Assembly: GCF_003018255.1 (NCBI RefSeq)
Contig: NZ_CP027440.1
Direction: 5' to 3' (one strand)
Source of the DNA: Escherichia coli
Lineage (GTDB): Bacteria > Pseudomonadota > Gammaproteobacteria > Enterobacterales > Enterobacteriaceae
DNA length: 64,000 nucleotides
Shown: positions 1-64,000 of the stretch, one piece after another
Layout: each line of letters begins with the position of its first letter
Position numbering within the stretch: position 1 is the first letter of the stretch
Position numbers and translations under genes: made by a program
The notes under the pieces: generated by a model
Seen by the model: the letters and a program-made list of their open reading frames with translations, nothing else
The model's database searches: none
Told to the model about the DNA's origin: nothing

Positions 1-1590
1 CGTCAGGCCGTGGGCGGCGGCGTAGTCGGCCATCAGGCCAAATGAGTTTCCGGCCTCGATGATAAACAGGCGCGGACGATGTAGCGCCATCAGTTGCGCG
101 ATTTTCGCGTTGAGGGTGGCGGATTTGCCCGCTCCGGTTGGCCCAAGAAGTAAAAGGTGTCCGTTCTGGGCACGATCCAGCTTGTTCAGCGGATCGAAGC
201 ACAGCGGCGTGCCGCCCCGGTTGAAGTAGCTGATCCCCGGATGCCCGGTGCCGGTTTCCCGTCCGTACAGCGGCAGCAGCCCGGCGATATGCTGCACAAA
301 GTTGAGCCGGGTATACAGCCCGCGCGGGTCGCGCAGGGGATCGAAGCACATCGGCAGCCAGCGCAGCCAGTGGCTTAAGGGGGCGACTTCGTGCTGCTCC
401 TGCACCGGAACCAGCCCGGCGTTGAGCAGCAGGCTCTGTAGCTGACGCTGCTGGCGGAACAGGATATCGGTGTCCGGCGCGCTGAGATAAAACGCCAGCG
501 TGCTGCGGTAGAGTTTATGGCCGTCCTTCAGGAAGCTTCGCACCTCGCTGCAGTCGCGGCGGGTGTATTCCGAATCGGTATTGTCGCCAATCGCCCGGTC
601 GGCCAGGCGGCTGATGTGTTGCTCCAGCTTGTCCTGCGGATACACCACCACGGTCAGGTTCATGATGGTTCCGCCAGGCAGCAGGTCGACCAGGGCGTTA
701 ATGCCGTCTCCGCGCGCGGTTTCCCCGGTCAGCAGGCCGGGCGGCGGCGCTTTGCGCAGGCGGTCAACCACCACCACTTTATGCGGGCGGTTATCCAGCC
801 ACCAGACGCCGTTTGCCGCATCCGAACGGGGTTCACTCGCCAGCAGGCGTTCGGCGAAATCGGCCAGGACCGGCAGCGGTTCAGTTTCCGGCAGGTCAAG
901 CTGCTGCCAGAAGGCTTTTTTGTCCTCAGCAGGCGGCGCGGGATTAAACCAGCGCACCAGCCAGCGGTGAATGTCCTGCTCATTCTGGCGGATAGCGCTG
1001 ATACCCGCCGCTTTTAGCCCGGCGGTAAGGCGTTCGCAGATATTATTCAGCGTCTCTTCCGGCGACGGTTCATCCGGTGAAAGTCCAGGAAGCCATCGGT
1101 ACACCACCATCCGCGTGCGCCGCCACGTCGCCCGCCAGCGGGTACGGGTGACGGTGTTATCGAGAAACAGTCCCTCGTCGCGGGTGAGATTCACCATATG
1201 GTTTGCCATCTGTGTGAGCCACTCGCGGGTAAAGGCGGAGTCGCGGATTTCCGGTGCGGCGTAAGAGGCAAGTGATGCCAGCCACGCCTCGCTGTCGTCC
1301 TCATCCTGACAGAAAAACTGTACCACCCACGGTGCGCGCTCATGCTCATCAAACGCATCCTGTAAGGCATCGGTGACGGTATCGCGGACCTGTTCCAGAA
1401 ACGCCGTTGAGCGGCCTTCGGTGCCAACGGGATATAGCTCAAATACGGCACCTACCGAGCGGCCATCTTCCAGCAGCAGCGTCTGCGACTCCGGCAAAAA
1501 CTCCACCCACGGCAGCCAGTCGACAAATGACGGGCCCTTGCGGTAGCTGGTATTCAGCGCCTGTTCAGTCAGGCCGCGCCGTTCATTCAT
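1..1590 (-). CDS. Conjugative transfer ATPase of GI-type T4SS (VirB4/TraC-like), N-terminal ~530 codons; 3' end beyond window start
   Basis: Absent from ORF track because the stop is outside the window. Manual reverse translation from ATG at 1590 gives MNERRGLTEQALNTSYRKGPSFVDWLPWVEF...; in-frame Walker A GPTGAGKS at plus 121-144; start overlaps stop of the upstream lipoprotein gene (ATGA). Confidence 0.65.
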   Translation of the reverse strand, partial: MNERRGLTEQALNTSYRKGPSFVDWLPWVEFLPESQTLLLEDGRSVGAVFELYPVGTEGRSTAFLEQVRDTVTDALQDAFDEHERAPWVVQFFCQDEDDSEAWLASLASYAAPEIRDSAFTREWLTQMANHMVNLTRDEGLFLDNTVTRTRWRATWRRTRMVVYRWLPGLSPDEPSPEETLNNICERLTAGLKAAGISAIRQNEQDIHRWLVRWFNPAPPAEDKKAFWQQLDLPETEPLPVLADFAERLLASEPRSDAANGVWWLDNRPHKVVVVDRLRKAPPPGLLTGETARGDGINALVDLLPGGTIMNLTVVVYPQDKLEQHISRLADRAIGDNTDSEYTRRDCSEVRSFLKDGHKLYRSTLAFYLSAPDTDILFRQQRQLQSLLLNAGLVPVQEQHEVAPLSHWLRWLPMCFDPLRDPRGLYTRLNFVQHIAGLLPLYGRETGTGHPGISYFNRGGTPLCFDPLNKLDRAQNGHLLLLGPTGAGKSATLNAKIAQLMALHRPRLFIIEAGNSFGLMADYAAAHGLT

Positions 1591-1946
1591 GGCGGCGTCA
1601 GGCGTTCGCCCGGCAACGCATACTGCGGACGGGTATAGAAGGGGAAAACGGTGCTGTAGCCGGGTACCGGCGTGTTGCTGTTGAGGTGCTGGAAGACGTA
1701 AAGCACCATATCCGGGTTGGGCAGGCGCGGAAACTGGCTGCGGATAGTGTCTGCCTCAGGCTGCGCCACCGGACCATCTGGCGGGCGGCGTAGCTGGGCG
1801 CGGGCATCCAGCAGAGCCGCGTTGCCGCCGCTTTGCTGCTGCCACAGCGTCAGCATGCTGGCATTGGGGTCGACAGGCATCAGTTCCTCCTGCGAGGTGC
1901 TGCATCCGGCCAGTAACAACAGAAGTATAAGGATGGTAAATTTCAT
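1587..1946 (-). CDS. ICE conjugative transfer region lipoprotein
   Basis: 119 aa ORF; N-terminus MKFTILILLLLLAGCSTS has a lipobox (LAGC); overlaps neighbours by 4 nt on both sides. Confidence 0.6.
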   Translation of the reverse strand: MKFTILILLLLLAGCSTSQEELMPVDPNASMLTLWQQQSGGNAALLDARAQLRRPPDGPVAQPEADTIRSQFPRLPNPDMVLYVFQHLNSNTPVPGYSTVFPFYTRPQYALPGERLTPP

Positions 1947-3238
1947 TCCAGACCTCCCGGTGTGCTGGCCTGCTGGTATTTCACCTGACGGCCTTCCGGC
2001 TCGTAGTCGATAGACAGCGCTTCGGTGAGATGCACCGCCACCTTGTGGCCCGGCGGCACGTACACGGCGTCGAACATCTGGCCGTAGTGCTGTTTCATCC
2101 AGTCGGCGGTCTCTTTCAGCCCGCCGCCAATAGCCTGGCCGAGCACGTACTGACCGTTGTTGCCCGTCACTGCGCTGGTGATGCTGCCGTCCTCGACCAC
2201 TGTGGTGCTTTCGCCATTGGCGAAGGCCTGCGCCGCCGCACCGGAACCCGCCAGCAGGAACTGCGAGGTCAGGTACTCCTTCGCATTGCTTTTACGCTCG
2301 CCGGGAATACATGGCAGCCCCTGGTTATCCGAAAGCCAGCCGATCTCCTGCTGTTTGTTGCCGGATTTGCCGCCCTGCGGGACGGTGCGGATGATGCCGT
2401 CGTGAAACACAAAGGTCATCGAGGTGATTTGCCCGCGCACACAGGAGAGCGTCCAGTCTCCCGAGGCGATGCCGGAGACCACCGCGCCCGCCACGTCCGG
2501 CAGCTCAACGCCATTGGCGGTGAGGTTGTCCTCGCCAATCAGAAGTTTAAACGGGTAGGGATCGCTGACGGTGCCGTTAAGCGGCACGCGGCCAATCAGC
2601 GCCGTCATCGCCACCGATCCGGTCAGCGTGGCGTTCTGCGGCAGGGTGTAGACCTTCACGTCAGGTTTCGGCGGTGGTTTGTCGGCCGCTTTCAGAGGGA
2701 CGCGCAGCAGCTTTTCATCCACAGGTGGAGGCGCATCCAGCGGCTCCAGCCAGCGGATATCGGGTTGAACGTCGGCAGGTAGTTCGCCGGGCGTCAGCCC
2801 CAGACCGGGCGGGATATCGTCCGGGCGCTTGGCCATCAGACGGTCGAGCTTATCCAGCAGCCCGCGCTGGCTTTTCACCAGTTCATCGCGCATCTGGTCC
2901 TGCTGGCGGCGCATGTCTTCCCGAAGCTGAGAGGCCAGCGTGGCCTGCTGTGCGTTAAGCCGTTTTTCGCGCGCCTGCTGGCTTTCGTTGTTTGTCTGGA
3001 TTGCCTGAAGTTCGCGGCGGTACTGTTTCATCTGGCCGACCAGCGTGGCGACGGTGTCGGCGGGCGTGTCGCCGTCGATGCCCAGATCGCGCAGTTCCTG
3101 CGGCGTTAAGGCCGCCACGGTGCGGGACAGGGAAGTCTCCTGCGTGTTTTTGCTGGCCGGGCGCAGCAGCAGCCATACCGTTACCAGTACGATGAGCGGC
3201 AGCAGGATTTTCAGCAGCAGGCTCTGGCGCGGCATCAT
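1943..3238 (-). CDS. ICE T4SS protein (PFL_4705-like), N-terminal TM helix, coiled-coil middle
   Basis: 431 aa ORF; hydrophobic N-terminal segment; GC-rich codon usage like flanking ICE genes; 4-nt overlaps. Confidence 0.5.
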   Translation of the reverse strand: MMPRQSLLLKILLPLIVLVTVWLLLRPASKNTQETSLSRTVAALTPQELRDLGIDGDTPADTVATLVGQMKQYRRELQAIQTNNESQQAREKRLNAQQATLASQLREDMRRQQDQMRDELVKSQRGLLDKLDRLMAKRPDDIPPGLGLTPGELPADVQPDIRWLEPLDAPPPVDEKLLRVPLKAADKPPPKPDVKVYTLPQNATLTGSVAMTALIGRVPLNGTVSDPYPFKLLIGEDNLTANGVELPDVAGAVVSGIASGDWTLSCVRGQITSMTFVFHDGIIRTVPQGGKSGNKQQEIGWLSDNQGLPCIPGERKSNAKEYLTSQFLLAGSGAAAQAFANGESTTVVEDGSITSAVTGNNGQYVLGQAIGGGLKETADWMKQHYGQMFDAVYVPPGHKVAVHLTEALSIDYEPEGRQVKYQQASTPGGLE

Positions 3239-4002
3239 GGTTTGGGCTCCGGCAGCAGGGCGCGGGAAACCGGACCTTCCGTCACCAGGTACGCCACGGT
3301 GGTATCTTCTGCCAGACCACGCGGGCCGAGCCAGTCATGCTGGAACGCGGCAGCGGTGAACTGCCCCTGAAGCTCGCGCGGATCGAGCGTGATGCGCTGT
3401 CCGCTGTGATTTTGCAGGCGGATGGCGGTGACGGTGGTGGCGTTGACCTGCCATGACGCCAGCGGGGTGGCGGTAACCGGCTGCTGCGGCAGTAAAGTGG
3501 TGATGCGTTTCGCCAGCCGGACGGGCGCAGGTGTGACGCCGGGCAGGGCTTCGACGGTGCGCAGCGGCGCATACAGATTTTGCGCGGCGTAGCGCACCAG
3601 CAAGACGGGCAGAGGTTCTGTTGATGCTGTCACCGGGACGGATGTTTTTGCTGTGGCAGGCGTCTGCGGCGTATAGCTAATTTGCATTGGTTCAAGTGTC
3701 GAAGTGCCCTGGGTGGCATGAATATCCAGCAGGATCAGCTCACCGTTGCCGGTATCACGTAACTGGATGCGGGTGGCCGGGAACGCCGTGTTCGCCAGCA
3801 GGAAGACCTTGCCGCCTGCGCTTTGCAGACGCACTTTGCCTTCCAGCGTGGCGGGATAGCCAATGCGCACCGGTTTACCCACGTCAACAATTCGCTCCTG
3901 CCCGACATGCAGCGTGACGGGCAGCGGGATGTTTTCCCACTGCACCACTTCCGTGGCGAAGGCGGGGAAACTGAACAATAAAGTAAAGAGGACTGGCTTC
4001 AT
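3235..4002 (-). CDS. ICE T4SS exported protein (PFL_4704-like)
   Basis: ORF track 3235..4185, trimmed to the internal ATG at 4002 (MKPVLFTLLFSFPAFA signal peptide) that overlaps the upstream stop as ATGA. Confidence 0.5.
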   Translation of the reverse strand: MKPVLFTLLFSFPAFATEVVQWENIPLPVTLHVGQERIVDVGKPVRIGYPATLEGKVRLQSAGGKVFLLANTAFPATRIQLRDTGNGELILLDIHATQGTSTLEPMQISYTPQTPATAKTSVPVTASTEPLPVLLVRYAAQNLYAPLRTVEALPGVTPAPVRLAKRITTLLPQQPVTATPLASWQVNATTVTAIRLQNHSGQRITLDPRELQGQFTAAAFQHDWLGPRGLAEDTTVAYLVTEGPVSRALLPEPKP

Positions 4003-4658
4003 GGTTTCTCCTCCGCCACCAGACGCTGCGGCGCGGCATCGGTACAGTCGATCGCCAGTCCCCACGGATTTTTCTCCGCATCGATGGCGTAGCGCACCAC
4101 CTGCAACGGGTAGCGCACCAGCGCTTTTTTCACCGGCTCGTTCTGGTAGTACTCTTCCACCGCCACATCCAGCGTTACCCGCCATGAATCCCGGCTCAGC
4201 GCCTCCACGCGCGGGAAGGGGCGCTTCTCGCCCTCATGCACCAGGCTGCTGTAGCCGTGGCCGGGCAGTTCATAGACGCCGCGCGTGCGGTCGCGCAGTT
4301 CACCGCCGTTGCGACGCACCTGAAAATCGTGCTCCAGCCGGGTGTAACAGGCGGGCGTCAGGTAGGCACGCAGCGAACGAAGATTACGGGAATAGTCCTC
4401 CTCGCCGTTATCCGGCCAGCGGTTAAGCTGCTGGAAGATATAAAAGGTGAAGGCGTAGACGCTGGCGGGAGGCACTTCCCACCACGGGCGGGTGCTGCCG
4501 CTGCGCAGATCCGGCGGGAACCAGAGGGTGAGCTTTTGCGGCGCGCTGTACCAGCCGTAGCCGACGCCCGCCAGACACAGGCACAGCAGAACAATCACCG
4601 CCCGCAGCGTCAGGATATGGTTATCGCGCTCAGCCAGCGCATGGCGAAAGCGGCTCAT
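3999..4658 (-). CDS. ICE T4SS membrane protein (PFL_4703-like)
   Basis: ORF track 3999..4682, trimmed to ATG at 4658 overlapping upstream stop (ATGA); one TM helix (VIVLLCLCLAGVGYGWY). Confidence 0.5.
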   Translation of the reverse strand: MSRFRHALAERDNHILTLRAVIVLLCLCLAGVGYGWYSAPQKLTLWFPPDLRSGSTRPWWEVPPASVYAFTFYIFQQLNRWPDNGEEDYSRNLRSLRAYLTPACYTRLEHDFQVRRNGGELRDRTRGVYELPGHGYSSLVHEGEKRPFPRVEALSRDSWRVTLDVAVEEYYQNEPVKKALVRYPLQVVRYAIDAEKNPWGLAIDCTDAAPQRLVAEEKP

Positions 4659-5008
4659 CGTGGACTCCTGCGCACCACCCACACGGCGCTGTGCTGGATC
4701 AGTTGTGCGCCGCGAAGATGATGACGCTCCAGCCAGGCGAGGAGCGCCTGCGGCAGCCAGGTGTCGGGCTTACCGCGTTTTGCGCGGGCCAGAATCCGCC
4801 CACCACCCTGAATCAGTAATGCCGCGCCAGCAAGTGCCGAACCGGGGATCAACGGCCAGTAGTGGGTTATCAGGGCCAGCAGAATGCCGAACGCACAGCC
4901 GCCGCCAAGACCGAGAGCCAGCGCCAGAAACAGTTCGCTGGTGGTGAGGCCGCGCCAGACCACGGGCTCGCGGTTGAGGCGGTCGGGGAGAAAGGGGATG
5001 GTTGCCAT
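4655..5008 (-). CDS. ICE T4SS membrane protein
   Basis: ORF track 4655..5137, trimmed to ATG at 5008 just downstream of the preceding stop; two hydrophobic helices. Confidence 0.45.
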   Translation of the reverse strand: MATIPFLPDRLNREPVVWRGLTTSELFLALALGLGGGCAFGILLALITHYWPLIPGSALAGAALLIQGGGRILARAKRGKPDTWLPQALLAWLERHHLRGAQLIQHSAVWVVRRSPR

Positions 5009-5009
5009 A

Positions 5010-5327
5010 TCACAGGACGTCCGAAGCCTGGTTGAGCAGCCAGATGATGACCACCAGAAGAATGCTGCCGACGCCTGCCATCGAGCCCAGATCTTTCCAC
5101 TGCTTGCGTCCGCTCTGGATCTCCGAATAGGTAGCAATACAGTTGTTCGCCACTACCAGAAAACCGACGGCACAGATGGCCAGCGCCAGCAGCACCACGA
5201 TGTCAAAACCGTAGTTTTGCAGCGTCTCCATAATGCCCTTGCCCTGACCGCGTGACGGATCTTCCATCGTCGGCAGGTCGGCGAGGGCGTTAAATGTGGC
5301 GAACAGCAGTAACAGAAACCAGCGCAT
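5010..5327 (-). CDS. ICE T4SS integral membrane protein (PFL_4702-like)
   Basis: 105 aa ORF with signal-like N-terminus and hydrophobic core. Confidence 0.5.
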   Translation of the reverse strand: MRWFLLLLFATFNALADLPTMEDPSRGQGKGIMETLQNYGFDIVVLLALAICAVGFLVVANNCIATYSEIQSGRKQWKDLGSMAGVGSILLVVIIWLLNQASDVL

Positions 5328-5336
5328 GATGCCTCC

Positions 5337-5570
5337 TCAGCTCAGTACCAGCCAGAAGCTGACTAGCACCAGTAACAGTGAATGGGCCGCCACCGCGCCA
5401 AAGCTCTGCCAGCTCAGACGCTGGCGGCAGACGCCCTGCCAGGCGACCATTAGCGTCCAGGCACACCACAGCAGCAGGACGCTGGTAAACAGGCCGAGCA
5501 CCAGCAGGCTGACGGTCTCCGGTTTGCTCAGGCTGGCGGCCTGAAAGGCGGCGAGTTGCGAGTCAGTCAT
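5337..5570 (-). CDS. ICE small membrane protein
   Basis: 77 aa ORF, two predicted TM helices, tightly packed in the operon. Confidence 0.45.
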   Translation of the reverse strand: MTDSQLAAFQAASLSKPETVSLLVLGLFTSVLLLWCAWTLMVAWQGVCRQRLSWQSFGAVAAHSLLLVLVSFWLVLS

Positions 5571-5871
5571 CGGGATTCTCCTGCTGGTAGTTGGCGCTCA
5601 GGGGCTGAATAGCACGCGGCTGTGCTCTAGCCGGGGCAAGATAGCGGCGAATGCCTTGTTCAACGACAGAGATGTCCTGCTGCGCCTGTAAGTAGTCGAA
5701 GAAGTAGCGCGCCTGCGGATCGTTGCTGGCGCTGGTCCGGGCGTGCTCCAGCGAGGTTTTAACGCCGTCGAGTTGCTTCAGCGCGAGGGCGAGCTGGGTG
5801 GATTCCGGGGAGGCGATTACCAGTACCGGGAAAGGTATTATTAACAGTAATAGTGCTGTCTGGGACTGCAT
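5563..5871 (-). CDS. RAQPRD-family integrative conjugative element protein
   Basis: 102 aa ORF with signal peptide and the family-defining motif (here RAQPRAI). Confidence 0.6.
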   Translation of the reverse strand: MQSQTALLLLIIPFPVLVIASPESTQLALALKQLDGVKTSLEHARTSASNDPQARYFFDYLQAQQDISVVEQGIRRYLAPARAQPRAIQPLSANYQQENPDD

Positions 5872-5938
5872 TTGAAGCTCTCCTTATACTCAATGATTAG
5901 CAAAGTAGGAGAGCTTCAGAGGTGAAGCAGCTAAAAAA

Positions 5939-7180
5939 TCATTTCACTACATGAAGAATTTTTAGCATAGAGTTGTCAATGGTCTGTTTGATTTTCTCGT
6001 AATAAATTGGTTCAGATAATGGCGAGTCCCAGGTATGTATATCATTTTTATCAAAGGGAATACATTTCATCGCTGTCTTTTTTAGTTTTTTCCCTTTTTG
6101 TTCGTACTCGTCAATGTCATTTACAGTGAATTTCAAACTTTCTATTCTTGCTTTGACTATTGCTGTTGGGCAGATGAGTTTTATATTCCCTAAAGTAAAT
6201 GTGTTAACTCCAGTAATGAAGAATCTATCAGGGATGTTTTTATAGTATCGAGTATTCCATATTTTACCATTAAACATACCTGCTGGGTGAGTTGCTCTTT
6301 CAATATAGTATTCATGGGTTCTCTGGTCACTAATCCCTGAAAGATTCATTGTCATATTAGCTATCATGTTGGGAATAGGTCTGTACCAAACGCTAAGTGC
6401 AGCGGTTGCGACAGGTATAAATATTAAAACAACAATAATTCCTGTCATTTTATTGCCGTTTTGCCGTTCATTAATATGTATGATACCAGGCAGAATGCCA
6501 ATTGTAACAATAACTACAGTTATGGCAATGAGTATGCTCATCTCATACCAGTCACTAGTACCCTCACTGAAATTAAGTTGGTTAAACAGAAACATCATTG
6601 GTAATATTTGTACTACTCCAGGTATTATAAGTTGTAAGGATAACCAGAAGTTGAATCCTTTCTTTCTGGATAGTTTTTCGTATCGCACTGTATTATTTAA
6701 GCGAGATTTTTGTTTTCTAAATAGCCGAATCGCACATGTAACATAGCTGTGAATAAATATGGAAATAATACTAAAGGCTGTAATTATGTAGCCATTCCAT
6801 TTTGTCATGTAATAAATGTAATAAGCAATGATTAGCAGGCAGCATATAAATAAGCTATTCTGATAGCAAACAGTAGAAATCCGATGGGTGATGCTAGAAT
6901 ATACCTTTAACTTGTTTTCATATCCAGAGTAAATAAGTATTAAAATAAAAGATGAGATGAAAATTATTAGGCTGAATCCTGATATCGATAATAAAATAAA
7001 AAAGAATATAATCCCTAAGGTTGAACTGAGGTTTACAGCATCGAAAAAAATATCTAATCTATCAATGTTTGATAGGTAAAACCATATAACTGCTATCGTG
7101 AATCCAGTGATGAAGGTAGATGAGGTTACTACTGAAATAATGAATTTTTTGTTTATGATATTAAAAATAGGTTTGTCCAT
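5939..7180 (-). CDS. AT-rich cargo protein: polytopic membrane N-terminal half (~8 TM helices) plus C-terminal soluble domain, unknown function
   Basis: 413 aa ORF; conspicuously AT-rich, I/K/N/Y-rich codon usage unlike the GC-rich ICE backbone; no recognisable catalytic motif. Confidence 0.6.
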   Translation of the reverse strand: MDKPIFNIINKKFIISVVTSSTFITGFTIAVIWFYLSNIDRLDIFFDAVNLSSTLGIIFFFILLSISGFSLIIFISSFILILIYSGYENKLKVYSSITHRISTVCYQNSLFICCLLIIAYYIYYMTKWNGYIITAFSIISIFIHSYVTCAIRLFRKQKSRLNNTVRYEKLSRKKGFNFWLSLQLIIPGVVQILPMMFLFNQLNFSEGTSDWYEMSILIAITVVIVTIGILPGIIHINERQNGNKMTGIIVVLIFIPVATAALSVWYRPIPNMIANMTMNLSGISDQRTHEYYIERATHPAGMFNGKIWNTRYYKNIPDRFFITGVNTFTLGNIKLICPTAIVKARIESLKFTVNDIDEYEQKGKKLKKTAMKCIPFDKNDIHTWDSPLSEPIYYEKIKQTIDNSMLKILHVVK

Positions 7181-7225
7181 GGTTTGAATTCCATCTCTAA
7201 AAAATTTCTTGTCTTGTGTTTTTTA

Positions 7226-7510
7226 TCACCAATTTACAGGTAAGCGCCGATGGGTATGAAACACGCGTAAAACCTGAATTATATTATTTCGTACTCGATA
7301 GGGAATGATATAAGGGTAATTATGAAGAATGAGCTCACGTGTTTCAGGTACCCTTCCTTCCCGGCCCATAGCGGGTTGCTCTTTGAGCAGTTGCGTAAGT
7401 CGCCAGACTTCGTTCACAAACCGTTCCGCAGCCTGCGGATCGTCTTCAGCAATATACCGGAACTCAGCTTCGAGATTGGCAATGGCTTTACGTAGCCACT
7501 TAATTTCCAT
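7226..7510 (-). CDS. Type II toxin, RelE/ParE family
   Basis: 94 aa ORF with RelE/ParE-like size and sequence; overlaps the upstream antitoxin gene by 11 nt. Confidence 0.7.
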   Translation of the reverse strand: MEIKWLRKAIANLEAEFRYIAEDDPQAAERFVNEVWRLTQLLKEQPAMGREGRVPETRELILHNYPYIIPYRVRNNIIQVLRVFHTHRRLPVNW

Positions 7511-7745
7511 CTGGCTTTACTCCCAGACGTTGAAACAGCTTATCCACCTCATCTGAAGTGGCAAAATCACCGGCATCAGCTTCCTGAATGGCCTGCTCAA
7601 TCTCTGCAACTTGCCAGGCCTCCCGGGCAACATAATCTTCAATTGCCTGATTTGCCAGCCAGGACTTTGAGCGTCCGGTCGCTTTTGATAATGCTTCCAG
7701 TTGCGTGGAAAGATTGTTGTTTAAACGGACTGACATTACGCCCAT
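7500..7745 (-). CDS. Type II antitoxin, ribbon-helix-helix (ParD/CopG-like)
   Basis: ORF track 7500..7820; likely start ATG at 7745 (MGVMSVRLNNNLSTQLEALSKATGRSKSWLANQAIEDYV); ~80 aa, immediately upstream of and overlapping the toxin. Confidence 0.6.
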   Translation of the reverse strand: MGVMSVRLNNNLSTQLEALSKATGRSKSWLANQAIEDYVAREAWQVAEIEQAIQEADAGDFATSDEVDKLFQRLGVKPDGN

Positions 7746-7810
7746 ATTGGTGGCCTCATACACATGTACACATTGTATACATTGTAGTGAGGTGCGATTT
7801 TTTGAGCAAC

Positions 7811-8458
7811 TTATAACCAACGTTTAAAGCTTCCTGCTGCCATCCATACCGCTATCCCGGACCATAAGGCGGCAGGAAGTAAAACCAGCATCGCGGGCAG
7901 AGAAAATGGCTGCGCCAGATAAACCACCCAAAGCGTGGTGGTGACTGAACTGCCGCACCTGATGACATAACGGTGGAGAAAAATGGATTCCAGCCCGGAG
8001 CCAAACCGTCTTAAATCCCGGTGTACCAGGCCTTCTGTCAGCCCGGTTACAGCACTGAGGCACAGCAGTGGCAACATGATAACCAGCCACGTCAGGCGCA
8101 GCGCAAAGCTGATCATGGTATAAGCCAGGACGGTAACGGGTTCGTGGAACAACCGACTCACGGCCTTATGTCTGACATCATTAACGCGGGTTATTCCATG
8201 CTCCAGCAGTACTCGTATCTCTTTCCCCAAAGGATGTGGCTGTACCGCAATAATCAGTTCCACCTTCTCCTGCCTCATCACCTGAAAAACATGCCTGCTC
8301 CCTTCCTGCGGCCACCAGAAATATAGCCCCACTAGTTCCAGCACCACTCGCAGCACCAGCGTACCGATAACCAGCCCAATAATCCGTCCGGCCAGTGACA
8401 ATAGCCAGCCAATCGGTCCCTGTGGTGGGCGTGACGGAGGCGGTCGCAGCTCACTCAT
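7811..8458 (-). CDS. ICE membrane protein (PFL_4695-like)
   Basis: ORF track 7811..8527, trimmed to ATG at 8458 overlapping the traD stop (ATGA); multiple TM helices. Confidence 0.5.
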   Translation of the reverse strand: MSELRPPPSRPPQGPIGWLLSLAGRIIGLVIGTLVLRVVLELVGLYFWWPQEGSRHVFQVMRQEKVELIIAVQPHPLGKEIRVLLEHGITRVNDVRHKAVSRLFHEPVTVLAYTMISFALRLTWLVIMLPLLCLSAVTGLTEGLVHRDLRRFGSGLESIFLHRYVIRCGSSVTTTLWVVYLAQPFSLPAMLVLLPAALWSGIAVWMAAGSFKRWL

Positions 8459-18488: not shown

Positions 18489-19779
18489 GGCGCACCTCCC
18501 GCAGCCGCCGCTGGCGGCACAGGCTAATAAGCTGCATCAGTTGCTGGATCTGAGCGTTGTTGTAGTCCGGCGACAGCAACAATTCGAGGGCGGGCATCGG
18601 CGTACTGGTGTCGCCATTCAGGGCCGCCAGCACCTGATAGCAGCGCTGTGCCGCCGGGTGGGGAAAATCGTGGCAAGGCGCGAGGGTGAAACCGGCCGGA
18701 GCGCTGTCGTCCGGCTGGATACAGGCGTCCAGTCCCCAGCAGGCACACAGCGACTGTGCCGTATGCACCAGCGGTGAGGGCTTTGGCTCATCGGGCGCGG
18801 CGGGTTCAGTCGGTGGCTCAGGCTCTGGTAGTGGTGCTTTTTCCACTTCCGGCGGTGGCGGCCAGAGGACCTTTTCGGCCGGAGGCCCCAGCAGCACCTG
18901 CCGCTTGCTCTGACCGTCAGTCAGTTCCGCCAGCAACGTATTCCAGCTCATGCCGCTGCGACAGCTCATCTCACCGAGCAGTTCGTCCTGCACCAGTTGC
19001 GGTACCACGGCTTCCGGCTCGCCGTTGAAGATGGCGAGGGCGGTGCTGAACAGGTCGGCAAATTCGGGCTGGCGTTCCAGCGGCATCAGCTTTACCCAGA
19101 CCTGTTCTGCTGCGCTGCGTAGTGACAGCAGGCGATCGATAACCTTGCGGGTAAGACCGCCATATAGCGCGTTTGGGATGCAGGGCAGCAGCCAGTCTAC
19201 GGTCTGTAGCATCCGGCTGATTTGCGACTGGCTGACGGGATAGCCGTCGCGGGTGAGTTGTTCCGCCAGCGCCAGCTGCGTCGGGCATTCAATGCCTGCC
19301 TCGAGGTAAAGATCGCGCAGGTGCAGGACCCCTTCCGCCCGTTCGATAAACATCAATCCGTTATGCAGGTCGCTTTCGGCCAGATGGCCGATCAGGCACT
19401 GGACTTCGCCTTGCTGCGGTGACAGCGTTTCCGGCCACGGTCTGAACGGCCAGCAGACGCGGTGGTAACGCTCATCCTGCGTCTCCTGCCACAGTTCATT
19501 GAGGATGGCGAGGCGCGTATTTCCGCCGCTGGCGAGCATATATTTTTCATCACCGGGGCGGCGGGTCAGTACCGGCGGGTTATCCAGCCCACGGGCAAGA
19601 ATTGACGCCTTCAGCACGTCATAGCCGGGGTTGCGGGTGACGCGGGGATTGAGGGAGAACGGCTGGATTTGCTCCAGGCTGACCTGGACCATTTCCTGTT
19701 CTCCGGTATTGCTGGCGCCGTGAAGCCAGCGGTTGAGCAGGTGTGAAGCGCACATAATCTTCCTCCGGCATTCAGACAT
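18472..19779 (-). CDS. ParB-family partition / nuclease-domain protein of ICE
   Basis: 435 aa; N-terminal ParB/Srx-like region; proline-rich linker. Confidence 0.55.
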   Translation of the reverse strand: MSECRRKIMCASHLLNRWLHGASNTGEQEMVQVSLEQIQPFSLNPRVTRNPGYDVLKASILARGLDNPPVLTRRPGDEKYMLASGGNTRLAILNELWQETQDERYHRVCWPFRPWPETLSPQQGEVQCLIGHLAESDLHNGLMFIERAEGVLHLRDLYLEAGIECPTQLALAEQLTRDGYPVSQSQISRMLQTVDWLLPCIPNALYGGLTRKVIDRLLSLRSAAEQVWVKLMPLERQPEFADLFSTALAIFNGEPEAVVPQLVQDELLGEMSCRSGMSWNTLLAELTDGQSKRQVLLGPPAEKVLWPPPPEVEKAPLPEPEPPTEPAAPDEPKPSPLVHTAQSLCACWGLDACIQPDDSAPAGFTLAPCHDFPHPAAQRCYQVLAALNGDTSTPMPALELLLSPDYNNAQIQQLMQLISLCRQRRLREVRHDTLS

Positions 19780-19972
19780 CGCGGGTAAGCCGGATGCGCT
19801 GGTGGATCCACGCGTCCACCTCGCTTTCCAGCCAGGCGACGTGGCGGCTATTGAGTCGAATGGACGGCGGAAACTGTTGCAGCTGGATTTGTCGATAAAT
19901 CCACGATTTACCGAAGCCGATTTTATCTTCCACCTGGCGTAAGCGTAAAAATCTGTCGCTATTCATAACCAT
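19772..19972 (-). CDS. alpA: AlpA-family transcriptional regulator / excisionase-like DNA-binding protein
   Basis: 66 aa; RLRQVEDKIGFGKSWIYRQI... helix-turn-helix typical of AlpA. Confidence 0.6.
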   Translation of the reverse strand: MVMNSDRFLRLRQVEDKIGFGKSWIYRQIQLQQFPPSIRLNSRHVAWLESEVDAWIHQRIRLTRDV

Positions 19973-20104
19973 TCCTCCTGTGTCCAGATTCGTTCACATC
20001 AGCACGATAGGCGTGGTTATCAAAGCAGCAGCGTCCCTGCCAGGCAGTAAAAATCCTTATCTGGGTTAGTGAGAGTTGTTAGTTGAAAGGGTTAGTTGAT
20101 CGCG

Positions 20105-20995
20105 TTACGGCGGTGCGCCGCGCTGGAGTGCGGTTTTCAACGTCTCGGGGCTCAGCGGCAGGTGCATACCTTCCTCACGCGCCCAGCATTCGAAAATATT
20201 CAGCAGTTTGTAGGGATGCTCCAGCATTTCATCGTCCAGTTGCGGGTTGTGCTTGCAGGCCAGCCACAGCAAACGCGAAAGCGCGGAGGTGATCCGCTCC
20301 TTTGATTCTGGCTGATGACGGGTCAGGAAGGCTTCGAGATGAGTGCGGCGGATGATGAACAGTGCGTCAGGAGGCAGCGTGTCCTGCAGGTAGCAGACGG
20401 ACAGACTGAGCCGGGATTTCAGGTCATTGTGGCCATTACCATATAGCTGGCCAATCAGCAGATGAAGCTCTTCCTGGAGGTTGTTTTGCGTGGCGAGCAG
20501 TTCCAGTAAAAGCTCCCGCAACGATTTGCGGCAACAGAGTTGGTAGTAGCTGTCGTTTTCATCGCAGACCACGATGCCAATCTGGTTGCAGCAATGGGTA
20601 TCATTGGGGCAAGGGCGATTCAACGTTTTCGCCAGTTGCTGGTGGAGCAGCAGGCGCTCAATGCCGATTAACGGCAAATTCCACAGATGGCTGGTGGTCA
20701 GTTGCAGAGTTGGGTCGCGTCTGCACGGCGGCGAGTTTGCCATCACTTTGCGGTTGCCGGGTTTGTTGCACTGCGAAGGTGGAAAAGGAGGCTTACTGAA
20801 TCGGCAGGCAAAGCGGCAAGGCGGATTGAGTGGTCTCAGCAGAACGGGCGAAGGGAAGTAGACCGAGAGCGACAGATCGCCGTGCAGGGCATGGCGGATC
20901 AGGTCGGCGGGCAGCAACGTGATGTTGTGCTGCCGGATGACTTCTGCAGCCTCATCCAGCGTCAGCCACTCTTGGCGAATTTTGTGTGGGGGCAT
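20105..20995 (-). CDS. ICE-associated hypothetical protein
   Basis: 296 aa ORF; last backbone-like gene before the AT-rich cargo; no Walker motif, so not ParA. Confidence 0.45.
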   Translation of the reverse strand: MPPHKIRQEWLTLDEAAEVIRQHNITLLPADLIRHALHGDLSLSVYFPSPVLLRPLNPPCRFACRFSKPPFPPSQCNKPGNRKVMANSPPCRRDPTLQLTTSHLWNLPLIGIERLLLHQQLAKTLNRPCPNDTHCCNQIGIVVCDENDSYYQLCCRKSLRELLLELLATQNNLQEELHLLIGQLYGNGHNDLKSRLSLSVCYLQDTLPPDALFIIRRTHLEAFLTRHQPESKERITSALSRLLWLACKHNPQLDDEMLEHPYKLLNIFECWAREEGMHLPLSPETLKTALQRGAPP

Positions 20996-21144
20996 GGGTA
21001 ACTCCTATTAGTTACATATGATGAGTACTATCTAAAAAAGCCAACTAAAGCGAGGTAAGGTGAGTTCTTTTAACTGGTTGTTTTGTATGTGATCTATTGG
21101 TGTTTTTTTTAGGTTTTTTACTGTTTTATTTAGGAAATCAATGA

Positions 21145-21172
21145 TTACGAATAGGCATAAATATGGTATGAT
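21145..21172 (+). promoter_or_regulatory. Candidate sigma70 promoter of the cargo operon: -35 TTACGA, 16-bp spacer, extended -10 TGgTATGAT
   Basis: Hexamers at 21145-21150 and 21167-21172 with TG at 21164-21165, about 40 bp upstream of the ATG at 21211. Confidence 0.35.
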
Positions 21173-21210
21173 ATCCATTAGTATAATATCAATGGATAAA
21201 GGCTTCTGTT

Positions 21211-23157
21211 ATGAATTTTGAAGAGCTTATAAATGATATTGAAAGACTCTTAATTGGTAAAGAGTTGCAGTCTATAAATCCTAACACCCCCCCATTATTC
21301 CTTTTAAAAATAGACAGGGATATTGGTAAATATTACGTGTCTGTTTCTTTAAATGCTAAGCCTACGGCAAGGTCAATTTCTGAATTTGAATATATATTTA
21401 ATGACTTACTGCGTAAAGGGTTTTGTAATGTAGATCAGTCATTATATGGTAGCTCTTCAAGCCGTAATCACCCGGAAACAATATTTGCAAACTTGCCTTA
21501 TATTCAATTCTTTAAGTTCAAGAAAAAGAAACATATATTATTACGTAATAAAAATGTACACGAAGCAGGTCAACTTTCTGAATTACAAGGGGCTGAGTCT
21601 CGTGCTATAAGGAAGCAAATAGAAAATTATTTATCTCTAAATTTAAGTGAAATTGCAGAGCAGCAGTTAAAATCGTTGGAAAAAATGTTCGATGCGTATG
21701 ATGCTATTTTAAAAAAATACCCAGGGGATATCCCTGTTATAATGGCTGAGCAAGGCTTGTTGGGATTAAAAAACATTAGCGAAGTACTGATTAATTCTTA
21801 TGTTTCCTTGGATTTTGACAGTAGTGGCGATAAAATAAATAAATTAAGTAAATTTAAACAGGTGGAGTTATTTAAAGAAGATTTATCTTTAGAGGATTTA
21901 ATTGAGTCCCCTGAGATAAGTGGAGTTGATTCAGGTGATAAGAATATTGAGGAACAATCGGAATCAGAATTAGCACCTGAGCAAAAACGTACGGGCATTG
22001 CAAAAATGCTTATGACTACACCAGTTTTAACACTAATTTTTGATCGTGTAAGATATGATGAAATTGAGTTACAACCTGACTTTCAGAGAAAAGACCGAAT
22101 TTGGCCTGACGACAAAAAGTCAAAACTTATTGAATCAATATTAATGAAGCTTCCATTACCGGGGTTTTACTTTGGTGAAAAGCCAAACGGTAACTGGGTA
22201 GTTATTGATGGCCTTCAAAGAACGACTACAATTTGTGATTATATGAGTGGTCATTTCTCATTGAAAGGGCTCTCTATTTTAGAGCACTTAAATGGAAAGA
22301 GTTTTAAAGATCTTACTCGAACCGAGCAACGAGACATTAGAGAGTATCAAATTACGGCTTACCAAATAGAACTAAATGATGATAGTTCTGAATTGGTTGT
22401 AGAACTATTCCATAGAATAAACACTTATGGTGTAAAGTTAAGTAGTCAAGAAATAAGATCTGCACTTAATAAAGGCAATAGCGTAACCTTTTTACGTTAT
22501 TTAGCTTCATTAGAAACGTTCAAAAAAGCGACGCAATTTAAAGTAAAGCCGGACAGGCAAAAAGATATGGAGCTCTGTTTGTCCGCTCTTGCTTTTATGG
22601 TACTTGGTTATAATAACTATGGCCAACATTCGTATGATCATTTTTTATGTAGTGCAATGCAGAAGCTAAATAATTATCCATTAAGCATCATTAATAAAGA
22701 AGAGATTGATGCTGGAACAGCTCTTATTTCTCCTTCAAGTGAAGTCTTTTTAACTTTATATTCAAAATATAATCAGGCTTTAATCTTAGCAAATGAAGTT
22801 TTTGGTGAAATAGCTTTTTCAAAAGATCCGGAAAATAAAAAATCACCTATTAATAAACAACTCTTTGAGTTAATTGTTACTGTTTTCTCTGTATTTGACT
22901 CACATCAAAAGGAGATGATGTTAGCTAATGGTGATAAATTTATTGATAGCTTATACTTGGCTATTGAGGAGAATAGTAGTCGATATGCTAAGTGGGAGTC
23001 TGATACATATGAAAAGGACGATAGAGGATTTAGAGACTCAATATCTACTTCGACAGGTAAAAGAATATCTGTTGTATATCGATTTGATGCTTTTTTAAAT
23101 ATCCTTGGAAAAAGCACAGGAATAACTATTGATAGTAAATTATTACAGGGGGAGTGA
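21211..23157 (+). CDS. DUF262 / ParB-like (GmrSD N-terminal-type) domain protein with unknown N- and C-terminal domains
   Basis: 648 aa; central region has LQPDFQRKDRIW and DGLQR (variant of the DGQQR motif); no recognisable DUF1524/His-Me nuclease motif; AT-rich. Confidence 0.7.
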   Translation: MNFEELINDIERLLIGKELQSINPNTPPLFLLKIDRDIGKYYVSVSLNAKPTARSISEFEYIFNDLLRKGFCNVDQSLYGSSSSRNHPETIFANLPYIQFFKFKKKKHILLRNKNVHEAGQLSELQGAESRAIRKQIENYLSLNLSEIAEQQLKSLEKMFDAYDAILKKYPGDIPVIMAEQGLLGLKNISEVLINSYVSLDFDSSGDKINKLSKFKQVELFKEDLSLEDLIESPEISGVDSGDKNIEEQSESELAPEQKRTGIAKMLMTTPVLTLIFDRVRYDEIELQPDFQRKDRIWPDDKKSKLIESILMKLPLPGFYFGEKPNGNWVVIDGLQRTTTICDYMSGHFSLKGLSILEHLNGKSFKDLTRTEQRDIREYQITAYQIELNDDSSELVVELFHRINTYGVKLSSQEIRSALNKGNSVTFLRYLASLETFKKATQFKVKPDRQKDMELCLSALAFMVLGYNNYGQHSYDHFLCSAMQKLNNYPLSIINKEEIDAGTALISPSSEVFLTLYSKYNQALILANEVFGEIAFSKDPENKKSPINKQLFELIVTVFSVFDSHQKEMMLANGDKFIDSLYLAIEENSSRYAKWESDTYEKDDRGFRDSISTSTGKRISVVYRFDAFLNILGKSTGITIDSKLLQGE

Positions 23158-24305
23158 TGAAAAAAATTACGTCTTTAACATTAAAAAATTTCAAAGCTTA
23201 TAAAGAACAGAGTTTTGATTTTAGTAATTTAACTGTATTTTGCGGTAATAATTCTGTTGGTAAAAGTACGGCTATTCAAGCTATCGGTATGTTTCTCCAA
23301 TCAGATATGAATGGTAACAGTAATCTAAAAATAAATGGCGATTTAGTTCATGTCGGAGACTTCGACGATATTCATAATTTCAGTATGCGTGAGGATGATG
23401 TTTTATATTTAAAATATACATTTGAAGACGATACGGCTTGCTGGGGATATGGTATAGAAGAAGGGGATGCTAGAGAAGAACTTTCTAGGAAAAATGAATT
23501 ACCTTTTATTGGGTGTGATAAACAATTAAGAACTATAACAAACTCACTTAAAGATAACTTTTCATTCCAATATTTGGAAGCGGAGAGATTTGGTCCAAGA
23601 GATAATATTCCATTATCACAGCACAATTATCATGAAGGTTGGCTTGGGAAAAATGGGGAACATACAATTGAAGTTCTTGAGAGTTTGGTCACAAGGAGGC
23701 GTTTAAATTTTTCTGCTCAAGAGGATCCTAGGAAACATGAAGGAATTATTAATAATAATGTTTTCAATCATATTGAAGCATGGATGTCTGAGATTTCACC
23801 AGGGCATCGTATCTCACCTAGAATTGAGGCTAGGGCGAATGTTGCATTTAATGTCATAATCCCTTCACCTGGACAATTAACGAAACCTATTAACATAGGA
23901 TTTGGATTTAGTTATGCTCTTAGTATTGTCACTGCTTTAATGCTGGCATCAAAAAATGAACTCGTTATTATTGAAAATCCTGAGGCTCATCTACATCCAA
24001 GAGGTCAAAGCTATTTAGGACGACTTATTGCTTTATCAGCAAAAGCAGGGATCCAGGTTATTATTGAGACTCATAGTGATCATCTTCTTAATGGCATAAG
24101 AGTAATTGCACGCACAGATCCAACTTTTGATGCTTCTCTTTTTACTCTTTACTATATTTCACGAGAAAATGATGAAACATCTGTCGCCAAAATAAAAATA
24201 AATAATGAAGGGAAACTTTCCGAATGGCCTAGAGGGTTCTTTGATCAACAATCACAGGATATGTATACGATAATGACAGGCTCTTTTGATCATCCCAATA
24301 TTTAA
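23157..24305 (+). CDS. ABC/SMC-like AAA ATPase (AAA_15/AAA_21-type with DUF3696-like C-terminal region)
   Basis: ORF track 23154 (GTG); ATG at 23157 overlaps upstream TGA (TGATG) with GGGGAG RBS. Walker A GNNSVGKST; ENPEAHLHP Walker B/D-loop signature; ETHSDH H-loop. Confidence 0.75.
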   Translation: MKKITSLTLKNFKAYKEQSFDFSNLTVFCGNNSVGKSTAIQAIGMFLQSDMNGNSNLKINGDLVHVGDFDDIHNFSMREDDVLYLKYTFEDDTACWGYGIEEGDAREELSRKNELPFIGCDKQLRTITNSLKDNFSFQYLEAERFGPRDNIPLSQHNYHEGWLGKNGEHTIEVLESLVTRRRLNFSAQEDPRKHEGIINNNVFNHIEAWMSEISPGHRISPRIEARANVAFNVIIPSPGQLTKPINIGFGFSYALSIVTALMLASKNELVIIENPEAHLHPRGQSYLGRLIALSAKAGIQVIIETHSDHLLNGIRVIARTDPTFDASLFTLYYISRENDETSVAKIKINNEGKLSEWPRGFFDQQSQDMYTIMTGSFDHPNI

Positions 24306-24324
24306 TATTGTAGGGACATATAAA

Positions 24325-25209
24325 ATGAAAGCTGGCGTGTTTCTTATTCCTGAATGTTTTGATTTCAATACGGATATTTTATCTTTAAGTTCGGACCTTG
24401 ATCTGGCTTCGAAACTCGTAGTAAATACCCGTTCAGAATTTATTCACTTTATGAAATCTAGGGAGTTTGACTCGAAGATTGCGGAGTTATTGTTTTCCAC
24501 ATCACCTGATTATGCTGGAATGATGTCAAGATTTTACGATCAGCATCTATCAAAAGTTATAAAAATGGATATTAATGACGATGATATTATTGATATTATA
24601 AATAGCGAAGAACCTAAGTATTCTAACCGTTTGTTATCAATTTTTAATACGGGAAAAAAAGATTTAAATATTAAATATGTTAATAGATTAATTGACTCAG
24701 AAATTAAGATGAATGATTATTGTACTGATATCTTATTGAATTACCCAAGAAATGACGAGCAATACTGTGAGGATATACAGCAGGTTTATAAAAATTTAAT
24801 TTTCCTAGATTATCCAGAGGCAAAAGAATTTAAGACATTTAATAGTCTCAAGAGAATGACCGGTGGTTATGATAATTTCTTGAAGGCTATAACCAATTTT
24901 TTAAGTTATATGAATAAATTCGAATTCAAAACGAAAGATATGATGGATACATTGAAAATGATGGAGAGTGATTTAGGATCTCCAGTAACTCCGGAAGGAG
25001 GGGGGAAGAAAAGCCGATCTTTGAAAAGAGATTTTTTAATTAATGGAAAGCTATATACAAATGTAAACTGCGAATTCCATTTGAAATTAGAAAATGTTGA
25101 TGATACTAAGGGAAACAGAAAACACCATAAGAATAGAATTTATTTTGGATTTATTATGATAAGTGATAAAAACAGAGTGGCAATAGCTCATATTGGGGAA
25201 CACATTTGA
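24325..25209 (+). CDS. Hypothetical protein, third gene of the DUF262-ATPase operon
   Basis: ORF track 24286..25209; ATG at 24325 with AGGGA RBS follows the ATPase stop by 20 nt; 294 aa, no recognisable motif. Confidence 0.5.
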   Translation: MKAGVFLIPECFDFNTDILSLSSDLDLASKLVVNTRSEFIHFMKSREFDSKIAELLFSTSPDYAGMMSRFYDQHLSKVIKMDINDDDIIDIINSEEPKYSNRLLSIFNTGKKDLNIKYVNRLIDSEIKMNDYCTDILLNYPRNDEQYCEDIQQVYKNLIFLDYPEAKEFKTFNSLKRMTGGYDNFLKAITNFLSYMNKFEFKTKDMMDTLKMMESDLGSPVTPEGGGKKSRSLKRDFLINGKLYTNVNCEFHLKLENVDDTKGNRKHHKNRIYFGFIMISDKNRVAIAHIGEHI

Positions 25210-25219
25210 AATCATTTTA

Positions 25220-25248
25220 AACCTACTGATAGTATATATCAGTAGGTT
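25220..25248. terminator. Perfect palindromic hairpin between convergent operons (likely bidirectional terminator)
   Basis: AACCTACTGATAGTATATATCAGTAGGTT between stop of the plus-strand operon (25209) and stop of the minus-strand restriction gene (25271). Confidence 0.5.
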
Positions 25249-25270
25249 CATGTTAATTTGATGTTCTTAG

Positions 25271-26344
25271 CTATATAACACAATCTTCCATAAAAGAATC
25301 TAGAAATAAATCATTTATTCCTTTAGGTTTTCTTCGGTCGCATAGAGAGTATAATTCTTCAACTGAAGAGTAAGGGAAGAATTTAGCTTTTAATTCAATG
25401 AATTGGGGCATGTTTGCAAATTCTATCACCTTTGCTCGATATTCATCAGGAGCAACGATAGTCCAACGGATATCTTGTAATCTCGGTGCATGATCATAGA
25501 ATTGTTTCATGCGAGTCAGACCACTTTTTATACCAGTACTGTGTTCAATCTCCATTACTGCTGGCATCATGCGGCCTTCCCTAAACCAAATGCAGTCTAT
25601 AAGACGAGCATCTTTAATCGCATCATTATACGATTGGAGTACTTGCTCATCAGATAATGAACTTATTACACCGTCCATTTGCGCTATAGCTTTACCATTA
25701 TATTGTAAGCTACGATCATTGGCTGCTACCCAAGTATCTAAACCTAAACAATAACCTATTTTTACTAAGGCAATTTGTATCTGAGCATGACGTCTTTTTT
25801 CTTCAATAGTCATGCCTTTAGTCGGTTTAATTGTCTCAATATCAACGCTTTGGTGAACAACATCGAAGCTCATTTCAGAGACAACAATATTAGTCTGGTG
25901 CTCAATTAACAAACCATTAGTATGTGGCATATCTGGCAGAAAAATCAGATGCTTATGTCCTGGTTTTATAGACTTTTGTGCATTCATGATTTCCAGTCTG
26001 GCTGGCCTACACCAATAGAACTCTGGAGTATGTGCGAGCAAGCTCTCCAATACCGAGCGGGTGTTGTAACTGGCACCGAAAACCCTTTCAACGTTGACAG
26101 GTCTGTTTTCTTCGAGTGCATTTGCAAGTCGCCAAAGCATTTGAGTCGAAATACTCTCTGTTTTAGCTGTTGCTTGAGTTTGACCTTTCTTAGGATCAAA
26201 TCTCTTTATTTCGATAGGACCTTCGGGATGTTGGATACGTACAATCTCAATCTTCCCGCTATTCCTATCGTTTATATAGTTAAACAGCGTATTTTTGGGT
26301 AAGCTCGAAATCGCCTGAACCAGATTCGATGCTGTTATCCTCAT
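25271..26344 (-). CDS. Putative Type II restriction endonuclease partnered with the adjacent C5-methyltransferase
   Basis: 357 aa ORF directly downstream of and overlapping the MTase 3' end (about 65 nt, ATG at 26344 with AGGA RBS); no family motif recognised; call is from gene context. Confidence 0.5.
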   Translation of the reverse strand: MRITASNLVQAISSLPKNTLFNYINDRNSGKIEIVRIQHPEGPIEIKRFDPKKGQTQATAKTESISTQMLWRLANALEENRPVNVERVFGASYNTRSVLESLLAHTPEFYWCRPARLEIMNAQKSIKPGHKHLIFLPDMPHTNGLLIEHQTNIVVSEMSFDVVHQSVDIETIKPTKGMTIEEKRRHAQIQIALVKIGYCLGLDTWVAANDRSLQYNGKAIAQMDGVISSLSDEQVLQSYNDAIKDARLIDCIWFREGRMMPAVMEIEHSTGIKSGLTRMKQFYDHAPRLQDIRWTIVAPDEYRAKVIEFANMPQFIELKAKFFPYSSVEELYSLCDRRKPKGINDLFLDSFMEDCVI

Positions 26345-27419
26345 TACTGTATCCTAAATGTTGCAAAATTGATTGGGCAATACCGAGCGCGGCGATATAG
26401 GGAACTCCGTTTCCGACTGTTTTAAACATATTCGACAAAGTCATATCCCCTGGTAGCTCAAAATTTTTTGGCAAAGACTGGATTGCCAATGCTTCAGCGA
26501 CCGTAATACGACGAGGTTTGTATGGGTGAAGGTGAACTTCATTATTACCATATGCTGCTGTTGGAGAGTATCTCCAGCGATGAAGCCTTTTATATGATTT
26601 TTTACTATCGTCGCCTTCTTCTACTGACTGGAATCTTGCTAAACCGGCTCGGGCCGTAAATACATGTTTAGCGTTTGGATGATTGGTAACATCGTTTTTC
26701 TCGAACCAGTATTCTATAGTAAGTTCTTCTGGAATACCTTGCGGGCATTCCATACTTGAGTCTTCTTCGTATGTGTTTGTTGTTGGCCAAGGGAACTGGA
26801 AAGCTTCCTTATTGGGGTATATTTGGCCACTCCATTCGAAGTTTTTGGCTAAAGACTTATCAAGAAAACCAACTAAAATAATCCTTTCTCGATCTTGAGG
26901 CGCACCGTATTCAATTGAATTAATCAATCTTTCATGCAGGATATATCCTACTGAAGCTAGTTCATTCTTAATTTGTTCGAAAAATTCTCTATGTTTAAGA
27001 GTCCGGTATAAGCCTTTAACGTTTTCAAAAAGGAAGAAATCAGGCATCATTTCAATTATCAGGTCAATGTAACTTTGTGATAATTTGCCATTTTCACCAT
27101 CTTTGCCTTTGTTTTTGCCAGCAACAGAAAAGTCAGGGCATGGTGGTCCGCCAATGAAGCCCACTAGGCGGTTTTCACCTTTCAGTGTTTTCATGCTATG
27201 CTTAATCACTGAATGCTCAATAGTTTCAATGCTTTCTTGGGCATACCCAAAGCGTGGCGGCTGTTTGCCAAGTTTTTTTCTTGAGTGTTTATACGCGTCC
27301 ATGAAGGGAGGATGGAATTCATTGACGAAAACCACCTCATACCCGGCATTTTCGAAGCCTAGGTCAAGAAAACCTGATCCTGAAAAGAATGAAAATATAG
27401 CGGGTTTCATTGTGGACAT
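26280..27419 (-). CDS. DNA cytosine-5 methyltransferase (Dcm-like)
   Basis: 379 aa; motif I FSGSGF, PC motif GGPPCPDFSVAGK, ENV motif ENVKGL. Confidence 0.85.
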   Translation of the reverse strand: MSTMKPAIFSFFSGSGFLDLGFENAGYEVVFVNEFHPPFMDAYKHSRKKLGKQPPRFGYAQESIETIEHSVIKHSMKTLKGENRLVGFIGGPPCPDFSVAGKNKGKDGENGKLSQSYIDLIIEMMPDFFLFENVKGLYRTLKHREFFEQIKNELASVGYILHERLINSIEYGAPQDRERIILVGFLDKSLAKNFEWSGQIYPNKEAFQFPWPTTNTYEEDSSMECPQGIPEELTIEYWFEKNDVTNHPNAKHVFTARAGLARFQSVEEGDDSKKSYKRLHRWRYSPTAAYGNNEVHLHPYKPRRITVAEALAIQSLPKNFELPGDMTLSNMFKTVGNGVPYIAALGIAQSILQHLGYSNEDNSIESGSGDFELTQKYAV

Positions 27420-27644
27420 TTTATACCTATCAAGTTAGCTTAAATTTTTACTAAATATCTCGCTGTACGATCCTACTATTTTACATGATAACTTGTTAAT
27501 TATCAATTTACTTTTTAATATATTAGCAAATAAGACCTGGCACTACTTCAGATTAGATAGTATTCATTGCTATAAAGTTAGGTGTTAATATATTGATTAA
27601 TAGTATAAGCTGCTATTATAGATTTAGAAACCGAAGGAACTTAT

Positions 27645-28100
27645 ATGCCTGATATGAGGTTATTTAAATCAAAAAACACCAAACTTGAGTTAAGAATCAG
27701 GAAGCCGTTGTTTGCCAGAGGATTTCGTTATCGATTGCATAATAGTGGTTTGCCTGGTAGACCAGATATGTATTTCCCTAAATACAATGCAGTCATTTTT
27801 ATCCATGGCTGTTTTTGGCATGGGCATGATAACGGCTGCCCTATATCTCACACTCCTAAAAATAATGAATCGTACTGGCAAAATAAAATCAATAAAAATC
27901 AAGAAAGAGATGTCAAAAATCAATATGTTCTTGCATCTAAAAACATCCGCGTTCTGATTATATGGGAGTGTGCAATAAAACTTAAAAGTATTGATTTTGT
28001 CGATTTTATTGATTACATCGATGAATGGCTTAGAGGTGGGGCAAATTCAACACAGATGAGCGCAAAGGAACCAATGCCGACTTTTGAGTTTCCGAAATGA
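27645..28100 (+). CDS. vsr: Very short patch repair endonuclease (Vsr)
   Basis: 151 aa; Vsr-like sequence incl. FIHGCFWHGH; divergent from the C5-MTase as is typical. Confidence 0.85.
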   Translation: MPDMRLFKSKNTKLELRIRKPLFARGFRYRLHNSGLPGRPDMYFPKYNAVIFIHGCFWHGHDNGCPISHTPKNNESYWQNKINKNQERDVKNQYVLASKNIRVLIIWECAIKLKSIDFVDFIDYIDEWLRGGANSTQMSAKEPMPTFEFPK

Positions 28101-28282
28101 ATTATTATGACAAGTTCCCTTGAGTGGTAATATCTAACATCGTTATTTGCTAATATATATATGAAATAAAGTAATTGCCAAGAAATTTATTACAAAACAA
28201 GACCCGCAAAAAATCTCTTTCCATGTGGGGTTTTATTAGCTATTAGTGTTTGGTTAAATTATTAACCATCAATAGGCATCCT

Positions 28283-28423
28283 ATGCTTCAATCTCTGAAC
28301 CACTTAACGCTCGCCGTCAGTAATTTGCAAACTAGCCTGACATTCTGGCGCGATTTACTAGGGCTACATGTGGGAGATTTAGCATCCCGACTGACGCAGT
28401 GCCGGGAGAGGCCTTGCTCTTGA
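28283..28423 (+). pseudogene. fosA: Remnant of a fosA-like (glutathione transferase, fosfomycin resistance) gene with large internal deletion
   Basis: 46-codon ORF MLQSLNHLTLAVSNLQTSLTFWRDLLGLHVGDLASRLTQCRERPCS: first ~28 aa match the FosA N-terminus and the rest matches the FosA C-terminal HVGSLAARLAACRE region, from memory. Confidence 0.45.
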
Positions 28424-28555
28424 ATGCGTTTCGGACCTGGAAAATAATTACGCAACTTTGTGATCTTCCACCCAGTATTCAATTTTATGTCCCATTTTGG
28501 GGGCAAATCCTCAAAATAAAATCTCACAAACCATTATTTTTCAACGAATTAAACG

Positions 28556-28588
28556 CAAAGGCGAGTCCGGCCTTCGACCTTCGCACCA
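28556..28588. repeat. Degenerate copy of the 3' end of tRNA-Leu (leuX): candidate distal att repeat (attR) of the genomic island
   Basis: GCGAGTCCGGCCTTCGACCTTCGCACCA resembles the leuX 3' end GGTTCGAGTCCGGCCTTCGGCACCA (from memory); no full tRNA present. Confidence 0.45.
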
Positions 28589-29353
28589 TCGGAACATCAA
28601 TAGACGTCAACGGACGTTTTTTTATGACTGAAATCCGCGCCACACAAGGCTTTTCGCTATTTTTCGCTCAACCTAAGTCAACCTACATCAACTTACTGAT
28701 GTGGATACAGCTACAGCTGCGGCTATATCCCGATTCGATAATGTTTGTACCCACACAAAACCCTTGAAAGGCTACAAGGCTGAAATTGTCTAAACCATAG
28801 AGATGATTTTTATGATCCAGTCTTTCTCTTGTTGAGATAGTTCCAGTTTGCTCACTCGTGTTAAGAAGGTATTGATCACCTGAACATCCGAATTGGTGAG
28901 CCTATTTAATAGAGCGGGTGGTATACCTTTACTAACAATCGCTTTGCGGTGACTTTCGTAGTTTTTATTACTCATTGTTGATCCTCAAAAATCATTGTAT
29001 GGCGGCATTGATCGTTTCCAGCAACCTTTACTTACTCACTTCGAACTGCATCCTCGTAGACTGTTCCACTACAATAATCGAAAAGGCGCGGATGTCCATT
29101 CAGGTATCCCGCTAATACGTATAGCAATAACAATGGCTTATGCGGCGCGCGCTGTTCACCCTTGTGCCAGATTTTTATATTGGCAATTGCCTGCTGTAGC
29201 GATTTACTGGAAGCCATTGATATCCCTGGCAGTGAAATAATTGCGATCATGCTCGCAAATTTTCTGCTGTTCAAGCCTGCAAGTGAAGATATATTACCTT
29301 GATCTCATTTGTTTTTTTGCTGCCTGTTCTGAGAACGTATAAGGACATTCTCC

Positions 29354-30004
29354 ATGAATAAACTCCCTGATCATCTTCCGCGGCGGTATATCATCGAAGC
29401 TATCCATTTATGGGATGCGGGAGAAACTCATCAGTTCCAGCCTGCGCGGTTGTATGAGATTGAATATCATGGCCGACGTTACCCCTCGAAGGCGATTGCT
29501 GGCATCGCAGCGACATTGATGACGGGGACGCAATTTACCCCTGCGGATTTCACCGGCGGAATAAAATCTAAATGCGTCAAACTACTCATAGAGCAGGGAT
29601 TTCATATTCATCAGGATAAAGCCGCTGCGGCTCCCATAGCCGACGTTCTGTTCCCGGATGAGTTGCCGTCGCAGGAGACATACCTTGAAGGTGCGGCGAT
29701 AAAGGTGACAGTAAACCGCTATGAACGCGATAAAAAGGCCCGAGATAAAGCGGTCGAACATCATGGATGCCAGTGCAACGTATGCGGCGTTGATCTGGTG
29801 AAGATCTATGGTGATATCGCTGAAGGCTTTATCCATATGCATCACCTGGTGCCGCTTTCAGCCATTAAAGAGGATTACCAGCTGGATCCAGTTAATGATT
29901 TGCTGCCTGTGTGCCCTAATTGCCATGCGATGCTGCACCGACGCAAACCACCGTTTTCACCGGAGGAGTTAAAAGCGTTGATGGATGCAAATAAATCAAA
30001 TTAA
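29354..30004 (+). CDS. HNH endonuclease with uncharacterised N-terminal domain
   Basis: 216 aa; C-terminal HNH motif CQCNVCG...HMHHLVPLS...N...CPNCH. Confidence 0.7.
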   Translation: MNKLPDHLPRRYIIEAIHLWDAGETHQFQPARLYEIEYHGRRYPSKAIAGIAATLMTGTQFTPADFTGGIKSKCVKLLIEQGFHIHQDKAAAAPIADVLFPDELPSQETYLEGAAIKVTVNRYERDKKARDKAVEHHGCQCNVCGVDLVKIYGDIAEGFIHMHHLVPLSAIKEDYQLDPVNDLLPVCPNCHAMLHRRKPPFSPEELKALMDANKSN

Positions 30005-30011
30005 TGAACGC

Positions 30012-30992
30012 TCACCTTTCGCGCCAAAACCGCAAAATTGCTTCTACAAACCTGTCAGAAATAATCCCCCGACGGGCTGCCGCGCTGAAATGACTGCTTC
30101 GCAGTGCCGTCGTCCAGTTCTCCGGTGACCGGTACGCTGAACCGTAATATCCCGTGCTTAAATCGTCCGGATCTTCATCAGGCGCGTTCGTCAGTCCTCT
30201 TTCACCTTGTTGCTGGAAGTCGACGAAAATAATATTGGCTAAAACATTATTTTGATAATTGCCATAAATCGCTTCATACGCATGAGGGAAATTTTCTTTC
30301 CAGTACCAGGTGGTATCGCCGCAAAACCACGGTGCGTCAGTAATATTATTAAGCTGAGAATGGTATTGTTTTAGATCCCTACGAAAGGCTTCAACCATAT
30401 GATTAAAGTGTTGAGGGTGTGACGAGTAGTCACAGGTCATTAAGTCAAATTCGCCTTGCATCCAGCATACGCCGAGGAATTTGTTCTGCGGATTTTTTGC
30501 CAGTGCGGCTCGCGTTCTGCTGACTAAATCCTGGTACAGCGGAGTATCCGTTCCCCAACGACAAGCATCATGGCTGGCTCCGTGCCGTTCTGAATATGTC
30601 CCTTCGCTGCCCGCGGTAAAAGCCGATCCGCCACGGCAACACGGAACGATGAGAACCCCTGCGTTATCAGGAATAAAGGGCAGTAATTTCCGTGCAATAT
30701 GCAGTGCCTGGCCAACGGTGCCGTACTGTGTTTGATGATTTGTTGCCAGAGGATGGTGATAACCCTGCATATCCTGAACATCGTGTGGGCAGTGAGTCAG
30801 TGGAATAATGTCGTTAAAGTGACATGACGGGCCTCCGGGATGCGTATGCGCAAATCTCGCTAATTGTTTAATTCTGGGATGAGGCGCATCTTCCCTGTCC
30901 GGTAATGGCAGTCCTTCGCCATACGCCATGGCATTAGACTGACCAGCAACGGTAAGAACATAGTAATAATCGGGCGATATTATTGCGTTCAT
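30012..30992 (-). CDS. nanS: N-acetyl-9-O-acetylneuraminate esterase NanS
   Basis: ORF 30012..31019 trimmed to ATG at 30992 (MNAIISPDYYYVLTVAGQSNAMAYG...), 326 aa; nanS-nanM-nanC context. Confidence 0.85.
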   Translation of the reverse strand: MNAIISPDYYYVLTVAGQSNAMAYGEGLPLPDREDAPHPRIKQLARFAHTHPGGPSCHFNDIIPLTHCPHDVQDMQGYHHPLATNHQTQYGTVGQALHIARKLLPFIPDNAGVLIVPCCRGGSAFTAGSEGTYSERHGASHDACRWGTDTPLYQDLVSRTRAALAKNPQNKFLGVCWMQGEFDLMTCDYSSHPQHFNHMVEAFRRDLKQYHSQLNNITDAPWFCGDTTWYWKENFPHAYEAIYGNYQNNVLANIIFVDFQQQGERGLTNAPDEDPDDLSTGYYGSAYRSPENWTTALRSSHFSAAARRGIISDRFVEAILRFWRER

Positions 30993-31056
30993 ATAATTTT
31001 CGCGTAATACAAATGACAAATTGATAGCAGGGCCCCTTTACCGAGGCCCTGAAGCG

Positions 31057-32163
31057 TTAGTTTTGTACTGTGACTTTATTATCCTTCACAGAAATTAAAA
31101 CTGAATCCGTCACCGCTTTGCCGCCTGCAGTTTCACCGCCAATAATTAATAAACTATTATTCCAGGGCAATGATACTCCGTAGGCCCGACCTTGCGATAA
31201 TTCACCAGATTTATCCCATTTCCCGTTATGCCAAAGATGAATATCAGTGCTATATGATTTTTTCAGGCCTTCATGCGCATAGTTCTTACCGTTTTGGTAA
31301 TTTTCCCGCGAACCTTTGAATCCGGCCCCTCCGGCAAATATAAGAGAATCATTGCTTATCCCCGCAAAACCGCCAGCGACGCCATCTGGTGATGCGACGG
31401 GAGCAAGCTTATTCCATTTTAAATTATCACCGGTGAAGTCAAGTTCAAATACGGCATCCGTTCGCAATCCTGGTTTGGCTTCGCCATTAATAAGCCAGGT
31501 TTTATCACCTTTATTCACAACCGCCGCACCAGCCGTTCCGTACCAGGGAGATTCGCCAGCGTAACTCCATTGCTGTGTTGAGGGATCAAAAGACAACAGA
31601 AACTTATTGAAGAAATAATCTTCTGCTTTTTTGTCAAAATAGTGGGCGTTGATTTTATCTATAGCGGTTGAATCTTTTCCAGCTTCGTTGAGATCTTCAA
31701 AATAGCCATTGAAGATATTCTGGTTAACACCGCCAGTAACATAAGCCTTGCCGTTGTGTACAAAAGTCACATGGCCCGCCATGCCCATCGGCGCGTGCGA
31801 CATCAATTTAACCCAGCTATTGGTTTTGGGGTTGTATTTGTGTACGTCATTAAATACTTGAGTCAAGCCCTCGCTGTTTTTGCCAATGCCGCCAAACACA
31901 TACAGATTGCCATCAATAAATGCAGAGGTTGCTTGATCTCTCGGTCCGCCAGGGAATGCAGCTAACGCTGTCCATTTTTTATCTTTGGCCTGTGTATCCA
32001 GCTTGTACCATGCCGTACCTGCGCTACCTAAACCAATGTAGACAGTGTCGTTATCAATTGCTCCGGTACCACTTTTAAATGGCACAGGAGTTTCCGGTAA
32101 TACAGACGCGTTTGCGGCAAATGAAGCCATTATGATAGTAAGCGCCGTTATTGTTTTATTCAT
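31057..32163 (-). CDS. nanM: N-acetylneuraminate mutarotase NanM (Kelch-repeat)
   Basis: ORF 31057..32271 trimmed to ATG at 32163 (MNKTITALTIIMASFAANA signal peptide), 368 aa. Confidence 0.85.
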   Translation of the reverse strand: MNKTITALTIIMASFAANASVLPETPVPFKSGTGAIDNDTVYIGLGSAGTAWYKLDTQAKDKKWTALAAFPGGPRDQATSAFIDGNLYVFGGIGKNSEGLTQVFNDVHKYNPKTNSWVKLMSHAPMGMAGHVTFVHNGKAYVTGGVNQNIFNGYFEDLNEAGKDSTAIDKINAHYFDKKAEDYFFNKFLLSFDPSTQQWSYAGESPWYGTAGAAVVNKGDKTWLINGEAKPGLRTDAVFELDFTGDNLKWNKLAPVASPDGVAGGFAGISNDSLIFAGGAGFKGSRENYQNGKNYAHEGLKKSYSTDIHLWHNGKWDKSGELSQGRAYGVSLPWNNSLLIIGGETAGGKAVTDSVLISVKDNKVTVQN

Positions 32164-32182
32164 TGTGACTGTCTCCTGTCTA

Positions 32183-32899
32183 CTACAGTTTAAATGACAC
32201 ACCAATGCGATAACTGTTTTCCGATAAATTATCTCTGCCGTTGTAAACACCCTGACGGTCAAGGTAGTCATATTCTATGTATGGCGTAATATCGGGCGTC
32301 ATATGGTATTGTAGAACAAAGGCATTTTCCGTCGCCCATTTCTTGTGGTTTGCATAGCGATAATCATTCTGTTTGCTGTATAGCGTCGTTTGCCATGCGA
32401 AGGTGAAATCACTATTAATATGGTAAGTGACATATCCATCCCAACGATGAACGTTATCACGAGACATATCACCGGATAAGTCTTGTTGTCGGTAAGCTTT
32501 CCAGTCGTAACGATAGCGAATGCCAAAATTAAGATCTTTTGTCGCGTCCCAGGACAGTTTTACGTAGGGTCCGTAGCGTGTGCCGTTGCTGCTAAAATGC
32601 GTTAACATTCCCGGGCGCACCGTCCATTGATCATCAAGTTTAATCGCGTAATTAACTTCAACCTGAACATCATTGAGTGCGGCATTTTCCTTTTTATTAT
32701 CATGAATGGTATTCCAGGTATTACTTTCCATGCTTGCCCACCATCCATTTTGCCATCCCTCACTGACTTTGAGTCGAGTCTCATAGGCATGGCTTCCGCT
32801 ACGATATCCACCACGTACGTCCAGTGTCGCAGCCTGAGAAATTAATGGTGACGAAAAGCACAGTAATAATACGCCAGAAAGTATTTTAGCCTTTTTCAT
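32183..32899 (-). CDS. nanC: N-acetylneuraminic acid outer-membrane channel NanC
   Basis: ORF 32183..32908, start at 32899 (MKKAKILSGVLLLCFSSPLISQA); C-terminal GVSFKL beta-barrel ending. Confidence 0.85.
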   Translation of the reverse strand: MKKAKILSGVLLLCFSSPLISQAATLDVRGGYRSGSHAYETRLKVSEGWQNGWWASMESNTWNTIHDNKKENAALNDVQVEVNYAIKLDDQWTVRPGMLTHFSSNGTRYGPYVKLSWDATKDLNFGIRYRYDWKAYRQQDLSGDMSRDNVHRWDGYVTYHINSDFTFAWQTTLYSKQNDYRYANHKKWATENAFVLQYHMTPDITPYIEYDYLDRQGVYNGRDNLSENSYRIGVSFKL

Positions 32900-33318
32900 A
32901 AATTTCACTCATTTGTAGGATACAGAAAGCAATACAAAGCCCGCATAAACAATTAGCATTTATGTTGTGTAATATTTTTTGCCAGGCTTATAGTGTCTTT
33001 GGCAACGGGTAGCTTATTTTATATTTTTTGTATAAGGTCTCCTGTGAAAATTCTCTTTCCACATTATTTAAATAAACAGAGAACCAGATTAAATACCTGA
33101 GTATAAAATCTCTTCTGATGTTTAATTGATTTGAATGTTCGTAAGCTATATCACTTACTCAATCCATTTTACCCAGAGTCATAAAATAGAGTGTCTGTTG
33201 ATCTCATTTTCATATTCCTTTCAGACTGAAGTGCGTTTTCATCACCCGATGAGAAAGAACTGAAGTGATGTTTGCCATAGATTGCGAGATGCCCTGTCTC
33301 ATTGACTATCGCGGTGCA

Positions 33319-33339
33319 CCTTTATACCTGTTATACCAG
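33319..33339. promoter_or_regulatory. NanR operator (GGTATA direct repeats) in nanC-fimB intergenic region
   Basis: Minus strand reads GGTATAACAGGTATAAAGGT (plus: ACCTTTATACCTGTTATACC), matching the NanR GGTATA-repeat operator. Confidence 0.55.
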
Positions 33340-34350
33340 ATCAAAAATCACGCAATCCATACAACAAAACGAGATTTGCAATTCGTGTCACAAAATATGT
33401 CGATCTTTTTCTAAGAGGCAGATGCCATGTGAAGCCAGACGAACACTTGCGGTGGTCTTCAAAAATTAAAGATTTTATTTTAACTGTCTGTTTTATAAAA
33501 AATTTATTTAGAATCTAAACAAAGAAAGCTTTGCAAGCTAACTCAGTGAGCTTGGTGAAAATAAGTGTTTACCCGCCATCAGGCTGAGCATAATTCTCAT
33601 CATGAAATATGTTTCTTGGTTTGTGGCTTGTAACTGGTCACTCCTGATGTCGATCTGGAGAGGCTTGTTGATGTTGGTGTTTTCAGGATGATGTTTCACT
33701 TAGTTTGTTTGCCGTATCGCCCGGCGAATAGCTGTGATTGAGGAAGGTTTAAGTCGTAGTGACCAAAGCCATAGTTACCAACGGATGTAGATGAAAAAGC
33801 GTCGCCTGCGTTCCCCCATATCTCCAGGATAAAAGGGAATGTAACAATCTCATGGCCTAAGCTGACGAACCAGGCAGGAATAATCGCTAGGGATCTAAGA
33901 ATTAGCATGATAATAGCCACTAAGAAATTACTGCGTTCCATGAAATAGCCATTTTGTGGCAAATGCAGTTGACTAATAATGTCATATGTGAGACGGCTAG
34001 TTGAACGAATATTAAATTTTGCTGAATTTTTTATGTTGATTTTACTTGTTACAGAACATATCACATGATATATAGATAAGATTAGTTGCATTAATGATGA
34101 GGGTTATTATTCGATTCGTATCAGATTGATAAATATATAAAGGTACATAGCATGCAAGAGCATGGCGTTTGTATGGCAAAGTTATTATAAGTAACTATCG
34201 CTACTCCATTTAAGTTCGCTCAGAAGAACTGGTCCACTTACGTTAGTTATTAAGCAAACGTTCGCTTTTATAAACATAATCAGGATAAAAATGTTGGATT
34301 ATTGCTAACCCAGCACAGCTAGTGCGCGTCTGTAATTATAAGGGAAAACG

Positions 34351-34953
34351 ATGAAGAATAAGGCTGATAACAAAAAAAGGAACTTCCTGACCCATAGTGA
34401 AATCGAATCACTCCTTAAAGCAGCAAATACCGGGCCTCATGCAGCACGTAATTATTGTCTGACTTTGCTTTGTTTTATTCATGGTTTCCGGGCGAGTGAA
34501 ATTTGCCGATTGAGGATTTCGGATATTGATCTTAAGGCAAAGTGTATATATATCCATCGATTAAAAAAAGGCTTTTCAACAACGCACCCGCTATTGAACA
34601 AAGAAATTCAGGCTTTAAAAAACTGGTTGAGTATCCGTACTTCTTATCCGCATGCTGAGAGCGAGTGGGTATTCTTATCACGTAAGGGGAATCCACTTTC
34701 TCGGCAACAGTTTTACCATATTATCTCGACTTCCGGTGGTAATGCCGGGTTGTCACTGGAGATTCATCCGCACATGTTACGCCATTCGTGTGGTTTTGCT
34801 TTGGCGAATATGGGAATAGATACGCGACTTATCCAGGATTATCTTGGGCATCGCAATATTCGTCATACTGTCTGGTATACCGCCAGCAATGCAGGGCGTT
34901 TTTACGGCATCTGGGATAGAGCCAGAGGGAGACAGCGTCACGCTGTTTTATAG
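34351..34953 (+). CDS. fimB: Type 1 fimbriae regulatory recombinase FimB
   Basis: 200 aa, tyrosine recombinase motifs (HxxR...Y); matches FimB. Confidence 0.95.
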   Translation: MKNKADNKKRNFLTHSEIESLLKAANTGPHAARNYCLTLLCFIHGFRASEICRLRISDIDLKAKCIYIHRLKKGFSTTHPLLNKEIQALKNWLSIRTSYPHAESEWVFLSRKGNPLSRQQFYHIISTSGGNAGLSLEIHPHMLRHSCGFALANMGIDTRLIQDYLGHRNIRHTVWYTASNAGRFYGIWDRARGRQRHAVL

Positions 34954-35430
34954 AGATAGTTGAGATACCAGGGATGGTGTTAAAAACTACATTATTCTTA
35001 CGATATATCAAAAATGATTAACCATTTATTAATTGATGTTATTGTAAGTGTGATTCTTAATTATCATAATAAACATTAAGTTAACCATATCCATACAAAA
35101 TACAATGGCTTATGTTCTTCAAAATAAATAAACAAAATCATTCATAAATTTACACATCACTTAAATTCTCCTGTTTCCACACTTTTTTCTTTATTTTTTA
35201 AGCAACTGGAAGTTAATCTTCTGCAATCTATTGTTATATTGAATCAAATCAATGAAAATAGATGTTGTCACATCAGTGATATTTTATTTTTGTATGATAT
35301 TTAATGTAATTGACTGATAGCCACATCACTTCGTGTGTGGTTATCTTTTTATCTATTGGGCTAATTTTGACCGATTGAGGTTTCCTATAGGTATTCATTC
35401 AAATATATCTCAGTTAGGAGTACTACTATT

Positions 35431-36027
35431 GTGAGTAAACGTCGTTATCTTACCGGTAAAGAAGTTCAGGCCATGATGCAGGCGGTTTGTTACGGGGCAA
35501 CGGGAGCCAGAGATTATTGTCTTATTCTGTTGGCATATCGGCATGGGATGCGTATTAGTGAACTGCTTGATCTGCATTATCAGGATCTTGACCTTAATGA
35601 AGGTCGAATAAATATTCGCCGACTGAAGAACGGATTTTCTACCGTTCACCCGTTACGTTTTGATGAGCGTGAAGCCGTGGAACGCTGGACCCAGGAACGT
35701 GCTAACTGGAAAGGCGCTGACCGGACCGACGCTATATTTATTTCTCGCCGCGGGAGTCGGCTTTCTCGCCAGCAGGCCTATCGCATTATTCGCGATGCAG
35801 GTATTGAAGCTGGAACCGTAACGCAGACTCATCCTCATATGTTAAGGCATGCTTGCGGTTATGAACTGGCGGAGCGTGGTGCCGATACCCGTTTAATTCA
35901 GGATTATCTCGGGCATCGAAATATTCGCCATACTGTACGTTATACCGCCAGTAATGCTGCTCGTTTTGCCGGATTATGGGAAAGAAATAATCTCATAAAC
36001 GAAAAATTAAAAAGAGAAGAGGTTTGA
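35431..36027 (+). CDS. fimE: Type 1 fimbriae regulatory recombinase FimE
   Basis: 198 aa starting at GTG (MSKRRYLTGKEVQAMMQAVCYG...); matches FimE. Confidence 0.95.
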   Translation: MSKRRYLTGKEVQAMMQAVCYGATGARDYCLILLAYRHGMRISELLDLHYQDLDLNEGRINIRRLKNGFSTVHPLRFDEREAVERWTQERANWKGADRTDAIFISRRGSRLSRQQAYRIIRDAGIEAGTVTQTHPHMLRHACGYELAERGADTRLIQDYLGHRNIRHTVRYTASNAARFAGLWERNNLINEKLKREEV

Positions 36028-36074
36028 TTTAACTCATTGATAATAAAGTTAAAAAACAAATAAATACAAGACAA

Positions 36075-36388
36075 TTGGGGCCAAACTGTCCATATCATAA
36101 ATAAGTTACGTATTTTTTCTCAAGCATAAAAATATTAAAAAACGATAAAAAGCATCTAACTGTTTGATATGTAAATTATTTCTCTTGTAAATTAATTTCA
36201 CATCACCTCCGCCAAATGTAAAGCTAACGTTTCTGTGGCTCGACGCATCTTCCTCATTCTTCTCTACAAAAACCACCTCATGCAATATAAAAATCTATAA
36301 ATAAAGATAACAATAGAATATTAAGCCAACAAATAAACTGAAAAAGTTTGTGCGCGATGCTTTCCTCTATGAGTCAAAATGGCCCCAA
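36075..36388 (-). promoter_or_regulatory. fimS: fimS invertible switch, apparently in phase-OFF orientation
   Basis: 9-bp inverted repeats TTGGGGCCA (36075-36083) and TGGCCCCAA (36380-36388). The fimA promoter (-35 TTGAGA at 36118-36123, 18-bp spacer, -10 TATGAT at 36094-36099) is on the minus strand next to the fimE-proximal repeat, pointing toward fimE. Confidence 0.7.
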
Positions 36389-36507
36389 ATGTTTCATCTT
36401 TTGGGGGAAAACTGTGCAGTGTTGGCAGTCAAACTCGTTGACAAAACAAAGTGTACAGAACGACTGCCCATGTCGATTTAGAAATAGTTTTTTGAAAGGA
36501 AAGCAGT

Positions 36508-37062
36508 ATGAAAATTAAAACTCTGGCAATTGTTGTTCTGTCGGCTCTGTCCCTGAGTTCTACAGCGGCTCTGGCTGAAACTACACCCACGACGGTAAAT
36601 GGTGGGACCGTTCACTTTAAAGGGGAGGTTGTTAACGCCGCTTGCGCAGTTGATGCAGGCTCTGTTGATCAAACTGTTCAGTTAGGGCAGGTTCGTACAG
36701 CATCGCTGGCACAAGAAGGAGCAACCAGTTCTGCTGTCGGTTTTAACATTCAACTGAACGATTGTGACACTACTGTTGCAGACAAAGCTGCTATTGCCTT
36801 CCTTGGTACCGCAATTGATGGAACTCATCCTAACGTATTAGCTTTGCAGAGTTCAGCTGCGGGTAGCGCAACAAAAGTTGGTGTGCAGATCCTGGACAGA
36901 ACGGGTGCTGCGCTGGCGCTGGACGGTGCGACATTTAGTGCACAAACAACCTTGAATAACGGTACCAACACCATTCCGTTCCAGGCGCGTTATTATGCAA
37001 TCGGCGAGGCAACCCCGGGTGCTGCTAATGCGGATGCGACCTTCAAGGTTCAGTATCAATAA
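36508..37062 (+). CDS. fimA: Type 1 fimbrial major subunit FimA (allelic variant)
   Basis: 184 aa, signal peptide, pilin fold ending FKVQYQ; N-terminal mature region differs from the K-12 allele as I recall it. Confidence 0.95.
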
Positions 37063-37126
37063 CCTACCCAGGTTCAGGGACGTCATTACGGGCAGGGATG
37101 CCCACCCTTGTGCGATAAAAATAACG

Positions 37127-37666
37127 ATGAAAAGGAAGAGATTATTTCTATTAGCGTCGTTGCTGCCAATGTTTGCTCTGGCCGGAAATAAATGGAATAC
37201 CACGCTGCCCGGCGGAAATATGCAATTTCAGGGCGTCATTATTGCGGAAACTTGCCGAGTTGAAGCTGGTGATAAACAAATGACGGTCAATATGGGGAAA
37301 ATCAGCAGTAACCGGTTTCATGCGGTAGGGGAAGATAGCGCACCGGTGCCTTTTGTTATTCATTTACGGGAATGTAGCACGGTGGTGAGTGAACGTGTGG
37401 GTGTGGCGTTTCACGGTGTCGCGGATGGTAAAAATCCGGATGTGCTTTCCGTGGGAGAGGGGCCAGGGATAGCCACCAATATTGGCGTAGCGTTATTTGA
37501 TGATGAAGGAAACCTCGTACCGATTAATCGTCCTCCAGCAAACTGGAAACGGCTTTACTCAGGCTCTACTTCGCTACATTTCATCGCCAAATATCGTGCT
37601 ACCGGGCGTCGGGTTACTGGCGGCATCGCCAATGCCCAGGCCTGGTTCTCTTTAACCTATCAGTAA
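37127..37666 (+). CDS. fimI: Fimbrial protein FimI
   Basis: ORF 36995..37666 trimmed to ATG at 37127 ([19 protein letters not shown]), 179 aa. Confidence 0.9.
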
Positions 37667-37702
37667 TTGTTCAGCAGATAATGTGATAACAGGAACAGGA
37701 CA

Positions 37703-38428
37703 GTGAGTAATAAAAACGTCAATGTAAGGAAATCGCAGGAAATAACATTCTGCTTGCTGGCAGGTATCCTGATGTTCATGGCAATGATGGTTGCCGGACG
37801 CGCTGAAGCGGGAGTGGCCTTAGGTGCGACCCGCGTAATTTATCCGGCAGGGCAAAAACAAGTGCAACTTGCCGTGACAAATAATGATGAAAATAGCACC
37901 TATTTAATTCAATCATGGGTGGAAAATGCCGATGGTGTAAAGGATGGTCGTTTTATCGTGACGCCACCTCTGTTTGCGATGAAGGGAAAAAGAGAGAATA
38001 CCTTACGTATTCTTGATGCAACAAATAACCAATTGCCACAGGATCGGGAAAGTTTATTCTGGATGAACGTTAAAGCGATTCCGTCAATGGATAAATCAAA
38101 ATTGACTGAGAATACGCTACAGCTCGCAATTATCAGCCGCATTAAGCTGTACTATCGCCCGGCTAAATTAGCGTTGCCACCCGATCAGGCCGCAGAAAAA
38201 TTAAGATTTCGTCGTAGCGCGAATTCTCTGACGCTGATTAACCCGACACCCTATTACCTGACGGTAACAGAGTTGAATGCCGGAACCCGGGTTCTTGAAA
38301 ATGCATTGGTGCCTCCAATGGGCGAAAGCACGGTTAAATTGCCTTCTGATGCAGGAAGCAATATTACTTACCGAACAATAAATGATTATGGCGCACTTAC
38401 CCCCAAAATGACGGGCGTAATGGAATAA
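37703..38428 (+). CDS. fimC: Periplasmic fimbrial chaperone FimC
   Basis: 241 aa, PapD-like chaperone. Confidence 0.95.
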   Translation: MSNKNVNVRKSQEITFCLLAGILMFMAMMVAGRAEAGVALGATRVIYPAGQKQVQLAVTNNDENSTYLIQSWVENADGVKDGRFIVTPPLFAMKGKRENTLRILDATNNQLPQDRESLFWMNVKAIPSMDKSKLTENTLQLAIISRIKLYYRPAKLALPPDQAAEKLRFRRSANSLTLINPTPYYLTVTELNAGTRVLENALVPPMGESTVKLPSDAGSNITYRTINDYGALTPKMTGVME

Positions 38429-38494
38429 CGCAGGGGGAATTTTTCGCCTGAATAAAAAGAATTGACTGCCGGGTGATTTTAAACCGGAGGAATA

Positions 38495-41131
38495 ATGTCA
38501 TATCTGAATTTAAGACTTTACCAGCGAAACACACAATGCTTGCATATTCGTAAGCATCGTTTGGCTGGTTTTTTTGTCCGGCTCTTTGTCGCCTGTGCTT
38601 TTGCCGCACAGGCACCTTTGTCATCTGCCGAACTCTATTTTAATCCGCGCTTTTTAGCGGATGATCCCCAGGCTGTGGCCGATTTATCGCGTTTTGAAAA
38701 TGGGCAAGAATTACCGCCAGGGACGTATCGCGTCGATATCTATTTGAATAATGGTTATATGGCAACGCGTGATGTCACATTTAACACGGGCGACAGTGAA
38801 CAAGGGATTGTTCCCTGCCTGACACGCGCGCAACTTGCCAGTATGGGGCTGAATACGGCTTCTGTCTCCGGTATGAATCTGCTGGCGGATGATGCCTGCG
38901 TGCCATTAACCTCAATGATCCATGACGCTACTGCGCATTTAGATGTTGGTCAGCAGCGACTCAACCTGACGATCCCTCAGGCATTTATGAGTAATCGCGC
39001 GCGTGGTTATATTCCTCCTGAGTTATGGGATCCCGGTATTAATGCCGGATTGCTCAATTATAATTTCAGCGGAAATAGTGTACAGAATCGAATTGGGGGT
39101 AACAGCCATTATGCATATTTAAACCTACAGAGTGGGTTAAATATTGGTGCGTGGCGTTTACGCGACAATACCACCTGGAGTTATAACAGTAGCGACAGTT
39201 CATCAGGTAGCAAAAATAAATGGCAGCATATCAATACCTGGCTTGAGCGAGACATAATTCCGTTACGTTCCCGGCTGACGCTGGGTGATGGTTATACTCA
39301 GGGCGATATTTTCGATGGTATTAACTTTCGCGGCGCACAATTGGCCTCAGATGACAATATGTTACCCGATAGCCAAAGAGGATTTGCCCCGGTGATCCAC
39401 GGTATTGCTCGTGGTACTGCACAGGTCACTATTAAACAAAATGGGTATGACATTTATAATAGTACGGTGCCACCGGGGCCTTTTACCATCAACGATATCT
39501 ATGCCGCAGGTAATAGTGGTGACTTGCAGGTAACGATTAAAGAGGCTGACGGCAGTACGCAGATTTTTACCGTACCCTATTCGTCAGTCCCGCTTTTGCA
39601 GCGTGAAGGGCATACACGTTATTCCATTACGGCAGGAGAATACCGTAGTGGAAATGCGCAACAGGAAAAACCCCGCTTTTTCCAGAGTACATTACTCCAC
39701 GGCCTTCCGGCTGGCTGGACAATATATGGTGGAACGCAACTGGCGGATCGTTATCGTGCGTTTAATTTCGGTATCGGGAAAAATATGGGGGCACTGGGCG
39801 CTCTGTCTGTGGATATGACGCAGGCTAATTCCACACTTCCCGATGACAGTCAGCATGACGGACAATCGGTGCGTTTTCTTTATAACAAATCGCTCAATGA
39901 GTCAGGCACGAATATTCAGTTAGTGGGTTACCGTTATTCGACCAGTGGGTATTTTAATTTCGCTGATACAACATACAGTCGAATGAATGGCTACAACATC
40001 GAAACACAGGATGGAGTTATTCAGGTTAAGCCGAAATTCACCGACTATTACAATCTCGCTTATAACAAACGCGGGAAATTACAGCTCACCGTTACTCAGC
40101 AACTCGGGCGCTCATCAACACTGTATTTGAGTGGTAGCCATCAAACTTATTGGGGAACGAGTAATGTCGATGAGCAATTCCAGGCTGGTTTAAATACTGC
40201 ATTCGAAGATATCAACTGGACGCTCAGCTATAGCCTGACGAAAAACGCCTGGCAAAAAGGACGGGATCAGATGTTAGCGCTTAACGTCAATATTCCTTTC
40301 AGCCACTGGCTGCGTTCTGACAGTAAATCTCAGTGGCGACATGCCAGTGCCAGTTACAGCATGTCACACGATCTCAACGGTCGGATGACCAATCTGGCCG
40401 GTGTATACGGTACGTTGCTGGAAGACAACAACCTCAGCTATAGCGTGCAAACCGGTTACGCCGGGGGAGGTGATGGTAATAGCGGAAGTACAGGCTACGC
40501 CACGCTGAATTATCGCGGTGGTTACGGCAATGCCAACATCGGTTACAGCCATAGCGATGATATTAAGCAGCTCTATTACGGAGTCAGCGGTGGGGTACTG
40601 GCTCATGCCAATGGCGTAACGCTGGGGCAGCCGTTAAACGATACGGTGGTGCTTGTTAAAGCGCCTGGCGCAAAAGATGCAAAAGTCGAAAACCAGACGG
40701 GGGTGCGTACCGACTGGCGCGGTTATGCCGTGCTGCCTTATGCCACTGAATATCGGGAAAACAGAGTAGCGCTGGATACCAATACCCTGGCTGATAACGT
40801 CGATTTAGATAACGCGGTCGCTAACGTTGTTCCCACCCGTGGGGCGATCGTGCGAGCAGAGTTTAAAGCGCGCGTTGGGATAAAACTGCTCATGACGCTA
40901 ACCCACAATAATAAGCCGCTGCCGTTTGGGGCGATGGTGACATCAGAGAGTAGCCAGAGTAGCGGCATTGTTGCGGATAATGGTCAGGTTTACCTCAGCG
41001 GAATGCCTTTAGCGGGAAAAGTTCAGGTGAAATGGGGAGAAGAGGAAAATGCTCACTGTGTCGCCAATTATCAACTGCCACCAGAGAGTCAGCAGCAGTT
41101 ATTAACCCAGCTATCAGCTGAATGTCGTTAA
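38495..41131 (+). CDS. fimD: Outer-membrane usher FimD
   Basis: 878 aa usher. Confidence 0.95.
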   Translation: MSYLNLRLYQRNTQCLHIRKHRLAGFFVRLFVACAFAAQAPLSSAELYFNPRFLADDPQAVADLSRFENGQELPPGTYRVDIYLNNGYMATRDVTFNTGDSEQGIVPCLTRAQLASMGLNTASVSGMNLLADDACVPLTSMIHDATAHLDVGQQRLNLTIPQAFMSNRARGYIPPELWDPGINAGLLNYNFSGNSVQNRIGGNSHYAYLNLQSGLNIGAWRLRDNTTWSYNSSDSSSGSKNKWQHINTWLERDIIPLRSRLTLGDGYTQGDIFDGINFRGAQLASDDNMLPDSQRGFAPVIHGIARGTAQVTIKQNGYDIYNSTVPPGPFTINDIYAAGNSGDLQVTIKEADGSTQIFTVPYSSVPLLQREGHTRYSITAGEYRSGNAQQEKPRFFQSTLLHGLPAGWTIYGGTQLADRYRAFNFGIGKNMGALGALSVDMTQANSTLPDDSQHDGQSVRFLYNKSLNESGTNIQLVGYRYSTSGYFNFADTTYSRMNGYNIETQDGVIQVKPKFTDYYNLAYNKRGKLQLTVTQQLGRSSTLYLSGSHQTYWGTSNVDEQFQAGLNTAFEDINWTLSYSLTKNAWQKGRDQMLALNVNIPFSHWLRSDSKSQWRHASASYSMSHDLNGRMTNLAGVYGTLLEDNNLSYSVQTGYAGGGDGNSGSTGYATLNYRGGYGNANIGYSHSDDIKQLYYGVSGGVLAHANGVTLGQPLNDTVVLVKAPGAKDAKVENQTGVRTDWRGYAVLPYATEYRENRVALDTNTLADNVDLDNAVANVVPTRGAIVRAEFKARVGIKLLMTLTHNNKPLPFGAMVTSESSQSSGIVADNGQVYLSGMPLAGKVQVKWGEEENAHCVANYQLPPESQQQLLTQLSAECR

Positions 41132-41140
41132 GGAGGCGTG

Positions 41141-41671
41141 ATGAGAAACAAACCTTTTTATCTTCTTTGCGCTTTTTTGTGGCTGGCGGTAAGTCACGCT
41201 TTGGCTGCGGATAGCACGATTACTATCCGCGGCTATGTCAGAGATAATGGCTGTAGTGTGGCCGCTGAATCAACCAATTTTACTGTTGATCTGATGGAAA
41301 ACGCGGTGAAGCAATTTAACAACATTGGCGCGACGACTCCTGTCGTTCCATTTCGTATTTTGCTGTCACCCTGTGGTAATGCCGTTTCTGCCGTAAAAGT
41401 TGGGTTTACCGGTGTTGCAGATAGCCACAATGCCAACCTGCTTGCACTTGAAAATACGGTGTCAGCGGCTGCGGGACTGGGAATACAGCTTCTGAATGAG
41501 CAACAAAATCAGATACCCCTTAATGCCCCATCGTCCGCGATTTCGTGGACGACCCTGACGCCGGGTAAACCAAATACGCTGAATTTTTACGCCCGGCTAA
41601 TGGCGACACAGGTGCCTGTCACTGCGGGGCATATCAATGCCACGGCTACCTTCACTCTTGAATATCAGTAA
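41141..41671 (+). CDS. fimF: Fimbrial minor subunit FimF
   Basis: ORF 41138 trimmed to second ATG ([22 protein letters not shown]). Confidence 0.9.
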
Positions 41672-41683
41672 CTGGAGATGCTC

Positions 41684-42187
41684 ATGAAATGGCGCAAACG
41701 TGGGTATTTATTGGCGGCAATGTTGGCGCTCGCAAGTGCGACGATACAGGCAGCCGATGTCACCATCACGGTGAACGGTAAGGTCGTCGCCAAACCGTGC
41801 ACGGTTTCCACCACCAATGCCACGGTAGATCTCGGCGATCTTTATTCTTTCAGTCTGATGTCTGCCGGGGCGGCATCGGCCTGGCATGATGTTGCGCTTG
41901 AGTTGACTAATTGTCCGGTGGGAACGTCGAGGGTCACCGCCGGCTTCAGCGGGGCAGCCGACAGTACCGGATATTATAAAAACCAGGGGACCGCGCAAAA
42001 CATCCAGTTAGAGCTACAGGATGACAGTGGCAACACATTGAATAGTGGCGCAACCAAAACAGTTCAGGTGGATGATTCCTCACAATCAGCGCACTTCCCG
42101 TTACAGGTCAGAGCATTGACGGTAAATGGCGGAGCCACTCAGGGAACCATTCAGGCAGTAATTAGCATCACCTATACCTACAGCTGA
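41684..42187 (+). CDS. fimG: Fimbrial minor subunit FimG
   Basis: ORF 41678 trimmed to MKWRKRGYLLAAMLALASA. Confidence 0.9.
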   Translation: MKWRKRGYLLAAMLALASATIQAADVTITVNGKVVAKPCTVSTTNATVDLGDLYSFSLMSAGAASAWHDVALELTNCPVGTSRVTAGFSGAADSTGYYKNQGTAQNIQLELQDDSGNTLNSGATKTVQVDDSSQSAHFPLQVRALTVNGGATQGTIQAVISITYTYS

Positions 42188-42206
42188 AGCCGAAGAGATG
42201 ATTGTA

Positions 42207-43109
42207 ATGAAACGAGTTATTTACCTGTTTGCTGTACTGCTGATGGGCTGGTCGGTAAATGCCTGGTCATTCGCCTGTAAAACCGCCAATGGCACCGCTA
42301 TCCCTATTGGCGGTGGCAGCGCTAATGTTTATGTAAACCTTGCGCCTGCCGTGAATGTGGGGCAAAACCTGGTCGTGGATCTTTCGACGCAAATCTTTTG
42401 CCATAACGATTATCCGGAAACCATTACAGACTATGTCACACTGCAACGAGGCTCGGCTTATGGCGGCGTGTTATCTAATTTTTCCGGGACCGTAAAATAT
42501 AGTGGCAGTAGCTATCCATTTCCGACCACTAGCGAAACGCCGCGCGTTGTTTATAATTCGAGAACGGATAAGCCGTGGCCGGTGGCGCTTTATTTGACGC
42601 CTGTGAGCAGTGCGGGCGGGGTGGCGATTAAAGCTGGCTCATTAATTGCCGTGCTAATTTTGCGACAGACCAACAACTATAACAGCGATGATTTCCAGTT
42701 TGTGTGGAATATTTACGCCAATAATGATGTGGTGGTGCCTACTGGCGGCTGTGATGTTTCTGCTCGTGATGTCACCGTTACTCTGCCGGACTATCCCGGT
42801 TCGGTGCCGATTCCTCTTACCGTTTATTGTGCGAAAAGCCAAAACCTGGGGTATTACCTCTCCGGCACAACCGCAGATGCGGGCAACTCGATTTTCACCA
42901 ATACCGCCTCGTTTTCACCAGCACAGGGCGTCGGCGTACAGTTGACGCGCAACGGTACGATTATTCCAGCGAATAACACGGTATCGTTAGGAGCAGTGGG
43001 GACTTCGGCGGTAAGTCTGGGATTAACGGCAAATTACGCACGTACCGGAGGGCAGGTGACTGCAGGGAATGTGCAATCGATTATTGGCGTTACTTTTGTT
43101 TATCAATAA
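42207..43109 (+). CDS. fimH: Mannose-binding adhesin FimH
   Basis: ORF 42198 trimmed to MKRVIYLFAVLLMGWSVNAWS; 300 aa; lectin domain begins FACKTANGTAIPIGGGSANVYVNLAPAVNVGQ. Confidence 0.95.
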   Translation: MKRVIYLFAVLLMGWSVNAWSFACKTANGTAIPIGGGSANVYVNLAPAVNVGQNLVVDLSTQIFCHNDYPETITDYVTLQRGSAYGGVLSNFSGTVKYSGSSYPFPTTSETPRVVYNSRTDKPWPVALYLTPVSSAGGVAIKAGSLIAVLILRQTNNYNSDDFQFVWNIYANNDVVVPTGGCDVSARDVTVTLPDYPGSVPIPLTVYCAKSQNLGYYLSGTTADAGNSIFTNTASFSPAQGVGVQLTRNGTIIPANNTVSLGAVGTSAVSLGLTANYARTGGQVTAGNVQSIIGVTFVYQ

Positions 43110-43192
43110 AGAAATCACAGGGCATTGCTAATGCAGGTACGCAATATTACCTGAAGCTAAAACCTGCACGTTAGCCCTTTGTATGCCAGATA

Positions 43193-43228
43193 AGACGCGT
43201 CAGCGTCGCATCTGGCATAAACAAAGCG
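43193..43228. repeat. REP (repetitive extragenic palindromic) element
   Basis: ATGCCAGATAAGACGCGTCAGCGTCGCATCTGGCAT palindrome between fimH and gntP. Confidence 0.5.
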
Positions 43229-43250
43229 CACTTTACCGACAATCCGAACA

Positions 43251-43284
43251 GAGCCTGCCATTGGCAGGCTCCGGTGTTCTTTTA
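43251..43284 (+). terminator. Hairpin plus T-run after the fim operon (overlaps gntP 3' end)
   Basis: GAGCCTGCCATTGGCAGGCTC followed by CGGTGTTCTTTT. Confidence 0.35.
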
Positions 43285-44625
43285 CGCTACCATGCTAATA
43301 ATCAACACAATAATCAGCCCAACCACGGAGTTGACCAGCTCCAGCAGACCCCAGGTTTTCAACGTGTCTTTTACTGACAGGTCAAAGTAACCTTTGAACA
43401 ACCAGAAAGATGCATCGTTAATGTGCGTGAGGGTGTTGGAACCCGCAGCCGTCGCCAGCACCAGCAGCGCCGGATTCACGCCAACCAGCTGACCGGTTGC
43501 TGGATCAAGGATTGCAGCACTGATAATCCCGGCAGCGGTCATCGCCGAAACGACACCCTGACCCGTCGCCAGACGAATCAGTACGGTGATCAGCCATGCC
43601 ATGATGTAGGGCGAGATATTGCCGTGGGACATCAACATGCCGATGGTGTCGCCAATGCCGGTGTCGATGATGGTCTGCTTCAGCACGCCACCCGCACCGA
43701 TGATCAGAATCACCATTGCAATGCTTTTCACCGCGCTTTCAAAAGCGTTCATCACCCACTGCATGTCATGACCACGCGCGGTGCCAAAGAGTACGAATGC
43801 AACCACCATCGCAATAAACATTGCAATCGGCGAGGAACCGATAAAGTTAACCACTTCCCAGGCAGGGGTATCTTTTACCAGCCAGATATTGGCGATGGTG
43901 GTAGAGATCATAATGATCGCCGGGATCAGCGGCACCAGAATCGAAACGCCGAAAGAGGGCAGATTATTCATATCTACCGGTTGATCTGCTTTCAGGAATG
44001 ATGGCGTTGGGCGCTCAAGATTGCCGAGGAACTTCGGCAGGATCAGACCTGCGCAGATGACACTTGGGATCGTCACCAGTACGCCATAGATATAAACCAT
44101 CCCCATATCCGCGCCATAGGCATTCACCAGCGCCACCGGACCCGGCTGCGGTGGGAACAGTGAATGTGCGGTAGTGGCAGCTGCTACTGCCGGGATCGCC
44201 AGTTTCAGGAACGGAATTTTAGCTTCGGCGGCAATAACAATAACCAGCGGCGCCAGCATAATAAAGGCCACTTCATAGAACATCGCCAGACCAAAAATAA
44301 GTCCGATGATAATCACTGATATCTGAACATAGCGCAGGCCGAGACGTGCCAGCAGGGTATGCGCTATCTGGTGAGCAGCGCCGGAGTCGACCATCAATTT
44401 ACCGATGACCGCACCAAACACCACGATGATCGCCAGTTCCCCCAGCGTGTTGCCGAAACCTGCTTTCATGGTGTGCAGCAGCGACATCAAATCCATACCG
44501 GCCAGCATCCCGACGGACAGCGCCGCCACCAACAAAGCCACCATCGAATTGATTTTGAACTTCAAATTCAGTACCAGCATCAGGCCAATGCCGAATACCA
44601 CCCAGAGAATGTTAAGCACATGCAT
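43282..44625 (-). CDS. gntP: Gluconate/fructuronate transporter GntP
   Basis: 447 aa polytopic membrane protein ([23 protein letters not shown]...). Confidence 0.9.
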
Positions 44626-44788
44626 AACGTTTTACCTTACCTGGTTGAACCGTTGTTATTTTGGGCGACATGTTATGTAAATTGGTCAACCATTGTTGCG
44701 ATGAATGTCACATCCTCTGATCAATAACCATCGATTACCCTTTGCTGCAATTTGCAGCAACAACCAGGAGAGTGAAATTCTTGTGATG

Positions 44789-44798
44789 TGGTTAACCA
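44789..44798. promoter_or_regulatory. Palindrome TGGTTAACCA in gntP-uxuA divergent region; candidate UxuR/ExuR operator
   Basis: Perfect 10-bp palindrome, resembling the TTGGTATACCAA-type UxuR/ExuR box (from memory), between divergent gntP and uxuA. Confidence 0.3.
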
Positions 44799-44964
44799 AT
44801 TTCAGATTTCGGGTTGACATGTCTTACCAAAAGGTAGAACTTATACGCCATCTCATCCGATGCAACGCCACGGCTGCGGTCTGGTTGTTCATCCGGATAC
44901 CTAAACAACTCCGGGGCTCCACGTCTCTTTGCTGTGGAACCCACTATGTGAAAGAGGAAAAATC

Positions 44965-46149
44965 ATGGAACAGACCTGGCGCTGGTACGGCCCAAACGAT
45001 CCGGTTTCTTTAGCTGATGTCCGTCAGGCGGGCGCAACTGGCGTGGTTACCGCGCTGCACCATATCCCGAACGGCGAAGTATGGTCCGTAGAAGAGATCC
45101 TCAAACGCAAGGCGATCGTTGAAGACGCAGGCCTGGTGTGGTCTGTCGTTGAAAGCGTACCAATTCACGAAGATATCAAAACCCACACTGGCAACTATGA
45201 GCAGTGGATTGCTAACTATCAGCAGACCCTGCGCAACCTGGCGCAGTGCGGCATTCGCACCGTGTGCTACAACTTCATGCCGGTGCTCGACTGGACCCGT
45301 ACTGACCTCGAATACGTGCTGCCAGACGGCTCCAAAGCTCTGCGCTTCGACCAGATCGAATTCGCTGCATTCGAAATGCATATCCTGAAGCGTCCAGGCG
45401 CGGAAGCGGATTACACCGAAGAAGAAATTGCTCAGGCAGCTGTTCGCTTCGCCACTATGAGCGACGAAGACAAAGCGCGTCTGACCCGTAACATCATTGC
45501 CGGTCTGCCAGGTGCGGAAGAAGGGTATACCCTCGACCAGTTCCGTAAGCACCTGGAGCTGTACAAAGATATCGACAAAGCGAAGCTGCGCGAAAACTTC
45601 GCTGTCTTCCTGAAAGCGATTATTCCAGTTGCTGAAGAAGTTGGCGTGCGTATGGCGGTTCACCCGGACGATCCGCCGCGCCCGATCCTCGGCCTGCCGC
45701 GCATTGTTTCCACCATTGAAGATATGCAGTGGATGGTTGATACCGTAAACAGCATGGCGAACGGTTTCACCATGTGCACCGGTTCCTACGGCGTGCGTGC
45801 TGACAACGATCTGGTTGATATGATCAAGCAGTTCGGTCCGCGTATTTACTTCACCCATCTGCGCTCCACCATGCGTGAAGATAACCCGAAAACCTTCCAC
45901 GAAGCGGCGCACCTGAACGGTGACGTTGATATGTACGAAGTGGTGAAAGCGATTGTTGAAGAAGAACACCGTCGTAAAGCGGAAGGCAAAGAAGACCTGA
46001 TCCCGATGCGTCCGGACCACGGTCATCAGATGCTGGACGACCTGAAGAAGAAAACCAATCCTGGTTACTCCGCAATTGGTCGTCTGAAAGGCCTGGCCGA
46101 AGTTCGCGGTGTCGAACTGGCGATCCAGCGCGCTTTCTTTAGCCGTTAA
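44965..46149 (+). CDS. uxuA: Mannonate dehydratase UxuA
   Basis: ORF 44929 trimmed to [40 protein letters not shown], 394 aa. Confidence 0.95.
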
Positions 46150-46229
46150 TATCCACCGGCATGGCTGCGCGCCGTGCCGGTTCCTTCTTCCTTGCCGTCA
46201 CTCTCTGAAGACGGATTCTGGAGTTTACG

Positions 46230-47690
46230 ATGACTACTATTGTTGACAGCAATCTGCCGGTTGCCCGCCCGTCATGGGATCATTCTCGTCTGGAATCACG
46301 CATTGTGCATCTCGGTTGCGGGGCGTTTCACCGCGCGCACCAGGCGCTGTACACTCATCACCTGCTGGAAAGCACGGATAGCGACTGGGGGATCTGCGAA
46401 GTTAACCTGATGCCAGGCAACGACCGCGTGCTGATCGAAAACCTGAAAAAACAGCAACTGCTGTACACCGTGGCGGAAAAAGGCGCAGAAAGCACCGAGC
46501 TGAAAATTATCGGTTCGATGAAAGAAGCCCTGCACCCGGAAATCGACGGTTGCGAAGGTATTCTCAACGCGATGGCGCGTCCGCAGACGGCGATTGTCTC
46601 TCTGACGGTCACGGAAAAAGGCTACTGCGCAGATGCGGCAAGCGGTCAACTGGATCTCAATAACCCGCTGATCAAGCACGATCTGGAAAACCCGACTGCG
46701 CCGAAGTCTGCGATTGGTTACATCGTAGAAGCCCTGCGTCTGCGTCGTGAAAAAGGGCTGAAAGCATTTACGGTGATGTCCTGCGATAACGTGCGTGAAA
46801 ACGGTCATGTGGCGAAGGTTGCCGTTCTTGGGCTGGCTCAGGCGCGTGACCCGCAACTGGCGGCATGGATTGAAGAGAACGTCACCTTCCCGTGCACCAT
46901 GGTTGACCGCATCGTTCCGGCGGCGACGCCAGAAACCTTACAGGAAATTGCTGACCAGCTGGGTGTTTACGACCCGTGCGCCATTGCCTGCGAACCGTTC
47001 CGTCAGTGGGTAATTGAAGATAACTTCGTTAATGGTCGTCCGGACTGGGATAAAGTCGGCGCGCAGTTTGTTGCGGATGTTGTACCGTTCGAAATGATGA
47101 AGCTGCGTATGCTGAACGGTAGCCACTCTTTCCTGGCGTACCTCGGTTACCTCGGCGGCTATGAAACTATTGCCGACACCATGACTAACCCGGCTTATCG
47201 CAAAGCGGCCTTTGCCCTGATGATGCAGGAACAAGCGCCAACGCTGTCGATGCCGGAAGGTACAGACCTGAACGCTTATGCGACGCTGCTGATCGAGCGT
47301 TTCAGCAACCCGTCTCTGCGTCACCGTACCTGGCAGATTGCAATGGACGGCAGCCAGAAGTTACCGCAGCGTCTGCTGGACCCGGTGCGTCTGCACCTGC
47401 AAAACGGCGGTAGCTGGCGTCACCTGGCGCTGGGCGTGGCGGGCTGGATGCGTTACACCCAGGGCGTGGATGAGCAGGGTAATGCCATTGACGTGGTTGA
47501 CCCGATGCTGGCGGAGTTCCAGAAGATCAACGCGCAGTATCAGGGTGCAGACCGCGTGAAAGCACTGCTGGGCCTGAGCGGTATCTTTGCCGATGATCTG
47601 CCGCAGAACGCCGACTTTGTTGGCGCGGTGACGGCGGCATATCAGCAGCTGTGTGAGCGCGGTGCGCGCGAGTGTGTGGCTGCGCTGTAA
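46230..47690 (+). CDS. uxuB: D-mannonate oxidoreductase UxuB
   Basis: 486 aa; N-terminal Rossmann motif LGCGAFHRAHQALY. Confidence 0.95.
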   Translation: MTTIVDSNLPVARPSWDHSRLESRIVHLGCGAFHRAHQALYTHHLLESTDSDWGICEVNLMPGNDRVLIENLKKQQLLYTVAEKGAESTELKIIGSMKEALHPEIDGCEGILNAMARPQTAIVSLTVTEKGYCADAASGQLDLNNPLIKHDLENPTAPKSAIGYIVEALRLRREKGLKAFTVMSCDNVRENGHVAKVAVLGLAQARDPQLAAWIEENVTFPCTMVDRIVPAATPETLQEIADQLGVYDPCAIACEPFRQWVIEDNFVNGRPDWDKVGAQFVADVVPFEMMKLRMLNGSHSFLAYLGYLGGYETIADTMTNPAYRKAAFALMMQEQAPTLSMPEGTDLNAYATLLIERFSNPSLRHRTWQIAMDGSQKLPQRLLDPVRLHLQNGGSWRHLALGVAGWMRYTQGVDEQGNAIDVVDPMLAEFQKINAQYQGADRVKALLGLSGIFADDLPQNADFVGAVTAAYQQLCERGARECVAAL

Positions 47691-47714
47691 CTAACTGATT
47701 ACCCTACAGACTTA

Positions 47715-47759
47715 CTGGTCAATCAAACTAATATTTGGTTGACCAGTTTTCGTTTTTTT
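47715..47759 (+). terminator. Rho-independent terminator downstream of uxuB
   Basis: CTGGTCAATCAAACTAATATTTGGTTGACCAG hairpin followed by TTTTCGTTTTTTT. Confidence 0.6.
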
Positions 47760-47833
47760 GCCCACCTGTACGTGCCAACATCCAGTGCTAATGGTATAGT
47801 TTGAGCTTAACGGGTGCCGTAAAATTGCCCGTT

Positions 47834-47866
<33 letters not shown>

Positions 47867-47904
47867 AAAAAATTTGATTAACCGCACCTAACGGACACAA
47901 CACC

Positions 47905-48678
47905 ATGAAATCTGCCACCTCTGCGCAAAGACCTTACCAGGAAGTCGGGGCGATGATCCGCGATCTGATCATAAAGACGCCGTACAATCCTGGCGAACGG
48001 CTGCCACCGGAGCGTGAAATTGCAGAAATGCTTGATGTCACGCGGACGGTGGTACGTGAAGCGCTGATCATGCTGGAGATCAAAGGGCTGGTGGAAGTGC
48101 GCCGGGGTGCCGGTATTTATGTTCTTGATAGCTCAGGCAGCCACAACACAGACAGTCCGGATGCCAACGTCTGTAATGATGCCGGTCCTTTTGAGCTGTT
48201 ACAGGCGCGTCAGTTACTGGAAAGTAACATCGCGGAATTTGCCGCTTTGCAGGCTACCCGCGAAGATATCGTCAAAATGCGTCAGGCATTGCAACTGGAA
48301 GAGCGTGAACTGGCTTCCAGCGCGCCGGGTAGCAGCGAAAGCGGTGATATGCAGTTCCATCTCGCCATTGCCGAAGCAACGCATAACAGCATGCTGGTGG
48401 AGTTATTCCGTCAGTCCTGGCAGTGGCGGGAAAACAATCCAATGTGGATCCAATTGCACAGCCATCTCGATGACAGCCTGTATCGCAAAGAGTGGTTGGG
48501 CGATCACAAACAGATCCTCGCCGCGTTAATCAAAAAAGATGCCCGTGCGGCGAAGCTGGCAATGTGGCAGCATCTGGAAAACGTTAAACAACGTCTGCTG
48601 GAATTCTCGAACGTTGACGATATTTATTTTGACGGCTATCTGTTTGATTCATGGCCGCTGGATAAAGTCGACGCCTGA
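47905..48678 (+). CDS. uxuR: GntR-family repressor UxuR
   Basis: 257 aa; N-terminal winged HTH, FadR-type C-terminal domain. Confidence 0.95.
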   Translation: MKSATSAQRPYQEVGAMIRDLIIKTPYNPGERLPPEREIAEMLDVTRTVVREALIMLEIKGLVEVRRGAGIYVLDSSGSHNTDSPDANVCNDAGPFELLQARQLLESNIAEFAALQATREDIVKMRQALQLEERELASSAPGSSESGDMQFHLAIAEATHNSMLVELFRQSWQWRENNPMWIQLHSHLDDSLYRKEWLGDHKQILAALIKKDARAAKLAMWQHLENVKQRLLEFSNVDDIYFDGYLFDSWPLDKVDA

Positions 48679-49082
48679 TCCCTCATTTCTGGTGCAAAGT
48701 TGAACCGCTTTGCACTATGTATGTTCCCTGAATAGTTAATTATGTTCTGCAGAATATATTATGCGTAAATTAATCATTACGTACGATATATTGTTTTGGA
48801 ATAATTATATATCAGTTTAACGCTGAGAAATTATTCGGAATAATCAGAATATGTTAACGTATTTCCGTTATGTTTAATGACTTTTGTCAAATGATACCTT
48901 TTTAAATAAAAAGTCAGTGGATATTCTTTTCTGTACAGTGTTTTATCTTTGGCGGATCTTATAAATCCCTTATGAAAGTGCCAGGGACGCAATGAGCATA
49001 AAGGAATGATTATGGAATATGAGCATCAACCCAGTGGTGTCCGGCAGCCAGGGCAGGATACAGATGCCACTAAACGTCAGGA

Positions 49083-49475
49083 GTGCGCAAAATGATGCGC
49101 CAATCAGTTCAGACGGTATTACCTGAAAGTACAGGACACAATACGTTATCGCTGCGTGATTCCGTATGCCGGGATCTCTTTCAACTTTTTAGTTCTCCCC
49201 ATTCACCGCTACCAATATTACTTGTTTCAGGCATGCCTGAGTGGCAAGGGCATAATCAGAGCGACAAGCTTCTCCAGAGTTGGTATTGCCGCCAGTTACG
49301 TTCCGCGCTTTTATTTCATGAGCCACGTATTGCGGCATTGCAGGTCAATCTGAAAGAAGCCTATTGCCACGAGTTGGCCATTAGTCTGGAGATGATGCTG
49401 TACCACGATGATGAGCCGCTAACGTTTGACCTGGTCTGGCAGAAGGGGAACTGGCATCGCACGATGCCGCAGTAA
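49083..49475 (+). CDS. iraD: Anti-adaptor protein IraD (RpoS stabiliser)
   Basis: 130 aa matching IraD/YjiD; preceded by an AT-rich regulatory region. Confidence 0.8.
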
Positions 49476-49522
49476 ATGACGGGAAACGCGATACGCGCAA
49501 GACGTATCGCGTTAGGTCACAA

Positions 49523-49864
49523 TTAGTGGGAGGCTCTGATTGCTGCTTTCAAGGCCGGAAGCCGGGATGGACTGGCACTGAGCTTATCAATCCCCATGGT
49601 GAGCAGTCGTGCTGTTTGCTGGATATCTCCAGCCATTTCGCCGCACATACTGACCGGAATTTCATTATTACGTCCGGCCTGACACACCATAGCAATAGCG
49701 TTAATCACCGCGTCATTACAATAATCGACCAGTTTCGCGACGGTGCTATTTCCTCTGTCTGCCGCCATAATATATTGCGTCATATCGTTGGTGCCGATGG
49801 AAAAGAAATCGACTTCACTGGCTAATTTGTCTGCAATCATGACTGCGGCAGGAACCTCAATCAT
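49523..49864 (-). pseudogene. C-terminal fragment of a PEP-utilising enzyme (PTS enzyme I / PtsI-like)
   Basis: 113 aa ORF with MIEVPAAVMIADKLASEVDFFSIGTNDMTQY...MCGEMAGD, the conserved PEP-utilisers C-terminal region; no N-terminal domains upstream (iraD is adjacent). Confidence 0.6.
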
Positions 49865-49900
49865 AATTCCCAGCGCCGGAAGATTTTCTGCAGAAAACTT

Positions 49901-50812
49901 TCAACCAGGTTCAATCTCCAGCTCGCGCAGTTCACGCCAGAAGCGTTCGGCAATTGGATTCATGCGGGTATTCATCCGGTATGCGTAGGCCTGAATCGGG
50001 ATCACCAGTTCTTCCCGATTCAGTACAACGAGCTGCCCGCTGCGAATTTCTTGTTGGATAGCGTATTCCGGCAGCCAGGCAATCCCACAGCCGTCGAGGG
50101 CAACCTGCTTTAATAGCTCGCTCATCGAAGAGACAAAAAAGGTGCTGAAACTCAACTCACTGTGGCGCGTCAGGGTGCGATTAATCAATCGCCCCATGTA
50201 GGAGTTGCGGCTGTAATTCAGTAACGGAAAGTGTGGCTGCGCGAGGTTAAACAGTGCTTCTCCGTGTTCGTCACTGGCGCAGACGGGGAATAATTGAGAT
50301 TCAAATAAGCGAATGTGGTCAAACGGCGCTTCCAGCAAATCTTCGTCGTGAAAGGAAAAAATACAGTCACTTTGCCCTTCGCGCAGTTTATCGACCGCTT
50401 CATCGACATCAATGGCTTCAATTGCCCAGGTAAAGAGCGGCGGCATCTGGCTGATAATGGACGGTAACAGACCGAGGGAAAGAGAGTGTGCAGCGGCTAT
50501 CTTGATTTTACGTTGCGCGTAATCGCTGCCGCCACGCAGCTCTGCCAGGTTGCTTTCTAACTGTTGCAACAGATGGCGGATCTGCGAATGGAAGATTTTC
50601 CCTTGTTCCGAGAGTTGCAGCGGCGTCACCTGGCGGTTAAACAATTCAACGCCAATCGCCTGTTCCAGTGCACGGATGCGGCGGCTGAATGCCGGTTGCG
50701 AGACGTTGCGACTGACTGCCGCCTGGGAAAAATTGCGACATTTTTCCAGGGTCAGAAAATCATAAAGCCATTTGGTTTCAATGTTATGCAAAACCGCACC
50801 ACAGTCATCCAT
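49901..50812 (-). CDS. hypT: LysR-family hypochlorite-responsive regulator HypT (YjiE)
   Basis: ORF 49901..50890 trimmed to ATG at 50812 (MDDCGAVLHNIETKWLYDFLTLEKCRNFSQAA...), 303 aa. Confidence 0.85.
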   Translation of the reverse strand: MDDCGAVLHNIETKWLYDFLTLEKCRNFSQAAVSRNVSQPAFSRRIRALEQAIGVELFNRQVTPLQLSEQGKIFHSQIRHLLQQLESNLAELRGGSDYAQRKIKIAAAHSLSLGLLPSIISQMPPLFTWAIEAIDVDEAVDKLREGQSDCIFSFHDEDLLEAPFDHIRLFESQLFPVCASDEHGEALFNLAQPHFPLLNYSRNSYMGRLINRTLTRHSELSFSTFFVSSMSELLKQVALDGCGIAWLPEYAIQQEIRSGQLVVLNREELVIPIQAYAYRMNTRMNPIAERFWRELRELEIEPG

Positions 50813-50876
50813 TACGTTATACTCTGTCAGCCGCCCTTGCGGGCATTCTACGTCCATTCGGGCGGCTGACAACCGG

Positions 50877-52049
50877 TTATGCCGTTTCAAACGTTCCTTT
50901 CACGCAGGCTTTGCCGTCTTTGACCATCAGTTTGCCGCGAGCGTATACCTGCTCAATGCGCAATTCAGGCGTCATGACCAGTAAGTCTGCGTCATTGCCT
51001 GGCAGAATTTCGCCTTTCCCGGTCAGGTTAAGGAAACCGGCTACGCTACTGGTGAGCGGGCGCAGGGCATCGCTAAGGCTGAAGCTATAGTCTTTGACCA
51101 ACATTTGCACGGTTTCCAGCAATGTTTCAAAACCTGCAACACCGATATGGGTTAAATTTCCTTCGTCATCAAAGAACGGCTGGCTACCGTTGCCGTCGGA
51201 GCTGAGGGTGACGCGTGCCAGCGGAATACCCGCCTGAACGGCGCGGGCAATACCTTCGGCAGGGGCGACCGGTTCGTCAATGCTACTGGTGATGTCGATG
51301 GTGCCGCCTTTGCGCGCGAACTCCAGCGCCTGCTCAAACAACGGAACGTTGCGGTTAACGTGGGTCGGCAGCAGCTTGCTGATCGGCACATCGCAGTTTT
51401 CCAGCAGGTCATAGACAGGCTGTAACGCCTTTTTGCTGTCGCCCATGTGGAACACGGTGACGCCAGGTTTACCGCCAAGCAAACCGCCAACGCGGGATTC
51501 CGCCGCCATATTAGCCAGGTGATAAACGTCAGGTGCGGCAGAACGGTGATCAGAGATGGCGCATTTCACACCAATCACGCGATCGATAATCGCCACGTCT
51601 TTTTCCACGGAACCTGTAATGGTGCGGGAAGGGACATGATAAGCGCCGGTCAGCATCCAGGCGCTGATGCCTTCTTCATTGAGCGCACGGGTCTTGGCGA
51701 GCAGGGATTCCGGGTGGCGAGAGATAGAGTCGGTACCCAGCAGACCAACCACTGACGTGACGCCCGCTTCCGTCAGACGACTTAACGCCACTTCCGGCGT
51801 GCGTGTCGTGGGACCTGCTTCGCCGCCACCACCAATCAAATGGACGTGTTGATCAATAAAACCTGGGCAGAGGATCTGCCCGCTGAGATCGACAACCGTG
51901 CAGTCTGGTACAATGTCAGAAGGGATGTTGCTGGCAACGGCAATAATTTTGCCGTTAGCGATGAGGACATCGCAAATTCCCCGATCTTCCGGCGCATACA
52001 AATGCGCTCCCTGCAGCAGGGTAAAACCGGCTGCGGAATAATCAATCAT
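50877..52049 (-). CDS. iadA: Isoaspartyl dipeptidase IadA
   Basis: 390 aa amidohydrolase (HxH metal motif QHVHLIGGGGEAG). Confidence 0.9.
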   Translation of the reverse strand: MIDYSAAGFTLLQGAHLYAPEDRGICDVLIANGKIIAVASNIPSDIVPDCTVVDLSGQILCPGFIDQHVHLIGGGGEAGPTTRTPEVALSRLTEAGVTSVVGLLGTDSISRHPESLLAKTRALNEEGISAWMLTGAYHVPSRTITGSVEKDVAIIDRVIGVKCAISDHRSAAPDVYHLANMAAESRVGGLLGGKPGVTVFHMGDSKKALQPVYDLLENCDVPISKLLPTHVNRNVPLFEQALEFARKGGTIDITSSIDEPVAPAEGIARAVQAGIPLARVTLSSDGNGSQPFFDDEGNLTHIGVAGFETLLETVQMLVKDYSFSLSDALRPLTSSVAGFLNLTGKGEILPGNDADLLVMTPELRIEQVYARGKLMVKDGKACVKGTFETA

Positions 52050-52061
52050 GGTAACTCCTTG

Positions 52062-52523
52062 TTAAACAATAAGCTGCATAACCCAGATCGACAGCAATGC
52101 GTTAATCACGCAGACCGTAATGATATGCGGGTAATATTTGGCATTCACTTCGGCTGTTCCCAGGCAGCGACCGACATTTTGCACCGGGTTGCCCATTAAA
52201 TACATCGCGGGCAGTAAAACGGTGACATCGTGGCCGGTTAATGCGCCAGCGGTTGCCAGACTGGCGGCAACACCGACTGCGCCGCCCATGCTCATCAATG
52301 CGGCTAAAAGGACGGTTGCCGCTTCACCGGGCAATCCCCACAGCGCCATTACGGGTTCACAGATATGTCCCACCCAGTCGAGCAGGCCAGTAATTTTCAG
52401 CGCCTGGATGATGACAAAGGCCATCACCACGTTTGGCAGCAGGTTGGTGGTAGCGATAGTAAAGCCACGGCGCGCGCCATCAATAAACATATCCATGACG
52501 TTTTTGCGGACCTGAGTTGTCAT
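52062..52523 (-). CDS. yjiG: Inner membrane protein YjiG (SpmB-like)
   Basis: 153 aa membrane protein; ATGA overlap with yjiH. Confidence 0.85.
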   Translation of the reverse strand: MTTQVRKNVMDMFIDGARRGFTIATTNLLPNVVMAFVIIQALKITGLLDWVGHICEPVMALWGLPGEAATVLLAALMSMGGAVGVAASLATAGALTGHDVTVLLPAMYLMGNPVQNVGRCLGTAEVNAKYYPHIITVCVINALLSIWVMQLIV

Positions 52524-53215
52524 GCTTGCGCTCCTTGCGTTGGGTTGCGACGTTCTTCGAAGTTAAGCCAGACGCGCAAAATGTTGGCTCCGACAAATTT
52601 AAACACCAGGATGACGGCTAAAGGTACGATTACGGACGTGCCCAGAAAGGCAAACACCGCGACGCCGGAAGAGAAGTAGTTGGTGATGATGGCGCTACCG
52701 CTGGTTTGATAGGCGGCGAATATCACTTTATCACGTTCGGTAATTTCCCCTTCCTGCGCCAGTTCTTTGGTCATACCTGCGGCGGCATCGGTGTTTTGCA
52801 GGTTAGCAATCAGCGCCAGTGAACAGATGCCTGGAATGCCCAACAACGGTTTTAGCACGGGCGTCATTAACTGCTGCGCGGCGCGTAATCCGCCAAGACC
52901 ATCGGTAATTGAAATAATCCCCAGAGAGAGAATGACTGACGGTGCCAGTTCCAGCGCGAAGAGAAAGCCATCTTTAGCTCCTGTGCCACCTGCGCCGCGA
53001 AACGAGGTGGTGGCGCCATTCGCACCAGGCAGTTGCCCAAACGATCCGTTCAGCACGGAAAAATCAAAAACGCGCCACCAACTGTCTGTCCCGGAAAAAA
53101 CACCGGAAAAAAAGATTATGGTGAGAAAAAAAGCCAGATACCCTTTAATGCCCACTTTTTCTGTCGCCAGCTCCCCGGCTACAGCATCCCCTTGTTGTGT
53201 CATAACAATCCCCAT
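52520..53215 (-). CDS. yjiH: Inner membrane protein YjiH (SpmA-like)
   Basis: 231 aa ORF (true start may be a few codons in). Confidence 0.8.
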   Translation of the reverse strand: MGIVMTQQGDAVAGELATEKVGIKGYLAFFLTIIFFSGVFSGTDSWWRVFDFSVLNGSFGQLPGANGATTSFRGAGGTGAKDGFLFALELAPSVILSLGIISITDGLGGLRAAQQLMTPVLKPLLGIPGICSLALIANLQNTDAAAGMTKELAQEGEITERDKVIFAAYQTSGSAIITNYFSSGVAVFAFLGTSVIVPLAVILVFKFVGANILRVWLNFEERRNPTQGAQA

Positions 53216-53452
53216 TGTTTTTTTGTGTTTGTGTGTTGCTTGAGCCAGGAAAATTCCTGGAGCTGAAAAACCTTATCAGCCATGTGGGTATGGGGAAAAT
53301 GCAAGTATGTTTCTGGCTATGCGTTTTTTGCATAGCGGAAAAATGACGCTGTGTGGCAAAGGTTCTGCGCAGGATTGAGTTGCAGAAAATTCATAAACCC
53401 AGTGACAATGACATCAGTAAATAAAAACAGAAAATCCAGGGACGAGAACGAG

Positions 53453-54007
53453 ATGGCAAAATACAACGACAAAGAGCTGGCAGAGACGAGCAAGTTTTTA
53501 AGTTTTGTCCTCCGACATAAACCAGAGGCGATTGGCATCGTGCTGGACCGTGAAGGATGGGCGGATATCGATAAGCTCATACTCTGTGCCCAAAAAGCGG
53601 GCAAGCGGTTAACCCGCGCATTACTGGATATCGTTGTCGCTACCAGCGATAAAAAGCGCTTTAGTTATTCCAGTGATGGTACGTGTATTCGCGCCGTTCA
53701 GGGGCATTCGACTTCGCAGGTCGCCATTGGCTTCATCGAAAAAACACCGCCACAATTTCTCTACCATGGTACGGCAAGCCGTTTTCTTGACGAGATAAAA
53801 AAACAAGGGCTGATTGCAGGGGAGCGCCATTACGTGCATCTCTCTGCTGATGAAGCAACGGCACGCAAAGTGGGAGCAAGACACGGATCGCCAGTTATTT
53901 TAACCGTCAAAGCACAGGAAATGGCGAAACGAGGCATCCCTTTTTGGCAAGCGGAAAACGGGGTCTGGCTGACATCAACAGTTGCGGTTGAGTTTCTTGA
54001 GTGGTAA
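53453..54007 (+). CDS. kptA: RNA 2'-phosphotransferase KptA (Tpt1 family)
   Basis: ORF 53351 trimmed to ATG at 53453 ([25 protein letters not shown]...), 184 aa. Confidence 0.85.
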
Positions 54008-54019
54008 GGGAAACTTCTC

Positions 54020-55198
54020 TCACGAAGTGACCACTTGTAGCTTAAATAATTGCACTGTGCTGATAAGCGCAGCAATAAACAACGCCGCCGCGCCGCAGAG
54101 AGTGGCGCTGGCAAGCGCCGATGTTCCATTGCCGAGCATACTGGTCAGCGCCGGGCCGAGGATTTGCCCAATGCCGTAAATGAGCGTCACAAAGCCTAAA
54201 AGATTGAGATTTCCCGGTACGCTCAGTTGGCGGGCGATAGTCATCACCAGAGATGTCGTGCCCATAAAGGTACCGCCAAAACCAAGACTGCTGATGATAA
54301 GCAAGAGAGGCGAGTCGCTGGCGAGAGTAAGCAGCACACAGATAGCCTGCACCAGCAAATTCGCCGTCAGGCAGGGCAAAGCCCCCCAACGTTTTGCGGC
54401 CCATAGCCAGCCAAAGCAACCAGGCACAATTGATAAGCCGACTAACGTCCAGAGATGGGCGGTTAACAATGGTGAGCCTGCATCTTTCGCCATGAGCGGC
54501 AGGTAAGTCGCGACGATGATATAACCAAATCCCGCCAGGCCGTACAGAATAGCCAGTAACCACCAGCTCATTATCTGTTGCTCCGTTTTTGCCAATGGCA
54601 TTGGTACGATGGCGTGTTTTTTCGAGGGCATTAAAAGCGTAAGTGCAATCAGTATCATGCCAGAAAGCGCCCCGGCGCCTTGCCATAACGTTTGCGAGGA
54701 GAGGTCAAAATGCAGGCCTGCCAGAATATATTCATTGCCCAGTGCGATGCCAATGCCAACGCCAGAAAACAAAGCTGCCAGCACAAAAGGATGGCGCGTG
54801 TGCTGCATAATCAGCGTCGAACCAAAAATCAGCATTCCGGCGCTGGCGACACCCGCCAGGACGCGAATCAATAACACCAGAATAAATGGCGGCAACCATG
54901 CCATTGCGAGGATCAACAACCCGCTCGCCAGGGCAGAAGCCAACAGAAATGGGCGCAGGCGCGATGGCTGGTGAAATGCGCCAAAAGAAAATAGCAGACT
55001 GCCAGCCAGATACCCCGCATAGTTGCCGCTGGCAATCCACGAGAGCTGGCTAAATGAAAACGATCCTTCCGCCATCATGACGGGCAACATAGGCGTATAA
55101 AGGAAGCGGCCTAAACCCATACCTAAGGTCAGAACCAGCATCCCGAAAAGCGCGGTGCTGAAAGAAAAGCGTTCTACGGGATGCGTGGACGAAGGCAT
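54020..55198 (-). CDS. yjiJ: MFS transporter YjiJ
   Basis: 392 aa, ~12 TM helices. Confidence 0.8.
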
Positions 55199-55265
55199 GT
55201 TTAACCTTGTTTGTCATTTTTGTTGTTAACAAGTTAATAACAAAAAGGTGAAGCATGCCAGCCTG

Positions 55266-58373
<3,108 letters not shown>

Positions 58374-58488
58374 GATTTTCCTTCCCCGTACCACGGGAGA
58401 TAATGAAAAGAGGCCACATTATTACCATTCTTTTAGTGTGGTTTATTTGATCTCTCTCGCGGTTAGCCACTTAGTTTTTCATGGATTT

Positions 58489-59769
58489 CTATAAATTGCC
58501 GAGGGGGAACAAGGCCGGGAGCTGCGACAGCAAATACAAAATAAGTCCAATACAACCGCCAACCAGCGTACCGTTGACACGGATAAACTGGAGATCTTTG
58601 CCGATATTTAACTCGATTTGCCGCGACATATCCCGTGCGTCCCAGCTTTTTACCGTGTCGCTGATATGGCGAGTCAGGAATGCGGAAAACTCAGGCGCAA
58701 CGCGGTGTGCGGCTTGTTCGAGATGACCATTTAACGACGCCCGCAAGGCATCATCGGCAATTAACGTTTCGCCAAACCATTGCCCCGCCCGCGCGATACG
58801 TTCTTTCACACGAGAATCTTCACTGTTGATATCCGCTTTCAGCCATTCCCGTAAATCCCCCCACAATTCACTGAGATAGCGGTTAAAAGCTTCGTCTTCT
58901 TTCAGATAGCTTTTTACGGCATCGGCTCGCGCTGCCATTTCAGGATCGTTTTTCAGTTTCTCGATCAGGGCGAAGGTAGCGCGATCAAACGCATGGCGGA
59001 TCTGATGCGCACGATCGCGGCTGATATCATCAAGCAAAGAATTCACCGCGTCAGAAACCAACTCCGCGCTATGTTCGCCCAGCCATTCAGTGGGCAAAAT
59101 TTTGGCTTTCAGTGGATGCTCGCTCTCCAGCCAGCGAACAATTTGCTGGGCGATAAACTTGCGCGATTTATCGCGCTGGAGAAGGGCGATCAACTGTGCG
59201 ATCAGCGTATCGAGCAGCACCTGATGACGATCGTTTTTGGTCATACTCTCCAGCATCAACGCACTGGTGCCAGAAAGATCAACCTTATCAATCGCCCGGT
59301 GGACCGCGCGCTTAAGCAGGCGCTGAATACGCGCATCATCGGTCAGTTCAAGAAAACCGCTCATGATCTGCAACAGATGCTGACCAACGCGGCGGGCGTT
59401 TTCTGGCTGACTAAACCAGTTGCCAATCAACAACGCCGGTTCGTGACGTCGAATCAATGCCACCAGCGATTGGGTATCGAGAAATTTTTCCTGCACGAAC
59501 TGACCGAGATTTTCGCCAATCCGGTCTTTATTACGCGGGATAATCGCCGTATGACGAGAAATGATCGGAATCGGCACGCGGCGAAACAGCGCCACCACCG
59601 CAAACCAGTCCGCCAGCGCGCCGACCATCGCCGCTTCAGCAATCGCCTTCACGCCGCTCACCCAAAAATTGGGCGGCAAAAACAGCGTAACGACAAAGGT
59701 AGCAGCGGCGATAAGCAGTAAAGAGAGCGCCAACATTTTGGCGCGTCTGAGTTCAATGAGTTTATTCAT
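58489..59769 (-). CDS. yjiN: DUF445-family inner membrane protein YjiN
   Basis: 426 aa, N- and C-terminal TM helices. Confidence 0.8.
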
Positions 59770-59809
59770 AATGTTAAGAATAGAGCCTGACGGCGGGATC
59801 GCGCAAAAA

Positions 59810-61042
59810 TCACCGCTCCTCCGCCAGCTCGGCAGCCTGATGTTGGCGCACGCGATTGAGCAATCCCGCCAGGGTGAAAACGACGATAACGCCCGCCACG
59901 ACGGCTAACAGATGAAACGGCAAGCGACCGCCGTTAAACCACAGCCACCGGCCGATTTCGACCGAGACAGACATCACCATCAGGATCACCATATTCAGCG
60001 ATGCGGAGACGGTCCCTTTCGGTAAGTTATTGGAAAACAGCGTAAAGCGGAATAAGGTCGGGAAAATCAAACCAATCCCGAAAGCATACAGACTGGTGCC
60101 CAGCACCGACCACAGCCAGACGTGCGGTGACAGCAGATTGCCGATAATCAACAGCGCGAGGCCAACCAGTTGAATGGGTACGGCACGCCAGATAAAGCGC
60201 GGTTCGGTCGGATCTTTAACGAAACGCGCCGCGATGGCATTCGCGACAATCACCGCGCCGAACACCGGAACCTGTGTCCAGGCGAACTGCGAGGTCGTTA
60301 AGCCGCCTGCGTCGATCAGGATCACCGGCGAGACAGCCACCCAACTCATCATTGGGATATAGCTTAAAGAGATGGTTGCTGCGCCAAAGAGGAACAGCCG
60401 ATTGCAAAAGACATTACGAAAATCGCGCAAGACGCTTTTGGCGCTAAATGGAACCGCGCCGCGCTTCACCGTCTCTGGCATCGCCAGCAGTAAGCCAACA
60501 AATGAGATAAAACCCATAACCGCAATGATGGCAAAAAGGACTTTCCAGTGCACAAAGTGCATCAGAGCTGCGCCGGAAAGCGGGCCAATAATCGGCGCAA
60601 TCAGTACGATGGAGGTGATAATCGCCATCAACTTGATCCCTTTTGTCTGTCCAAACGCCTCCTGCACCGTGACATAACCAACGGTGGCAATAAAACAGAT
60701 ACTGGTGCCCTGAATTGCACGCGCGATAAGAAATTGTGTCATTGACGTGGTGAACATTGTCGCGGCGCAGGCAAGGGTAAAAATTAACGCCCCGGTAATC
60801 AGCACCGGCCTGCGGCCAATTCTGTCGGAAAGCGGCCCCAGCAGCCACTGTAACGCCATACCGCCAGCAAGATAGAGACTGACGGCAGCAGGGGCCAGAC
60901 TGACATCGGCATTAAAATCACGGACCACATTAATGATCCCTGGCTGGATCAGGTCCGTCGACAGATACGCAGCAAAGTCATACAAAATCAACGCCATCGG
61001 GAAAAACAGCGTGGCGGCATGGCGGGCAAAAAAACGTGGCAT
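59810..61042 (-). CDS. mdtM: MFS multidrug efflux transporter MdtM
   Basis: ORF 59810..61051 trimmed to ATG at 61042 ([27 protein letters not shown]...), 410 aa. Confidence 0.85.
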
Positions 61043-61508
61043 AACAAACAACTCCTTGTCCGGAGAACCCCAATGGGGAAAACGAAATTCAATACCGTCG
61101 GTAATGACTAAAGGCAGGCGAGAAGGACAAATGTACTGAATTTCATGTAATCAACCACACTGCCTGTGAACACACAGACAGAGAAATACCTTCTGACTCC
61201 AGGTCAGAATGTATAACGATTACAAATAGTCATCAGCACATTACACCTCTTGAATTGATGGGTTGCATAGAAAATATACACCTTAAGTGTAATTAAAATT
61301 TGCGGTTAATCAAAAGAGTGCGGTGGAAAGGGGAATATCTGCCGGGTACAGGAAATGTAAAATGCGAGCCTGTTTCCGGAAAAATGTATCGTTTGCAGAA
61401 GAATAAAAATAGCCTGGAAACCGCCTCGGGGAATAGGAAATAGCCAGGTGTGAATGGCTTTGTTAGTCGCTAAAGTTGGGCCATCTTATCTACAGGTGAC
61501 GGATCGCC

Positions 61509-62453
61509 ATGACAAACTTTACGACCAGCACGCCGCATGACGCATTATTTAAATCCTTTCTCACACACTCTGACACCGCGCGGGATTTTATGGAGATCCA
61601 CTTACCCAAAGATTTACGTGAACTGTGCGATCTCGATAGCTTAAAACTGGAATCCGCCAGCTTTGTCGATGAAAAATTGCGGGCGCTACATTCCGATATT
61701 CTGTGGTCGGTAAAGACCCGTGAAGGCGATGGCTATATTTATGTAGTGATTGAACATCAGAGCCGTGAGGATATTCATATGGCCTTTCGTCTGATGCGAT
61801 ATTCCATGGCGGTGATGCAGCGCCATATCGAACATGATAAACGCCGGCAGCTACCGCTGGTCATCCCGATGCTGTTTTATCACGGTAGCCGTAGTCCTTA
61901 TCCCTGGTCCCTGTGCTGGCTGGACGAATTTGCCGACCCGACTACCGCACGGAAGCTTTATACCGCCGCGTTCCCGCTGGTGGATATCACTGTCGTGCCA
62001 GACGACGAGATTGTGCAGCATCGCAGAGTCGCCCTGTTGGAGTTGATCCAAAAGCATATTCGCCAGCGCGATCTGATGGGGCTTATTGACCAACTGGTAG
62101 TATTACTGGTTACAGAGTGTGCTAATGACAGCCAGATAACTGCGCTGTTAAATTACATTTTACTGACTGGTGATGAAGCGCGTTTTAATGAGTTTATCAG
62201 TGAAATTACCCGTCGACTGCCACAACAAAGGGAGCGAATAATGACGATTGCAGAGCGAATTCATAATGATGGATGGCTGTTAGGGATGGAAAAGGGGAAA
62301 GAAGAAGGGGAACAACGCCTCCTTAGATTGCTTTTGCAGAACGGTGCGGATCCTGAATGGATACAACGATATACTGGACTTTCGGCAGAGCAAATGCAGG
62401 CATTAGAGCAACCCTTGCCTGAAAGCAAGCGCGATCCATGGATCGAGTACTAA
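61509..62453 (+). CDS. rpnD: Recombination-promoting nuclease RpnD (transposase_31 / PD-(D/E)XK family; YjiP/YjiQ)
   Basis: 314 aa intact ORF; Rpn-family N-terminus [27 protein letters not shown]. Confidence 0.75.
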
Positions 62454-62543
62454 TCAGAGACTGATGACAAACGCAAAGCTGCCTGATGTGCTACGCTTAT
62501 CAGACCTACATTACCTCTGCAATCTATTGAATTTGCGCGATTT

Positions 62544-62577
62544 GTAAGCCGGATAAGGCGTTCACGCCGCATCCGGT
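62544..62577. repeat. REP element
   Basis: GTAAGCCGGATAAGGCGTTCACGCCGCATCCGG, same family as 47834-47866. Confidence 0.55.
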
Positions 62578-62694
62578 ATGAACAAAGCACACTTTGCCTA
62601 AGCCATGCTGGAACGTGGCGATGCCCCTGCAAAGATAAAACGAGTCACAGGCGATTCGTGAGAGGAAATCAGGGGCCTCGCCACTAATTCGAAT

Positions 62695-64000
62695 TCATTC
62701 CATTGCCCGATACACGGCTTCGCCAATTTGCTTTAGTGCTTCGCGATAGGTTTCGCTGAGCGGCAAAGCGCAGTTGATGCGCAGACAATTACGGTATTTG
62801 CCGGAAGCCGAGAAAATCGAGCCTGCTGCCACCTGGATTTTCATGCGGTAAAGCTGCCGCGCGACGCAGACCATATCGACCTGTTCAGGCAATTCTATCC
62901 ACAGTAAAAATCCGCCTTTCGGGCGCGTAATACAGATTTCGCAGGGAAAATATTCCCGTATCCAGCAGGTATAAAGCGCCAAATTGCGCTGATAGATCTG
63001 CCGCATCCGCCGGATATGGCGATGATAGTGACCTTCCAGCACAAACGTTGCCGCCGCCATTTGCGTGGACGGCACATTAAAGCTGCTGATGGCGTATTTC
63101 ATATGCATCAGTTTATCGTGATAACGCCCCGGTGCGACCCAACCCACGCGCAGGCCTGGTGCAATACTTTTACTGAACGAGCTGCACAGCAGCACTCGCC
63201 CGTCGATATCCCAGGAATGAATGGTCCGCGGGCGCGGATACTCCGTCGCCAGTTCGCCGTAGACATCATCTTCAAAAATCACAATATCATGACGCTGAGC
63301 GAGAGAGAGAACGGCCCGTTTGCGTGCGTCCGGCATAATAAATCCCAGCGGATTATTACAGTTTGGCACCAGAATGATGCCTTTAATCGGCCACTGTTCC
63401 AGCGCCAGTTCCAGCGCTTCAACGCTGATGCCTGTTTCTGGATCGGTTGGGATTTCAATCACTTTCACGCCCATACCGCGCAGCATCTGCATTGAACCGT
63501 AATAACAGGGGGATTCGACTGCGACAATATCGCCCGGTTTACATACCGCCATTAACGCCAGCGACATCGAGTTATGGCAGCCGCTGGTGATAATGATGTC
63601 ATCGGCGGTGACCACCGAGCCGCTGTCGAGCATCAGGCGGGCAATCTGCTCTCGCAACACTCGCTGACCGGCTAACAAGTCATAACCGAGAACGGTTTGC
63701 AGATTATGCTGCACCACCCGGCTTAGCTCCCGCCACAGCGGTTTCAGGCTGGGCGTTTCGACATCCGGCGTGCTTTTACTTAACGGAACAATGGAACTGT
63801 CGCTATGCGCCTCCAGCATATCCAGCACTTGATCCCACTGGGTAATTTCCACCGGGCGCTGCACCGGACGCGTCATCGGCGGTACTGGCGGCTGGGCTTT
63901 ACGTTGTGCGACAAAATAACCCGAACGCGGCTGCGGAGTGATGAGCTTCATCGTCTCCAGCGTCTGGTACGCCTGCTGCACGGTGCTAATACTGACGCCG
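62695..64000 (-). CDS. yjiR: MocR/GntR-family PLP-dependent transcriptional regulator YjiR, C-terminal part (5' end beyond window)
   Basis: Aminotransferase class I/II-like domain; ORF reaches the window edge with no start in window. Confidence 0.8.
   Translation of the reverse strand, partial: GVSISTVQQAYQTLETMKLITPQPRSGYFVAQRKAQPPVPPMTRPVQRPVEITQWDQVLDMLEAHSDSSIVPLSKSTPDVETPSLKPLWRELSRVVQHNLQTVLGYDLLAGQRVLREQIARLMLDSGSVVTADDIIITSGCHNSMSLALMAVCKPGDIVAVESPCYYGSMQMLRGMGVKVIEIPTDPETGISVEALELALEQWPIKGIILVPNCNNPLGFIMPDARKRAVLSLAQRHDIVIFEDDVYGELATEYPRPRTIHSWDIDGRVLLCSSFSKSIAPGLRVGWVAPGRYHDKLMHMKYAISSFNVPSTQMAAATFVLEGHYHRHIRRMRQIYQRNLALYTCWIREYFPCEICITRPKGGFLLWIELPEQVDMVCVARQLYRMKIQVAAGSIFSASGKYRNCLRINCALPLSETYREALKQIGEAVYRAME

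Follow-up and report, generated by a model that had tools for sequence, protein, structure and literature searches.

A very probable integrative conjugative element of the PFGI-1/ICEclc class, with two slots for defence-type cargo, at leuX of Escherichia coli

ICEclc of Pseudomonas knackmussii B13 is the experimental model of a class of integrative conjugative elements (ICEs) [PMC10018362, PMC7423338, PMC12409273]. Among its components, the lipoprotein gene orf62755 is essential [PMC10018362], the FlhC-like activator subunit BisC is a DUF2857 protein [PMC7423338], and the features of BisD include the nucleotide-binding motifs GxxR and ENxxR [PMC12409273]. ICEEc2 of E. coli BEN374, the first reported in E. 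coli, and ICEKp2 of Klebsiella pneumoniae HS11286 belong to the same class, and GI-leuX of Salmonella Virchow SVQ1 is a 22-kb remnant ICE with a frameshifted traD [PMC4042001]. The variable region GI-Hotspot 8 of PAGI-2/PAGI-3/LESGI-3 holds a known defence system in 29% of instances, and the genera listed for it do not include that of E. coli [PMC12629846].

Here, we describe a window of 64,000 nucleotides, the whole stretch analysed, from an E. coli chromosome (assembly GCF_003018255.1, contig NZ_CP027440.1), of which positions 1-28,590 are very probably the integrase-distal half of a ~60-kb ICE of the PFGI-1 / ICEclc / pKLC102-PAGI-2 class, inserted in the 3' end of leuX. Families were tested against curated NCBI HMM cut-offs, defence genes were assigned with PADLOC and AlpA with Pfam. 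In an HMM search of the window, 20-22 minus-strand backbone genes, by the larger count fourteen for conjugation and eight for regulation or maintenance, exceeded the curated cut-offs for PFGI-1/ICEclc-class families, which bears out an earlier note, made from the DNA letters alone, that had placed a PFGI-1/pKLC102/SPI-7-type ICE here and had staked this assignment on matches to ICE type IV secretion families. The secretion and coupling genes are given below, with counterparts assigned from the ICEclc map in PMC10018362.

1-1590, minus strand: VirB4/TraC-type conjugative ATPase (IceB4 of ICEclc), N-terminal 530 codons; TIGR03744, 730.6 bits against a cut-off of 520.6
1587-1946, minus strand: conjugal-transfer lipoprotein (orf62755 of ICEclc), lipobox LLAGC; TIGR03751, above cut-off
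1943-3238, minus strand: VirB10-like protein (IceB10); TIGR03752, 489.7 bits, above cut-off
3235-4002, minus strand: VirB9-like protein (IceB9); TIGR03749, 288 bits, above cut-off
3999-4658, minus strand: VirB8-like protein (IceB8); TIGR03746 / PFL_4703, 287 bits, above cut-off
4655-5008, minus strand: inner-membrane protein (orf66202); TIGR03750, above cut-off
5010-5327, minus strand: membrane protein, candidate pilin (IceB2); TIGR03745, above cut-off
5337-5570, minus strand: membrane protein (orf67001); TIGR03758, above cut-off
5563-5871, minus strand: RAQPRD-family protein (orf67231), which opens the secretion operon; TIGR01690, 92.8 bits, above cut-off
7811-8458, minus strand: DUF4400 / TIGR03747-like inner-membrane protein (orf68241); 127 bits, under the cut-off of 138.5
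8455-10473, minus strand: VirD4-type coupling protein TraD (IceD4); TIGR03754, 1012 bits, above cut-off
10470-10988, minus strand: SLT-domain lytic transglycosylase, VirB1-like (IceB1); RefSeq annotation and weak VirB1 match, E 5.5e-4
10967-11641, minus strand: thioredoxin-like protein (orf72295); TIGR03759, 248 bits, above cut-off
11645-12379, minus strand: PilL2 / DotD-like lipoprotein (IceB7); TIGR03748, 103.8 bits, above cut-off

This set of secretion and coupling genes looks complete. Every minus-strand gene named by the earlier note is found where it was placed, through HMM matches or, for the transglycosylase, through the annotation and weak match listed, and the Walker A motif GPTGAGKS that it read in the VirB4-like ATPase is present at residue 483; the gene for this ATPase runs past the window start and is full length (2,643 nt) in the matching genome introduced below. 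The DUF4400 protein is divergent, with 42% amino acid identity to that of the relative no107, against about 95% for its neighbours. Overlaps of 4 nt (ATGA), which had been said to mark most gene junctions, account for about half of those inside the secretion block but for only 7 of 27 overall (12 of 27 with any overlap).

The window is 100% identical to E. coli JNE23-011 (NZ_AP045067.1), in which the DNA to its left reads, in order, ahr-leuX-integrase-...-MobH-ArdC-TraG_N-.... There, the tRNA-Leu gene (leuX) adjoins ahr and is followed by a 558-aa ORF for a tyrosine integrase, whose three domains are the Arm, the central and the catalytic one; RefSeq flags this integrase as partial, and intact homologues of 558-564 aa, 96-99% identical, occur in at least five genera. 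The MobH/PFGI-1-class relaxase scores 328 bits on NF041494 and 244 bits on TIGR03760, TIGR03755 and TIGR03756 are matched above cut-offs, and TraG_N is identified from the RefSeq annotation. The expectation that integrase, relaxase and tRNA-proximal end would lie beyond the window start is thus confirmed, and looking leftward for traG, MobH, an integrase and leuX, as had been proposed, finds all four. With similarly high confidence, we class the secretion system as a ‘GI-type’ (MPF_G) type IV system and the relaxase as MOB_H.

Upstream of the secretion and coupling genes lies a regulatory and maintenance block:

12415-12795, minus strand: 126-aa hypothetical protein, within 12415-13778
12869-13312, minus strand: STY4534-family protein; NF040584, 182 bits
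13596-13778, minus strand: 60-aa hypothetical protein, within 12415-13778
13886-15691, minus strand: topoisomerase III gene (topB), pseudogene; family HMM, in-frame TAG at 14294-14296
15883-16308, minus strand: DUF3158 protein; RefSeq annotation / HMM
16298-16909, minus strand: PFL_4669-family protein; HMM match
17069-17941, minus strand: STY4528-family protein; HMM match
17931-18488, minus strand: DUF2857 protein, BisC counterpart; RefSeq annotation
18472-19755, minus strand: PFGI-1-class ParB-like protein, BisD counterpart; TIGR03764, 286 bits
19772-19966, minus strand: AlpA-family small DNA-binding protein; Pfam PF05930, E 2.2e-18
20105-20995, minus strand: 296-aa conserved orphan, last backbone gene; position of bisR in ICEclc

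The gene topB is present, as the earlier note had it, but is interrupted: the TAG is codon 466, where relatives have GAG, and the present copy is a pseudogene. The gene is intact in strains Res13 and C10 and frameshifted in no107, and its low dN/dS against Res13 (0.08) indicates that the stop codon is recent. The AlpA, ParB-like and DUF2857 genes probably correspond to the alpA-bisD-bisC activator module of ICEclc, and their order matches its alpA-(parA-shi)-bisD-bisC, with parA and shi absent. In the ParB-like protein (427 aa, against 550 aa in ICEclc), a nucleotide motif is joined by a Pro-rich linker and a domain at the C-terminus; the GxxR motif is present as GNTR, and the second motif reads ESDLH where BisD has ENxxR. 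A scan of 12,000-21,300 turned up neither an 11-bp bisS-type palindrome (GAGCTATCCCCnGGGGATAGCTC) nor any long palindrome. The likeness of the 296-aa orphan to bisR consists of its position, the lack of Pfam domains and an N-terminus that is probably a DNA-binding winged helix of the Xis/AlpA/MerR type.

A conjugative plasmid that has become integrated, or an ICE from a different class (SXT/R391, ICEKp1/VirB-type or F-like), could be considered because TraD is matched by the SXT_TraD subfamily model as well and because the 296-aa/AlpA/DUF2857 cassette also adjoins a VirB/Trb-type system in K. pneumoniae. However, the secretion genes all match PFGI-1-class equivalog models rather than those of the VirB, Trb or F systems, with VirB4 reaching 731 bits on TIGR03744 but just 34 bits on TIGR00929. 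Moreover, a replication initiator was not found, and the element occupies a tRNA gene that has the integrase next to it. Such an origin is therefore extremely improbable, being effectively refuted by the family matches in the window together with the relaxase and integrase matches to its left.

Two cargo slots within the PFGI-1/ICEclc-class element hold low-G+C genes of defence type. The first interrupts the gene train with an insert that the earlier note does not mention:

5872-7810, minus strand: internal cargo slot of 1.9 kb and 37% G+C, between the DUF4400/traD and RAQPRD genes
5939-7180, minus strand: 413-aa multi-pass membrane protein
7226-7510, minus strand: RelE/ParE toxin
7500-7745, minus strand: CopG/RelB antitoxin

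This slot corresponds to the orf67800 site in ICEclc, which is likewise a permissive slot between the RAQPRD and DUF4400 genes, and to the published GI-Hotspot 8, which is bounded, as here, by traD (with DUF4400) and the RAQPRD gene. Across 51 loci, the traD-RAQPRD gap measures between 154 bp and 7.7 kb and is always lower in G+C than its flanks, four E. coli relatives carry four different contents, and the largest ORFs of sampled slots have a PADLOC match in 10 of 30. The only recognisable content of the present slot is the RelE/CopG pair, and no known defence system is found in it; instead of CBASS, as in GI-Hotspot 8, the slot has the toxin-antitoxin pair together with a membrane protein that is uncharacterised. 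PADLOC, Pfam and NCBIfam gave no match for the 413-aa protein, and modelling of its structure yielded no informative fold; the family to which it belongs occurs only in variable islands of Enterobacterales, and in Serratia a gene of this family adjoins a type I restriction system. As sister elements keep defence genes in the same slot (TIR with DUF4231, a Septu-like ATPase with HNH, or a dCTP deaminase), the protein could conceivably, alone or with RelE/CopG, act against phages (by abortive infection) or in entry exclusion as a determinant not described before, a speculative reading drawn from its location.

The second slot lies at the distal end. Among relatives, the conserved backbone stops 3 bp beyond the ATG of the 296-aa gene (~20,998), where G+C falls from 58% to 35%, and the next 7.5 kb, at 35% G+C, is defence cargo, comprising the Menshen genes nsnABC, a type II restriction-modification pair and Vsr:

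21211-23157, plus strand: NsnA (Menshen), with ~260 aa of extra N-terminus; PADLOC E 1.7e-113
23157-24305, plus strand: NsnB (Menshen); PADLOC E 1.4e-104
24325-25209, plus strand: NsnC (Menshen); PADLOC E 1.4e-83
25271-26344, minus strand: type II restriction endonuclease; PADLOC REase_II, E 3e-120
26280-27419, minus strand: cytosine-5 methyltransferase; PADLOC MTase_II, E 2e-161
27645-28100, plus strand: Vsr nicking endonuclease; PADLOC Vsr, E 1.5e-27
28563-28590, plus strand: degenerate right-end repeat, GAGTCCGGCCTTCG-ACCTTCG-CACCA; match to the 3' end of leuX

The Menshen architecture is described as nsnA (ParB-DUF262), nsnB (ABC ATPase with DUF3696) and an adjacent nsnC [PMC12065111], and the present genes carry the RefSeq labels DUF262 and DUF3696. 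The right-end repeat consists of 14 bases that match the 3' end of leuX exactly, a 6-7-base insertion and CACCA (0.04 expected by chance), and homology with other strains carrying leuX islands begins at it, at 28,571. The end of the element, which had been set at 20,995, is probably at ~28,590, and only the conserved backbone ends at the former position. Because the element reaches the leuX-derived repeat, the genes next to the backbone are cargo rather than core, which also qualifies the earlier statement on base composition: the backbone (62.5% G+C for 1-5,871 and 59.8% for 7,811-20,995) is indeed richer than the chromosome at 30,400-64,000 (49%), but the genes actually adjacent to it (21,211-28,100) are cargo of 35% G+C. 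The repeat itself may be an old scar and not the element's own attR, since only 14 contiguous bases derive from leuX and the same repeat bounds an unrelated island in ETEC1722; in the stretch examined of the relative no107, no such repeat was found.

The abrupt end of backbone homology, the drop in G+C and the variable content beyond it (Wadjet or FtsK-like genes in relatives) would also fit two islands in tandem, with the ICE ending at ~20,998 and 21,000-28,560 being an independent defence island in front of an old leuX right border. This arrangement is unlikely, as no leuX-derived or other att-like repeat lies near 21,000, 21,000-28,560 contains no integrase or transposase, and terminal hotspots without a conserved outer boundary have been described for other islands. 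In addition, Res13 has a 296-aa gene that is 99.3% identical, followed by the same Menshen and restriction-modification genes with identical NsnC, endonuclease and methyltransferase proteins, although its secretion genes are just 87-93% identical, which links the cargo to the end of the ICE.

The lineage of this element is present in about 45 of 5,426 complete E. coli genomes. A traD with at least 90% DNA identity occurs in ~44 complete E. coli genomes, and one with only 69-76% identity in about 160, which indicates that the element represents a separate and rarer lineage. Close relatives occupy the same site in Citrobacter and Klebsiella, where int-...-MobH-ArdC is likewise found next to the ahr homologue. 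Every E. coli copy examined is inserted at leuX, such that vertical descent and recombination could explain the distribution within the species. It is quite possible, if somewhat short of probable, that the locus is a decayed, immobile ICE remnant, inherited vertically or through flank recombination and kept for its cargo (defence genes and fimbriae). The degenerate right repeat, the topB nonsense codon and independent lesions in relatives (the no107 frameshift in topB, a truncated VirB4 in C10, and integrase frameshifts in no107, D7 and EC554) fit such decay, for which the S. Virchow remnant provides a precedent. On the other hand, the secretion genes of the present copy are all of full length, as is its integrase ORF, the stop codon in topB is recent, and ICE DNA is 92-96% identical to that of Citrobacter and Klebsiella, whose core flanks are only 77-85% identical. 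Furthermore, comparison with three E. coli relatives gives dN/dS values of 0.0-0.3 for each of the 24 backbone genes, and ~0.1 throughout, by which measure all of them are under purifying selection. In view of the degenerate right repeat and the broken topB, we consider the chances that this particular copy is still able to excise to be about even.

For a functional element, a life cycle can be proposed by analogy with ICEclc. In a small number of cells, the 296-aa protein and AlpA would switch on the BisDC-like pair of ParB-like and DUF2857 proteins, which in turn would activate the RAQPRD-to-VirB4 operon, the TraD operon and the integrase. The element would be excised between the leuX repeat and the right-end repeat, nicked by the MobH relaxase, its strand passed by TraD to the secretion channel, and re-inserted by the integrase at leuX of the recipient. 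The Menshen genes, the restriction-modification/Vsr genes and the traD-RAQPRD cargo would travel along, protecting host and element from phages, with the RelE/CopG pair stabilising the element.

Compared with the named systems, the gene order corresponds one-to-one to the ICEclc transfer region, and all 15 essential genes of ICEclc are represented. Secretion genes are shared in order and family (PilL/IceB7, TraD, DUF4400, RAQPRD, IceB2, B8, B9, B10, lipoprotein and VirB4), as are the like order of alpA, ParB-like and DUF2857 genes, a Pfam-less orphan gene at the element end (the bisR position), a MOB_H relaxase and an integrase of the P4 type whose C-terminus is long. In contrast to ICEclc, which is inserted at tRNA-Gly and carries clc/amn catabolism genes, the present element is at leuX and carries defence genes and fimbriae; its annotation contains no homologues of parA, shi or orf71178 (DUF2859), orf73029 is likewise missing, and its TraD is only 62-63% identical to sampled Pseudomonas homologues. 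PFGI-1 of Pseudomonas protegens (fluorescens) Pf-5, from which the NCBI/TIGR family models take their names, shares PFL_4703, PFL_4669, the PFGI-1 parB, PilL2 and the PFGI-1-class relaxase, as judged by model membership alone, and differs in its host (Pseudomonas versus Enterobacterales), its tRNA target and its pil gene cluster, of which the present element has only PilL2. Features in common with SPI-7 of Salmonella are the GI-type secretion system, topB, parB and proteins of the STY4528 and STY4534 families; SPI-7 is inserted at a tRNA-Phe gene, and neither a type IVB pilus operon (pilL-pilV) nor Vi capsule genes are found in the annotation of the 60-kb element. ICEEc2 and ICEKp2 also integrate at a tRNA-Phe gene, as opposed to leuX. 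Compared by description, GI-leuX of S. Virchow is a remnant whereas the gene set of the present copy is full; related to that island are the GI-T4SS regions of K. pneumoniae 1084 and NTUH-K2044 [PMC4042001], and the K. pneumoniae loci that we examined have int, MobH and ArdC genes whose DNA is 92-96% identical to that of the present element. Given the absent pil operon, the absent parA-shi and the different tRNA target, the element does not, by gene content, belong to the SPI-7 or ICEclc subfamily in the strict sense; the class-level assignment holds, and the element adds an unremarkable member, as yet without a name, to an ICE family that is already known.

Each minus-strand open reading frame was translated and then scanned against NCBIfam, and RefSeq record NZ_AP045067.1 served as the source of annotation and of the DNA left of the window. 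The first 21 kb of the window are 100% identical to the chromosomes of E. coli JNE23-011 and JNE112863, which are Japanese human isolates; window and record differ by a single-base indel in the AT-rich intergenic stretch at around 21,000-21,210, beyond which record coordinates run +1. Every gene that the earlier note had named in this part of the element was confirmed, as listed below.

Backbone genes of the element within the window
Minus strand, VirB4/TraC-type ATPase, first 530 codons only in the window: TIGR03744, 731 bits against a cut-off of 521; GPTGAGKS at residue 483
Minus strand, lipoprotein: NCBIfam match to TIGR03751; lipobox LLAGC
Minus strand, TIGR03752, TIGR03749, TIGR03746, TIGR03750, TIGR03745, TIGR03758, RAQPRD protein, TIGR03759 and PilL2: NCBIfam matches
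7811-8458, minus strand, DUF4400 protein: slightly below the TIGR03747 cut-off
Minus strand, TraD: TIGR03754, 1012 bits
Minus strand, SLT transglycosylase: RefSeq annotation and a weak VirB1 match
Minus strand, STY4534, topoisomerase III, PFL_4669, STY4528 and PFGI-1-class ParB (TIGR03764): NCBIfam matches
Minus strand, DUF3158 and DUF2857 genes: RefSeq annotation
Minus strand, AlpA, 64-aa gene: clear AlpA match

The earlier note had most gene junctions overlapping by 4 nt, which applies to only seven of the 27, and the gene train is broken by a low-G+C insert at 5,872-7,810. The G+C content is 62.5% before this insert (1-5,871), 36.9% within it and 59.8% from 7,811 to 20,995; it then falls to 34.9% (20,996-28,562) and is 49% from 30,400 on, where nanS-nanM-nanC, the fim operon, gntP and more core genes are located. 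No tRNA genes were found in the window. As the earlier note had predicted, the relaxase, integrase, leuX tRNA and traG lie beyond the window start: in the matching genome, the leftward DNA contains ahr, tRNA-Leu (leuX), a tyrosine integrase, AbiE and HNH cargo and a MobH relaxase, which matches both the MobH model and the PFGI-1-class ICE relaxase model, followed by ArdC, TraG_N, TIGR03755 and TIGR03756 (the latter two confirmed by family models), approximately 15 kb of cargo and the VirB4 gene that runs into the window. Part of this cargo (positions 33364-43461 of L002, the stretch of the matching genome left of the window) is a fimbrial operon of the chaperone-usher type, preceded by a dedicated tyrosine DNA invertase, which suggests that the ICE-borne fimbria is phase-variable; a serine recombinase-ParB-RepB trio follows the operon.

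The last backbone gene encodes a 296-aa orphan (20105-20995), and the homology to E. coli relatives ends 3 bp past its ATG. The DNA adjoining position 20,995, described as core genes in the earlier note, is instead cargo: PADLOC gave very strong matches to the three genes of a Menshen system and to a type II endonuclease, a cytosine-5 methyltransferase and Vsr. The leuX 3' core occurs just once in the window, at 28,563-28,576, with a chance expectation of 0.04; the right-end repeat reads GAGTCCGGCCTTCG, then ACCTTCG, then CACCA, and from 28,571 onward the window is again homologous to thousands of other genomes of E. coli. An unrelated island in strain ETEC1722 terminates at the same scar. The match is restricted to the 14-nt core, and a search of the window for the full leuX 3'-end repeat (20 nt, at most three mismatches) gave none. 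To the right of the scar, debris of the leuX hotspot is encountered, namely a truncated phosphorothioate-dependent endonuclease, an HNH endonuclease and a truncated nanS, and then the core genome. This right border of the hotspot (28100-30995) is eroded: a VOC-family gene fragment lies at about 28283-28366, the phosphorothioate-dependent restriction endonuclease is reduced to a 150-nt fragment (about 29068-29217), the HNH endonuclease is intact (29354-30004) and nanS (about 30426-30992) lacks its C-terminus. The simplest reading is a single element of approximately 60 kb that extends from leuX to around 28,590 and has its distal 28.6 kb inside the window. Alternatively, two islands could stand in tandem, with the first ending at the backbone end. 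This explanation is weakened by the lack of both an internal repeat, with no att-like or leuX-like sequence found near 21,000, and an internal recombinase, and by the sister element of strain Res13, whose 296-aa gene is 99.3% identical and followed by the same Menshen and restriction-modification genes, whereas its secretion genes are just 87-93% identical.

The insert between the RAQPRD and DUF4400 genes occupies the site of orf67800 in ICEclc, which the authors of the ICEclc work termed permissive and at which they saw an insertion of a toxin-antitoxin and CBASS in P. aeruginosa (PMC10018362). The internal traD/RAQPRD hotspot is already published: in a 2025 study this slot was named GI-Hotspot 8, with a known defence system in 29% of instances, and outside Pseudomonas it was seen in Serratia, Salmonella, Klebsiella and Xanthomonas (PMC12629846). 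We surveyed the slot in 51 loci, each retrieved by way of its TraD and drawn from different species. Between 154 bp and 7.7 kb separate the flanking genes; about ten of the loci are empty, and the gap always has a G+C content below that of its flanks; PADLOC matches were obtained for 10 of the 30 largest gap ORFs (TIR, SoFic-like, AbiH, DUF1848/DRT, mad2 and ATPases). In the E. coli sister elements, the slot contains DUF4231 and TIR, an AAA ATPase and HNH pair, or a dCTP deaminase. Slot exchanges evidently include the flanking gene, since the DUF4400 protein shares only 42% identity with that of the sister element in strain no107, compared with around 95% for its neighbours. [quoted passage not shown] At the outer end, Menshen and its association with methyltransferases are likewise published (PMC12065111). 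NsnA has about 260 additional amino acids at its N-terminus, upstream of the region covered by the PADLOC NsnA model (21211-21990), which makes it a 'type II' Menshen protein carrying an extra, putative sensor domain at that end (PMC12065111). The traD/RAQPRD defence hotspot of Pseudomonas islands thus operates in E. coli too, and a second hotspot is present at the outer end of the element.

The secretion block corresponds gene for gene to the transfer region of ICEclc, for which 15 essential transfer genes have been defined by in-frame deletions (PMC10018362). Each of these is represented in the E. coli element, 11 in the window and four to its left, whereas orf71178 (DUF2859), orf73029 and orf67800, which are non-essential or partly dispensable in ICEclc, have no counterpart. 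In ICEclc, the alpA promoter is activated by BisR, and the ParB-like BisD together with the DUF2857 protein BisC activate the transfer-competence promoters in a bistable manner, including that of the RAQPRD gene (PMC7423338); BisD is a CTP-dependent sliding clamp that loads at bisS sites (PMC12409273). The window has the same order of alpA, a ParB-like gene and a DUF2857 gene, and on the basis of this synteny a BisR-AlpA-BisDC-like cascade may control the E. coli element. The ParB-like protein has a GNTR motif, a proline-rich linker and a C-terminal domain, and its second motif is ESDLH in contrast to ENxxR in BisD; a search of the regulatory block for bisS-like palindromes found nothing convincing. 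The 296-aa orphan has no match in Pfam, NCBIfam or PADLOC. A profile search of 1.84 billion representatives returned 985 relatives, and because the distant ones inspected sit outside ICE contexts, they provide no link of the family to BisR. The family is also found in K. pneumoniae upstream of AlpA and a DUF2857 gene (8001-10365 in two loci, L100 and L101), at the margin of a secretion island of the VirB/Trb type, and the orphan-AlpA-DUF2857 cassette is therefore common to two different ICE types. It is a candidate enterobacterial analogue of the BisR-AlpA-BisC control of ICEclc.

The integrase ORF (L002 18818-20494) is flagged as partial in RefSeq. A truncated enzyme was considered and rejected, since intact, near-identical proteins of 558-564 aa occur in many genera: they are 96-99% identical and annotated whole in Citrobacter, Klebsiella, Enterobacter and Salmonella. 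Homologues 87-90% identical are annotated intact in Edwardsiella and Pectobacterium. The ORF here is uninterrupted over 558 aa, with Arm, central and catalytic domains and the HxxR and Tyr residues present, and the flag is probably an annotation artefact in this strain; other E. coli copies have a real frameshift.

The 21-kb query matched 179 E. coli genomes, a misleading figure for the spread of the lineage, as 133 of these matched only by a 57-60-nt stretch of the DUF3158 gene; the true number is around 45, or approximately 0.8% of complete genomes, and all copies checked in E. coli are at leuX. This short stretch (window 16227-16286, 95-96.5% identity), apparently left over from a related element, is flanked in those genomes by the remnant of an IS3 transposase on one side and by an SgrR-family regulator with a second ptsG on the other. 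Other lineages of the class are present in about 160 more genomes, whose traD is just 69-76% identical. When each species is represented by one genome, TraD identity reaches at best 67-70%, in Citrobacter, Lelliottia and Brenneria, and is 62-63% in Pseudomonas and Burkholderiales. In Citrobacter sp. S-77 and K. pneumoniae, the same arrangement from int to MobH and ArdC adjoins the host's own ahr homologue, and the ICE DNA is 92-96% identical compared with 77-85% for the flanking core genes. Against three E. coli relatives, dN/dS was 0.0-0.3 in all 24 backbone genes. Scattered lesions have arisen independently in different copies: in this one, an in-frame TAG interrupts topB at 14,294-14,296, where relatives have GAG, and several copies have integrase frameshifts. 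In addition, topB of no107 is frameshifted by a 1-nt deletion (L004, the no107 locus, 27665-29490) and VirB4 is truncated in strain C10 (L086, its locus, 10936-12594). Each copy has decayed in its own, patchy way. These patterns fit a lineage that has been transferring between enteric genera while decaying in individual hosts. Only the topB stop codon and the poor right repeat speak against the mobility of this copy, and we would give it an even chance of still transferring.

By this analysis, E. coli harbours a full-length lineage of the PFGI-1/ICEclc class that targets leuX and is common to Citrobacter and Klebsiella and, for its integrase, also to Enterobacter and Salmonella. Between enteric genera, the element probably carries a fimbrial operon and defence systems, namely Menshen and restriction-modification here and Wadjet, TIR or Septu-like systems in relatives. 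Its importance is modest; the result is correct and useful as annotation, with nothing to surprise a specialist. For tests of the bistable BisR-AlpA-BisDC switch of ICEclc, the element offers a genetically tractable counterpart in enterobacteria. We found no name for the lineage in the literature. Its assignment to the PFGI-1/ICEclc class is secure. It is not SPI-7 in the strict sense, since it lacks a pil operon and uses another tRNA, nor ICEclc in the strict sense, since it lacks parA-shi and again uses another tRNA, and it stands outside the tRNA-Phe lineage of ICEEc2 and ICEKp2. The closest published description is that of an "uncharacterized" leuX subgroup, reported in 2014 for S. Virchow GI-leuX and K. 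pneumoniae (PMC4042001).

Follow-up and report, generated by a model that had tools for sequence, protein, structure and literature searches.

A variable cargo slot in an Escherichia coli ICE carries a toxin–antitoxin pair and an unannotated membrane protein that is a candidate exclusion factor

The window considered here is a stretch of 64,000 nucleotides from the Escherichia coli chromosome (assembly GCF_003018255.1, contig NZ_CP027440.1), in which the host element of the locus is a PFGI-1/PAGI-2-class ICE. Between its DUF4400/DtrJ-like and RAQPRD genes lie three minus-strand genes, encoding an RHH antitoxin, a ParE toxin and a 413-aa membrane protein (Table 1), and all of them were found where the initial annotation had placed them. 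Upstream of the DUF4400/DtrJ-like gene stands TraD (TIGR03754, NCBIfam). The 413-aa gene is AT-rich against the backbone, as had been noticed before, with a GC content of 0.32 compared with 0.60–0.65 for the backbone, 0.58–0.62 for individual backbone genes and 0.46–0.48 for the toxin–antitoxin (TA) genes. The gap from parE to the 413-aa gene is 45 nt on the same strand; a consensus promoter/terminator scan, swamped by AT-rich matches, listed no minus-strand terminator, and an Rfam search of the region gave zero matches.

Table 1. Features of the cargo region and its flanks (positions within the window)
Feature	Position	Strand	Basis
DUF4400/DtrJ-like (TIGR03747) ICE membrane protein gene	7811-8458	minus	NCBIfam TIGR03747 E 9.5e-37; RefSeq annotation
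Putative cargo promoter and TA operator	7765-7809	minus	read from sequence
RHH (CopG/RelB-like) antitoxin, 81 aa	7500-7745	minus	Pfam RHH_3, RHH_1, RHH_5; RefSeq WP_001561302.1
ParE/RelE-superfamily type II toxin, 94 aa	7226-7510	minus	Pfam ParE_toxin
572-bp stretch (operator and both TA genes) missing from the Salmonella ICE allele	7208-7779		BLASTN breakpoints, junction sequences
413-aa polytopic inner-membrane protein, unannotated family	5939-7180	minus	ORF, AlphaFold2 and hydropathy
Inverted repeat / RNA hairpin	5873-5919	minus	exact arms and RNA fold
RAQPRD-family ICE protein gene	5563-5871	minus	TIGR01690, 92.8 bits

The gap between traD/DUF4400 and RAQPRD is a variable cargo slot with conserved flanks, and the trio is one allele of a recurrent hotspot. 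Among 44 E. coli ICEs/genomes, five alternative and mutually exclusive cargoes occupy it: Septu, dCTP deaminase, TIR+DUF4231, DUF1848 with a partner, and the TA + 413-aa trio. The 413-aa gene is present in two of the 44, and the others hold defence systems in the slot. PADLOC assigns the Septu-type cargo to PtuA (1.5e-186) and PDC-M01B, with PtuA/PtuB-like proteins, the dCTPase at E 2.9e-165, the TIR cargo as ThsB-like (E 2.6e-18), and the DUF1848 cargo as the DRT-associated RTasDUF1848 (E 1.9e-40). Sister ICEs carry other cargo between the same flanks. The trio is non-backbone cargo inside the T4SS operon, as the initial annotation had it. Upstream, BLASTN homology with the sister backbones stops exactly at the DUF4400 stop codon (7811); downstream it restarts only at ~5805–5818, inside the RAQPRD signal peptide, and the first ~20 RAQPRD codons (~5806–5871) are part of the variable segment. 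The flanks that define the hotspot (TraD TIGR03754, TIGR03747 and TIGR01690) are all present, and the gene content that differs between the conserved boundaries is enriched for known anti-phage systems.

The insert is not peculiar to this element: in Pseudomonas islands the traD|RAQPRD slot has been described as "GI-Hotspot 8", with instances also noted in Salmonella, Serratia and Klebsiella (PMC12629846, NAR Genom Bioinform 2025). The slot of PAGI-2 and PAGI-3 as well as LESGI-3 belongs to the same ICE family and has the same flanking genes, conserved boundaries and defence-rich variable content; the Pseudomonas set, however, is CBASS-dominated and differs from the E. coli cargoes listed above, and the paper does not name the 413-aa family, which falls among its uncharacterised proteins (PMC12629846). 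What is added here is the extension of the concept to E. coli with boundaries at base-pair level. Slot content would be swapped by recombination and the cargo would mostly be anti-phage systems. SXT/R391 ICE hotspot 5 is a comparable fixed slot for alternative anti-phage systems, in a different element with different flanks. The P2/P4 hotspots, mobile-element slots with alternative anti-phage systems, likewise lie at a fixed place between conserved genes and are swapped by recombination, although elements and flanks differ (PMC9122126). Because sister ICEs hold bona fide defence systems in the slot, an exclusion or abortive-infection role is the best-supported reading of the insert described here. 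A known defence system was found in 29.3% of >40,000 GI-Hotspot 8 instances, and ~70% lack one (PMC12629846); therefore the position in the slot is by itself weak evidence for a defence role.

The TA pair has the sequence features of a type II module: a toxin of ParE/RelE fold, an overlapping upstream RHH antitoxin gene and a palindromic operator. The toxin matches Pfam ParE_toxin PF05016 (E 1.5e-17), scores 26.5 bits against NCBIfam TIGR02385, just below the 27.9 cutoff, and is 84% identical to its copy in a second ICE lineage (L035/L036; the copy compared is that of L035). The antitoxin has a RelB-like NCBIfam match (E 1.3e-11), under the curated cutoff, and its gene overlaps the toxin start by 11 nt. 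The gene proposed before at 7500–7820 is real, but its start has to be moved: that interval is the longest TTG-start ORF, and both RefSeq and a conserved ATG give 7500–7745. Ahead of it, a putative promoter can be read from a -35 element TTGCTC (7809–7804), a 17-nt spacer and a -10 element TACAAT (7786–7781), followed by the palindromes TGTATACA (7781–7774) and TGTACA (7770–7765). Because only three of its six -35 positions match, it is missing from the list of the consensus scan. The -10 and the palindromes are conserved in L035, and a Salmonella allele without the TA genes keeps the -35/-10 part. ParDE/RelBE modules are built alike: the genes of the RHH antitoxin and the ParE-fold toxin overlap, and the promoter carries a palindromic operator. 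The sole oddity here is the third co-oriented gene downstream. The pair would be a standard module for addiction and autoregulation that the third gene can do without, and the trio would be transcribed as a three-gene unit, probably from the TA promoter. The TA cassette was also considered as an independently mobile unit and rejected, with no other occurrence in 5,426 E. coli genomes.

Sequence comparison shows the trio to be old. The second ICE lineage carries it in full, at 74–84% protein identity, with the same GC contrast and co-diverged with the ICE. The same genes thus occur at the same position in a related ICE, but there too without backbone-like GC. Low GC is moreover a trait of the 413-aa family in 13 different hosts. 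Because the trio and its GC contrast have co-diverged and low GC belongs to the family, AT-richness is no sign that the genes were acquired recently or separately; the separate acquisition that had been read from it does not hold, and low GC as a sign of recent insertion was rejected. In the Salmonella ICE, BLASTN breakpoints and junction sequences show that the TA genes were cleanly lost, leaving the TA promoter and the 413-aa gene alone, and this gene is still under purifying selection. These data support the view that the membrane-protein gene can be separated, as a module, from the TA pair. This bears on a tripartite system in which the ParE/RHH pair would sense infection or stress through loss of the antitoxin and derepress or in some other way activate the membrane protein as an abortive-infection effector, for example by membrane depolarisation. 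Such a system would fit three genes on one strand, the short parE/413-aa gap without a terminator, a promoter and operator upstream of the whole unit, conservation and co-divergence of the trio in the second lineage, and a RelE/ParE-RHH pair 600 bp from a distant family member on pIP1206. Chance proximity to family members is nevertheless expected because TA pairs are so common on mobile elements; an adjacent operonic ParE/RHH pair occurs in 0 of ~18 other contexts, the Salmonella gene has remained under selection without the pair, and the modelled protein exposes almost no cytoplasmic surface for receiving a signal. We regard the tripartite system as quite unlikely.

The hotspot and the TA pair being already explained, what is new at this locus is the unannotated 413-aa protein family. 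The initial annotation had allowed for an ORF without homologues; they are many, and the ORF is a real, conserved gene. The gammaproteobacterial family falls into 54 clusters when the identity threshold is 90% and into 227 when it is 50%, the dN/dS of the gene is 0.10–0.14, and 92 further E. coli genomes have the ORF intact. A decaying or silenced AT-rich remnant without current function might be suspected from the very low GC, which would attract H-NS silencing, from the Mixta copy, split into two ORFs, and from a topoisomerase III pseudogene carried by the host ICE, by which the element may be degenerating. This suspicion is effectively refuted by the selection and conservation data, with full length conserved over the 227 clusters, and the confident AlphaFold2 fold also speaks against it.

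The AlphaFold2 model (pLDDT 81.5, pTM 0.73) and hydropathy give seven TM helices and a 145-aa C-terminal soluble domain; the domain had been anticipated by the initial annotation, which counted about eight helices. The helices are predicted at residues 11–39, 52–86, 97–126, 130–152, 174–199, 210–240 and 244–265, with a basic cytoplasmic loop at 153–173. The predicted topology places the N-terminus inside and the C-terminal domain (266–413) in the periplasm, and the basic loop with acidic loops opposite is a family-wide pattern. Across 58 diverse C-terminal domains only two residues are invariant, both cysteines (C337 and C373), which probably form a disulfide that stabilises the predicted periplasmic domain. 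The motif R41-x-D43 in the first periplasmic loop is conserved, as are G282/D285 at the beginning of the periplasmic domain.

Searches with the protein or family profile gave zero matches in Pfam and NCBIfam, 0 families at E <= 1 in PADLOC-DB 2.0.0, a best PHROGs match of E 0.31 in which no stretch passed, and nothing informative in the PDB; these searches found no homology to known defence, Sie or Abi proteins. Foldseek against AFDB50 retrieved relatives that are all named "Uncharacterized protein", and a literature search by accession and keyword turned up no publication about the family. Phage genomes essentially lack it: tblastn against 50,697 of them gave no match, and IMG/VR one, at a prophage edge.

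The family is associated with mobile elements and defence islands, being carried by ICEs, plasmids and integrative islands, in the contexts surveyed as a single gene without a conserved partner. It occurs on >1,200 plasmids (1,245 hits), among them most IncFIB replicons, and in ~2% of complete E. coli genomes; on >1,000 IncF plasmids it adjoins RepFIB-int. A GTDB genome scan, whose peptide patterns reach close relatives only, yielded 8 loci. Homologues adjoin a type I RM system in Serratia, type I RM and the PADLOC candidate PDC-S02 in Trabulsiella, and the PADLOC candidate PDC-M15B at a prophage edge in Siccibacter. The Photorhabdus copy lies between SIR2-HerA and an RT-ATPase locus, the Samsonia copy 1.5 kb from a PT-type HNH gene, and the Brenneria copy in the same locus as McrBC and CdiI, ~3 kb off. 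Those of Klebsiella and Kushneria directly follow integrases, that of Dickeya lies in the cargo region of a primase island, and that of Xenorhabdus in an ICE. Several members stand among ordinary metabolic genes.

A conjugation accessory that keeps cells with the same ICE from redundant transfer among themselves, by entry or surface exclusion, would agree with a gene inside the mating-pair-formation operon on the same strand, and conjugative plasmids account for 944 of the 1,245 plasmid hits. The Xenorhabdus homologue follows TraG_N, and in other systems eex and traS genes stand at this place. However, only 2 of 44 E. coli ICEs carry the gene and elsewhere defence systems fill the slot, some homologues lie in non-conjugative islands and plain chromosomal sites, the IncF copies lie outside the tra region, and the NCBIfam TraS/Eex models give no match. 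The protein is not the conserved, fixed-place component specific to a cognate T4SS that a TraS or Eex protein is, and this role appears very unlikely.

Other envelope cargo was also weighed: immunity to a membrane- or periplasm-acting toxin (a bacteriocin, CDI or T6SS effector), or modification or binding of an envelope component. Such proteins are typically polytopic with periplasmic domains, and R41-x-D43 together with G282/D285 might make up a site on the outer side of the inner membrane. The CdiI near the Brenneria copy belongs to an orphan CdiI/RNase pair, and the integrase-adjacent and prophage-edge copies recall serotype-conversion morons. Against this, no surveyed context contains a linked toxin gene, and RM, McrBC, SIR2-HerA and PDC neighbours are far commoner than polysaccharide or toxin loci, in a tally of ~20 contexts that has no matched background control. 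No fold or Pfam domain is shared with the envelope-modifying GT-C, Wzy/WaaL or acyltransferase-3 enzymes. A role of this kind seems unlikely.

The reading that we favour, with a probability of roughly 45%, is that the trio is a hotspot allele driven by the TA promoter whose third gene encodes a stand-alone, envelope-acting phage- or foreign-DNA-exclusion or defence protein. The third gene would be self-sufficient, and its product a 7-TM protein with a single sizeable soluble domain, which is predicted to lie on the periplasmic side and is probably disulfide-stabilised. It would act where inner membrane and periplasm meet, excluding or aborting phage or other foreign DNA as it enters, in the manner of superinfection exclusion, with ICEs, plasmids and islands as carriers instead of phages. 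If the gene is wired under the ParE/RHH promoter, silence of the transfer operon would not prevent its expression. A bolder version can be offered only tentatively, and is rather doubtful as a whole: the protein would found a widespread new family of single-gene envelope immunity, in which a periplasmic disulfide-bonded SH3-like domain on a 7-TM anchor recognises phage or foreign DNA at the inner membrane and blocks its entry, driven here by the ParE/RHH promoter.

The phage superinfection-exclusion membrane proteins P22 SieA, T4 Imm/Sp and HK97 gp15 have been reviewed (PMC11436027). These are single-gene inner-membrane proteins whose action falls on genome entry, at its periplasmic or its membrane step, and it is to them that the 413-aa protein may be likened by analogy. 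It shares no sequence similarity with them (no meaningful PHROGs match), is much larger, and belongs to a family of mobile elements, whereas classical Sie genes lie in phage genomes; neither a Sie/Imm sequence relationship nor phage carriage was found in PHROGs, the phage genomes and IMG/VR. Kiwa KwaA, Zorya ZorA/B, RexB and the CBASS/Pycsar TM effectors are, like it, inner-membrane proteins in defence islands, but they act together with cytoplasmic partners, and the 413-aa family has no conserved partner or PADLOC match. Because its family travels on mobile elements and elsewhere lies beside anti-phage systems, the protein is a good candidate for a new phage- or DNA-exclusion gene. Mobile elements of clinical importance (IncF plasmids, ICEs of E. 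coli and Salmonella, Klebsiella islands) commonly carry the family, which lies repeatedly in positions typical of anti-phage systems. A defence or exclusion function would mean a mechanism that faces the periplasm and needs no partner, in a repertoire where cytoplasmic nucleic-acid sensors prevail, and it would matter for the host range of phage therapy and for the ecology of plasmids and ICEs.

Downstream of the 413-aa gene, ahead of RAQPRD, the 11-bp inverted repeat reported by the initial annotation is exact, with arms TGAAGCTCTCC (5873–5883) and GGAGAGCTTCA (5909–5919). Its RNA fold has an energy of -26.5 kcal/mol (z = -3.9), which none of 200 shuffled sequences equals. It was rejected as an intrinsic terminator because it has no U-tract. 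The 3' arm contains the RAQPRD Shine-Dalgarno (SD) sequence (AAGGAGAGCUUCAAAUG); L005 and L035 preserve the core of the stem, with a G.U wobble, and diverged alleles retain the anti-SD arm. The repeat was likewise rejected as an insertion scar or target site, one arm being the RAQPRD SD and the unrelated allele L003 having a comparable, analogous anti-SD pairing.

An integrative conjugative element (ICE) of the PFGI-1/SPI-7/PAGI-2 class occupies positions 1 to ~30,000 of the window, with all its transfer genes on the minus strand. The stretch tested (4655-10473) is a 100% match to the chromosome of E. coli JNE23-011 (NZ_AP045067.1), and a second Japanese isolate is identical. By annotation, the topoisomerase III gene of the ICE is a pseudogene interrupted by an internal stop, and therefore this copy may be impaired in transfer or replication. 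As the initial annotation had described, a ribbon-helix-helix (RHH) antitoxin gene, a ParE-fold toxin gene and a 413-aa ORF lie between the RAQPRD and DUF4400/DtrJ-like genes, followed by an inverted repeat (see the table). The GC content is 0.32 in the 413-aa gene, 0.46-0.48 in the toxin-antitoxin (TA) genes and 0.58-0.62 in the flanking backbone genes. The observation is therefore confirmed by gene layout and GC values, except that the antitoxin had been drawn as the maximal TTG-start ORF, the actual one being shorter; the interpretation placed on it is partly supported.

Features of the ICE and of the cargo near its end, in window coordinates
Feature	Position	Strand	Remarks
TraD	8455-10473	minus	
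DUF4400/DtrJ-like gene	7811-8458	minus	TIGR03747
RHH gene	7500-7745	minus	81 aa
ParE-fold toxin gene	7226-7510	minus	94 aa; 11-nt overlap with antitoxin gene
413-aa ORF	5939-7180	minus	
Inverted repeat	5873-5883 / 5909-5919		in 67-nt spacer between 413-aa ORF and RAQPRD gene
RAQPRD gene	5563-5871	minus	
Topoisomerase III gene	13886-15691		
DUF262 + DUF3696 + hypothetical gene	21212-25210		
Hypothetical gene + Dcm methyltransferase + Vsr	25272-28101		
Phosphorothioate-dependent restriction endonuclease	29069-29218		fragment
HNH endonuclease	29355-30005		

The ICE backbone is present in 44 of 5,426 complete E. coli genomes, among which the DUF4400/RAQPRD gap holds five mutually exclusive cargoes, with no empty site seen. 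The trio described here is found in 2 genomes, and the other cargoes, with their PADLOC assignments, are: an AAA ATPase + HNH pair (1 genome; PtuA and a PtuB-like protein, Septu), an anti-phage dCTP deaminase with a small ORF (4 genomes; dCTPase), a TIR protein with a DUF4231 protein (5 genomes; ThsB-like TIR), and a DUF1848 protein with a 265-aa partner (~29 genomes; DRT-associated DUF1848). In the latter allele, the commonest in E. coli (L021, 1959-3688), the 265-aa protein gives a weak methyltransferase-like PADLOC match; the pair corresponds to no recognised complete defence system and is a further candidate. The position is a known hotspot, GI-Hotspot 8 of Pseudomonas islands, and a one-off insertion is excluded; a known defence system was reported in 29.3% of >40,000 hotspot instances, which also come from Salmonella, Serratia, and Klebsiella (PMC12629846). 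The hotspot as such was thus already on record. The slot appears to be used for defence. Backbone similarity ends upstream exactly at the stop codon of the DUF4400 gene (7811) and restarts only at ~5805-5818, in the portion of the RAQPRD gene that encodes the signal peptide, where the recombination boundary falls. The ~20 signal-peptide codons (~5806-5871) vary by cargo allele and are AT-richer than the remaining gene; each cargo thus comes with a RAQPRD 5′ end and ribosome-binding site of its own.

The 3′ arm of the inverted repeat is the RAQPRD Shine-Dalgarno sequence (AAGGAGAGCUUCAAAUG), and the hairpin (5873-5919) folds at -26.5 kcal/mol (z = -3.9). The anti-Shine-Dalgarno arm is kept in the Salmonella ICE allele (L005, ~7262-7300) and in a second ICE lineage with the trio (L035, ~8262-8300) despite the diverged spacer around it, the pairing in L035 being maintained via a G.U wobble. 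An analogous CTCTCC/GGAGAG pair precedes the RAQPRD gene in the dCTP-deaminase allele (L003), whose cargo is unrelated. The most plausible role of the repeat is translational control of the RAQPRD gene, which is the mating-pair gene that comes first after the hotspot. A terminator was rejected because the hairpin lacks a U-tract, and an insertion scar because of the nature of the 3′ arm and the pairing kept in diverged alleles.

Regarding the history of the trio, the second lineage (L035/L036, from a different host; TraD 86% identical) carries all three genes in the same gap (RHH 78%, ParE 84%, and 413-aa protein 74% identical), with the GC contrast of the window rather than backbone-like values. 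A complete trio at 74-84% identity with the same contrast thus indicates that it is old and has co-diverged with the ICE. Moreover, in 13 hosts the family gene has a GC content of 0.29-0.44, 0.10-0.25 under that of its flanks; low GC is characteristic of the family, and AT-richness does not mark the separate acquisition initially proposed. In a Salmonella enterica ICE (TraD 95% identical), the 413-aa gene (73% protein identity) stands alone in the gap. The junction sequences correspond to a clean 572-bp deletion, equivalent to 7208-7779, which eliminated both TA genes together with the TGTATACA/TGTACA palindromes. The allele retains sequence up to CTACAATG, including a putative promoter (TTGCTC, 17-nt spacer, TACAAT), and then joins a spacer that matches the L035 parE-to-413 spacer. 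From these junctions, and from a terminator scan that found none between parE and the 413-aa gene, we infer that the latter would come third in the TA operon of the window and, in Salmonella, would be placed directly under the de-operated TA promoter. The hotspot allele shows two separable modules, namely an ordinary, textbook ParE/RHH pair, found at no other site in the 5,426 E. coli genomes, and a conserved orphan membrane protein. A tripartite abortive-infection system under TA control is rather improbable, weakened as it is by the absence of the TA genes from the Salmonella allele and from family contexts elsewhere.

What is new is a widespread, uncharacterised membrane-protein family that is a candidate for a single-gene exclusion or defence function. 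The 413-aa ORF is a real gene: far from lacking homologues, it is related to 54 Enterobacterales clusters at 90% identity and to 227 clusters at 50% identity, nearly all of the latter 370-430 aa long with alignments over the full length, and the family extends to Pseudomonas and Halomonadaceae. A dead gene is contradicted by the dN/dS of 0.10-0.14 between ICE alleles and can practically be dismissed. Sequence searches of Pfam, NCBIfam, PADLOC, PHROGs, and PDB do not recognise the protein. A distant full-length member is a 389-aa "hypothetical protein" of IncF plasmids (hhalign probability 99.95%, E 3e-38); this form (383-389 aa; L032 4212-5381, L033, L031) adjoins RepFIB and a tyrosine recombinase and is near-universal there. 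By tblastn, family members occur on 1,245 plasmids (1,066 of them Escherichia); on pIP1206 (L032), the distance to a RelE/ParE-RHH pair is 600 bp. A 73%-identical copy is found in a CP4-57-like island of 92 further E. coli chromosomes. Strain C10 (NZ_CP010132.1) carries the ICE with the dCTP-deaminase allele and a 73%-identical copy elsewhere on the chromosome, and therefore family gene and ICE backbone are inherited independently. A contig titled Collinsella sp. MAG (L038) holds a 68%-identical gene among E. coli-like gentisate-pathway neighbours; this contig, labelled as actinobacterial, is probably a binning contaminant.

In the contexts surveyed, the family gene is always single, lacks a conserved partner and, with few exceptions, belongs to a recognisable mobile element or island; some copies are surrounded by metabolic genes. 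Besides the ICE hotspot (three lineages), the contexts include: a type I hsdM at 319 bp in Serratia; McrBC and an orphan CdiI/RNase pair in one locus ~3 kb off in Brenneria; a SIR2-HerA pair on one side and an RT-ATPase locus on the other, by an integrase, in Photorhabdus; a PT-type HNH endonuclease at 1.5 kb in Samsonia; an integrase directly upstream in Klebsiella and Kushneria; the cargo region of an int-AlpA-primase island in Dickeya; and an ICE end after TraG_N, with type I RM 3 kb off, in Xenorhabdus. The immediate neighbours in Trabulsiella (L045 7215-8222; PDC-S02, PADLOC E 3e-80, at 102 bp, then type I RM) and at a prophage edge in Siccibacter (L039 4998-5870; PDC-M15B, PADLOC E 5e-92, at 130 bp) are candidate defence genes only. 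Among phages, INPHARED contains no family member and IMG/VR only the Siccibacter prophage edge. Conjugative entry exclusion is very unlikely, contradicted both by the non-conjugative contexts and by the presence of the gene in only 2 of the 44 sister ICEs.

Seven transmembrane helices, instead of about eight, are predicted in the 413-aa protein, and the positive-inside rule is satisfied over 76 non-redundant members; this assigns the N-terminus and loop 153-173 to the cytoplasm and, by prediction, the C-domain to the periplasm. C337 and C373 are the only invariant residues over 58 diverse C-domains, which fits a predicted periplasmic disulfide, and further conserved positions cluster on the predicted periplasmic face (W33/Y35/L36/R41/D43/F45 after TM1; G282/D285/W308/P338). 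The protein would have almost no cytoplasmic surface and a conserved periplasmic domain. A role at the envelope unrelated to phages, for instance in immunity to a toxin or in modifying the envelope, is unlikely. The apparent use of the slot for defence, the recurrence by defence genes and in integrase-proximal cargo sites, and this predicted topology point to exclusion or defence by a stand-alone protein at the envelope as the likeliest role (probability about 0.45), in which the protein would most probably block or abort infection at the genome-entry step.

A second defence-like cargo cluster is located by the ICE end (21212-30005), and beyond it E. coli core genes (nanM, nanC, fim) are found.

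Follow-up and report, generated by a model that had tools for sequence, protein, structure and literature searches.

The 64,000-nucleotide stretch of Escherichia coli DNA analysed here (the window) carries a C5-cytosine DNA methyltransferase gene beside a gene for a 357-aa protein that PGAP annotates as a 'hypothetical protein' (WP_024196156.1). Is this protein a restriction endonuclease, and do the two genes form a restriction-modification (R-M) system? A sequence-only reading of the DNA had proposed a Type II R-M pair with a divergent vsr gene, calling the endonuclease from its context alone. The methyltransferase gene (M) encodes 379 aa at 26280..27419 on the minus strand, and the gene for the 357-aa protein (R) lies at 25271..26344 on the same strand. 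The 3' end of M overlaps the 5' end of R by exactly 65 nt in the ORF coordinates (26280..26344), matching the approximate figure given in that reading. At a distance of 7 nt before the R ATG is an AGGA Shine-Dalgarno sequence, and the R homologues all start with MR(I/V)TA.N, which confirms the R start codon and hence the overlap. On the plus strand, divergent from M as had been described, is the 151-aa Vsr very-short-patch repair endonuclease gene (27645..28100). The GC content over 21-28 kb, including M, R and vsr, is 0.32-0.41, compared with mostly 0.53-0.66 in the ICE backbone, where there is a single AT-rich dip at 6-8 kb, and about 0.39-0.57 in the E. coli core. The block is thus AT-rich relative to both, as the sequence-only reading had stated.

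The 357-aa protein was compared with family and structure databases. A precomputed Pfam match to PF27126 (NmeDI_C) is on record for the exact 357-aa sequence and also for a 96%-identical homologue. R matched the PADLOC model REase_II PDLC03534 over its full length (residues 2-357) with an E value of 3.2e-120. The protein has 1798 homologues and, among the matches listed, all carry PF27126; RefSeq gives an E. coli homologue with 71% identity the title 'type II restriction enzyme NmeDI-related protein', and the name NmeDIP is attached to a metagenomic homologue with 55% identity. Homology, and no longer context alone, thus identifies the 357-aa protein as a restriction endonuclease. No match to R was obtained in NCBIfam, in a copy of Pfam-A lacking PF27126 or, by sequence search, among PDB sequences. 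Together with the PGAP label, these null results would fit a protein that is not a nuclease, such as a regulator or methyl-directed reader that just happens to adjoin the methylase. The NmeDI_C and PADLOC matches, and the synteny and fold evidence described below, make such a protein very unlikely, and we consider the probability close to negligible. No non-nuclease family, a possibility that the sequence-only reading had raised, was matched by the protein.

The AlphaFold2 model of R has two domains and a mean pLDDT of 86.5. The N-terminal domain (aa 1-156; 25877..26344, minus strand) is presumed to recognise the DNA sequence and is highly conserved across the family. It is joined through a low-confidence linker (aa 157-175; 25820..25876, minus strand), with pLDDT <50 at residues 157-167 and 170-174, to a C-terminal cleavage domain with a predicted PD-(D/E)XK fold (aa 176-357; 25274..25819, minus strand). 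The linker is also the least conserved part of the R alignment. The best structural matches of the predicted C-terminal domain were the cleavage domains of BspD6I and FokI, and other restriction enzymes. Residues D250, E265 and E267 do not vary among 77 sequences, nor does K280 in a 12-sequence alignment. Since these residues are positioned in the alpha-beta-beta-beta-alpha core of the model, we propose D250...E265-x-E267 together with K280 as the candidate active site. The lysine position of the motif holds a Glu (E265-x-E267), and such an E-x-E in place of the lysine motif would resemble BamHI. The FokI active-site motif reads D...DxK and differs from the candidate D...ExE of R. R also differs from the Type IIS enzymes FokI and BspD6I in having no sequence similarity to them, in its unrelated recognition domain and in its predicted target, which is symmetric, so that bilateral cutting would be expected. 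Among the 50%-identity representatives, many proteins match R at residues ~180-355 only and have different N-termini, which makes the cleavage domain a reusable module.

M scored 162 bits against TIGR00675 (cutoff 100.65) and 535.6 bits against PADLOC MTase_II PDLC03355, and matched Pfam PF00145 with an E value of 2e-52. The C5 motifs I, IV, VI, VIII, IX and X occur in the usual order (FSGSG, GGPPC94PDFS, E132NV, Q175DRER, R303RITVAEA and G336NGVP), with the catalytic Cys94 within GGPPCPDFS, which bears out the earlier statement that all conserved motifs are present. M ends in a non-conserved tail of ~22 aa, and it is this tail that overlaps the start of R. Membership of the Dcm (CCWGG) subfamily was rejected, with a score of 22.7 bits against NF007772 (cutoff 710); the orphan Dcm-like enzyme that had been considered in the sequence-only reading is not what this locus encodes.

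To the homology and the predicted fold can be added a conserved M-R arrangement, so that the endonuclease call now has three kinds of support in place of context. We scanned contigs for 80 related R loci drawn from Proteobacteria, Bacteroidota, Bacillota, Elusimicrobia and other groups. In 77 of the 80, R is directly preceded on its own strand by an M-family methylase that is 53-76% identical to M. The other three have no usable M: two contigs begin inside R or shortly before it, and the third locus (L070) has only a partial M match. Judged from approximate start positions, R begins before the end of M in 72 of the 77 loci.

A system with this layout could have lost its cutting activity, leaving a solitary methylase with Vsr that serves in epigenetic marking or is the decaying remnant of an R-M system. 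Solitary RCCGGY methylases exist, such as VchM of V. cholerae, and Vsr occurs also beside solitary methylases. Against this, the R ORF is full length and keeps all the family-invariant residues, and the exact R sequence is found in many assemblies, always accompanied by M. Sequence comparison further indicates that the R gene is under purifying selection (dN/dS 0.11 relative to the C. koseri allele); the dN/dS of M relative to the C. koseri copy is 0.18. An inactive nuclease therefore appears improbable, and we consider it highly likely that the locus encodes a complete, probably active NmeDI-family Type II R-M system with an accessory Vsr.

The prototype of this family is R.NmeDI of Neisseria meningitidis (2120/ST-11; AJ238948), a 351-aa enzyme that recognises RCCGGY, cuts 12/7 on each side of it and excises about 25 bp (PMC2095814). 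It is a tetramer that prefers two sites in cis, has Mg2+ as its sole requirement and, in E. coli, brings about a roughly 10^-3-fold restriction of lambda (PMC2095814). In a review it is classed as a symmetric Type IIS enzyme (PMC4081073). The system analysed here resembles that of NmeDI in several respects. R has the NmeDI_C domain and a similar length (357 compared with 351 aa), the C5-methylase is directly upstream on the same strand, and R starts within the 3' end of M. Both systems have an attached Vsr, which is assigned to the NmeDI system (PMC7973814), and neither has a C-protein. There are also differences. The overlap is 65 nt here, whereas the R.NmeDI gene begins 9 codons inside the 3' end of its cognate C5-methylase gene (PMC2095814). 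The present system lies in an enterobacterial ICE at leuX and the Neisseria system at the pheS/pheT locus, and vsr is here divergent and upstream of M.

The tie to the characterised R.NmeDI is provided by the Pfam family name and by database annotations. None of the 80 related R loci in the contig scan was from Neisseria, the 50%-identity cluster representatives of R, including one of 351 aa, bear no Neisseria names, and a homologue search seeded with the 351-aa representative found no Neisseria R.NmeDI. Assignment of the locus to the NmeDI family of R-M systems is, on this evidence, a conclusion that we hold with high confidence. Other classes of enzyme were also considered. The Type IIB enzymes such as BcgI and BsaXI have a nuclease and methylase fused in one protein and a bipartite target; this class was ruled out, as R has no methylase domain and methylation here falls to a C5 enzyme encoded by a gene of its own. 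Placement of R in the CCGG family (Cfr10I/NgoMIV/SgrAI) was likewise rejected, as R has no sequence homology to those enzymes. Cfr10I, BsrFI, NgoMIV and SgrAI (Type IIF/IIP) are single-domain enzymes that cut inside their site, whereas R is modelled as a two-domain protein and is without sequence homology to them (see also PMC2095814). The Type II R-M pair proposed in the sequence-only reading is therefore upheld in its M-R layout and by the nuclease homology, with the qualification that an orthodox Type IIP classification probably does not apply, since the family is of the NmeDI type and its prototype makes its cuts outside the site, on either side of it.

What the system recognises is a separate question. 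We consider it reasonably likely, with less confidence than for the family assignment, that the recognition site of R is RCCGGY. The variable region of M (residues 260-300) is near-invariant in 116 homologues and the N-terminal domain of R is equally conserved, making it plausible that one specificity is shared across the family. The frequency of the site in the surrounding DNA was also analysed. In the ICE backbone, RCCGGY occurs 17 times against 38 expected. The non-target class YCCGGR is equally depleted, with 17 observed and 40.5 expected, suggesting general palindrome avoidance, and the depletion of RCCGGY was accordingly rejected as evidence of specificity. RCCGGY methylation occurs in E. 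coli MRE600 and ST95 SF-166; neither strain is among the 45 E. coli records carrying a homologue.

The site frequencies gave no specific support for RCCGGY. An alternative reading is that the E. coli/Citrobacter enzyme belongs to the NmeDI family and has a specificity other than RCCGGY or cut distances other than 12/7. Specificity may shift within a family, and members of this one diverge to about 30-50% identity. The target sets of the prototype are already unequal, with M.NmeDI recognising RCCGGB, slightly unlike the RCCGGY of the nuclease (PMC2095814). Both the recognition domain of R and the variable region of M are strongly conserved, which would be unexpected under diversification, and we regard a differing specificity or geometry as a minority reading, less probable than RCCGGY with prototype-like cutting.

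On the preferred reading, that of an NmeDI-type system directed at RCCGGY, the following mechanism can be proposed. The methylase would place 5-methylcytosine on the host copies of a short palindromic site, most likely RCCGGY, or RCCGGB in terms of the prototype methylase. The nuclease would have a Type IIS-like build, in which an N-terminal recognition domain is joined by a flexible linker to a C-terminal cleavage domain of FokI-like PD-(D/E)XK type, and would bind unmethylated incoming DNA and cut it at a distance. The site being symmetric, cuts would be expected on either side of it in the manner of R.NmeDI (12/7 each, releasing ~25 bp, as a tetramer), and cutting may be more efficient with two sites, again as in R.NmeDI. 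Specificity, cleavage geometry, oligomeric state, coupling and activity of the system are all features that we infer.

The third gene of the block encodes an intact enzyme by sequence. Vsr scored 118.3 bits against TIGR00632 (cutoff 97.85), confirming the earlier identification, and aligned with the E. coli Vsr (1cw0) with an E value of 1.3e-26. The segments GRPD, HGCFWH.H..C and WEC all align, and the catalytic Asp and the zinc-site residues are conserved. In this system Vsr would nick T:G mismatches that arise from deamination of 5mC, offsetting the mutagenic cost of the methylase. The E. coli Dcm-Vsr pair is similar in that a C5-methylase is paired with Vsr and T:G mismatches are repaired after 5mC deamination. 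In contrast to the overlapping genes of that pair, which form one operon, M and vsr are divergent here, a cognate nuclease is present in the locus and the methylase is not Dcm. Across the 80 related loci, Vsr was found within 5 kb in only 22, at varying positions and in varying orientations. This shows that Vsr is an optional accessory of the NmeDI family and not a fixed component.

We also examined the sequences that may control expression of the three genes. M and vsr are separated by a divergent, AT-rich control region of 225 bp (27420..27644), which has no assigned strand and contains no ORF of at least 50 aa. Promoter-like sites at 27506->27478 (minus strand) and 27567-27594 (plus strand) are candidates only, as the promoter scan of this spacer gave a count that did not exceed the shuffle expectation. 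No controller (C) protein gene was found at the R-M locus. Translation of R is probably coupled to that of M through the 65-nt overlap. Downstream of R, a hairpin with a 12-bp stem (25220..25248) separates the stop codons of the convergent genes nsnC (25209) and R (25271), and is possibly a bidirectional terminator for the two genes.

The window is a piece of the E. coli chromosome. Positions 1-20.9 kb of it are a PFGI-1-class ICE, integrated at tRNA-Leu (leuX), and the R-M genes are at its distal end beside the Menshen defence system NsnABC (21211-25209; PADLOC; cf. PMC12065111). The 3' end of tRNA-Leu is repeated in degenerate form at 28561-28588, a copy that probably marks the distal boundary of the element. 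With the boundary at this position, Menshen, the R-M pair, vsr and a truncated VOC/glyoxalase gene would all be ICE cargo. The region is 99.8-100% identical in only 3 of 5426 complete genomes. In C. koseri, too, the Menshen-R-M-Vsr block comes after these ICE genes, and in the other assemblies examined the block is again present together with the exact R protein. Alleles of M-R with 69-71% nucleotide identity are present in 39 other E. coli genomes, including IAI1. Two of these genomes were examined, and in both the M-R pair is again next to leuX, with no vsr annotated near it.

The NmeDI family is already described, and this locus adds a further, ordinary member to it. It leaves the understanding of R-M systems unchanged; bilateral cutting, the lack of a solved relative and the pairing with Menshen give it a mild interest. 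WP_024196156.1, a 'hypothetical protein' in RefSeq, can now be better annotated as a restriction nuclease belonging to a known family. Enzymes of the NmeDI type have an unusual mechanism, the cutting of a palindrome on both sides, and since sequence search gave no relative of R in the PDB, a member borne by E. coli would be a convenient model. Collectively, these results show a two-system defence cassette, Menshen together with an NmeDI-type R-M and Vsr, on a PFGI-1-type ICE that moves between E. coli and Citrobacter, and such a cassette would shape which phages and plasmids are acceptable to its hosts.

The restriction-modification/Vsr block, comprising the NmeDI-family nuclease gene (R), the C5-methyltransferase gene (M) and vsr, is bordered by three co-directional genes (21211-25209, plus strand) that match the PADLOC profiles for NsnA, NsnB and NsnC. 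The first encodes a 648-aa DUF262/GmrSD_N protein (NsnA, E = 1.7e-113), the second a 383-aa DUF3696 AAA ATPase (NsnB, E = 1.3e-104) and the third a 307-aa protein (NsnC, E = 1.7e-83). By these profile matches, the trio is a Menshen antiphage system. The Menshen genes and R are in convergent orientation, and Menshen accompanied the R-M/Vsr block in all assemblies examined.

On the other side of the block, the 3' end of tRNA-Leu (leuX) recurs in degenerate form as GCGAGTCCGGCCTTCGACCTTCGCACCA (28561-28588), which is probably the remnant of the distal attachment site of the integrated element. Directly upstream of it lies a VOC/glyoxalase gene (28284-28367), which is truncated in the window compared to the full-length gene in the C. 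koseri copy. Two further nuclease genes are located between the element boundary and nanS, namely a fragmentary gene for a ScoMcrA-like restriction endonuclease that binds phosphorothioated DNA (~29068-29217, minus strand) and an intact gene for a 216-aa HNH endonuclease (29354-30004, plus strand). In E. coli VCSW5, an intact PT-dependent enzyme occupies the position of the ScoMcrA-like fragment.

Palindromes of 6 bp centred on CCGG were almost absent from the backbone of the integrative element at leuX (ICE; window 1-20900, 58% GC), with counts of 0 for GCCGGC and TCCGGA and 1 each for CCCGGG and ACCGGT; CCGG overall was over-represented, with 166 sites observed versus 122 expected. The scarcity of these palindromes looks like general restriction-site avoidance by a mobile element. 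An AT-rich dip within the backbone (33-44% GC, ~5938-7744, minus strand) is a second cargo insertion, which encodes a RelE/ParE-CopG toxin-antitoxin pair as well as a hypothetical protein of 413 aa. In an identical E. coli record, PGAP marks the gene for the ICE topoisomerase III (~13885-15690, minus strand) as a pseudogene carrying an internal stop, and the ICE may therefore be impaired.

Another 39 complete E. coli genomes carried divergent M-R alleles, at 69-71% nucleotide and 71-77% amino-acid identity. In both of the loci examined, from VCSW5 and PapRG-04-4, the divergent pair adjoins tRNA-Leu leuX; the two pairs are carried on different small islands, and no vsr is annotated near either. 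The nuclease is called 'NmeDI-related' in only two of the E. coli records listed and hypothetical in all others. A nuclease 100% identical to that of E. coli was also found on a 7.8-kb contig (JAEZCC010000032.1) of the MAG 'Bacillota bacterium OH_CBrB_227'; this contig most likely comes from an enterobacterium and was mis-binned.

When R of E. coli (25271-26344) was compared with that of C. koseri (10001-11074 of its locus), dS was 0.29, approximately five times higher than the 0.06 obtained for M, and the amino-acid differences in R were clustered at the C-terminus. Together, the unequal dS and this clustering suggest recombination within the R-M cassette.

Follow-up and report, generated by a model that had tools for sequence, protein, structure and literature searches.

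Positions 28283-28447 (+ strand) of the 64,000-nucleotide stretch of Escherichia coli DNA analysed here (contig NZ_CP027440.1, hereafter the window) almost certainly hold a pseudogene that descends from a fosfomycin-resistance gene, encoding a glutathione transferase of the FosA7 family, and that has lost 258 bp in frame. This fosA7 relic is an ordinary resistance-gene pseudogene, and constitutes the last feature inside the right boundary of a ~60-kb integrative conjugative element located at leuX. The FosA7 family, its locus and the resistance function of the intact gene have already been published (PMC10352792, PMC9431306, PMC8751274); in the literature found, no description of the deleted fosA7 allele was encountered.

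Identity and extent of the pseudogene

A sequence-only reading of this DNA had described a 46-codon open reading frame (ORF) joining a FosA-like N-terminus to a FosA-like C-terminal segment, and our searches bear out that description. The ORF (28283-28423, + strand) runs from an ATG at 28283 to a TGA at 28421-28423 and its product is MLQSLNHLTLAVSNLQTSLTFWRDLLGLHVGDLASRLTQCRERPCS, with codons 1-28 corresponding to FosA residues 1-28 and codons 29-46 to FosA residues ~115-132. When all PDB chain sequences were searched with phmmer, residues 1-29 of the product matched FosA residues 1-29 and residues 26-45 matched FosA residues 112-131, the top chain being 1npb_A (FosA of Tn2921, E 1.7e-14), followed by FosA3, FosA-KP and PA1129; these proteins were the top structural-database matches for both halves of the ORF. 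The matched structures are full-length Mn2+/K+-dependent dimers, whereas the relic keeps only the first strand and helix and the C-terminal tail. Among NCBIfam families, fosA7 ranked first (E 7.3e-20), with a score of 71.5 bits that lies far under the cut-off of 305 because most of the protein is missing; the Fos_GSH equivalog scored 48.8 bits and its cut-off of 180 was not reached, and the Pfam Glyoxalase family was matched with E 3.4e-5. Homology to FosA therefore holds at the family level, while the full length (about 135-141 aa) and the curated score are not attained by a product of 46 aa. The family named from the sequence can be narrowed to FosA7: both ends of the relic display 92-95% DNA identity to fosA7.5 or fosA7, the arm and att repeat that follow are conserved, other FosA genes (Enterobacter, Lelliottia) are just 70-80% identical to FosA7.5 at the protein level, and an intact fosA7.5 is found at the same position in other E. 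coli.

The ORF exists as described, but it is not the full extent of the remnant. The fosA-derived sequence continues in frame beyond the TGA to the native TAA (28445-28447), so that the whole pseudogene comprises, from ATG to TAA, 165 of the 423 bp (39%) of an intact FosA7-family gene. The length of 46 codons is due to a secondary nonsense change, GGA to TGA (28421-28423, + strand), specific to the lineage of the window; this codon is GGA (Gly133 of FosA7.5) in all intact alleles and also in a 54-aa sister form of the relic. Two codons earlier, codon 45 is TGC (28415-28417, + strand) and encodes Cys in place of the Tyr of intact alleles (Tyr131 of FosA7.5, Tyr128 of PA1129). Both changes came after the deletion, in the lineage of the window. 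In NZ_AP045067, the near-identical chromosome of E. coli JNE23-011, the RefSeq PGAP label, a partial 'VOC family protein' pseudogene, covers just the initial 84 bp (28283-28366) and leaves out the C-terminal part, and the NCBI entries for the 46- and 54-aa products are hypothetical or VOC proteins.

An in-frame deletion at short direct repeats

The relic is colinear with both ends of E. coli fosA7.5 (6013-6435 of its comparison locus) and of Salmonella fosA7. In an anchored comparison, its two halves are offset by exactly 258 bp, equivalent to 86 codons (29-114), and the breakpoints were mapped to nt 81-83 and 339-341 of the FosA7-family gene; the proposal of an internal deletion in a fosfomycin-resistance gene, for which a BLAST comparison with fosA alleles had been suggested as a check, is thus confirmed at the nucleotide level. 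The left 80 nt from the ATG are identical to fosA7.5 at 75 positions, and the right 81 nt are identical to the intact alleles at 74-77 positions (74/81 with fosA7.5).

Intact alleles carry two imperfect 12-bp direct repeats 258 bp apart, GCTGGGGTTGCA at nt 75-86 and GCTGGAGCTGCA at nt 333-344, the second being GCTGGAACTGCA in Salmonella fosA7; the layout is alike in fosA7.5, Salmonella fosA7 and a Salmonella variant. It is inside this repeat that the left alignment of the relic fades and the right alignment starts, and the junction itself is the hybrid repeat ACTAGGGCTACA (28357-28368), with the crossover placed between a left-diagnostic G at 28362 and a right-diagnostic C at 28364. Short direct repeats at breakpoints are a classical mark of slipped mispairing or RecA-independent deletion, and the loss of the 258 bp may have occurred by either of these routes, between the two short repeats. 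A search for an intact allele sharing the exact 5' sequence of the relic was negative, so that the parental repeats are read from relatives only; the 5' part of the relic is 91.6% identical to each of FosA7.5, FosA7 and the P0013 variant, all of them ~8% away.

Predicted loss of function

Sixteen FosA residues have been listed as essential (PMC11933065), and we placed them on the relic via an alignment of FosA7.5 with PA1129. Thirteen fall in the deleted codons 29-114, namely the equivalents of His64, Glu110, Ser94, Glu95, Ser98, Tyr100, Trp34, Tyr39, Trp46, Cys48, Tyr65, Asp103 and His107, and a fourteenth, the Tyr128 equivalent, is the Cys of codon 45. From the three Mn2+ ligands (His7, His64 and Glu110 in PA1129 numbering) only His7 is left, since His67 and Glu113 of FosA7.5 are deleted; the K+ site (Ser94, Glu95, Ser98) is gone altogether, as are most residues of the substrate/glutathione channel, with the Arg119 equivalent kept. 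As only His7 and the Arg119 equivalent remain of the 16 essential residues, we infer that the product would be inactive as an enzyme, in agreement with the earlier view that this is not a functional resistance gene.

Regarding expression, the 60 bp upstream of the native gene are not conserved in the relic, a promoter scan of the + strand upstream of the ORF detected no convincing site, and an Rfam scan of 27500-29500 at E<=1 yielded no match.

The island boundary at leuX

Beyond the native stop lies a non-coding segment that constitutes the right-end arm of the island (28448-28561), which is 88-94% identical to the sequences following fosA7.5, Salmonella fosA7 and the truncated copies of Citrobacter sp. 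NCU1 and Atlantibacter subterranea, and which in every case extends from the fosA7-family gene up to the att repeat. Next comes an attR-like, degenerate copy of the leuX tRNA-Leu(CAA) 3' end (28562-28588, + strand), composed of CGAGTCCGGCCTTCG, ACCTTCG and CACCA: positions 28562-28576 (CGAGTCCGGCCTTCG) match leuX nt 65-79 exactly over 15 nt, the only such match in the window, and are directly followed by a 7-bp duplication and then CACCA. This repeat holds a variable tandem repeat, CCTTCG(A/C)(A/C), with one copy in Salmonella and Atlantibacter, two in the window and in DETEC-S792, and three in E. coli A12 (at around 3960-4000 of its comparison locus). Just outside the island, a terminator-like hairpin with a T-run (28602-28626, + strand) lies in the conserved flank and has the same sequence in all strains compared.

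The boundary between island and flank can be set at 28561/28562, which leaves the relic 138 bp inside the leuX 3'-end repeat and upholds its earlier placement at an island edge. DETEC-S792 carries an unrelated CbtA/YeeU island on the left and is identical to the window exactly from 28562 onward, and A12 likewise displays an identical flank next to a different island. In the sister form of the relic, found in the genome of Res13-Lact-ER01-35 (hereafter Res13), homology to the window is lost within the leuX repeat. The flank beyond the repeat is present at full length in 786 genomes and partially in 3,129, and the fosA7 module in about 60-74.

A tRNA scan of the window detected no tRNA gene. In NZ_AP045067, tRNA-Leu (leuX) lies ~59.6 kb upstream of the relic, 31.4 kb before the start of the window, and is directly followed by a tyrosine recombinase pseudogene (a truncated integrase). 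The hallmarks of an integrative element are therefore present, that is, a tRNA gene with an adjacent integrase gene and, at the opposite boundary, a second copy of the tRNA 3' end.

The conjugative element and its cargo block

The window is near-identical to the corresponding region of NZ_AP045067, with features (455421 onward in that chromosome) offset by one base in the first ~21 kb and coinciding afterwards. By the annotation of NZ_AP045067, window positions 1-21,000 correspond to a conjugation and maintenance backbone, whose labels, of PFGI-1 and STY45xx type and taken solely from RefSeq annotation, include TraD, a MobH relaxase, TIGR037xx ICE proteins, PFGI-1-class PilL2, STY4528/STY4534-type replication proteins and ParB. 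A topoisomerase III gene (about 13885-15690, - strand) is annotated with an internal stop, and the integrase beside leuX (18818-20065 of the comparison locus) as truncated; since both are annotated as pseudogenes, mobility of the element is doubtful, and it may no longer be mobile.

Between the backbone and the relic lies an AT-rich cargo block (21211-28100, 35% G+C), always found left of the relic. It codes first for a GmrSD_N/DUF262 protein and a DUF3696 AAA ATPase, next for a hypothetical protein and a candidate endonuclease resembling NmeDI, and last for a C5 cytosine methylase and Vsr. The candidate endonuclease has 357 aa, carries an NmeDI_C domain tag in other assemblies and overlaps the C5 cytosine methylase. 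The block at this end of the element is of the defence type.

On the other side of the boundary, Salmonella has an intact 291-aa ScoMcrA-like gene (sulphur-binding domain plus HNH) after fosA7, whose counterpart in the window is an inverted 150-bp ScoMcrA-like fragment (29068-29217, - strand) and a separate 216-aa HNH ORF (29354-30004, + strand), the latter mostly deleted in the fosA7.5 strain 2013C-4974. Further right, RefSeq marks nanS (sialate O-acetylesterase) as an incomplete pseudogene at 30426-30992, yet an uninterrupted ORF is found at 30012-31019 (- strand) and other assemblies call a 326-aa SASA-domain product there, so the pseudogene flag may be an annotation artefact.

fosA7 modules in other genomes

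The closest intact relative is fosA7.5 of E. coli (WP_000941933.1), described by Milner et al. 2020 (as cited in PMC10352792), an intact gene of 423 bp (140 aa) that confers fosfomycin resistance. It shares with the relic its position upstream of an HNH gene, nanS, nanM, nanC and fimB, the arm and leuX repeat that follow, DNA that is 92% identical in the parts kept by the relic, and an N-terminus that differs only by S17T in the first 28 residues. In contrast, codons 29-114 are absent from the relic, which stops at codon 47 and possesses another upstream region, its left neighbours being the Dcm/Vsr block rather than the ISL3/IS3 elements found next to fosA7.5. In fosA7.5 strains, the arm and leuX repeat are followed by an endonuclease fragment and then by the HNH gene, nanS, nanM, nanC and fimB, and the published context of fosA7.5 agrees with this order (PMC9431306). 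The spread of fosA7.5 in E. coli has been ascribed in a review to an ISL3/IS3 composite transposon (PMC10352792).

The fosA7 gene of Salmonella enterica (Rehman et al. 2017, as cited in PMC10352792; PMC8751274) also belongs to the FosA7 family, has the Thr17 of the relic, and is the last gene before the leuX 3'-end repeat of a leuX-integrated island; the Salmonella variant P0013 (WP_183053146.1) and the relic have a common LTQCRERP C-terminal motif. Unlike the relic, the Salmonella gene is intact, with ~8% DNA divergence from the 5' part of the relic, and belongs to a different island of ~19.6 kb with helicase, methylase and endonuclease genes. In Salmonella CP117348.1, tRNA-Leu(CAA) and a 95-aa integrase fragment mark the start of this island, and its other end, ~19.6 kb further on, is formed by fosA7, the arm and GGCGAGTCCGGCCTTCGCACCA. 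A module of ~670 bp, whose limits are 71 bp upstream of the ATG and ~40 bp beyond the repeat, is common to fosA7.5 of E. coli and fosA7 of Salmonella.

Other wrecked copies occur at the same att-proximal site of this module; they were broken by insertion or 5' truncation, whereas the relic suffered an internal deletion that kept the frame. The FosA7-like genes of Citrobacter sp. NCU1 and Atlantibacter subterranea are truncated at the 5' end, with codons 37-140 and 89-140 left, respectively, and precede the same arm and repeat; FDAARGOS_1058 and seven other genomes keep the last ~37 bp of the gene plus the arm, beside IS3; and the arm alone is found in more than a dozen E. coli genomes. In E. 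coli 2011C-3911, fosA7 is split by IS66 (ISCro1); a 3' fragment of this strain that seemed to start at the breakpoint of the relic was rejected, the gene being merely split by that element. Among species-representative genomes there was no intact FosA7 nearer than fosA7.5, the matches being the FosA of Enterobacter, Lelliottia and Kosakonia at 70-80% and the two truncated copies.

From these comparisons we propose, with evenly balanced confidence, that the fosA7-family gene is part of a conserved right-end module of leuX islands, and not a free-standing or IS-borne passenger. The proposed module would comprise ~70 bp of upstream sequence, the gene, the ~114-bp arm and the leuX 3'-end repeat, and copies of it, whether intact or wrecked, occur in Salmonella, Citrobacter and Atlantibacter as well as in E. 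coli. No paper linking fosA7 with leuX was found in the literature searched.

Occurrence of the deleted allele

The 501-bp segment surrounding the ORF was found entire in only 3 of 5,426 complete E. coli genomes: JNE23-011 and JNE112863 at 100% identity, and Res13 at 95%. A further ~55 E. coli genomes yielded a two-piece match at 92% identity (E 1e-88), annotated 'FosA7.5', which begins just before the ATG and spans 589 bp there versus 329 bp in the window. The complete genomes with the same junction are independent, originating from Japan and Canada, and a metagenome scan with the junction pattern yielded one contig, arranged as in the Res13 form. In public assemblies the exact 46-aa product is present on 319 contigs and the 54-aa sister form on 116. 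A chance ORF or an assembly artefact has practically no probability given E-values of 1e-14 for protein and 1e-88 for DNA, and a junction recurring in the complete genomes of both countries, in the metagenome contig and in hundreds of draft assemblies.

The sister form, represented by Res13, lacks the TGA and reads through to the native stop, encoding 54 aa. It is 99.6% identical to the window from vsr up to the junction, with differences at 3 of 722 positions (0.4%) in 27645-28366. In 28367-28571 (Res13 locus 6268-6472), the two differ at 22 of 205 positions (11%), the first difference being at 28387, so the jump in divergence begins within 20 bp of the junction. Divergence amounts to 12.3% of sites in the 3' part of the gene and to 9.7% in the non-coding arm next to it; the 3' parts of the two forms are as far apart as modules of different genera. 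The relic is accordingly a mosaic, with a 5' part linked to the element and a variable 3' part plus arm, and a single simple intragenic deletion is insufficient by itself to account for the divergence jump.

Origin of the relic

In all 49 contigs read, the left neighbours of the relic are the same block from GmrSD_N to Vsr, whatever lies on the right: the HNH gene and nanS come after the 46-aa form, and a DUF6088/AbiEii islet of 2.7 kb, another copy of att and an integrase belonging to a different island come after the 54-aa form. On account of this constant left block, the relic is probably decayed cargo of the present conjugative element, with which it travels. The description of the relic as a footprint of earlier cargo in this hotspot consequently stands as regards cargo, and is probably not quite accurate as regards an earlier occupant. 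In Res13, the islet (6472-9163 of its locus) holds a 46-aa ORF, DUF6088 and an AbiEii toxin, has a copy of the arm and leuX repeat on either side, and is then followed by the integrase of a further island, a picture of tandem accretion at leuX.

The relic could instead be debris of an earlier occupant of leuX, that is, a resident fosA7 island to which the conjugative element was later fused. Homology to the fosA7 locus begins abruptly 11 bp before the ATG, the left cargo has 35% G+C versus 50% for the relic, and the 3' part, arm and flank of the window resemble those of resident fosA7.5 strains, all of which would fit a fusion of this kind. We nevertheless regard it as unlikely, if credible, since 49 of 49 contigs share the left neighbours across two different right contexts, and the two forms hardly differ, if at all, in the 5' part and the 182-bp spacer. 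Decayed cargo of the present element thus remains the preferred reading of the relic as a whole.

With respect to the junction, we lean towards a single old deletion, after which the 3' part and arm would have been swapped with those of resident modules by homologous exchange, because the unusual junction bases are common to both forms. The competing account is a hybrid junction, in which the 5' part and the 3' part plus arm would derive from two fosA7 modules in a tandem leuX array, joined by illegitimate recombination at the short repeats, possibly repeatedly. This account would directly explain why the two forms are 99.6% identical from vsr to the junction and 11% different from 28367 to the att core, and is consistent with their differing right-hand contexts and with the tandem att copies and related arms of Res13. 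We consider it improbable: every junction base is common to both forms, including the unusual A at 28366 on the side of the right parent; no allele varies in the 20 bp immediately to the right of the junction, which means that the boundary of divergence cannot be placed at the junction itself; and a later homologous exchange in the 205 bp of 3' part and arm fits equally well. A single deletion with subsequent exchange is hence the likelier account. The relic would have been passively inherited with the element and subject to neutral decay.

Retention of the mini-ORF (46 or 54 aa) for a function of its own, for example as a small regulatory or dominant-negative peptide, is very improbable. The deletion did preserve the frame, the 54-aa form reaches the native stop with no nonsense codon, and the alleles are found on more than 400 contigs. 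Against this, the form of the window has acquired the nonsense codon and the Tyr to Cys change, and over 27 codons the two forms differ by 6 changes of amino acid, the stop included, and by 3 silent changes. Since this 6:3 ratio is accompanied by a 3' divergence like that of the non-coding arm, the comparison indicates neutral decay rather than a selected mini-protein. Likewise, the lack of conservation in the native upstream region, with no promoter-like site on the + strand, speaks against such a function, and the abundance of the alleles is explained by linkage to the element.

Implications

For resistance prediction, the relic would point to fosfomycin susceptibility rather than resistance, and screens that accept partial hits (N-terminal primers, k-mer matching, low coverage thresholds) could miscall it as fosA7. 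If the fosA7-family gene does belong to a right-end module of leuX islands, the family would spread and be exchanged between genera via site-specific integration and homologous exchange at leuX, and the deleted allele would serve as a marker of one conjugative-element lineage. The tie between fosA7 and the leuX repeat across several genera helps to trace the route of this resistance family into E. coli.

Follow-up and report, generated by a model that had tools for sequence, protein, structure and literature searches.

Several described systems come close to the locus that we analysed in Escherichia coli, a 28-base motif in a stretch of 64,000 nucleotides of contig NZ_CP027440.1. This whole stretch is called the window, and coordinates refer to it unless stated otherwise. 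The satellite phage P4 has its target gene leuX, a 20-nt core region and an integrase of 58% identity in common with the element found here. Moreover, the attachment site of both is heterobivalent, with GGGGGC arm repeats to the left and right and a further one in inverted orientation at the start of int: In P4, GGGGGC accompanies the annotated attP core GAGTCCGGCCTTCGGCACCA at -75/-63 as well as +134/+146, and the repeat that overlaps the int start, at +175, is inverted. The two elements also differ: (i) here we find a conjugative ICE of ~60 kb, whereas P4 is a satellite of 11.6 kb; (ii) the left arm has one clear site (-64) where P4 has two (-75/-63); and (iii) the integrase ORF carries a C-terminal extension of ~150 aa.

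In a more general form, the regeneration of a tRNA gene with displacement of a fragment, as well as tandem arrays of such elements, has been described in the work on Islander and TIGER (PMC4383910, PMC7192596). As in those islands, a full tDNA and a 3' fragment in the same orientation enclose an integrase, the array results from successive integrations, and the fragment has a small deletion 3 bp upstream of the discriminator. There is no difference in kind, except that the older member of the array is devoid of an integrase. Due to this loss, an automated resolver would not call the older island separately. PAI II536 of uropathogenic E. coli 536, with which we compare our locus by description, is likewise a leuX-associated island with a P4-like integrase. 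Its excision leaves an incomplete leuX that is restored upon reintegration (PMC3202238), and this excision damage fits the damaged distal repeat seen here. PAI II536, however, is a virulence island that is mobilised by a helper plasmid, whereas the element studied here is an ICE of the PFGI-1 class. With ICEEc2 and the pKLC102-PAGI-2, SPI-7 and PFGI-1 ICEs it shares, as annotated, the TIGR037xx proteins, MobH, TraD, PilL2, STY4528/STY4534, ParB and topB. E. coli members of the PFGI-1/pKLC102/SPI-7 family have been described at pheV/pheU (PMC13127887); in contrast to these, the element here occupies leuX and has a P4-type integrase. Finally, the cryptic element KpLE2/PR-Y of K-12 lies in the same leuX-nanS hotspot, with a decayed P4-like integrase (intB) directly after leuX. 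K-12, however, shares the sequence of the window only from 29074, and it has no displaced leuX fragment with the 11-mer TCCGGCCTTCG between leuX and fimE.

Our analysis suggests that the motif is very probably the core of a composite att junction in a tandem array of leuX islands, at which the attR of the ICE meets an older P4-type island. The features of the window on which this view is based are as follows:

1-20998, minus strand: right part of the backbone of a PFGI-1-class ICE, with conjugative ATPase, TraD, PilL2, topB pseudogene, ParB and a 296-aa terminal gene
20999-28271, no strand assigned: AT-rich variable defence cargo, 7.3 kb, 34.5% GC, with DUF262/DUF3696, a putative R-M system and vsr
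28283 to ~28447, plus strand: fosA7.5 remnant that has lost 257 bp internally, last gene of the cargo directly ahead of the arm
28473-28560, plus strand: conserved right-end (P-type) arm of the ICE, ~90 bp, with the P4-type arm site TTTTGGGGGCAAAT
28561-28588, plus strand: displaced leuX 3'-end fragment and probable attR junction core, shares a 15-mer and CACCA with leuX
28589-28775, plus strand: leuX-proximal (attL-type) arm of an older P4-family island, 187 bp, 78-80% identity to the arms of 2015C-3107 and W60
29068-29217, minus strand: N-terminal fragment of a phosphorothioate-dependent restriction endonuclease that is full length in A34 and SCU-113

The leuX copy and the element upstream of it

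The motif reads GCGAGTCCGGCCTTCGACCTTCGCACCA and repeats the final ~20 nt of leuX, which ends with GGTTCGAGTCCGGCCTTCGGCACCA. The two have an exact 15-mer, CGAGTCCGGCCTTCG (28562-28576), and the terminal CACCA (28584-28588) in common. The degeneracy of the motif is made up of two parts, the deletion of a single G from the CGGC of leuX and one extra slipped 7-nt unit, ACCTTCG, at 28577-28583 (alignment A1). Even if two mismatches are allowed, the 15-mer occurs only once in the window, at a tolerance for which shuffled sequences give an expectation of 0.09 matches, and in the 110 kb that extend from leuX to the end of the window the motif is its sole copy besides leuX itself. ARAGORN detected no tRNA gene anywhere in the window, Rfam gave no tRNA match at the motif even at E<=10 and just chance hits at the level of snoRNAs, and the sequence upstream of the motif is unrelated to leuX, with neither a cloverleaf nor a tRNA body (alignment A1).

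The short span of the match (just ~20 nt) and the silence of both ARAGORN and Rfam at the motif might speak for a chance resemblance to a tRNA end or for a decayed tRNA pseudogene. However, an exact 15-mer plus CACCA is set against the low expectation from the shuffled sequences, the junction is kept in register in many genomes, and the missing upstream tRNA body means that the motif is not the relic of a whole tRNA. The comparative data rule out both possibilities, the probability of which is practically nil. Thus, the original prediction of a leuX 3'-end copy that has no full tRNA nearby and is located between the AT-rich cargo and nanS was correct in these points.

The leuX gene with which the motif is compared here comes from E. 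coli JNE23-011 (NZ_AP045067.1), to which the window is essentially identical and which served as the record for the DNA upstream of it. The two are near-identical but distinct assemblies: They differ by an indel of 1 bp to the left of ~21,200 and by one or more substitutions, including that at 41120. In the JNE23-011 record, ARAGORN identifies an intact leuX (tRNA-Leu, anticodon CAA) at 424010-424094, outside the window. The distance from leuX to the motif is 59,886 bp; leuX is upstream and both are on the plus strand, i. e. in direct orientation. The second copy that the original prediction had called for at the other end of the island is therefore leuX itself, 59.9 kb upstream. As is typical of displaced fragments, a 3' fragment is found downstream of and in the same orientation as a full-length tRNA gene on the same replicon, at a distance between 2 and 200 kb, and a tyrosine integrase is encoded within the interval beside the regenerated tRNA gene.

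The integrase ORF begins 222 bp after leuX and is open for 558 aa (18897-20573 of locus L002, outside the window), even though RefSeq calls the gene a C-terminally incomplete pseudogene. The identity of 58% to P4 Int covers residues 1-408, including the HGFR and VRAAY catalytic motif; the alignment continues through the region of the catalytic tyrosine and is followed by the unrelated extension of ~150 aa. Together, the integrase-side arm and int recur with 94% identity in Citrobacter sp. NCU1. Past the integrase, the gene order comprises AbiE, the MobH relaxase and conjugation and maintenance genes of the PFGI-1/SPI-7/ICEclc type. The presence of the genes of this ICE family between the att sites was established by the RefSeq (PGAP) names only, among them the ICE proteins TIGR03745-03759, PFL_4669/4703, PilL2 (PFGI-1 class), MobH, TraD and STY4528/STY4534. 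Within the window, the ICE backbone has 58% GC and ends at ~20998, beyond which about 21 other ICE-bearing E. coli genomes no longer show homology. The DNA topoisomerase III gene topB of the ICE (13885-15690) has an annotated internal stop, which suggests that the ICE is decaying. The ICE also carries a chaperone-usher fimbrial operon with a tyrosine DNA invertase (33443-40202 of locus L002, outside the window); the fim switch of the chromosome lies a few tens of kb away.

The arm in front of the leuX copy

Left of the motif, the AT-rich cargo is followed by the fosA7.5 remnant and the arm of ~90 bp, so that the cargo is not in direct contact with the motif. The arm contains the P4-type site TTTTGGGGGCAAAT with GGGGGC at 28499-28504, 64 bp before the core. 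On the leuX side of the ICE, GGGGGC is found at +191/+203 and in inverted orientation at +234, at the int ATG. The core is thus accompanied by arm repeats at P4-like distances, as in the heterobivalent att sites of the P4 family. The right-end arm is rare: It is present in just 73 of 5426 complete E. coli genomes, and these are either ICE-bearing strains, in which it lies behind variable defence cargo, or fosA7.5-bearing strains. In the ICE strains, 7.5-15 kb separate the backbone end from the arm on its right, and this space holds one of three sets of cargo: (i) a DUF262/DUF3696 pair with a putative type II R-M system (dcm and the adjacent ORF) and vsr in the window, the DUF262/DUF3696 and R-M set being found in the O152:H23 strain as well, (ii) an Ssp-like phosphorothioation system in SCU-113, A34 and Ec-U9-1, and (iii) a dcm/ATPase/DEAD-helicase/vsr set in PEC395. 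The terminus of all three variants is one and the same arm, in which GGGGGC precedes the core by 64 bp; then comes CGAGTCCGGCCTTCG-CACCA. In SCU-113 and PEC395, the core is free of the additional 7-nt unit of the window. This cargo slot is a hotspot for the exchange of defence genes inside the ICE.

The distribution of the arm, the terminus common to the three cargo variants and the P4-like layout argue that the motif is an end of the ICE, i. e. its presumed distal repeat or attR. The offset of the arm is identical in SCU-113, PEC395, the O152:H23 strain, the fosA7.5 strains and Atlantibacter. Furthermore, the occupant of the interval differs between related genomes, and the breakpoints coincide with the fragment: a P4-like satellite, a CbtA/YeeU island, the ICE variants and fosA7.5 remnants all border on this one core. 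The assignment as an island attR in the original prediction is therefore supported, with a direct leuX copy, the integrase and the ICE in between, and the conserved right end of the ICE family as the left flank. The ICE-bearing relatives correspond to just three variants, so that the independent observations are few.

The motif and its left arm could instead have come from a separate, older fosA7.5 island, with the attR of the ICE itself deleted and the present adjacency accidental. Homology with ICE-less fosA7.5 strains begins at 28272, upstream of the arm, and in one of these strains, 2013C-4974, IS elements and genes other than those of the ICE are found left of fosA7.5. Moreover, about 56 genomes have fosA7.5, the arm and the motif without the ICE, and the segment could accordingly belong to another element with a similar arm. 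However, ICE variants that lack fosA7.5 (the SCU-113 and PEC395 types) keep both arm and core at an unchanged offset, the GGGGGC site of the arm matches the sites beside the ICE's own integrase, and there is no further leuX repeat between leuX and the motif. In particular the retention of the arm in two ICE variants without fosA7.5 weakens the idea of a separate island, and we regard it as unlikely. We thus prefer to view the arm as the right end of the ICE.

When remnants of the ICE were sought in an ICE-less fosA7.5 strain, only the segment from fosA7.5 to the arm was in common; the upstream leuX relic of this strain is followed by an arm of the K-12 type rather than the ICE type. In Atlantibacter subterranea, unrelated flanks enclose the arm, the core and a fosA7.5 3' end of 52 codons (92% amino acid identity). 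The arm and the core travel between genera. A rearranged form of the junction was observed in the O152:H23 strain Res13-Lact-ER01-35 (14560-17265 of locus L008), which has the ICE, the cargo and the fosA7.5 remnant in common with the window. There, the core is cut after GGCGAGTCCGGC; past the cut, a 2.6-kb AbiE cassette is followed by a second arm and a single-G core, which precede an arm of the K-12 type and an integrase remnant.

The sequence to the right of the leuX copy

The original prediction had placed the boundary between ICE cargo and core genome at the motif. If this were correct, the sequence to the right should be conserved chromosome, and at first glance it may look so: Some 1200 E. 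coli genomes have it in common, and it is followed within 1.5 kb by nanS-nanM-nanC-fim. In contrast, the comparison with other strains reveals island DNA. In 2015C-3107, the stretch between the end of an intact leuX and the ATG of an integrase aligns with the region 28562-28775 at 78-80% identity (E about 1e-50). The match is just as good for the arm that precedes a decayed integrase in W60, a strain that has a P4-like satellite on the left. The 187 bp immediately to the right of the motif thus correspond to integrase-upstream arms that elsewhere follow an intact leuX. They have arm-type sites of their own, TGTGGATA (28700), TGCGGCTA (28718) and the inverted TACCCACA (28748), in the arrangement that is found in 2015C-3107 as well, and they include a terminator-like hairpin with a T-run. 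The homology ends just before the expected integrase ATG, which indicates that the integrase of the older island was deleted.

K-12 is devoid of 28589-29073. The sequence that it shares with the window starts at ~29074, within the endonuclease fragment, and continues with nanS from ~30009. At the same position, less decayed strains carry an integrase remnant, BrxR, Wadjet, a PDDEXK nuclease and the full-length restriction endonuclease, and in the O26 strain RM10386 a CbtA/YeeU-type island abuts the same core. The sequence distal to the motif is thus not native in island-free relatives; it consists of the leuX-proximal arm of an older island and other island debris. The homology to integrase-upstream arms and the absence of 28589-29073 from K-12 refute the assumption that the motif joins an island to conserved chromosome, and the remaining probability of such a boundary is very small indeed. 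The site is a junction inside a tandem array of islands.

Some further observations concern this flank. The ~290 bp at 28776-29067 are common to O26 and fosA7.5 strains and absent from K-12 and A34. The HNH endonuclease gene to the right of the old arm (29354-30004) has a paralogue inside the ICE (24586-25239 of locus L002), with 73% nucleotide identity over 289 bp. The nanS frame (30012-31019) is open for 335 aa and the whole gene region is 97.7% identical to K-12; the RefSeq annotation of nanS is a partial pseudogene only (30426-30992).

The missing G, the slipped repeat and the history of the junction

In alignment A1, the three intact leuX genes and the attP of P4 read TCGGCACCA, and all six displaced copies read TC-GCACCA. 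The second part of the degeneracy varies between strains: At junctions with an arm of the TCGGAAC type, the number of CACC(T/A)TCG units (7-8 nt) is one in W60, two in the window as well as in the fosA7.5 strain, and three in O26. Such variation resembles replication slippage in a repeat that was created by the junction of core and arm.

The single-G form is widespread. In species-representative genomes across the Enterobacterales it was found at 113 places, 107 of which are relics without a tRNA body; some of the relics are longer and stem from integrases that cross over elsewhere in the tRNA. Four single-G matches had been considered as full-length leuX. By inspection and ARAGORN, three of them are such longer relics with 45-60 nt of leuX, and Pantoea eucrina has the sole full-length tRNA-like gene with the deletion among the four. 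A scan of viral contigs that took both forms gave the same picture: The copies linked to a tRNA body and an integrase all have GG, and among the copies linked to a P4 arm 31 have a single G and 2 have GG. A looser scan, in which the matches listed were mostly unrelated tRNAs and which was used only after filtering for P4-type arms, brought at least one more copy, in which 3 nt are deleted at this position. In six prophage contigs, GG is present at the leuX end and the single G at the far end, 10.5-12.5 kb apart. Finally, prophages with 97-100% protein identity to P4 carry the single G, preceded by an arm that does not differ from the one in free P4; the deposited attP of free P4 reads GG. In searches with the attP region of P4, the sole matches were three P4 records, all from one source of 1987, and free P4-like plasmids were not among them. 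The junction of the W60 satellite gave no match in the phage collection.

Damage of displaced fragments by the loss of this G is already known, as stated in the passage of the Islander paper that cites Williams 2003. The regularity is therefore not new, and our counts document how regular it is: The functional GG form invariably accompanies the integrase-side arm, and the deletion is present in nearly all distal copies. It is tempting to speculate that the loss of the base is a regular property of the P4 family at leuX that is selected or mechanistically produced rather than a result of random decay, and that loss of the island would cripple leuX; we offer this as a tentative and rather doubtful idea. 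It is faced with a puzzle since the relics before the arms of older islands have the single G as well, though they were presumably once functional. None of the simple crossover models fits all junctions. A crossover left of the G is in agreement with the GG of the P4 attP and with the damage upon excision of PAI II536, but not with the single-G relics before older arms. If the crossover lay right of the G and attP had a single G, all genomic junctions would be accounted for, yet such an attP is at odds with the one deposited for P4. A heteroduplex model for the single G is speculative.

The sequence identity of the motif to leuX, its orientation, the integrase, the layout of the arm sites, the association of the arm with the ICE and the homology of the right flank are directly supported, and from these we infer the order of events. 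An older P4-type island would already have been present at leuX before the ICE arrived. The attP of the PFGI-1-class ICE, with its P4-family tyrosine integrase, would then have recombined with leuX at its 3' end. The regenerated leuX and the integrase would be the result at the left end (attL), which lies outside the window, and at the right end (attR) the other arm of the ICE would have been fused to the displaced leuX 3' copy, i. e. the motif. Since the older island already occupied leuX, the displaced copy would be followed by the leuX-proximal arm of this island rather than by core genome. Later deletions may have removed the older integrase, most genes of the older island and a part of fosA7.5. 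Judging from the sequence, the present attR is probably poorly functional or non-functional and this copy of the ICE poorly mobile or immobile, as the core has the single G and the extra 7-nt slip and topB is a pseudogene; with a 1-nt deletion and a 7-nt insertion in the core, recombination may even be impossible at present.

As a displaced tRNA fragment, the motif is a textbook case of an ordinary and well-known signature, and the importance of our findings is limited largely to annotation: Exact ends can now be given for a leuX-integrated ICE of ~60 kb, the leuX-nanS interval of this strain is recognized as a tandem array of at least two elements, and the motif no longer counts as a border of the core genome. 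If the regular loss of the G has the meaning considered above, the 3' end of leuX would be held hostage and the island stabilised, as when PAI II536 excises. What seems modestly new is the location of fosA7.5. This fosfomycin-resistance gene has been reported as chromosomal, between IS3/ISL3 and HNH-nanS-nanM-nanC, with no att site mentioned (PMC9431306). According to the comparison of sequences presented here, it appears to sit at the terminus of a leuX-targeting mobile element with a P4-type integrase. The presence of fosA7.5 beside a leuX-targeting arm, in another genus as well, would provide a concrete route for its spread.

Follow-up and report, generated by a model that had tools for sequence, protein, structure and literature searches.

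Genes and features of the locus

The locus lies in the variable region upstream of nanS-nanM-nanC-fimB, within a window of 64,000 nucleotides of Escherichia coli DNA (the whole stretch that was analyzed). An intact open reading frame at 29354..30004 on the plus strand comprises 216 codons, starts with ATG and, on inspection of the sequence, carries AGGA 8 nt 5' of the start. It encodes a predicted head-HNH nuclease; in JNE23-011, the identical strain, PGAP gives it the label 'HNH endonuclease' (WP_001561329.1). Upstream, on the opposite strand, lies the remnant of a second nuclease gene, here called SBD-HNH. Downstream, nanS (sialate O-acetylesterase; 30012..31019, minus strand; Pfam SASA) is a full-length ORF convergent to the HNH gene, and 7 bp separate the two stop codons. 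PGAP also places a 29-codon 'hypothetical protein' on the plus strand at 30004..30093, antisense to the 3' end of nanS and homologous to the tail of K-12 YthB. This ORF is probably not a gene here, and it probably explains the 'partial' label on nanS, whose reading frame is complete in the window.

An island boundary was placed at 28571, and the stretch around it presumably resembles the 3' end of a tRNA; ARAGORN and Rfam found no tRNA or RNA over 28100-29400 that would support the putative att remnant of the first-pass annotation. The first-pass annotation reported no partner methyltransferase beside the HNH gene. This holds insofar as the gene has none of its own, but a C5-methyltransferase (26280-27419) lies 1.9 kb upstream, where it serves its own Type II restriction endonuclease (25271-26344) and is accompanied by Vsr. 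We rejected it as a partner of the HNH gene, since it is paired with its own endonuclease and Vsr on a separate island that differs from the HNH-gene islet and is rarer. The island just upstream also bears an NsnABC-like candidate system, besides the Type II restriction-modification genes with Vsr. At the other loci that were compared, including those of E. coli SMS-3-5, Klebsiella, Pantoea and Shewanella, no methyltransferase was adjacent to the head-HNH gene.

A two-domain protein with a ScoMcrA-type head

AlphaFold2 modeled two parts of the 216-aa protein with confidence, aa 1-89 and aa 125-216, and the linker between them was disordered. The N-terminal domain, for which structure prediction had earlier been recommended, thus has a confident model over its whole length (aa 1-89; 29354..29620, plus strand), with the order helix-strand-strand-helix-helix-strand. 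Its conserved residues are H26, F28, Y34, Y43, K46-A47, G50, A52, P63, F66, G68-G69 and C74. By phmmer against PDB sequences, aa 24-87 matched residues 29-93 of ScoMcrA (5zmm; E 4e-5), in the region known as the head. A Pfam and NCBIfam scan of the domain gave no match, with a Pfam copy that did not include PF26345; the domain name ScoMcrA_N (PF26345) was taken from precomputed matches on homologues. Both PF26345 and PF01844 are precomputed on 2586 homologues of the protein. The 216-aa protein has the two parts that define this ScoMcrA_N-HNH family (PF26345 + PF01844), namely an N-terminal ScoMcrA_N head and a C-terminal HNH beta-beta-alpha-metal domain with a catalytic His and two CxxC pairs. 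A match of the N-terminal domain to a non-defense family had been foreseen as evidence against a defense role; the domain belongs instead to the ScoMcrA head family, which is tied to Type IV enzymes.

Structural comparison of the N-terminal domain yielded no significant match to a known DNA-binding fold and no solved homologue with a ligand, and the domain is only mildly basic (pI 8.8). In ScoMcrA the 'head' was described as small and flexibly attached and was assigned no function (PMC6224610). A full-text literature search with the term 'ScoMcrA_N' returned no paper.

A profile search with the head matched 2866 of 1.84 billion cluster representatives, with protein lengths of 92-1567 aa. Fusion partners were tallied as Pfam families over 108 of the top profile matches. 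HNH (43) and HNH_2 (22) together accounted for 65, and the other partners were EVE (14), NOV_C (8), the McrB-like AAA_5 (6), DUF3427 (4), SAD_SRA (3), MrcB_N (2), AspBHI_N (1) and Mrr_N (1). These partners are standard components of modification-dependent restriction enzymes. Layouts included head-EVE-HNH_2 and head-...-EVE-AAA_5, SBD was also among the fusion modules, and the head was in addition joined with STAND/AAA NTPases and NUDIX. Relatives with several domains mostly have an established reader (EVE, SBD or SRA) next to the head, and the 216-aa protein has no non-catalytic domain besides the head; the head may be an accessory module rather than a reader.

The head is followed by an acidic linker (aa 90-124; 29621..29725, plus strand) that runs into a conserved NRYERD..AR lead-in to the nuclease module. 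The linker has a pI of 4.4, and its pLDDT fell below 50 at aa 90-103 and 108-123. Among 100 homologues, N121, E124, R125 and R130 of the lead-in were invariant and R122 was conserved in at least 90%.

The rest of the gene (29726..30004, plus strand) encodes a McrA-type HNH (beta-beta-alpha-metal) nuclease domain with two CxxC zinc knuckles. The Pfam HNH model (PF01844) matched aa 141-197 with 21.8 bits, barely over its cut-off of 21.4. EcoKMcrA (PDB 6ghc) was matched by phmmer with E 0.001, confined to aa 123-199, and its fold was matched by the HNH domain with a Foldseek probability of 0.98-1.0. C141, C144 and H163 were invariant in the 100 homologues, and H164, C187, C190, H191 and H195 were conserved in at least 90%. 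The description of the domain as a canonical C-terminal HNH was therefore correct, on the evidence of Pfam, phmmer, Foldseek and the conserved residues, with one reservation as to 'canonical': the central Asn of H-N-H aligns with D182. Asp is found there in at least 90% of the family, and the substitution is a trait of the family, not decay. The nuclease module (aa ~95-216) occurs behind other N-terminal domains in many phyla at 45-58% identity and is thus itself a swappable cassette. PADLOC gave weak mREase_IV matches only at the locus.

The antisense reading frame and the intergenic region

An 80-aa ORF on the minus strand (29032..29274) had been considered of doubtful reality. It contains a real gene stub and is not noise: the stub is its core, which is extended upstream to a TTG and runs on into a junk tail past a breakpoint. 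The stub, about 53 codons at 29054..29217 on the minus strand, is the 5' remnant of an EcoWI-like SBD-HNH gene for phosphorothioate-dependent restriction. Residues 25-68 of the ORF matched positions 2-45 of the NCBIfam model NF045808, 'phosphorothioated DNA-binding restriction endonuclease', with E 1.7e-16. When the intact 290-aa enzyme of SMS-3-5 was used as a tblastn query, 48/48 identities (aa 1-48) were obtained at 29074-29217, and this alignment up to 29217 indicates that the true start is the ATG at 29217, not the TTG at 29274. The stub covered positions 1-51 of an SBD HMM built in this analysis. By blastn, DNA homology with SMS-3-5 and other intact alleles ended at 29054, and the nuclease part is absent; of a full-length protein of about 290 aa with SBD and HNH_2, only model positions 2-45 remain. 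PGAP marks this stub as pseudogenic both in JNE23-011, the identical strain, and in CFSAN027346. The HNH gene had been called stand-alone, and it does stand alone here, but this solitary state is secondary, since its partner gene is truncated.

The divergent intergenic region of 136 bp (29218..29353) holds the promoter and RBS of the HNH gene and is intact relative to SMS-3-5; a promoter scan for the HNH gene found no convincing sigma-70 site. Within it lies an 18-bp palindrome, TTGCGATCATGCTCGCAA (29241..29258), a conserved 5' element of SBD-HNH genes that is kept here despite the truncated gene. Every SBD-HNH gene fetched had an exact match to the palindrome, TTGCGATNATGCTCGCAA, 24-31 bp upstream; this holds also for copies on an integrative conjugative element (ICE) with ~50% identical protein and for loci without head-HNH. 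The chance expectation in the window was 0.01 matches. The palindrome is a cis element that belongs to the SBD gene and may act as an operator or as a 5'-UTR hairpin.

A divergent gene pair in several genera

SBD-HNH (289-293 aa, minus strand) and head-HNH (plus strand) were found as a divergent pair, both genes intact and separated by 130-180 bp, in E. coli SMS-3-5, where Wadjet and Zorya flank the pair, in two Citrobacter species, in K. aerogenes, together with Mrr_N-HNH and HsdR/M, and in Klebsiella sp. R445, where it adjoins Wadjet. Between genera, identity was 78-86% for SBD-HNH and 64-75% for head-HNH, and the flanks differed. A diverged copy of both genes, 4 kb apart, was carried on the ICE, with about 50% identity for SBD-HNH and 59-65% for head-HNH. 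Another head-HNH locus had GmrSD_N and NACHT nearby. The context of head-HNH genes is defense islands.

Either gene was also found without the other. Head-HNH occurred without a nearby SBD-HNH in Pantoea stewartii, Atlantibacter, Escherichia sp. ESNIH1, Pseudescherichia, Shewanella algae and two metagenomic lineages, and SBD-HNH occurred with Mrr_N-HNH and without head-HNH in C. portucalensis and Enterobacter. Linkage of the two genes is not obligatory, in a co-occurrence sample of about a dozen independent loci; the matches of the genome-contig scan mostly had the HNH module alone in common. No conserved small neighbor gene accompanied head-HNH across the loci compared.

Distribution and decay in E. 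coli

The HNH gene was present in 1238 of 5426 complete E. coli genomes (23%), the SBD-HNH gene in 1707 of 5426 and the whole pair in 326 of 5426, where about 390 would be expected if the genes were independent; these counts rest on coverage of at least 80%, which does not prove an open frame. One gene was kept without the other in roughly 900 genomes for HNH and roughly 1400 for SBD-HNH. The pair co-occurs at about chance level, and the two genes decay independently in E. coli. A conserved core gene in all E. coli had been named as an outcome that would speak against a defense enzyme; at 1238 of the 5426 genomes, the HNH gene is accessory.

In E. coli the HNH gene occurs in three distinct deletion alleles, and the SBD gene in several. 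In alleles of the window type the SBD gene is cut at 29054. In the OkiPb01688 type, the sequence corresponding to window 29328-29898 is missing and the HNH gene is reduced to its final 105 bp, and in the O157 type the SBD-HNH gene abuts nanM. The K-12/B type has lost ~626 bp (window ~29383-30008), a deletion that joined the promoter, RBS and first ~9 codons of the HNH gene to the antisense strand of the nanS 3' end and yielded YthB. YthB of K-12/BL21, MNKLPAHLSRQNCKIASTNLSEIIPRRAAVLK, begins with the HNH protein's MNKLP.HL, and this K-12 small protein is a deletion relic of the HNH gene. Tagged YthB protein has been detected in MG1655 (bioRxiv 10.1101/511675), which shows that the start region of the HNH gene can be expressed.

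Nei-Gojobori dN/dS between genera was 0.08-0.23 in both domains, with dS saturated, and within E. coli it was 0.12-0.18, from 7-8 synonymous versus 3-5 non-synonymous changes. The head-HNH gene is under purifying selection. Most E. coli lineages have lost it by deletion, and selection for it is therefore weak or episodic.

The gene was also sought on mobile elements. Among 50,697 phage records there were 0 matches to the full-length gene, and the HNH module alone was matched in 8. A plasmid collection gave seven full-length matches, including records of 1.2-5.4 Mb that are probably not true plasmids. The locus beside nanS is fixed on the chromosome in thousands of genomes.

Comparison with known restriction enzymes

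ScoMcrA of Streptomyces coelicolor (Sco4631; PDB 5zmm) is a Type IV enzyme of 561 aa with the layout head-SBD-SRA-HNH (PMC6224610). At 216 aa, the protein studied here is without the SBD (phosphorothioate) and SRA (5mC/5hmC) readers, and its HNH domain is closer to that of EcoKMcrA than to that of ScoMcrA. EcoKMcrA, from the e14 prophage, gave the best HNH match in both sequence and fold (PDB 6ghc), and both proteins have a two-domain layout of reader and HNH, the reader being putative in the 216-aa protein. However, NEco, the 5hmC/5mC reader of EcoKMcrA, is unrelated to the head, and the 216-aa protein falls outside the EcoKMcrA family.

EcoWI cleaves GpsAAC/GpsTTC DNA and prevents transformation with dnd+ plasmids (PMC7461809). 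The sequence HKPLLLL of the stub agrees with the KPzzLL motif reported for this family (NF045808), and the intact SMS-3-5 protein of 290 aa has a mass of 33.2 kDa, compared with 33.4 kDa for EcoWI (PMC7461809). No accession or sequence for EcoWI was found in the searched text and supplement of PMC7461809, hence our use of 'EcoWI-like'. The 216-aa protein is not a member of the family: it scored 16.7 bits against NF045808, whose cut-off is 180 bits, and had no SBD HMM match (PF26340 absent). Its HNH domain is of the PF01844 type, whereas SBD-HNH has HNH_2, and identity between the two is only 28% over 75 aa.

The small wH-HNH enzymes of 224-283 aa, such as SruGXI, are proven m6A-dependent Type IV enzymes (PMC11037411). 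The 216-aa protein is of the same size class and likewise combines a small N-terminal domain, a linker and HNH. An Mrr_N(wH)-HNH protein, 49.5% identical in its nuclease module, shares the islet in K. aerogenes and C. portucalensis.

Discussion

On balance, we consider the 216-aa protein to be probably a solitary Type IV-like restriction nuclease that recognizes a DNA feature absent from its host. The proposal of a Type IV enzyme had been made in the first-pass annotation. The family of the N-terminal domain, tied to Type IV enzymes, and the accessory distribution of the gene support it in part, while dependence on modification is presumptive, as are DNA cleavage in vivo and the role of the head as a targeting module. 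In the mechanism we propose, the ScoMcrA-type head would find the target DNA and the flexible acidic linker would tether it to the McrA-type, zinc-stabilized HNH, which would cut the DNA nearby. The gene probably originated as one half of the conserved divergent two-gene islet, the other half being the EcoWI-like enzyme for phosphorothioated DNA. In this strain a rearrangement at the island border removed this partner beyond its first ~53 codons and left the HNH gene alone and intact.

Several observations favor the Type IV-like reading. The protein is a nuclease without a cognate methyltransferase, as are Type IV enzymes, and the partners of its head in the 108 top matches are overwhelmingly Type IV parts. 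The catalytic His and Zn-binding Cys residues are conserved in 100 homologues, with purifying selection in both domains. Head-HNH genes lie in defense islands and occur without SBD-HNH, and the small wH-HNH enzymes provide an architectural precedent (PMC11037411). Against this, the head stands beside established readers in relatives and may be accessory, the N-terminal domain is mildly basic and matched no DNA-binding fold, the Pfam HNH score is near its threshold, the gene has been lost from most E. coli lineages, and the ScoMcrA authors gave the head no function (PMC6224610).

As to what would be recognized, the gene coexists with Dam, Dcm and the neighboring C5-methyltransferase, which suggests that the target is most likely a foreign modification. 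Since the strain carries this extra C5-methyltransferase, its methylation pattern is an improbable target, and general E. coli biology makes the Dam and Dcm marks improbable as well. We hold as doubtful a bolder version in which the head itself reads some DNA modification, so that the 216-aa protein is a minimal natural reader-nuclease, and in which the pair with the EcoWI-like enzyme cooperates as a two-enzyme 'split ScoMcrA'.

A different and unlikely explanation is a modification-independent nuclease, for example a structure-specific or non-specific HNH that would be a toxin, serve in repair or recombination, or be an effector with a trigger other than DNA modification. The head is without a demonstrated ligand (PMC6224610) and also occurs with STAND/AAA NTPases and NUDIX, and truncated SprMcrA is a non-specific nickase, so HNH modules can cut without a reader (PMC7461809). 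An unregulated nuclease without an immunity gene would, however, be toxic, and no small neighbor is conserved across loci; the Type IV character of most of the head's fusion partners also argues against this explanation.

We think it quite improbable that the protein is an obligate partner of SBD-HNH, the two making joint double-strand cuts at phosphorothioate sites as a 'split ScoMcrA', in which case the HNH gene here would be a non-functional leftover. Head and SBD do occur within one polypeptide in ScoMcrA (PMC6224610, PMC7461809), the divergent pair is kept in four genera with different flanks and both genes are within 4 kb on the ICE, and EcoWI leaves many nicks, at a ds:ss ratio of about 3:1 (PMC7461809). 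Yet EcoWI by itself gives complete restriction of phosphorothioated plasmids in a B-strain host (PMC7461809), and BL21(DE3), which we take as a proxy for that host, is without the head-HNH gene. In E. coli, roughly 900 genomes retain head-HNH but not SBD-HNH and roughly 1400 the reverse, head-HNH is found without the SBD gene in at least 7 other lineages, SBD-HNH pairs with Mrr_N-HNH instead, and the palindrome belongs to the SBD gene only.

That the gene is decaying, with no present function and open by chance, is very unlikely in our judgment. The locus is a graveyard, with three HNH deletion alleles and several SBD ones, and 23% of genomes keep the HNH gene; nevertheless, dN/dS within E. 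coli is 0.12-0.18, no catalytic or structural residue has been lost and the promoter region is still in place. A homing-type, selfish and mobile HNH endonuclease, the other possibility raised at first, would fit the HNH domain and the missing methyltransferase but is highly improbable, given the 0 full-length matches in phage records, the fixed chromosomal site beside nanS, a context without intron, intein or phage, and an N-terminal domain common to Type IV enzymes.

The first observation holds, and the locus has more structure than was first described; the head-HNH family was already known. Current annotation of the locus misleads: the nuclease carries only the generic name 'HNH endonuclease', a spurious ORF of 29 aa is called, and nanS is labeled partial in error. 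The K-12/B deletion suggests that YthB arose by accidental fusion rather than by evolution as a microprotein. The locus illustrates the turnover of defense genes: a two-nuclease islet beside nanS has been eroded through deletions that differ between E. coli lineages. The 216-aa protein is the simplest natural context of the head, which is here combined with a nuclease only and in a tractable E. coli host. It offers a good handle on the function of a domain that spans 2866 cluster representatives, among them many Type IV enzymes and McrB-like NTPases.

A deletion relic at the nanS end of the locus

YthB, a 33-aa small protein of E. coli K-12 and B that has been seen experimentally in MG1655 (bioRxiv 10.1101/511675), is a relic left by deletion at this locus. 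Its gene (15101-15199 of the BL21(DE3) locus) combines the promoter, ribosome-binding site and first ~9 codons of the 216-aa head-HNH nuclease gene (29354-30004, + strand) with sequence lying antisense to the 3' end of nanS. The fusion was made by a ~626-bp deletion that joined window positions 29354-29382 to 30009 onward. The window's homologue of the YthB tail (30004-30093, + strand) overlaps the nanS 3' end, and in matching RefSeq genomes PGAP annotates it as a 29-aa 'hypothetical protein'. PGAP labels nanS as partial in those genomes; the nanS ORF in the window (30012-31019, - strand) is full length, and the partial status is therefore likely an annotation artefact.

The upstream island

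Homology to other strains starts at 28571, which marks the island boundary. This position falls within a stretch (~28560-28590) that resembles a tRNA 3' end, for which neither ARAGORN nor Rfam made a call. The stretch follows a short VOC/glyoxalase-family gene fragment (28250-28423), annotated by PGAP as a pseudogene in the identical strain. Inside the island, a complete Type II restriction-modification system with Vsr occupies 25271-28100. The restriction endonuclease (357 aa; PADLOC REase_II match, E 3e-120) is encoded by a gene overlapping that of a 379-aa C5-methyltransferase, and a divergent gene for the Vsr mismatch endonuclease accompanies them. Of 5426 E. coli genomes, no more than 42 have this arrangement beside the HNH gene. 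Three genes in the same direction (21211-25209, + strand) were matched by PADLOC to NsnA, NsnB and NsnC; the NsnA match contains GmrSD_N/DUF262 and the NsnB match is an AAA_15/DUF3696 ATPase. Together they are a candidate defence system of this island, which lies just upstream of the HNH gene.

SBD-HNH genes, their palindrome and their partners

All SBD-HNH (EcoWI-like) genes examined carry an exact copy of an 18-bp palindrome, TTGCGATNATGCTCGCAA, 24-31 bp upstream. It was located at 29241-29258 in the window and in six comparison loci: L003 5185-5202, L004 5884-5901, L025 4753-4770 (- strand), L084 12647-12664, L088 6846-6863 and L093 6846-6863. The palindrome is unchanged despite SBD-HNH protein identity as low as ~50% and diverged intergenic DNA around it. 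Its role would be that of either an operator for some factor or a 5'-UTR hairpin.

In K. aerogenes (L088 5260-6821) and C. portucalensis (L025 4785-6378), SBD-HNH is directly followed by an Mrr_N (winged-helix)-HNH gene, whose nuclease module shares ~50% identity with the head-HNH module. In K. aerogenes a single islet beside Type I HsdR/HsdM brings together three HNH enzymes, each with a different sensor domain; of this trio, the C. portucalensis islet has SBD-HNH and Mrr_N-HNH only.

Diverged copies of head-HNH and SBD-HNH also lie 4 kb apart on an integrative conjugative element of E. coli and relatives (L084-L087, L095-L096), which encodes an integrase, TraI_2, TraG_N and ArdC and, in some copies, DarT/Macro or AbiEi. 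Since one element carries both nucleases, mobile elements too deploy head-HNH and SBD-HNH together.

Follow-up and report, generated by a model that had tools for sequence, protein, structure and literature searches.

The fim locus in this 64,000-nucleotide stretch of Escherichia coli DNA (the window) raises the question of which orientation of the invertible element fimS was recorded there, and of what that orientation says about the strain. Our reading, to which we give a probability of about 0.95, is that positions 36075-36388 are the canonical E. coli fimS phase switch in phase OFF, the reversible and commoner state, and that this was the state of the majority of the sequenced culture. The system is already known, and the window holds a textbook switch in its usual database appearance.

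A repeat scan of the window found perfect 9-bp inverted repeats, TTGGGGCCA and TGGCCCCAA, which bound a segment of 314 bp. The element and its ends were as follows.

36075..36388, no strand assigned: fimS invertible element, 314 bp, OFF orientation (from repeats, alignment and in-silico digests)
36075..36083, plus strand: IRL, 9-bp inverted repeat TTGGGGCCA, exact reverse complement of IRR
36380..36388, plus strand: IRR, 9-bp inverted repeat TGGCCCCAA, exact reverse complement of IRL

Both the length of 314 bp and the 9-bp repeat 5'-TTGGGGCCA are given for fimS in reviews (PMC8777976, PMC11316696). The segment lies in the fimE-fimA intergenic region, which is 480 bp long and located upstream of fimAICDFGH. 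The same scan found further perfect 8- to 9-bp inverted repeats within the same ~700 bp, and a 9-bp pair by itself has no significance. Because the repeats, the promoter hexamers, and the count of IHF matches were each not above chance, the identification of the element rests on homology and context. Between the stop codon of fimE and the start codon of fimA, the window and MG1655 were colinear, with a mean column identity of 99%, and the fimS of the window was 97.8% identical to K-12 fimS. Seven SNPs relative to MG1655 were read from the alignment within the element (36146, 36184, 36213, 36215, 36266, 36292, and 36352), and all seven were outside the repeats, promoter hexamers, and IHF cores. 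In other genomes, the matches to the switch region were located between annotated fimE and fimA (4719 genomes). At the level of sequence, homology and context are unambiguous for the identification of fimS.

The promoter and the IHF sites were then located as predicted features.

36094..36123, minus strand: predicted fimA promoter, -35 TTGAGA (36123-36118), 18-bp spacer, -10 TATGAT (36099-36094), 10/12 hexamer matches
36030..36042, minus strand: IHF consensus match, candidate IHF-1, outside the switch and adjoining IRL; TATCAATGAGTTA fits WATCAANNNNTTR
36157..36169, minus strand: IHF consensus match, candidate IHF-2, within the switch; TATCAAACAGTTA fits the consensus

In a sigma-70 scan of positions 35900-36600, three promoter-like sites were observed, compared with 2.1 ± 1.6 in shuffled sequences. 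TTGAGA with an 18-bp spacer and TATGAT was the top-scoring site of the three, and both runners-up, on the plus strand at 36164-36193 and on the minus strand at 36313-36284, scored 9/12. An earlier note on this DNA, made from the sequence alone, had placed fimS at the positions given above, and it had located both the segment and the hexamers correctly; the repeats are perfect and the element is homologous to that of MG1655. The same note had called this promoter the only good sigma70 promoter of the segment. It is indeed the best of the three, at 10/12, but it is not the only one, as the two other matches at 9/12 show. The putative -10 hexamer sits 10 bp inside IRL, and the promoter is directed toward fimE. 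We take TTGAGA and TATGAT to be the fimA promoter hexamers (Olsen and Klemm 1994). None of the papers searched had both "fimA promoter" and TATGAT.

The BstUI and Fis sites have been described as promoter-distal, with the fimA promoter in the opposite half of fimS (PMC9993118). Because the BstUI end is the fimA side in the window, the promoter would be expected on the fimE side. The scan and this published placement both agree with the claim of the earlier note that the promoter adjoins the fimE-side repeat on the minus strand and reads toward fimE. Of the IHF sites, IHF-1 is reported to adjoin IRL and IHF-2 to lie within fimS (PMC9993118). The consensus had four matches in 64 kb, against 2.8 expected, and two of the four were at fimS, where IHF-1 and IHF-2 were expected. 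A terminator scan found no intrinsic terminator in the region, which fits the reported Rho-dependent terminator in fimS.

The orientation of the element was tested without relying on the promoter assignment, using published assays run in silico, colinearity with reference genomes, and a natural strain in which the segment is inverted. The restriction sites used in the orientation assays were as follows.

36107..36112, no strand assigned: SnaBI site TACGTA, orientation-assay site (site search, in-silico digest)
36353..36356, no strand assigned: BstUI site CGCG, the sole one in the OL20/OL4 amplicon, cut at position 539 (in-silico digest)
36371..36375, no strand assigned: HinfI site GAGTC, orientation-assay site (single site)

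The primer pairs of the BstUI and SnaBI assays were both located in the window, with one mismatch in each reverse primer. In the BstUI assay, for which the primers are OL20 and OL4, the OFF orientation is reported to yield fragments of 539 and 187 bp and the ON orientation fragments of 433 and 293 bp (PMC9993118). The in-silico digest of the window yielded 539 and 188 bp, and the digest after inverting 36075-36388 yielded 293 and 434 bp. In the SnaBI assay, which uses a 601-bp product, the reported fragments are 440 and 161 bp for OFF and 403 and 198 bp for ON (PMC11724981). With the primers of that assay (CAGTAATGCTGCTCGTTTTGCCG and CAGAGCCGACAGAACAACG), the window yielded 161 and 440 bp, and the inverted segment yielded 405 and 196 bp. 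A HinfI orientation assay on a 650-bp product has also been described (PMC6727828). In addition, the UTI89 reference genome is stated to carry fimS in the OFF orientation (PMC6458436), and the alignment showed that the window is colinear with both the UTI89 reference and MG1655 across the whole switch. In strain Z142-7, the flanks were identical to those of the window and the segment was inverted exactly between the 9-bp repeats. In that strain, TTGAGAAAAAATACGTAACTTATTTATGAT lies just within IRR and TTGAGA...TATGAT reads into fimA, which is the ON arrangement.

These results support the OFF orientation for the fimS of the window, as far as it can be read from sequence. The earlier note had reached the same orientation, and the two digests together with the UTI89 colinearity bear it out. 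It had also described the ON state as one in which the promoter adjoins the fimA-side repeat and is directed into fimA, an arrangement that was seen in Z142-7. Of the checks that it had suggested, the comparison with an ON-orientation fimS found Z142-7 inverted relative to the window, and the SnaBI assay yielded the OFF fragments of 161 and 440 bp. Its position for the SnaBI site TACGTA, 36106-36111, was one base off.

The opposite assignment, in which the recorded orientation is really ON and the segment carries the true fimA promoter on its plus strand, could draw on the weaker plus-strand match at 36164-36193 (TTGATA, 18 bp, TAAATT; 9/12). However, two experimentally calibrated restriction assays yield the OFF pattern on the window, the UTI89 reference with which the window is colinear is stated to be OFF (PMC6458436), and the published promoter end, opposite that of the BstUI and Fis sites (PMC9993118), is the fimE side here. 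The ON assignment is therefore almost certainly wrong; the in-silico digest result refutes it.

The orientation in the window was compared with that in other E. coli genomes. A query of 571 bp across the switch, in the configuration of the window, was run against a set of 5426 complete E. coli genomes, and an orientation was called when the match covered at least 80% of the query in one colinear piece; the same rule was used for the query inverted in silico. The locus was matched in 4719 of the 5426 genomes, and 707 were without a match to the 571-bp region. The orientation of the window (OFF) was found in 4456 of the 4719 genomes (~94%) and the inverted orientation (ON) in 247 (~5%), whereas neither orientation fitted in 16, thereby making OFF the default look of the fim locus in databases. 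Inversion at the repeats was thus seen across genomes, with 247 inverted and with breakpoints located at the repeats in Z142-7. An excess of OFF among deposits is expected from the ON-to-OFF bias of FimE and from the use of DNA from routine cultures. Prolonged static culture is reported to enrich the ON orientation and agar plate culture the OFF orientation (PMC6727828).

The recorded orientation could also be a choice made by the assembly from a mixed culture, or a reference-guided artefact, with no clear OFF majority behind it. Both orientations do occur in cultures, where the mixture is detectable by short-read mapping (PMC6458436), and the 94% share of OFF could partly mirror common culture conditions. 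Even so, a consensus assembler gives the majority orientation, cultures in shaken broth or on agar are reported as OFF-biased controls (PMC6727828), and the 247 genomes deposited as ON argue that assembly does not impose the orientation of the reference. We consider such an origin unlikely and keep to an OFF majority in the sequenced culture. The earlier note had worded its claim as one about the sequenced molecule or assembly consensus, and this caution was well placed, as the record is silent on how the minority of the cultured cells was oriented. The inversion of fimS is reversible and an assembly captures the majority of one culture; the orientation is therefore a snapshot of the majority state of that culture and not a trait of the strain.

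Whether the switch of the window is competent or locked was judged from the element and from the genes around it. The fim cluster at 34351-43109 is in the standard E. coli order.

34351..34953, plus strand: fimB, tyrosine recombinase inverting fimS both ways; 200-aa ORF, V86I relative to K-12 FimB, annotated as FimB in the near-identical JNE23-011
35431..36027, plus strand: fimE, tyrosine recombinase with ON-to-OFF bias; 198-aa ORF, protein identical to K-12 FimE
36508..37062, plus strand: fimA, major fimbrial subunit, promoterless in the OFF orientation; 184-aa ORF, allelic variant of K-12 FimA
37127..43109, plus strand: fimI, fimC, fimD, fimF, fimG, and fimH; all open reading frames

All seven fim structural genes are intact in the annotation of JNE23-011. 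The nanC-fimB regulatory region (1.45 kb) is intact and 98% identical to that of K-12. Neither fimB nor fimE contained an insertion, the nanC-fimB region was likewise free of insertions, and no deletion was found in fimS. From the full-length switch, the perfect repeats, and the intact recombinases, IHF sites, and fim genes, the element is therefore read as a competent switch: it looks like one in its commoner phase and not like a locked one, and we infer from these features that the strain would switch.

A defect in the switch or in the recombinases could instead have locked fimS genetically in the OFF state. Locked or crippled lineages do exist, among them EHEC with its switch mutation and ST131 with its insertion in fimB (PMC6458436), and the fimS of the window carries seven SNPs relative to K-12. 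Against a lock, however, fimS has its complete length of 314 bp and its repeats are perfect. FimE matches the K-12 protein exactly, a single conservative change separates FimB from its K-12 counterpart, fimB, fimE, and the nanC-fimB region are without insertion, and the IHF consensus sites are intact. The SNPs spare the repeats and the promoter hexamers, and several of them are common to UTI89, which is known to switch. A locked state is thus highly improbable and was rejected on the length of the switch, the repeats, FimB, FimE, and the nanC-fimB region.

Two other observations were made within the cluster and its regulatory region. Just past the fimA stop, at ~37073-37107 on the plus strand, a stretch is identical to the MG1655 stretch annotated as the small RNA FimR2. 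An Rfam search of the whole window at the gathering threshold returned no match, this FimR2-like stretch included. A 131-aa ORF at 33696-34091 on the minus strand, within the nanC-fimB region, has no annotated counterpart at that place in K-12 and is probably spurious.

The competent switch in phase OFF would operate by the known route. FimB and FimE, encoded alongside, would invert the promoter-bearing fimS by site-specific recombination at the 9-bp repeats. FimB inverts the element both ways and FimE mainly from ON to OFF, and both act at the 9-bp repeats and flanking half-sites. IHF and Lrp bend the DNA for synapsis, while H-NS and Fis modulate the bias (PMC9993118, PMC11316696). Inversion joins the fim operon to its promoter or separates the two, and it also links or unlinks fimE and a Rho-dependent terminator inside fimS (PMC9993118). 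In the OFF orientation, the fimA promoter would adjoin IRL and point at the 3' end of fimE, so that fimAICDFGH would be promoterless and no type 1 fimbriae would be made, and fimE would be joined to the Rho-dependent terminator inside fimS. For readers of the record, the orientation tells that the fim operon in it is cut off from its promoter.

The OFF-oriented fimA promoter might further produce an antisense RNA that spans the 3' end of fimE and has a function, and, separately, the lineage SNPs in fimS might shift the occupancy of Lrp, Fis, or H-NS and so bias switching toward OFF. Taken jointly, these possibilities are very doubtful, and nothing was found in the analysis that points to SNP-driven bias or to an antisense transcript.

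The remainder of the window was compared with JNE23-011, to which positions 2-34580 are 99.99% identical. By the annotation of that genome, positions 1 to ~20100, with cargo to ~30100, belong to a PFGI-1/pKLC102-class integrative conjugative element. The element contains a conjugative transfer ATPase, TIGR037xx ICE proteins, TraD, PilL2, ParB, and a RelE/ParE-CopG toxin-antitoxin pair, and it occupies the site, upstream of the nan-fim region, at which K-12 carries yjh genes. A tRNA scan of the whole window found no tRNA gene, and the attachment site of the element would therefore lie outside the window. The topoisomerase III gene of the element (13886-15691, minus strand) has an in-frame TAG at 14294-14296, which splits it into abutting ORFs of 465 and 135 aa in the same frame. 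The gene is annotated in JNE23-011 as a pseudogene with an internal stop.

Between the core of the element and nanS, at ~21200-30100, lies cargo of the defence type (JNE23-011 annotation). This cargo includes a DUF262 and DUF3696 pair, a DNA cytosine methyltransferase beside a very-short-patch repair endonuclease, a remnant phosphorothioated-DNA-binding restriction endonuclease, and an HNH endonuclease. The nanS gene for sialate O-acetylesterase (~30426-30992, minus strand) is truncated at its C terminus and adjoins the inserted DNA, and nanM and nanC are intact. The same truncated nanS is present in UTI89, and the junction is therefore common to other lineages. The mdtM gene (59810-61051, minus strand) is an uninterrupted 413-aa ORF in the window, whereas in JNE23-011 it is annotated as a pseudogene that contains an internal stop. 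Because of this difference, the source of the window is probably a close relative of JNE23-011 and not that exact record.

Finally, we compared the switch with known systems. The fimS of K-12 MG1655 agrees with that of the window in the gene order nanC-fimB-fimE-fimS-fimA, the length of 314 bp, the 9-bp repeats, the hexamers, and the orientation. In contrast, the fimA allele of MG1655 encodes 182 aa and that of the window 184 aa, FimB differs by V86I, and MG1655 has yjh genes upstream where the window has the integrative conjugative element. The fimS of UTI89 shares several non-K-12 SNPs with the window and differs by a small number of other SNPs. UTI89 also encodes additional recombinases (FimX) at sites that are unlinked to fim and beyond the region that the window covers. 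The EHEC fimS mutation and the ST131 fimB insertion are likewise associated with OFF or OFF-biased states (PMC6458436), but the window is without the defects that were checked. The ipuS/upaE, hyxS, and Klebsiella fimS systems similarly combine short inverted repeats, an internal promoter, and neighbouring tyrosine recombinases. However, these systems are at other loci and have other repeat sequences and targets, and the element of the window is fimS itself and not a paralogous switch.
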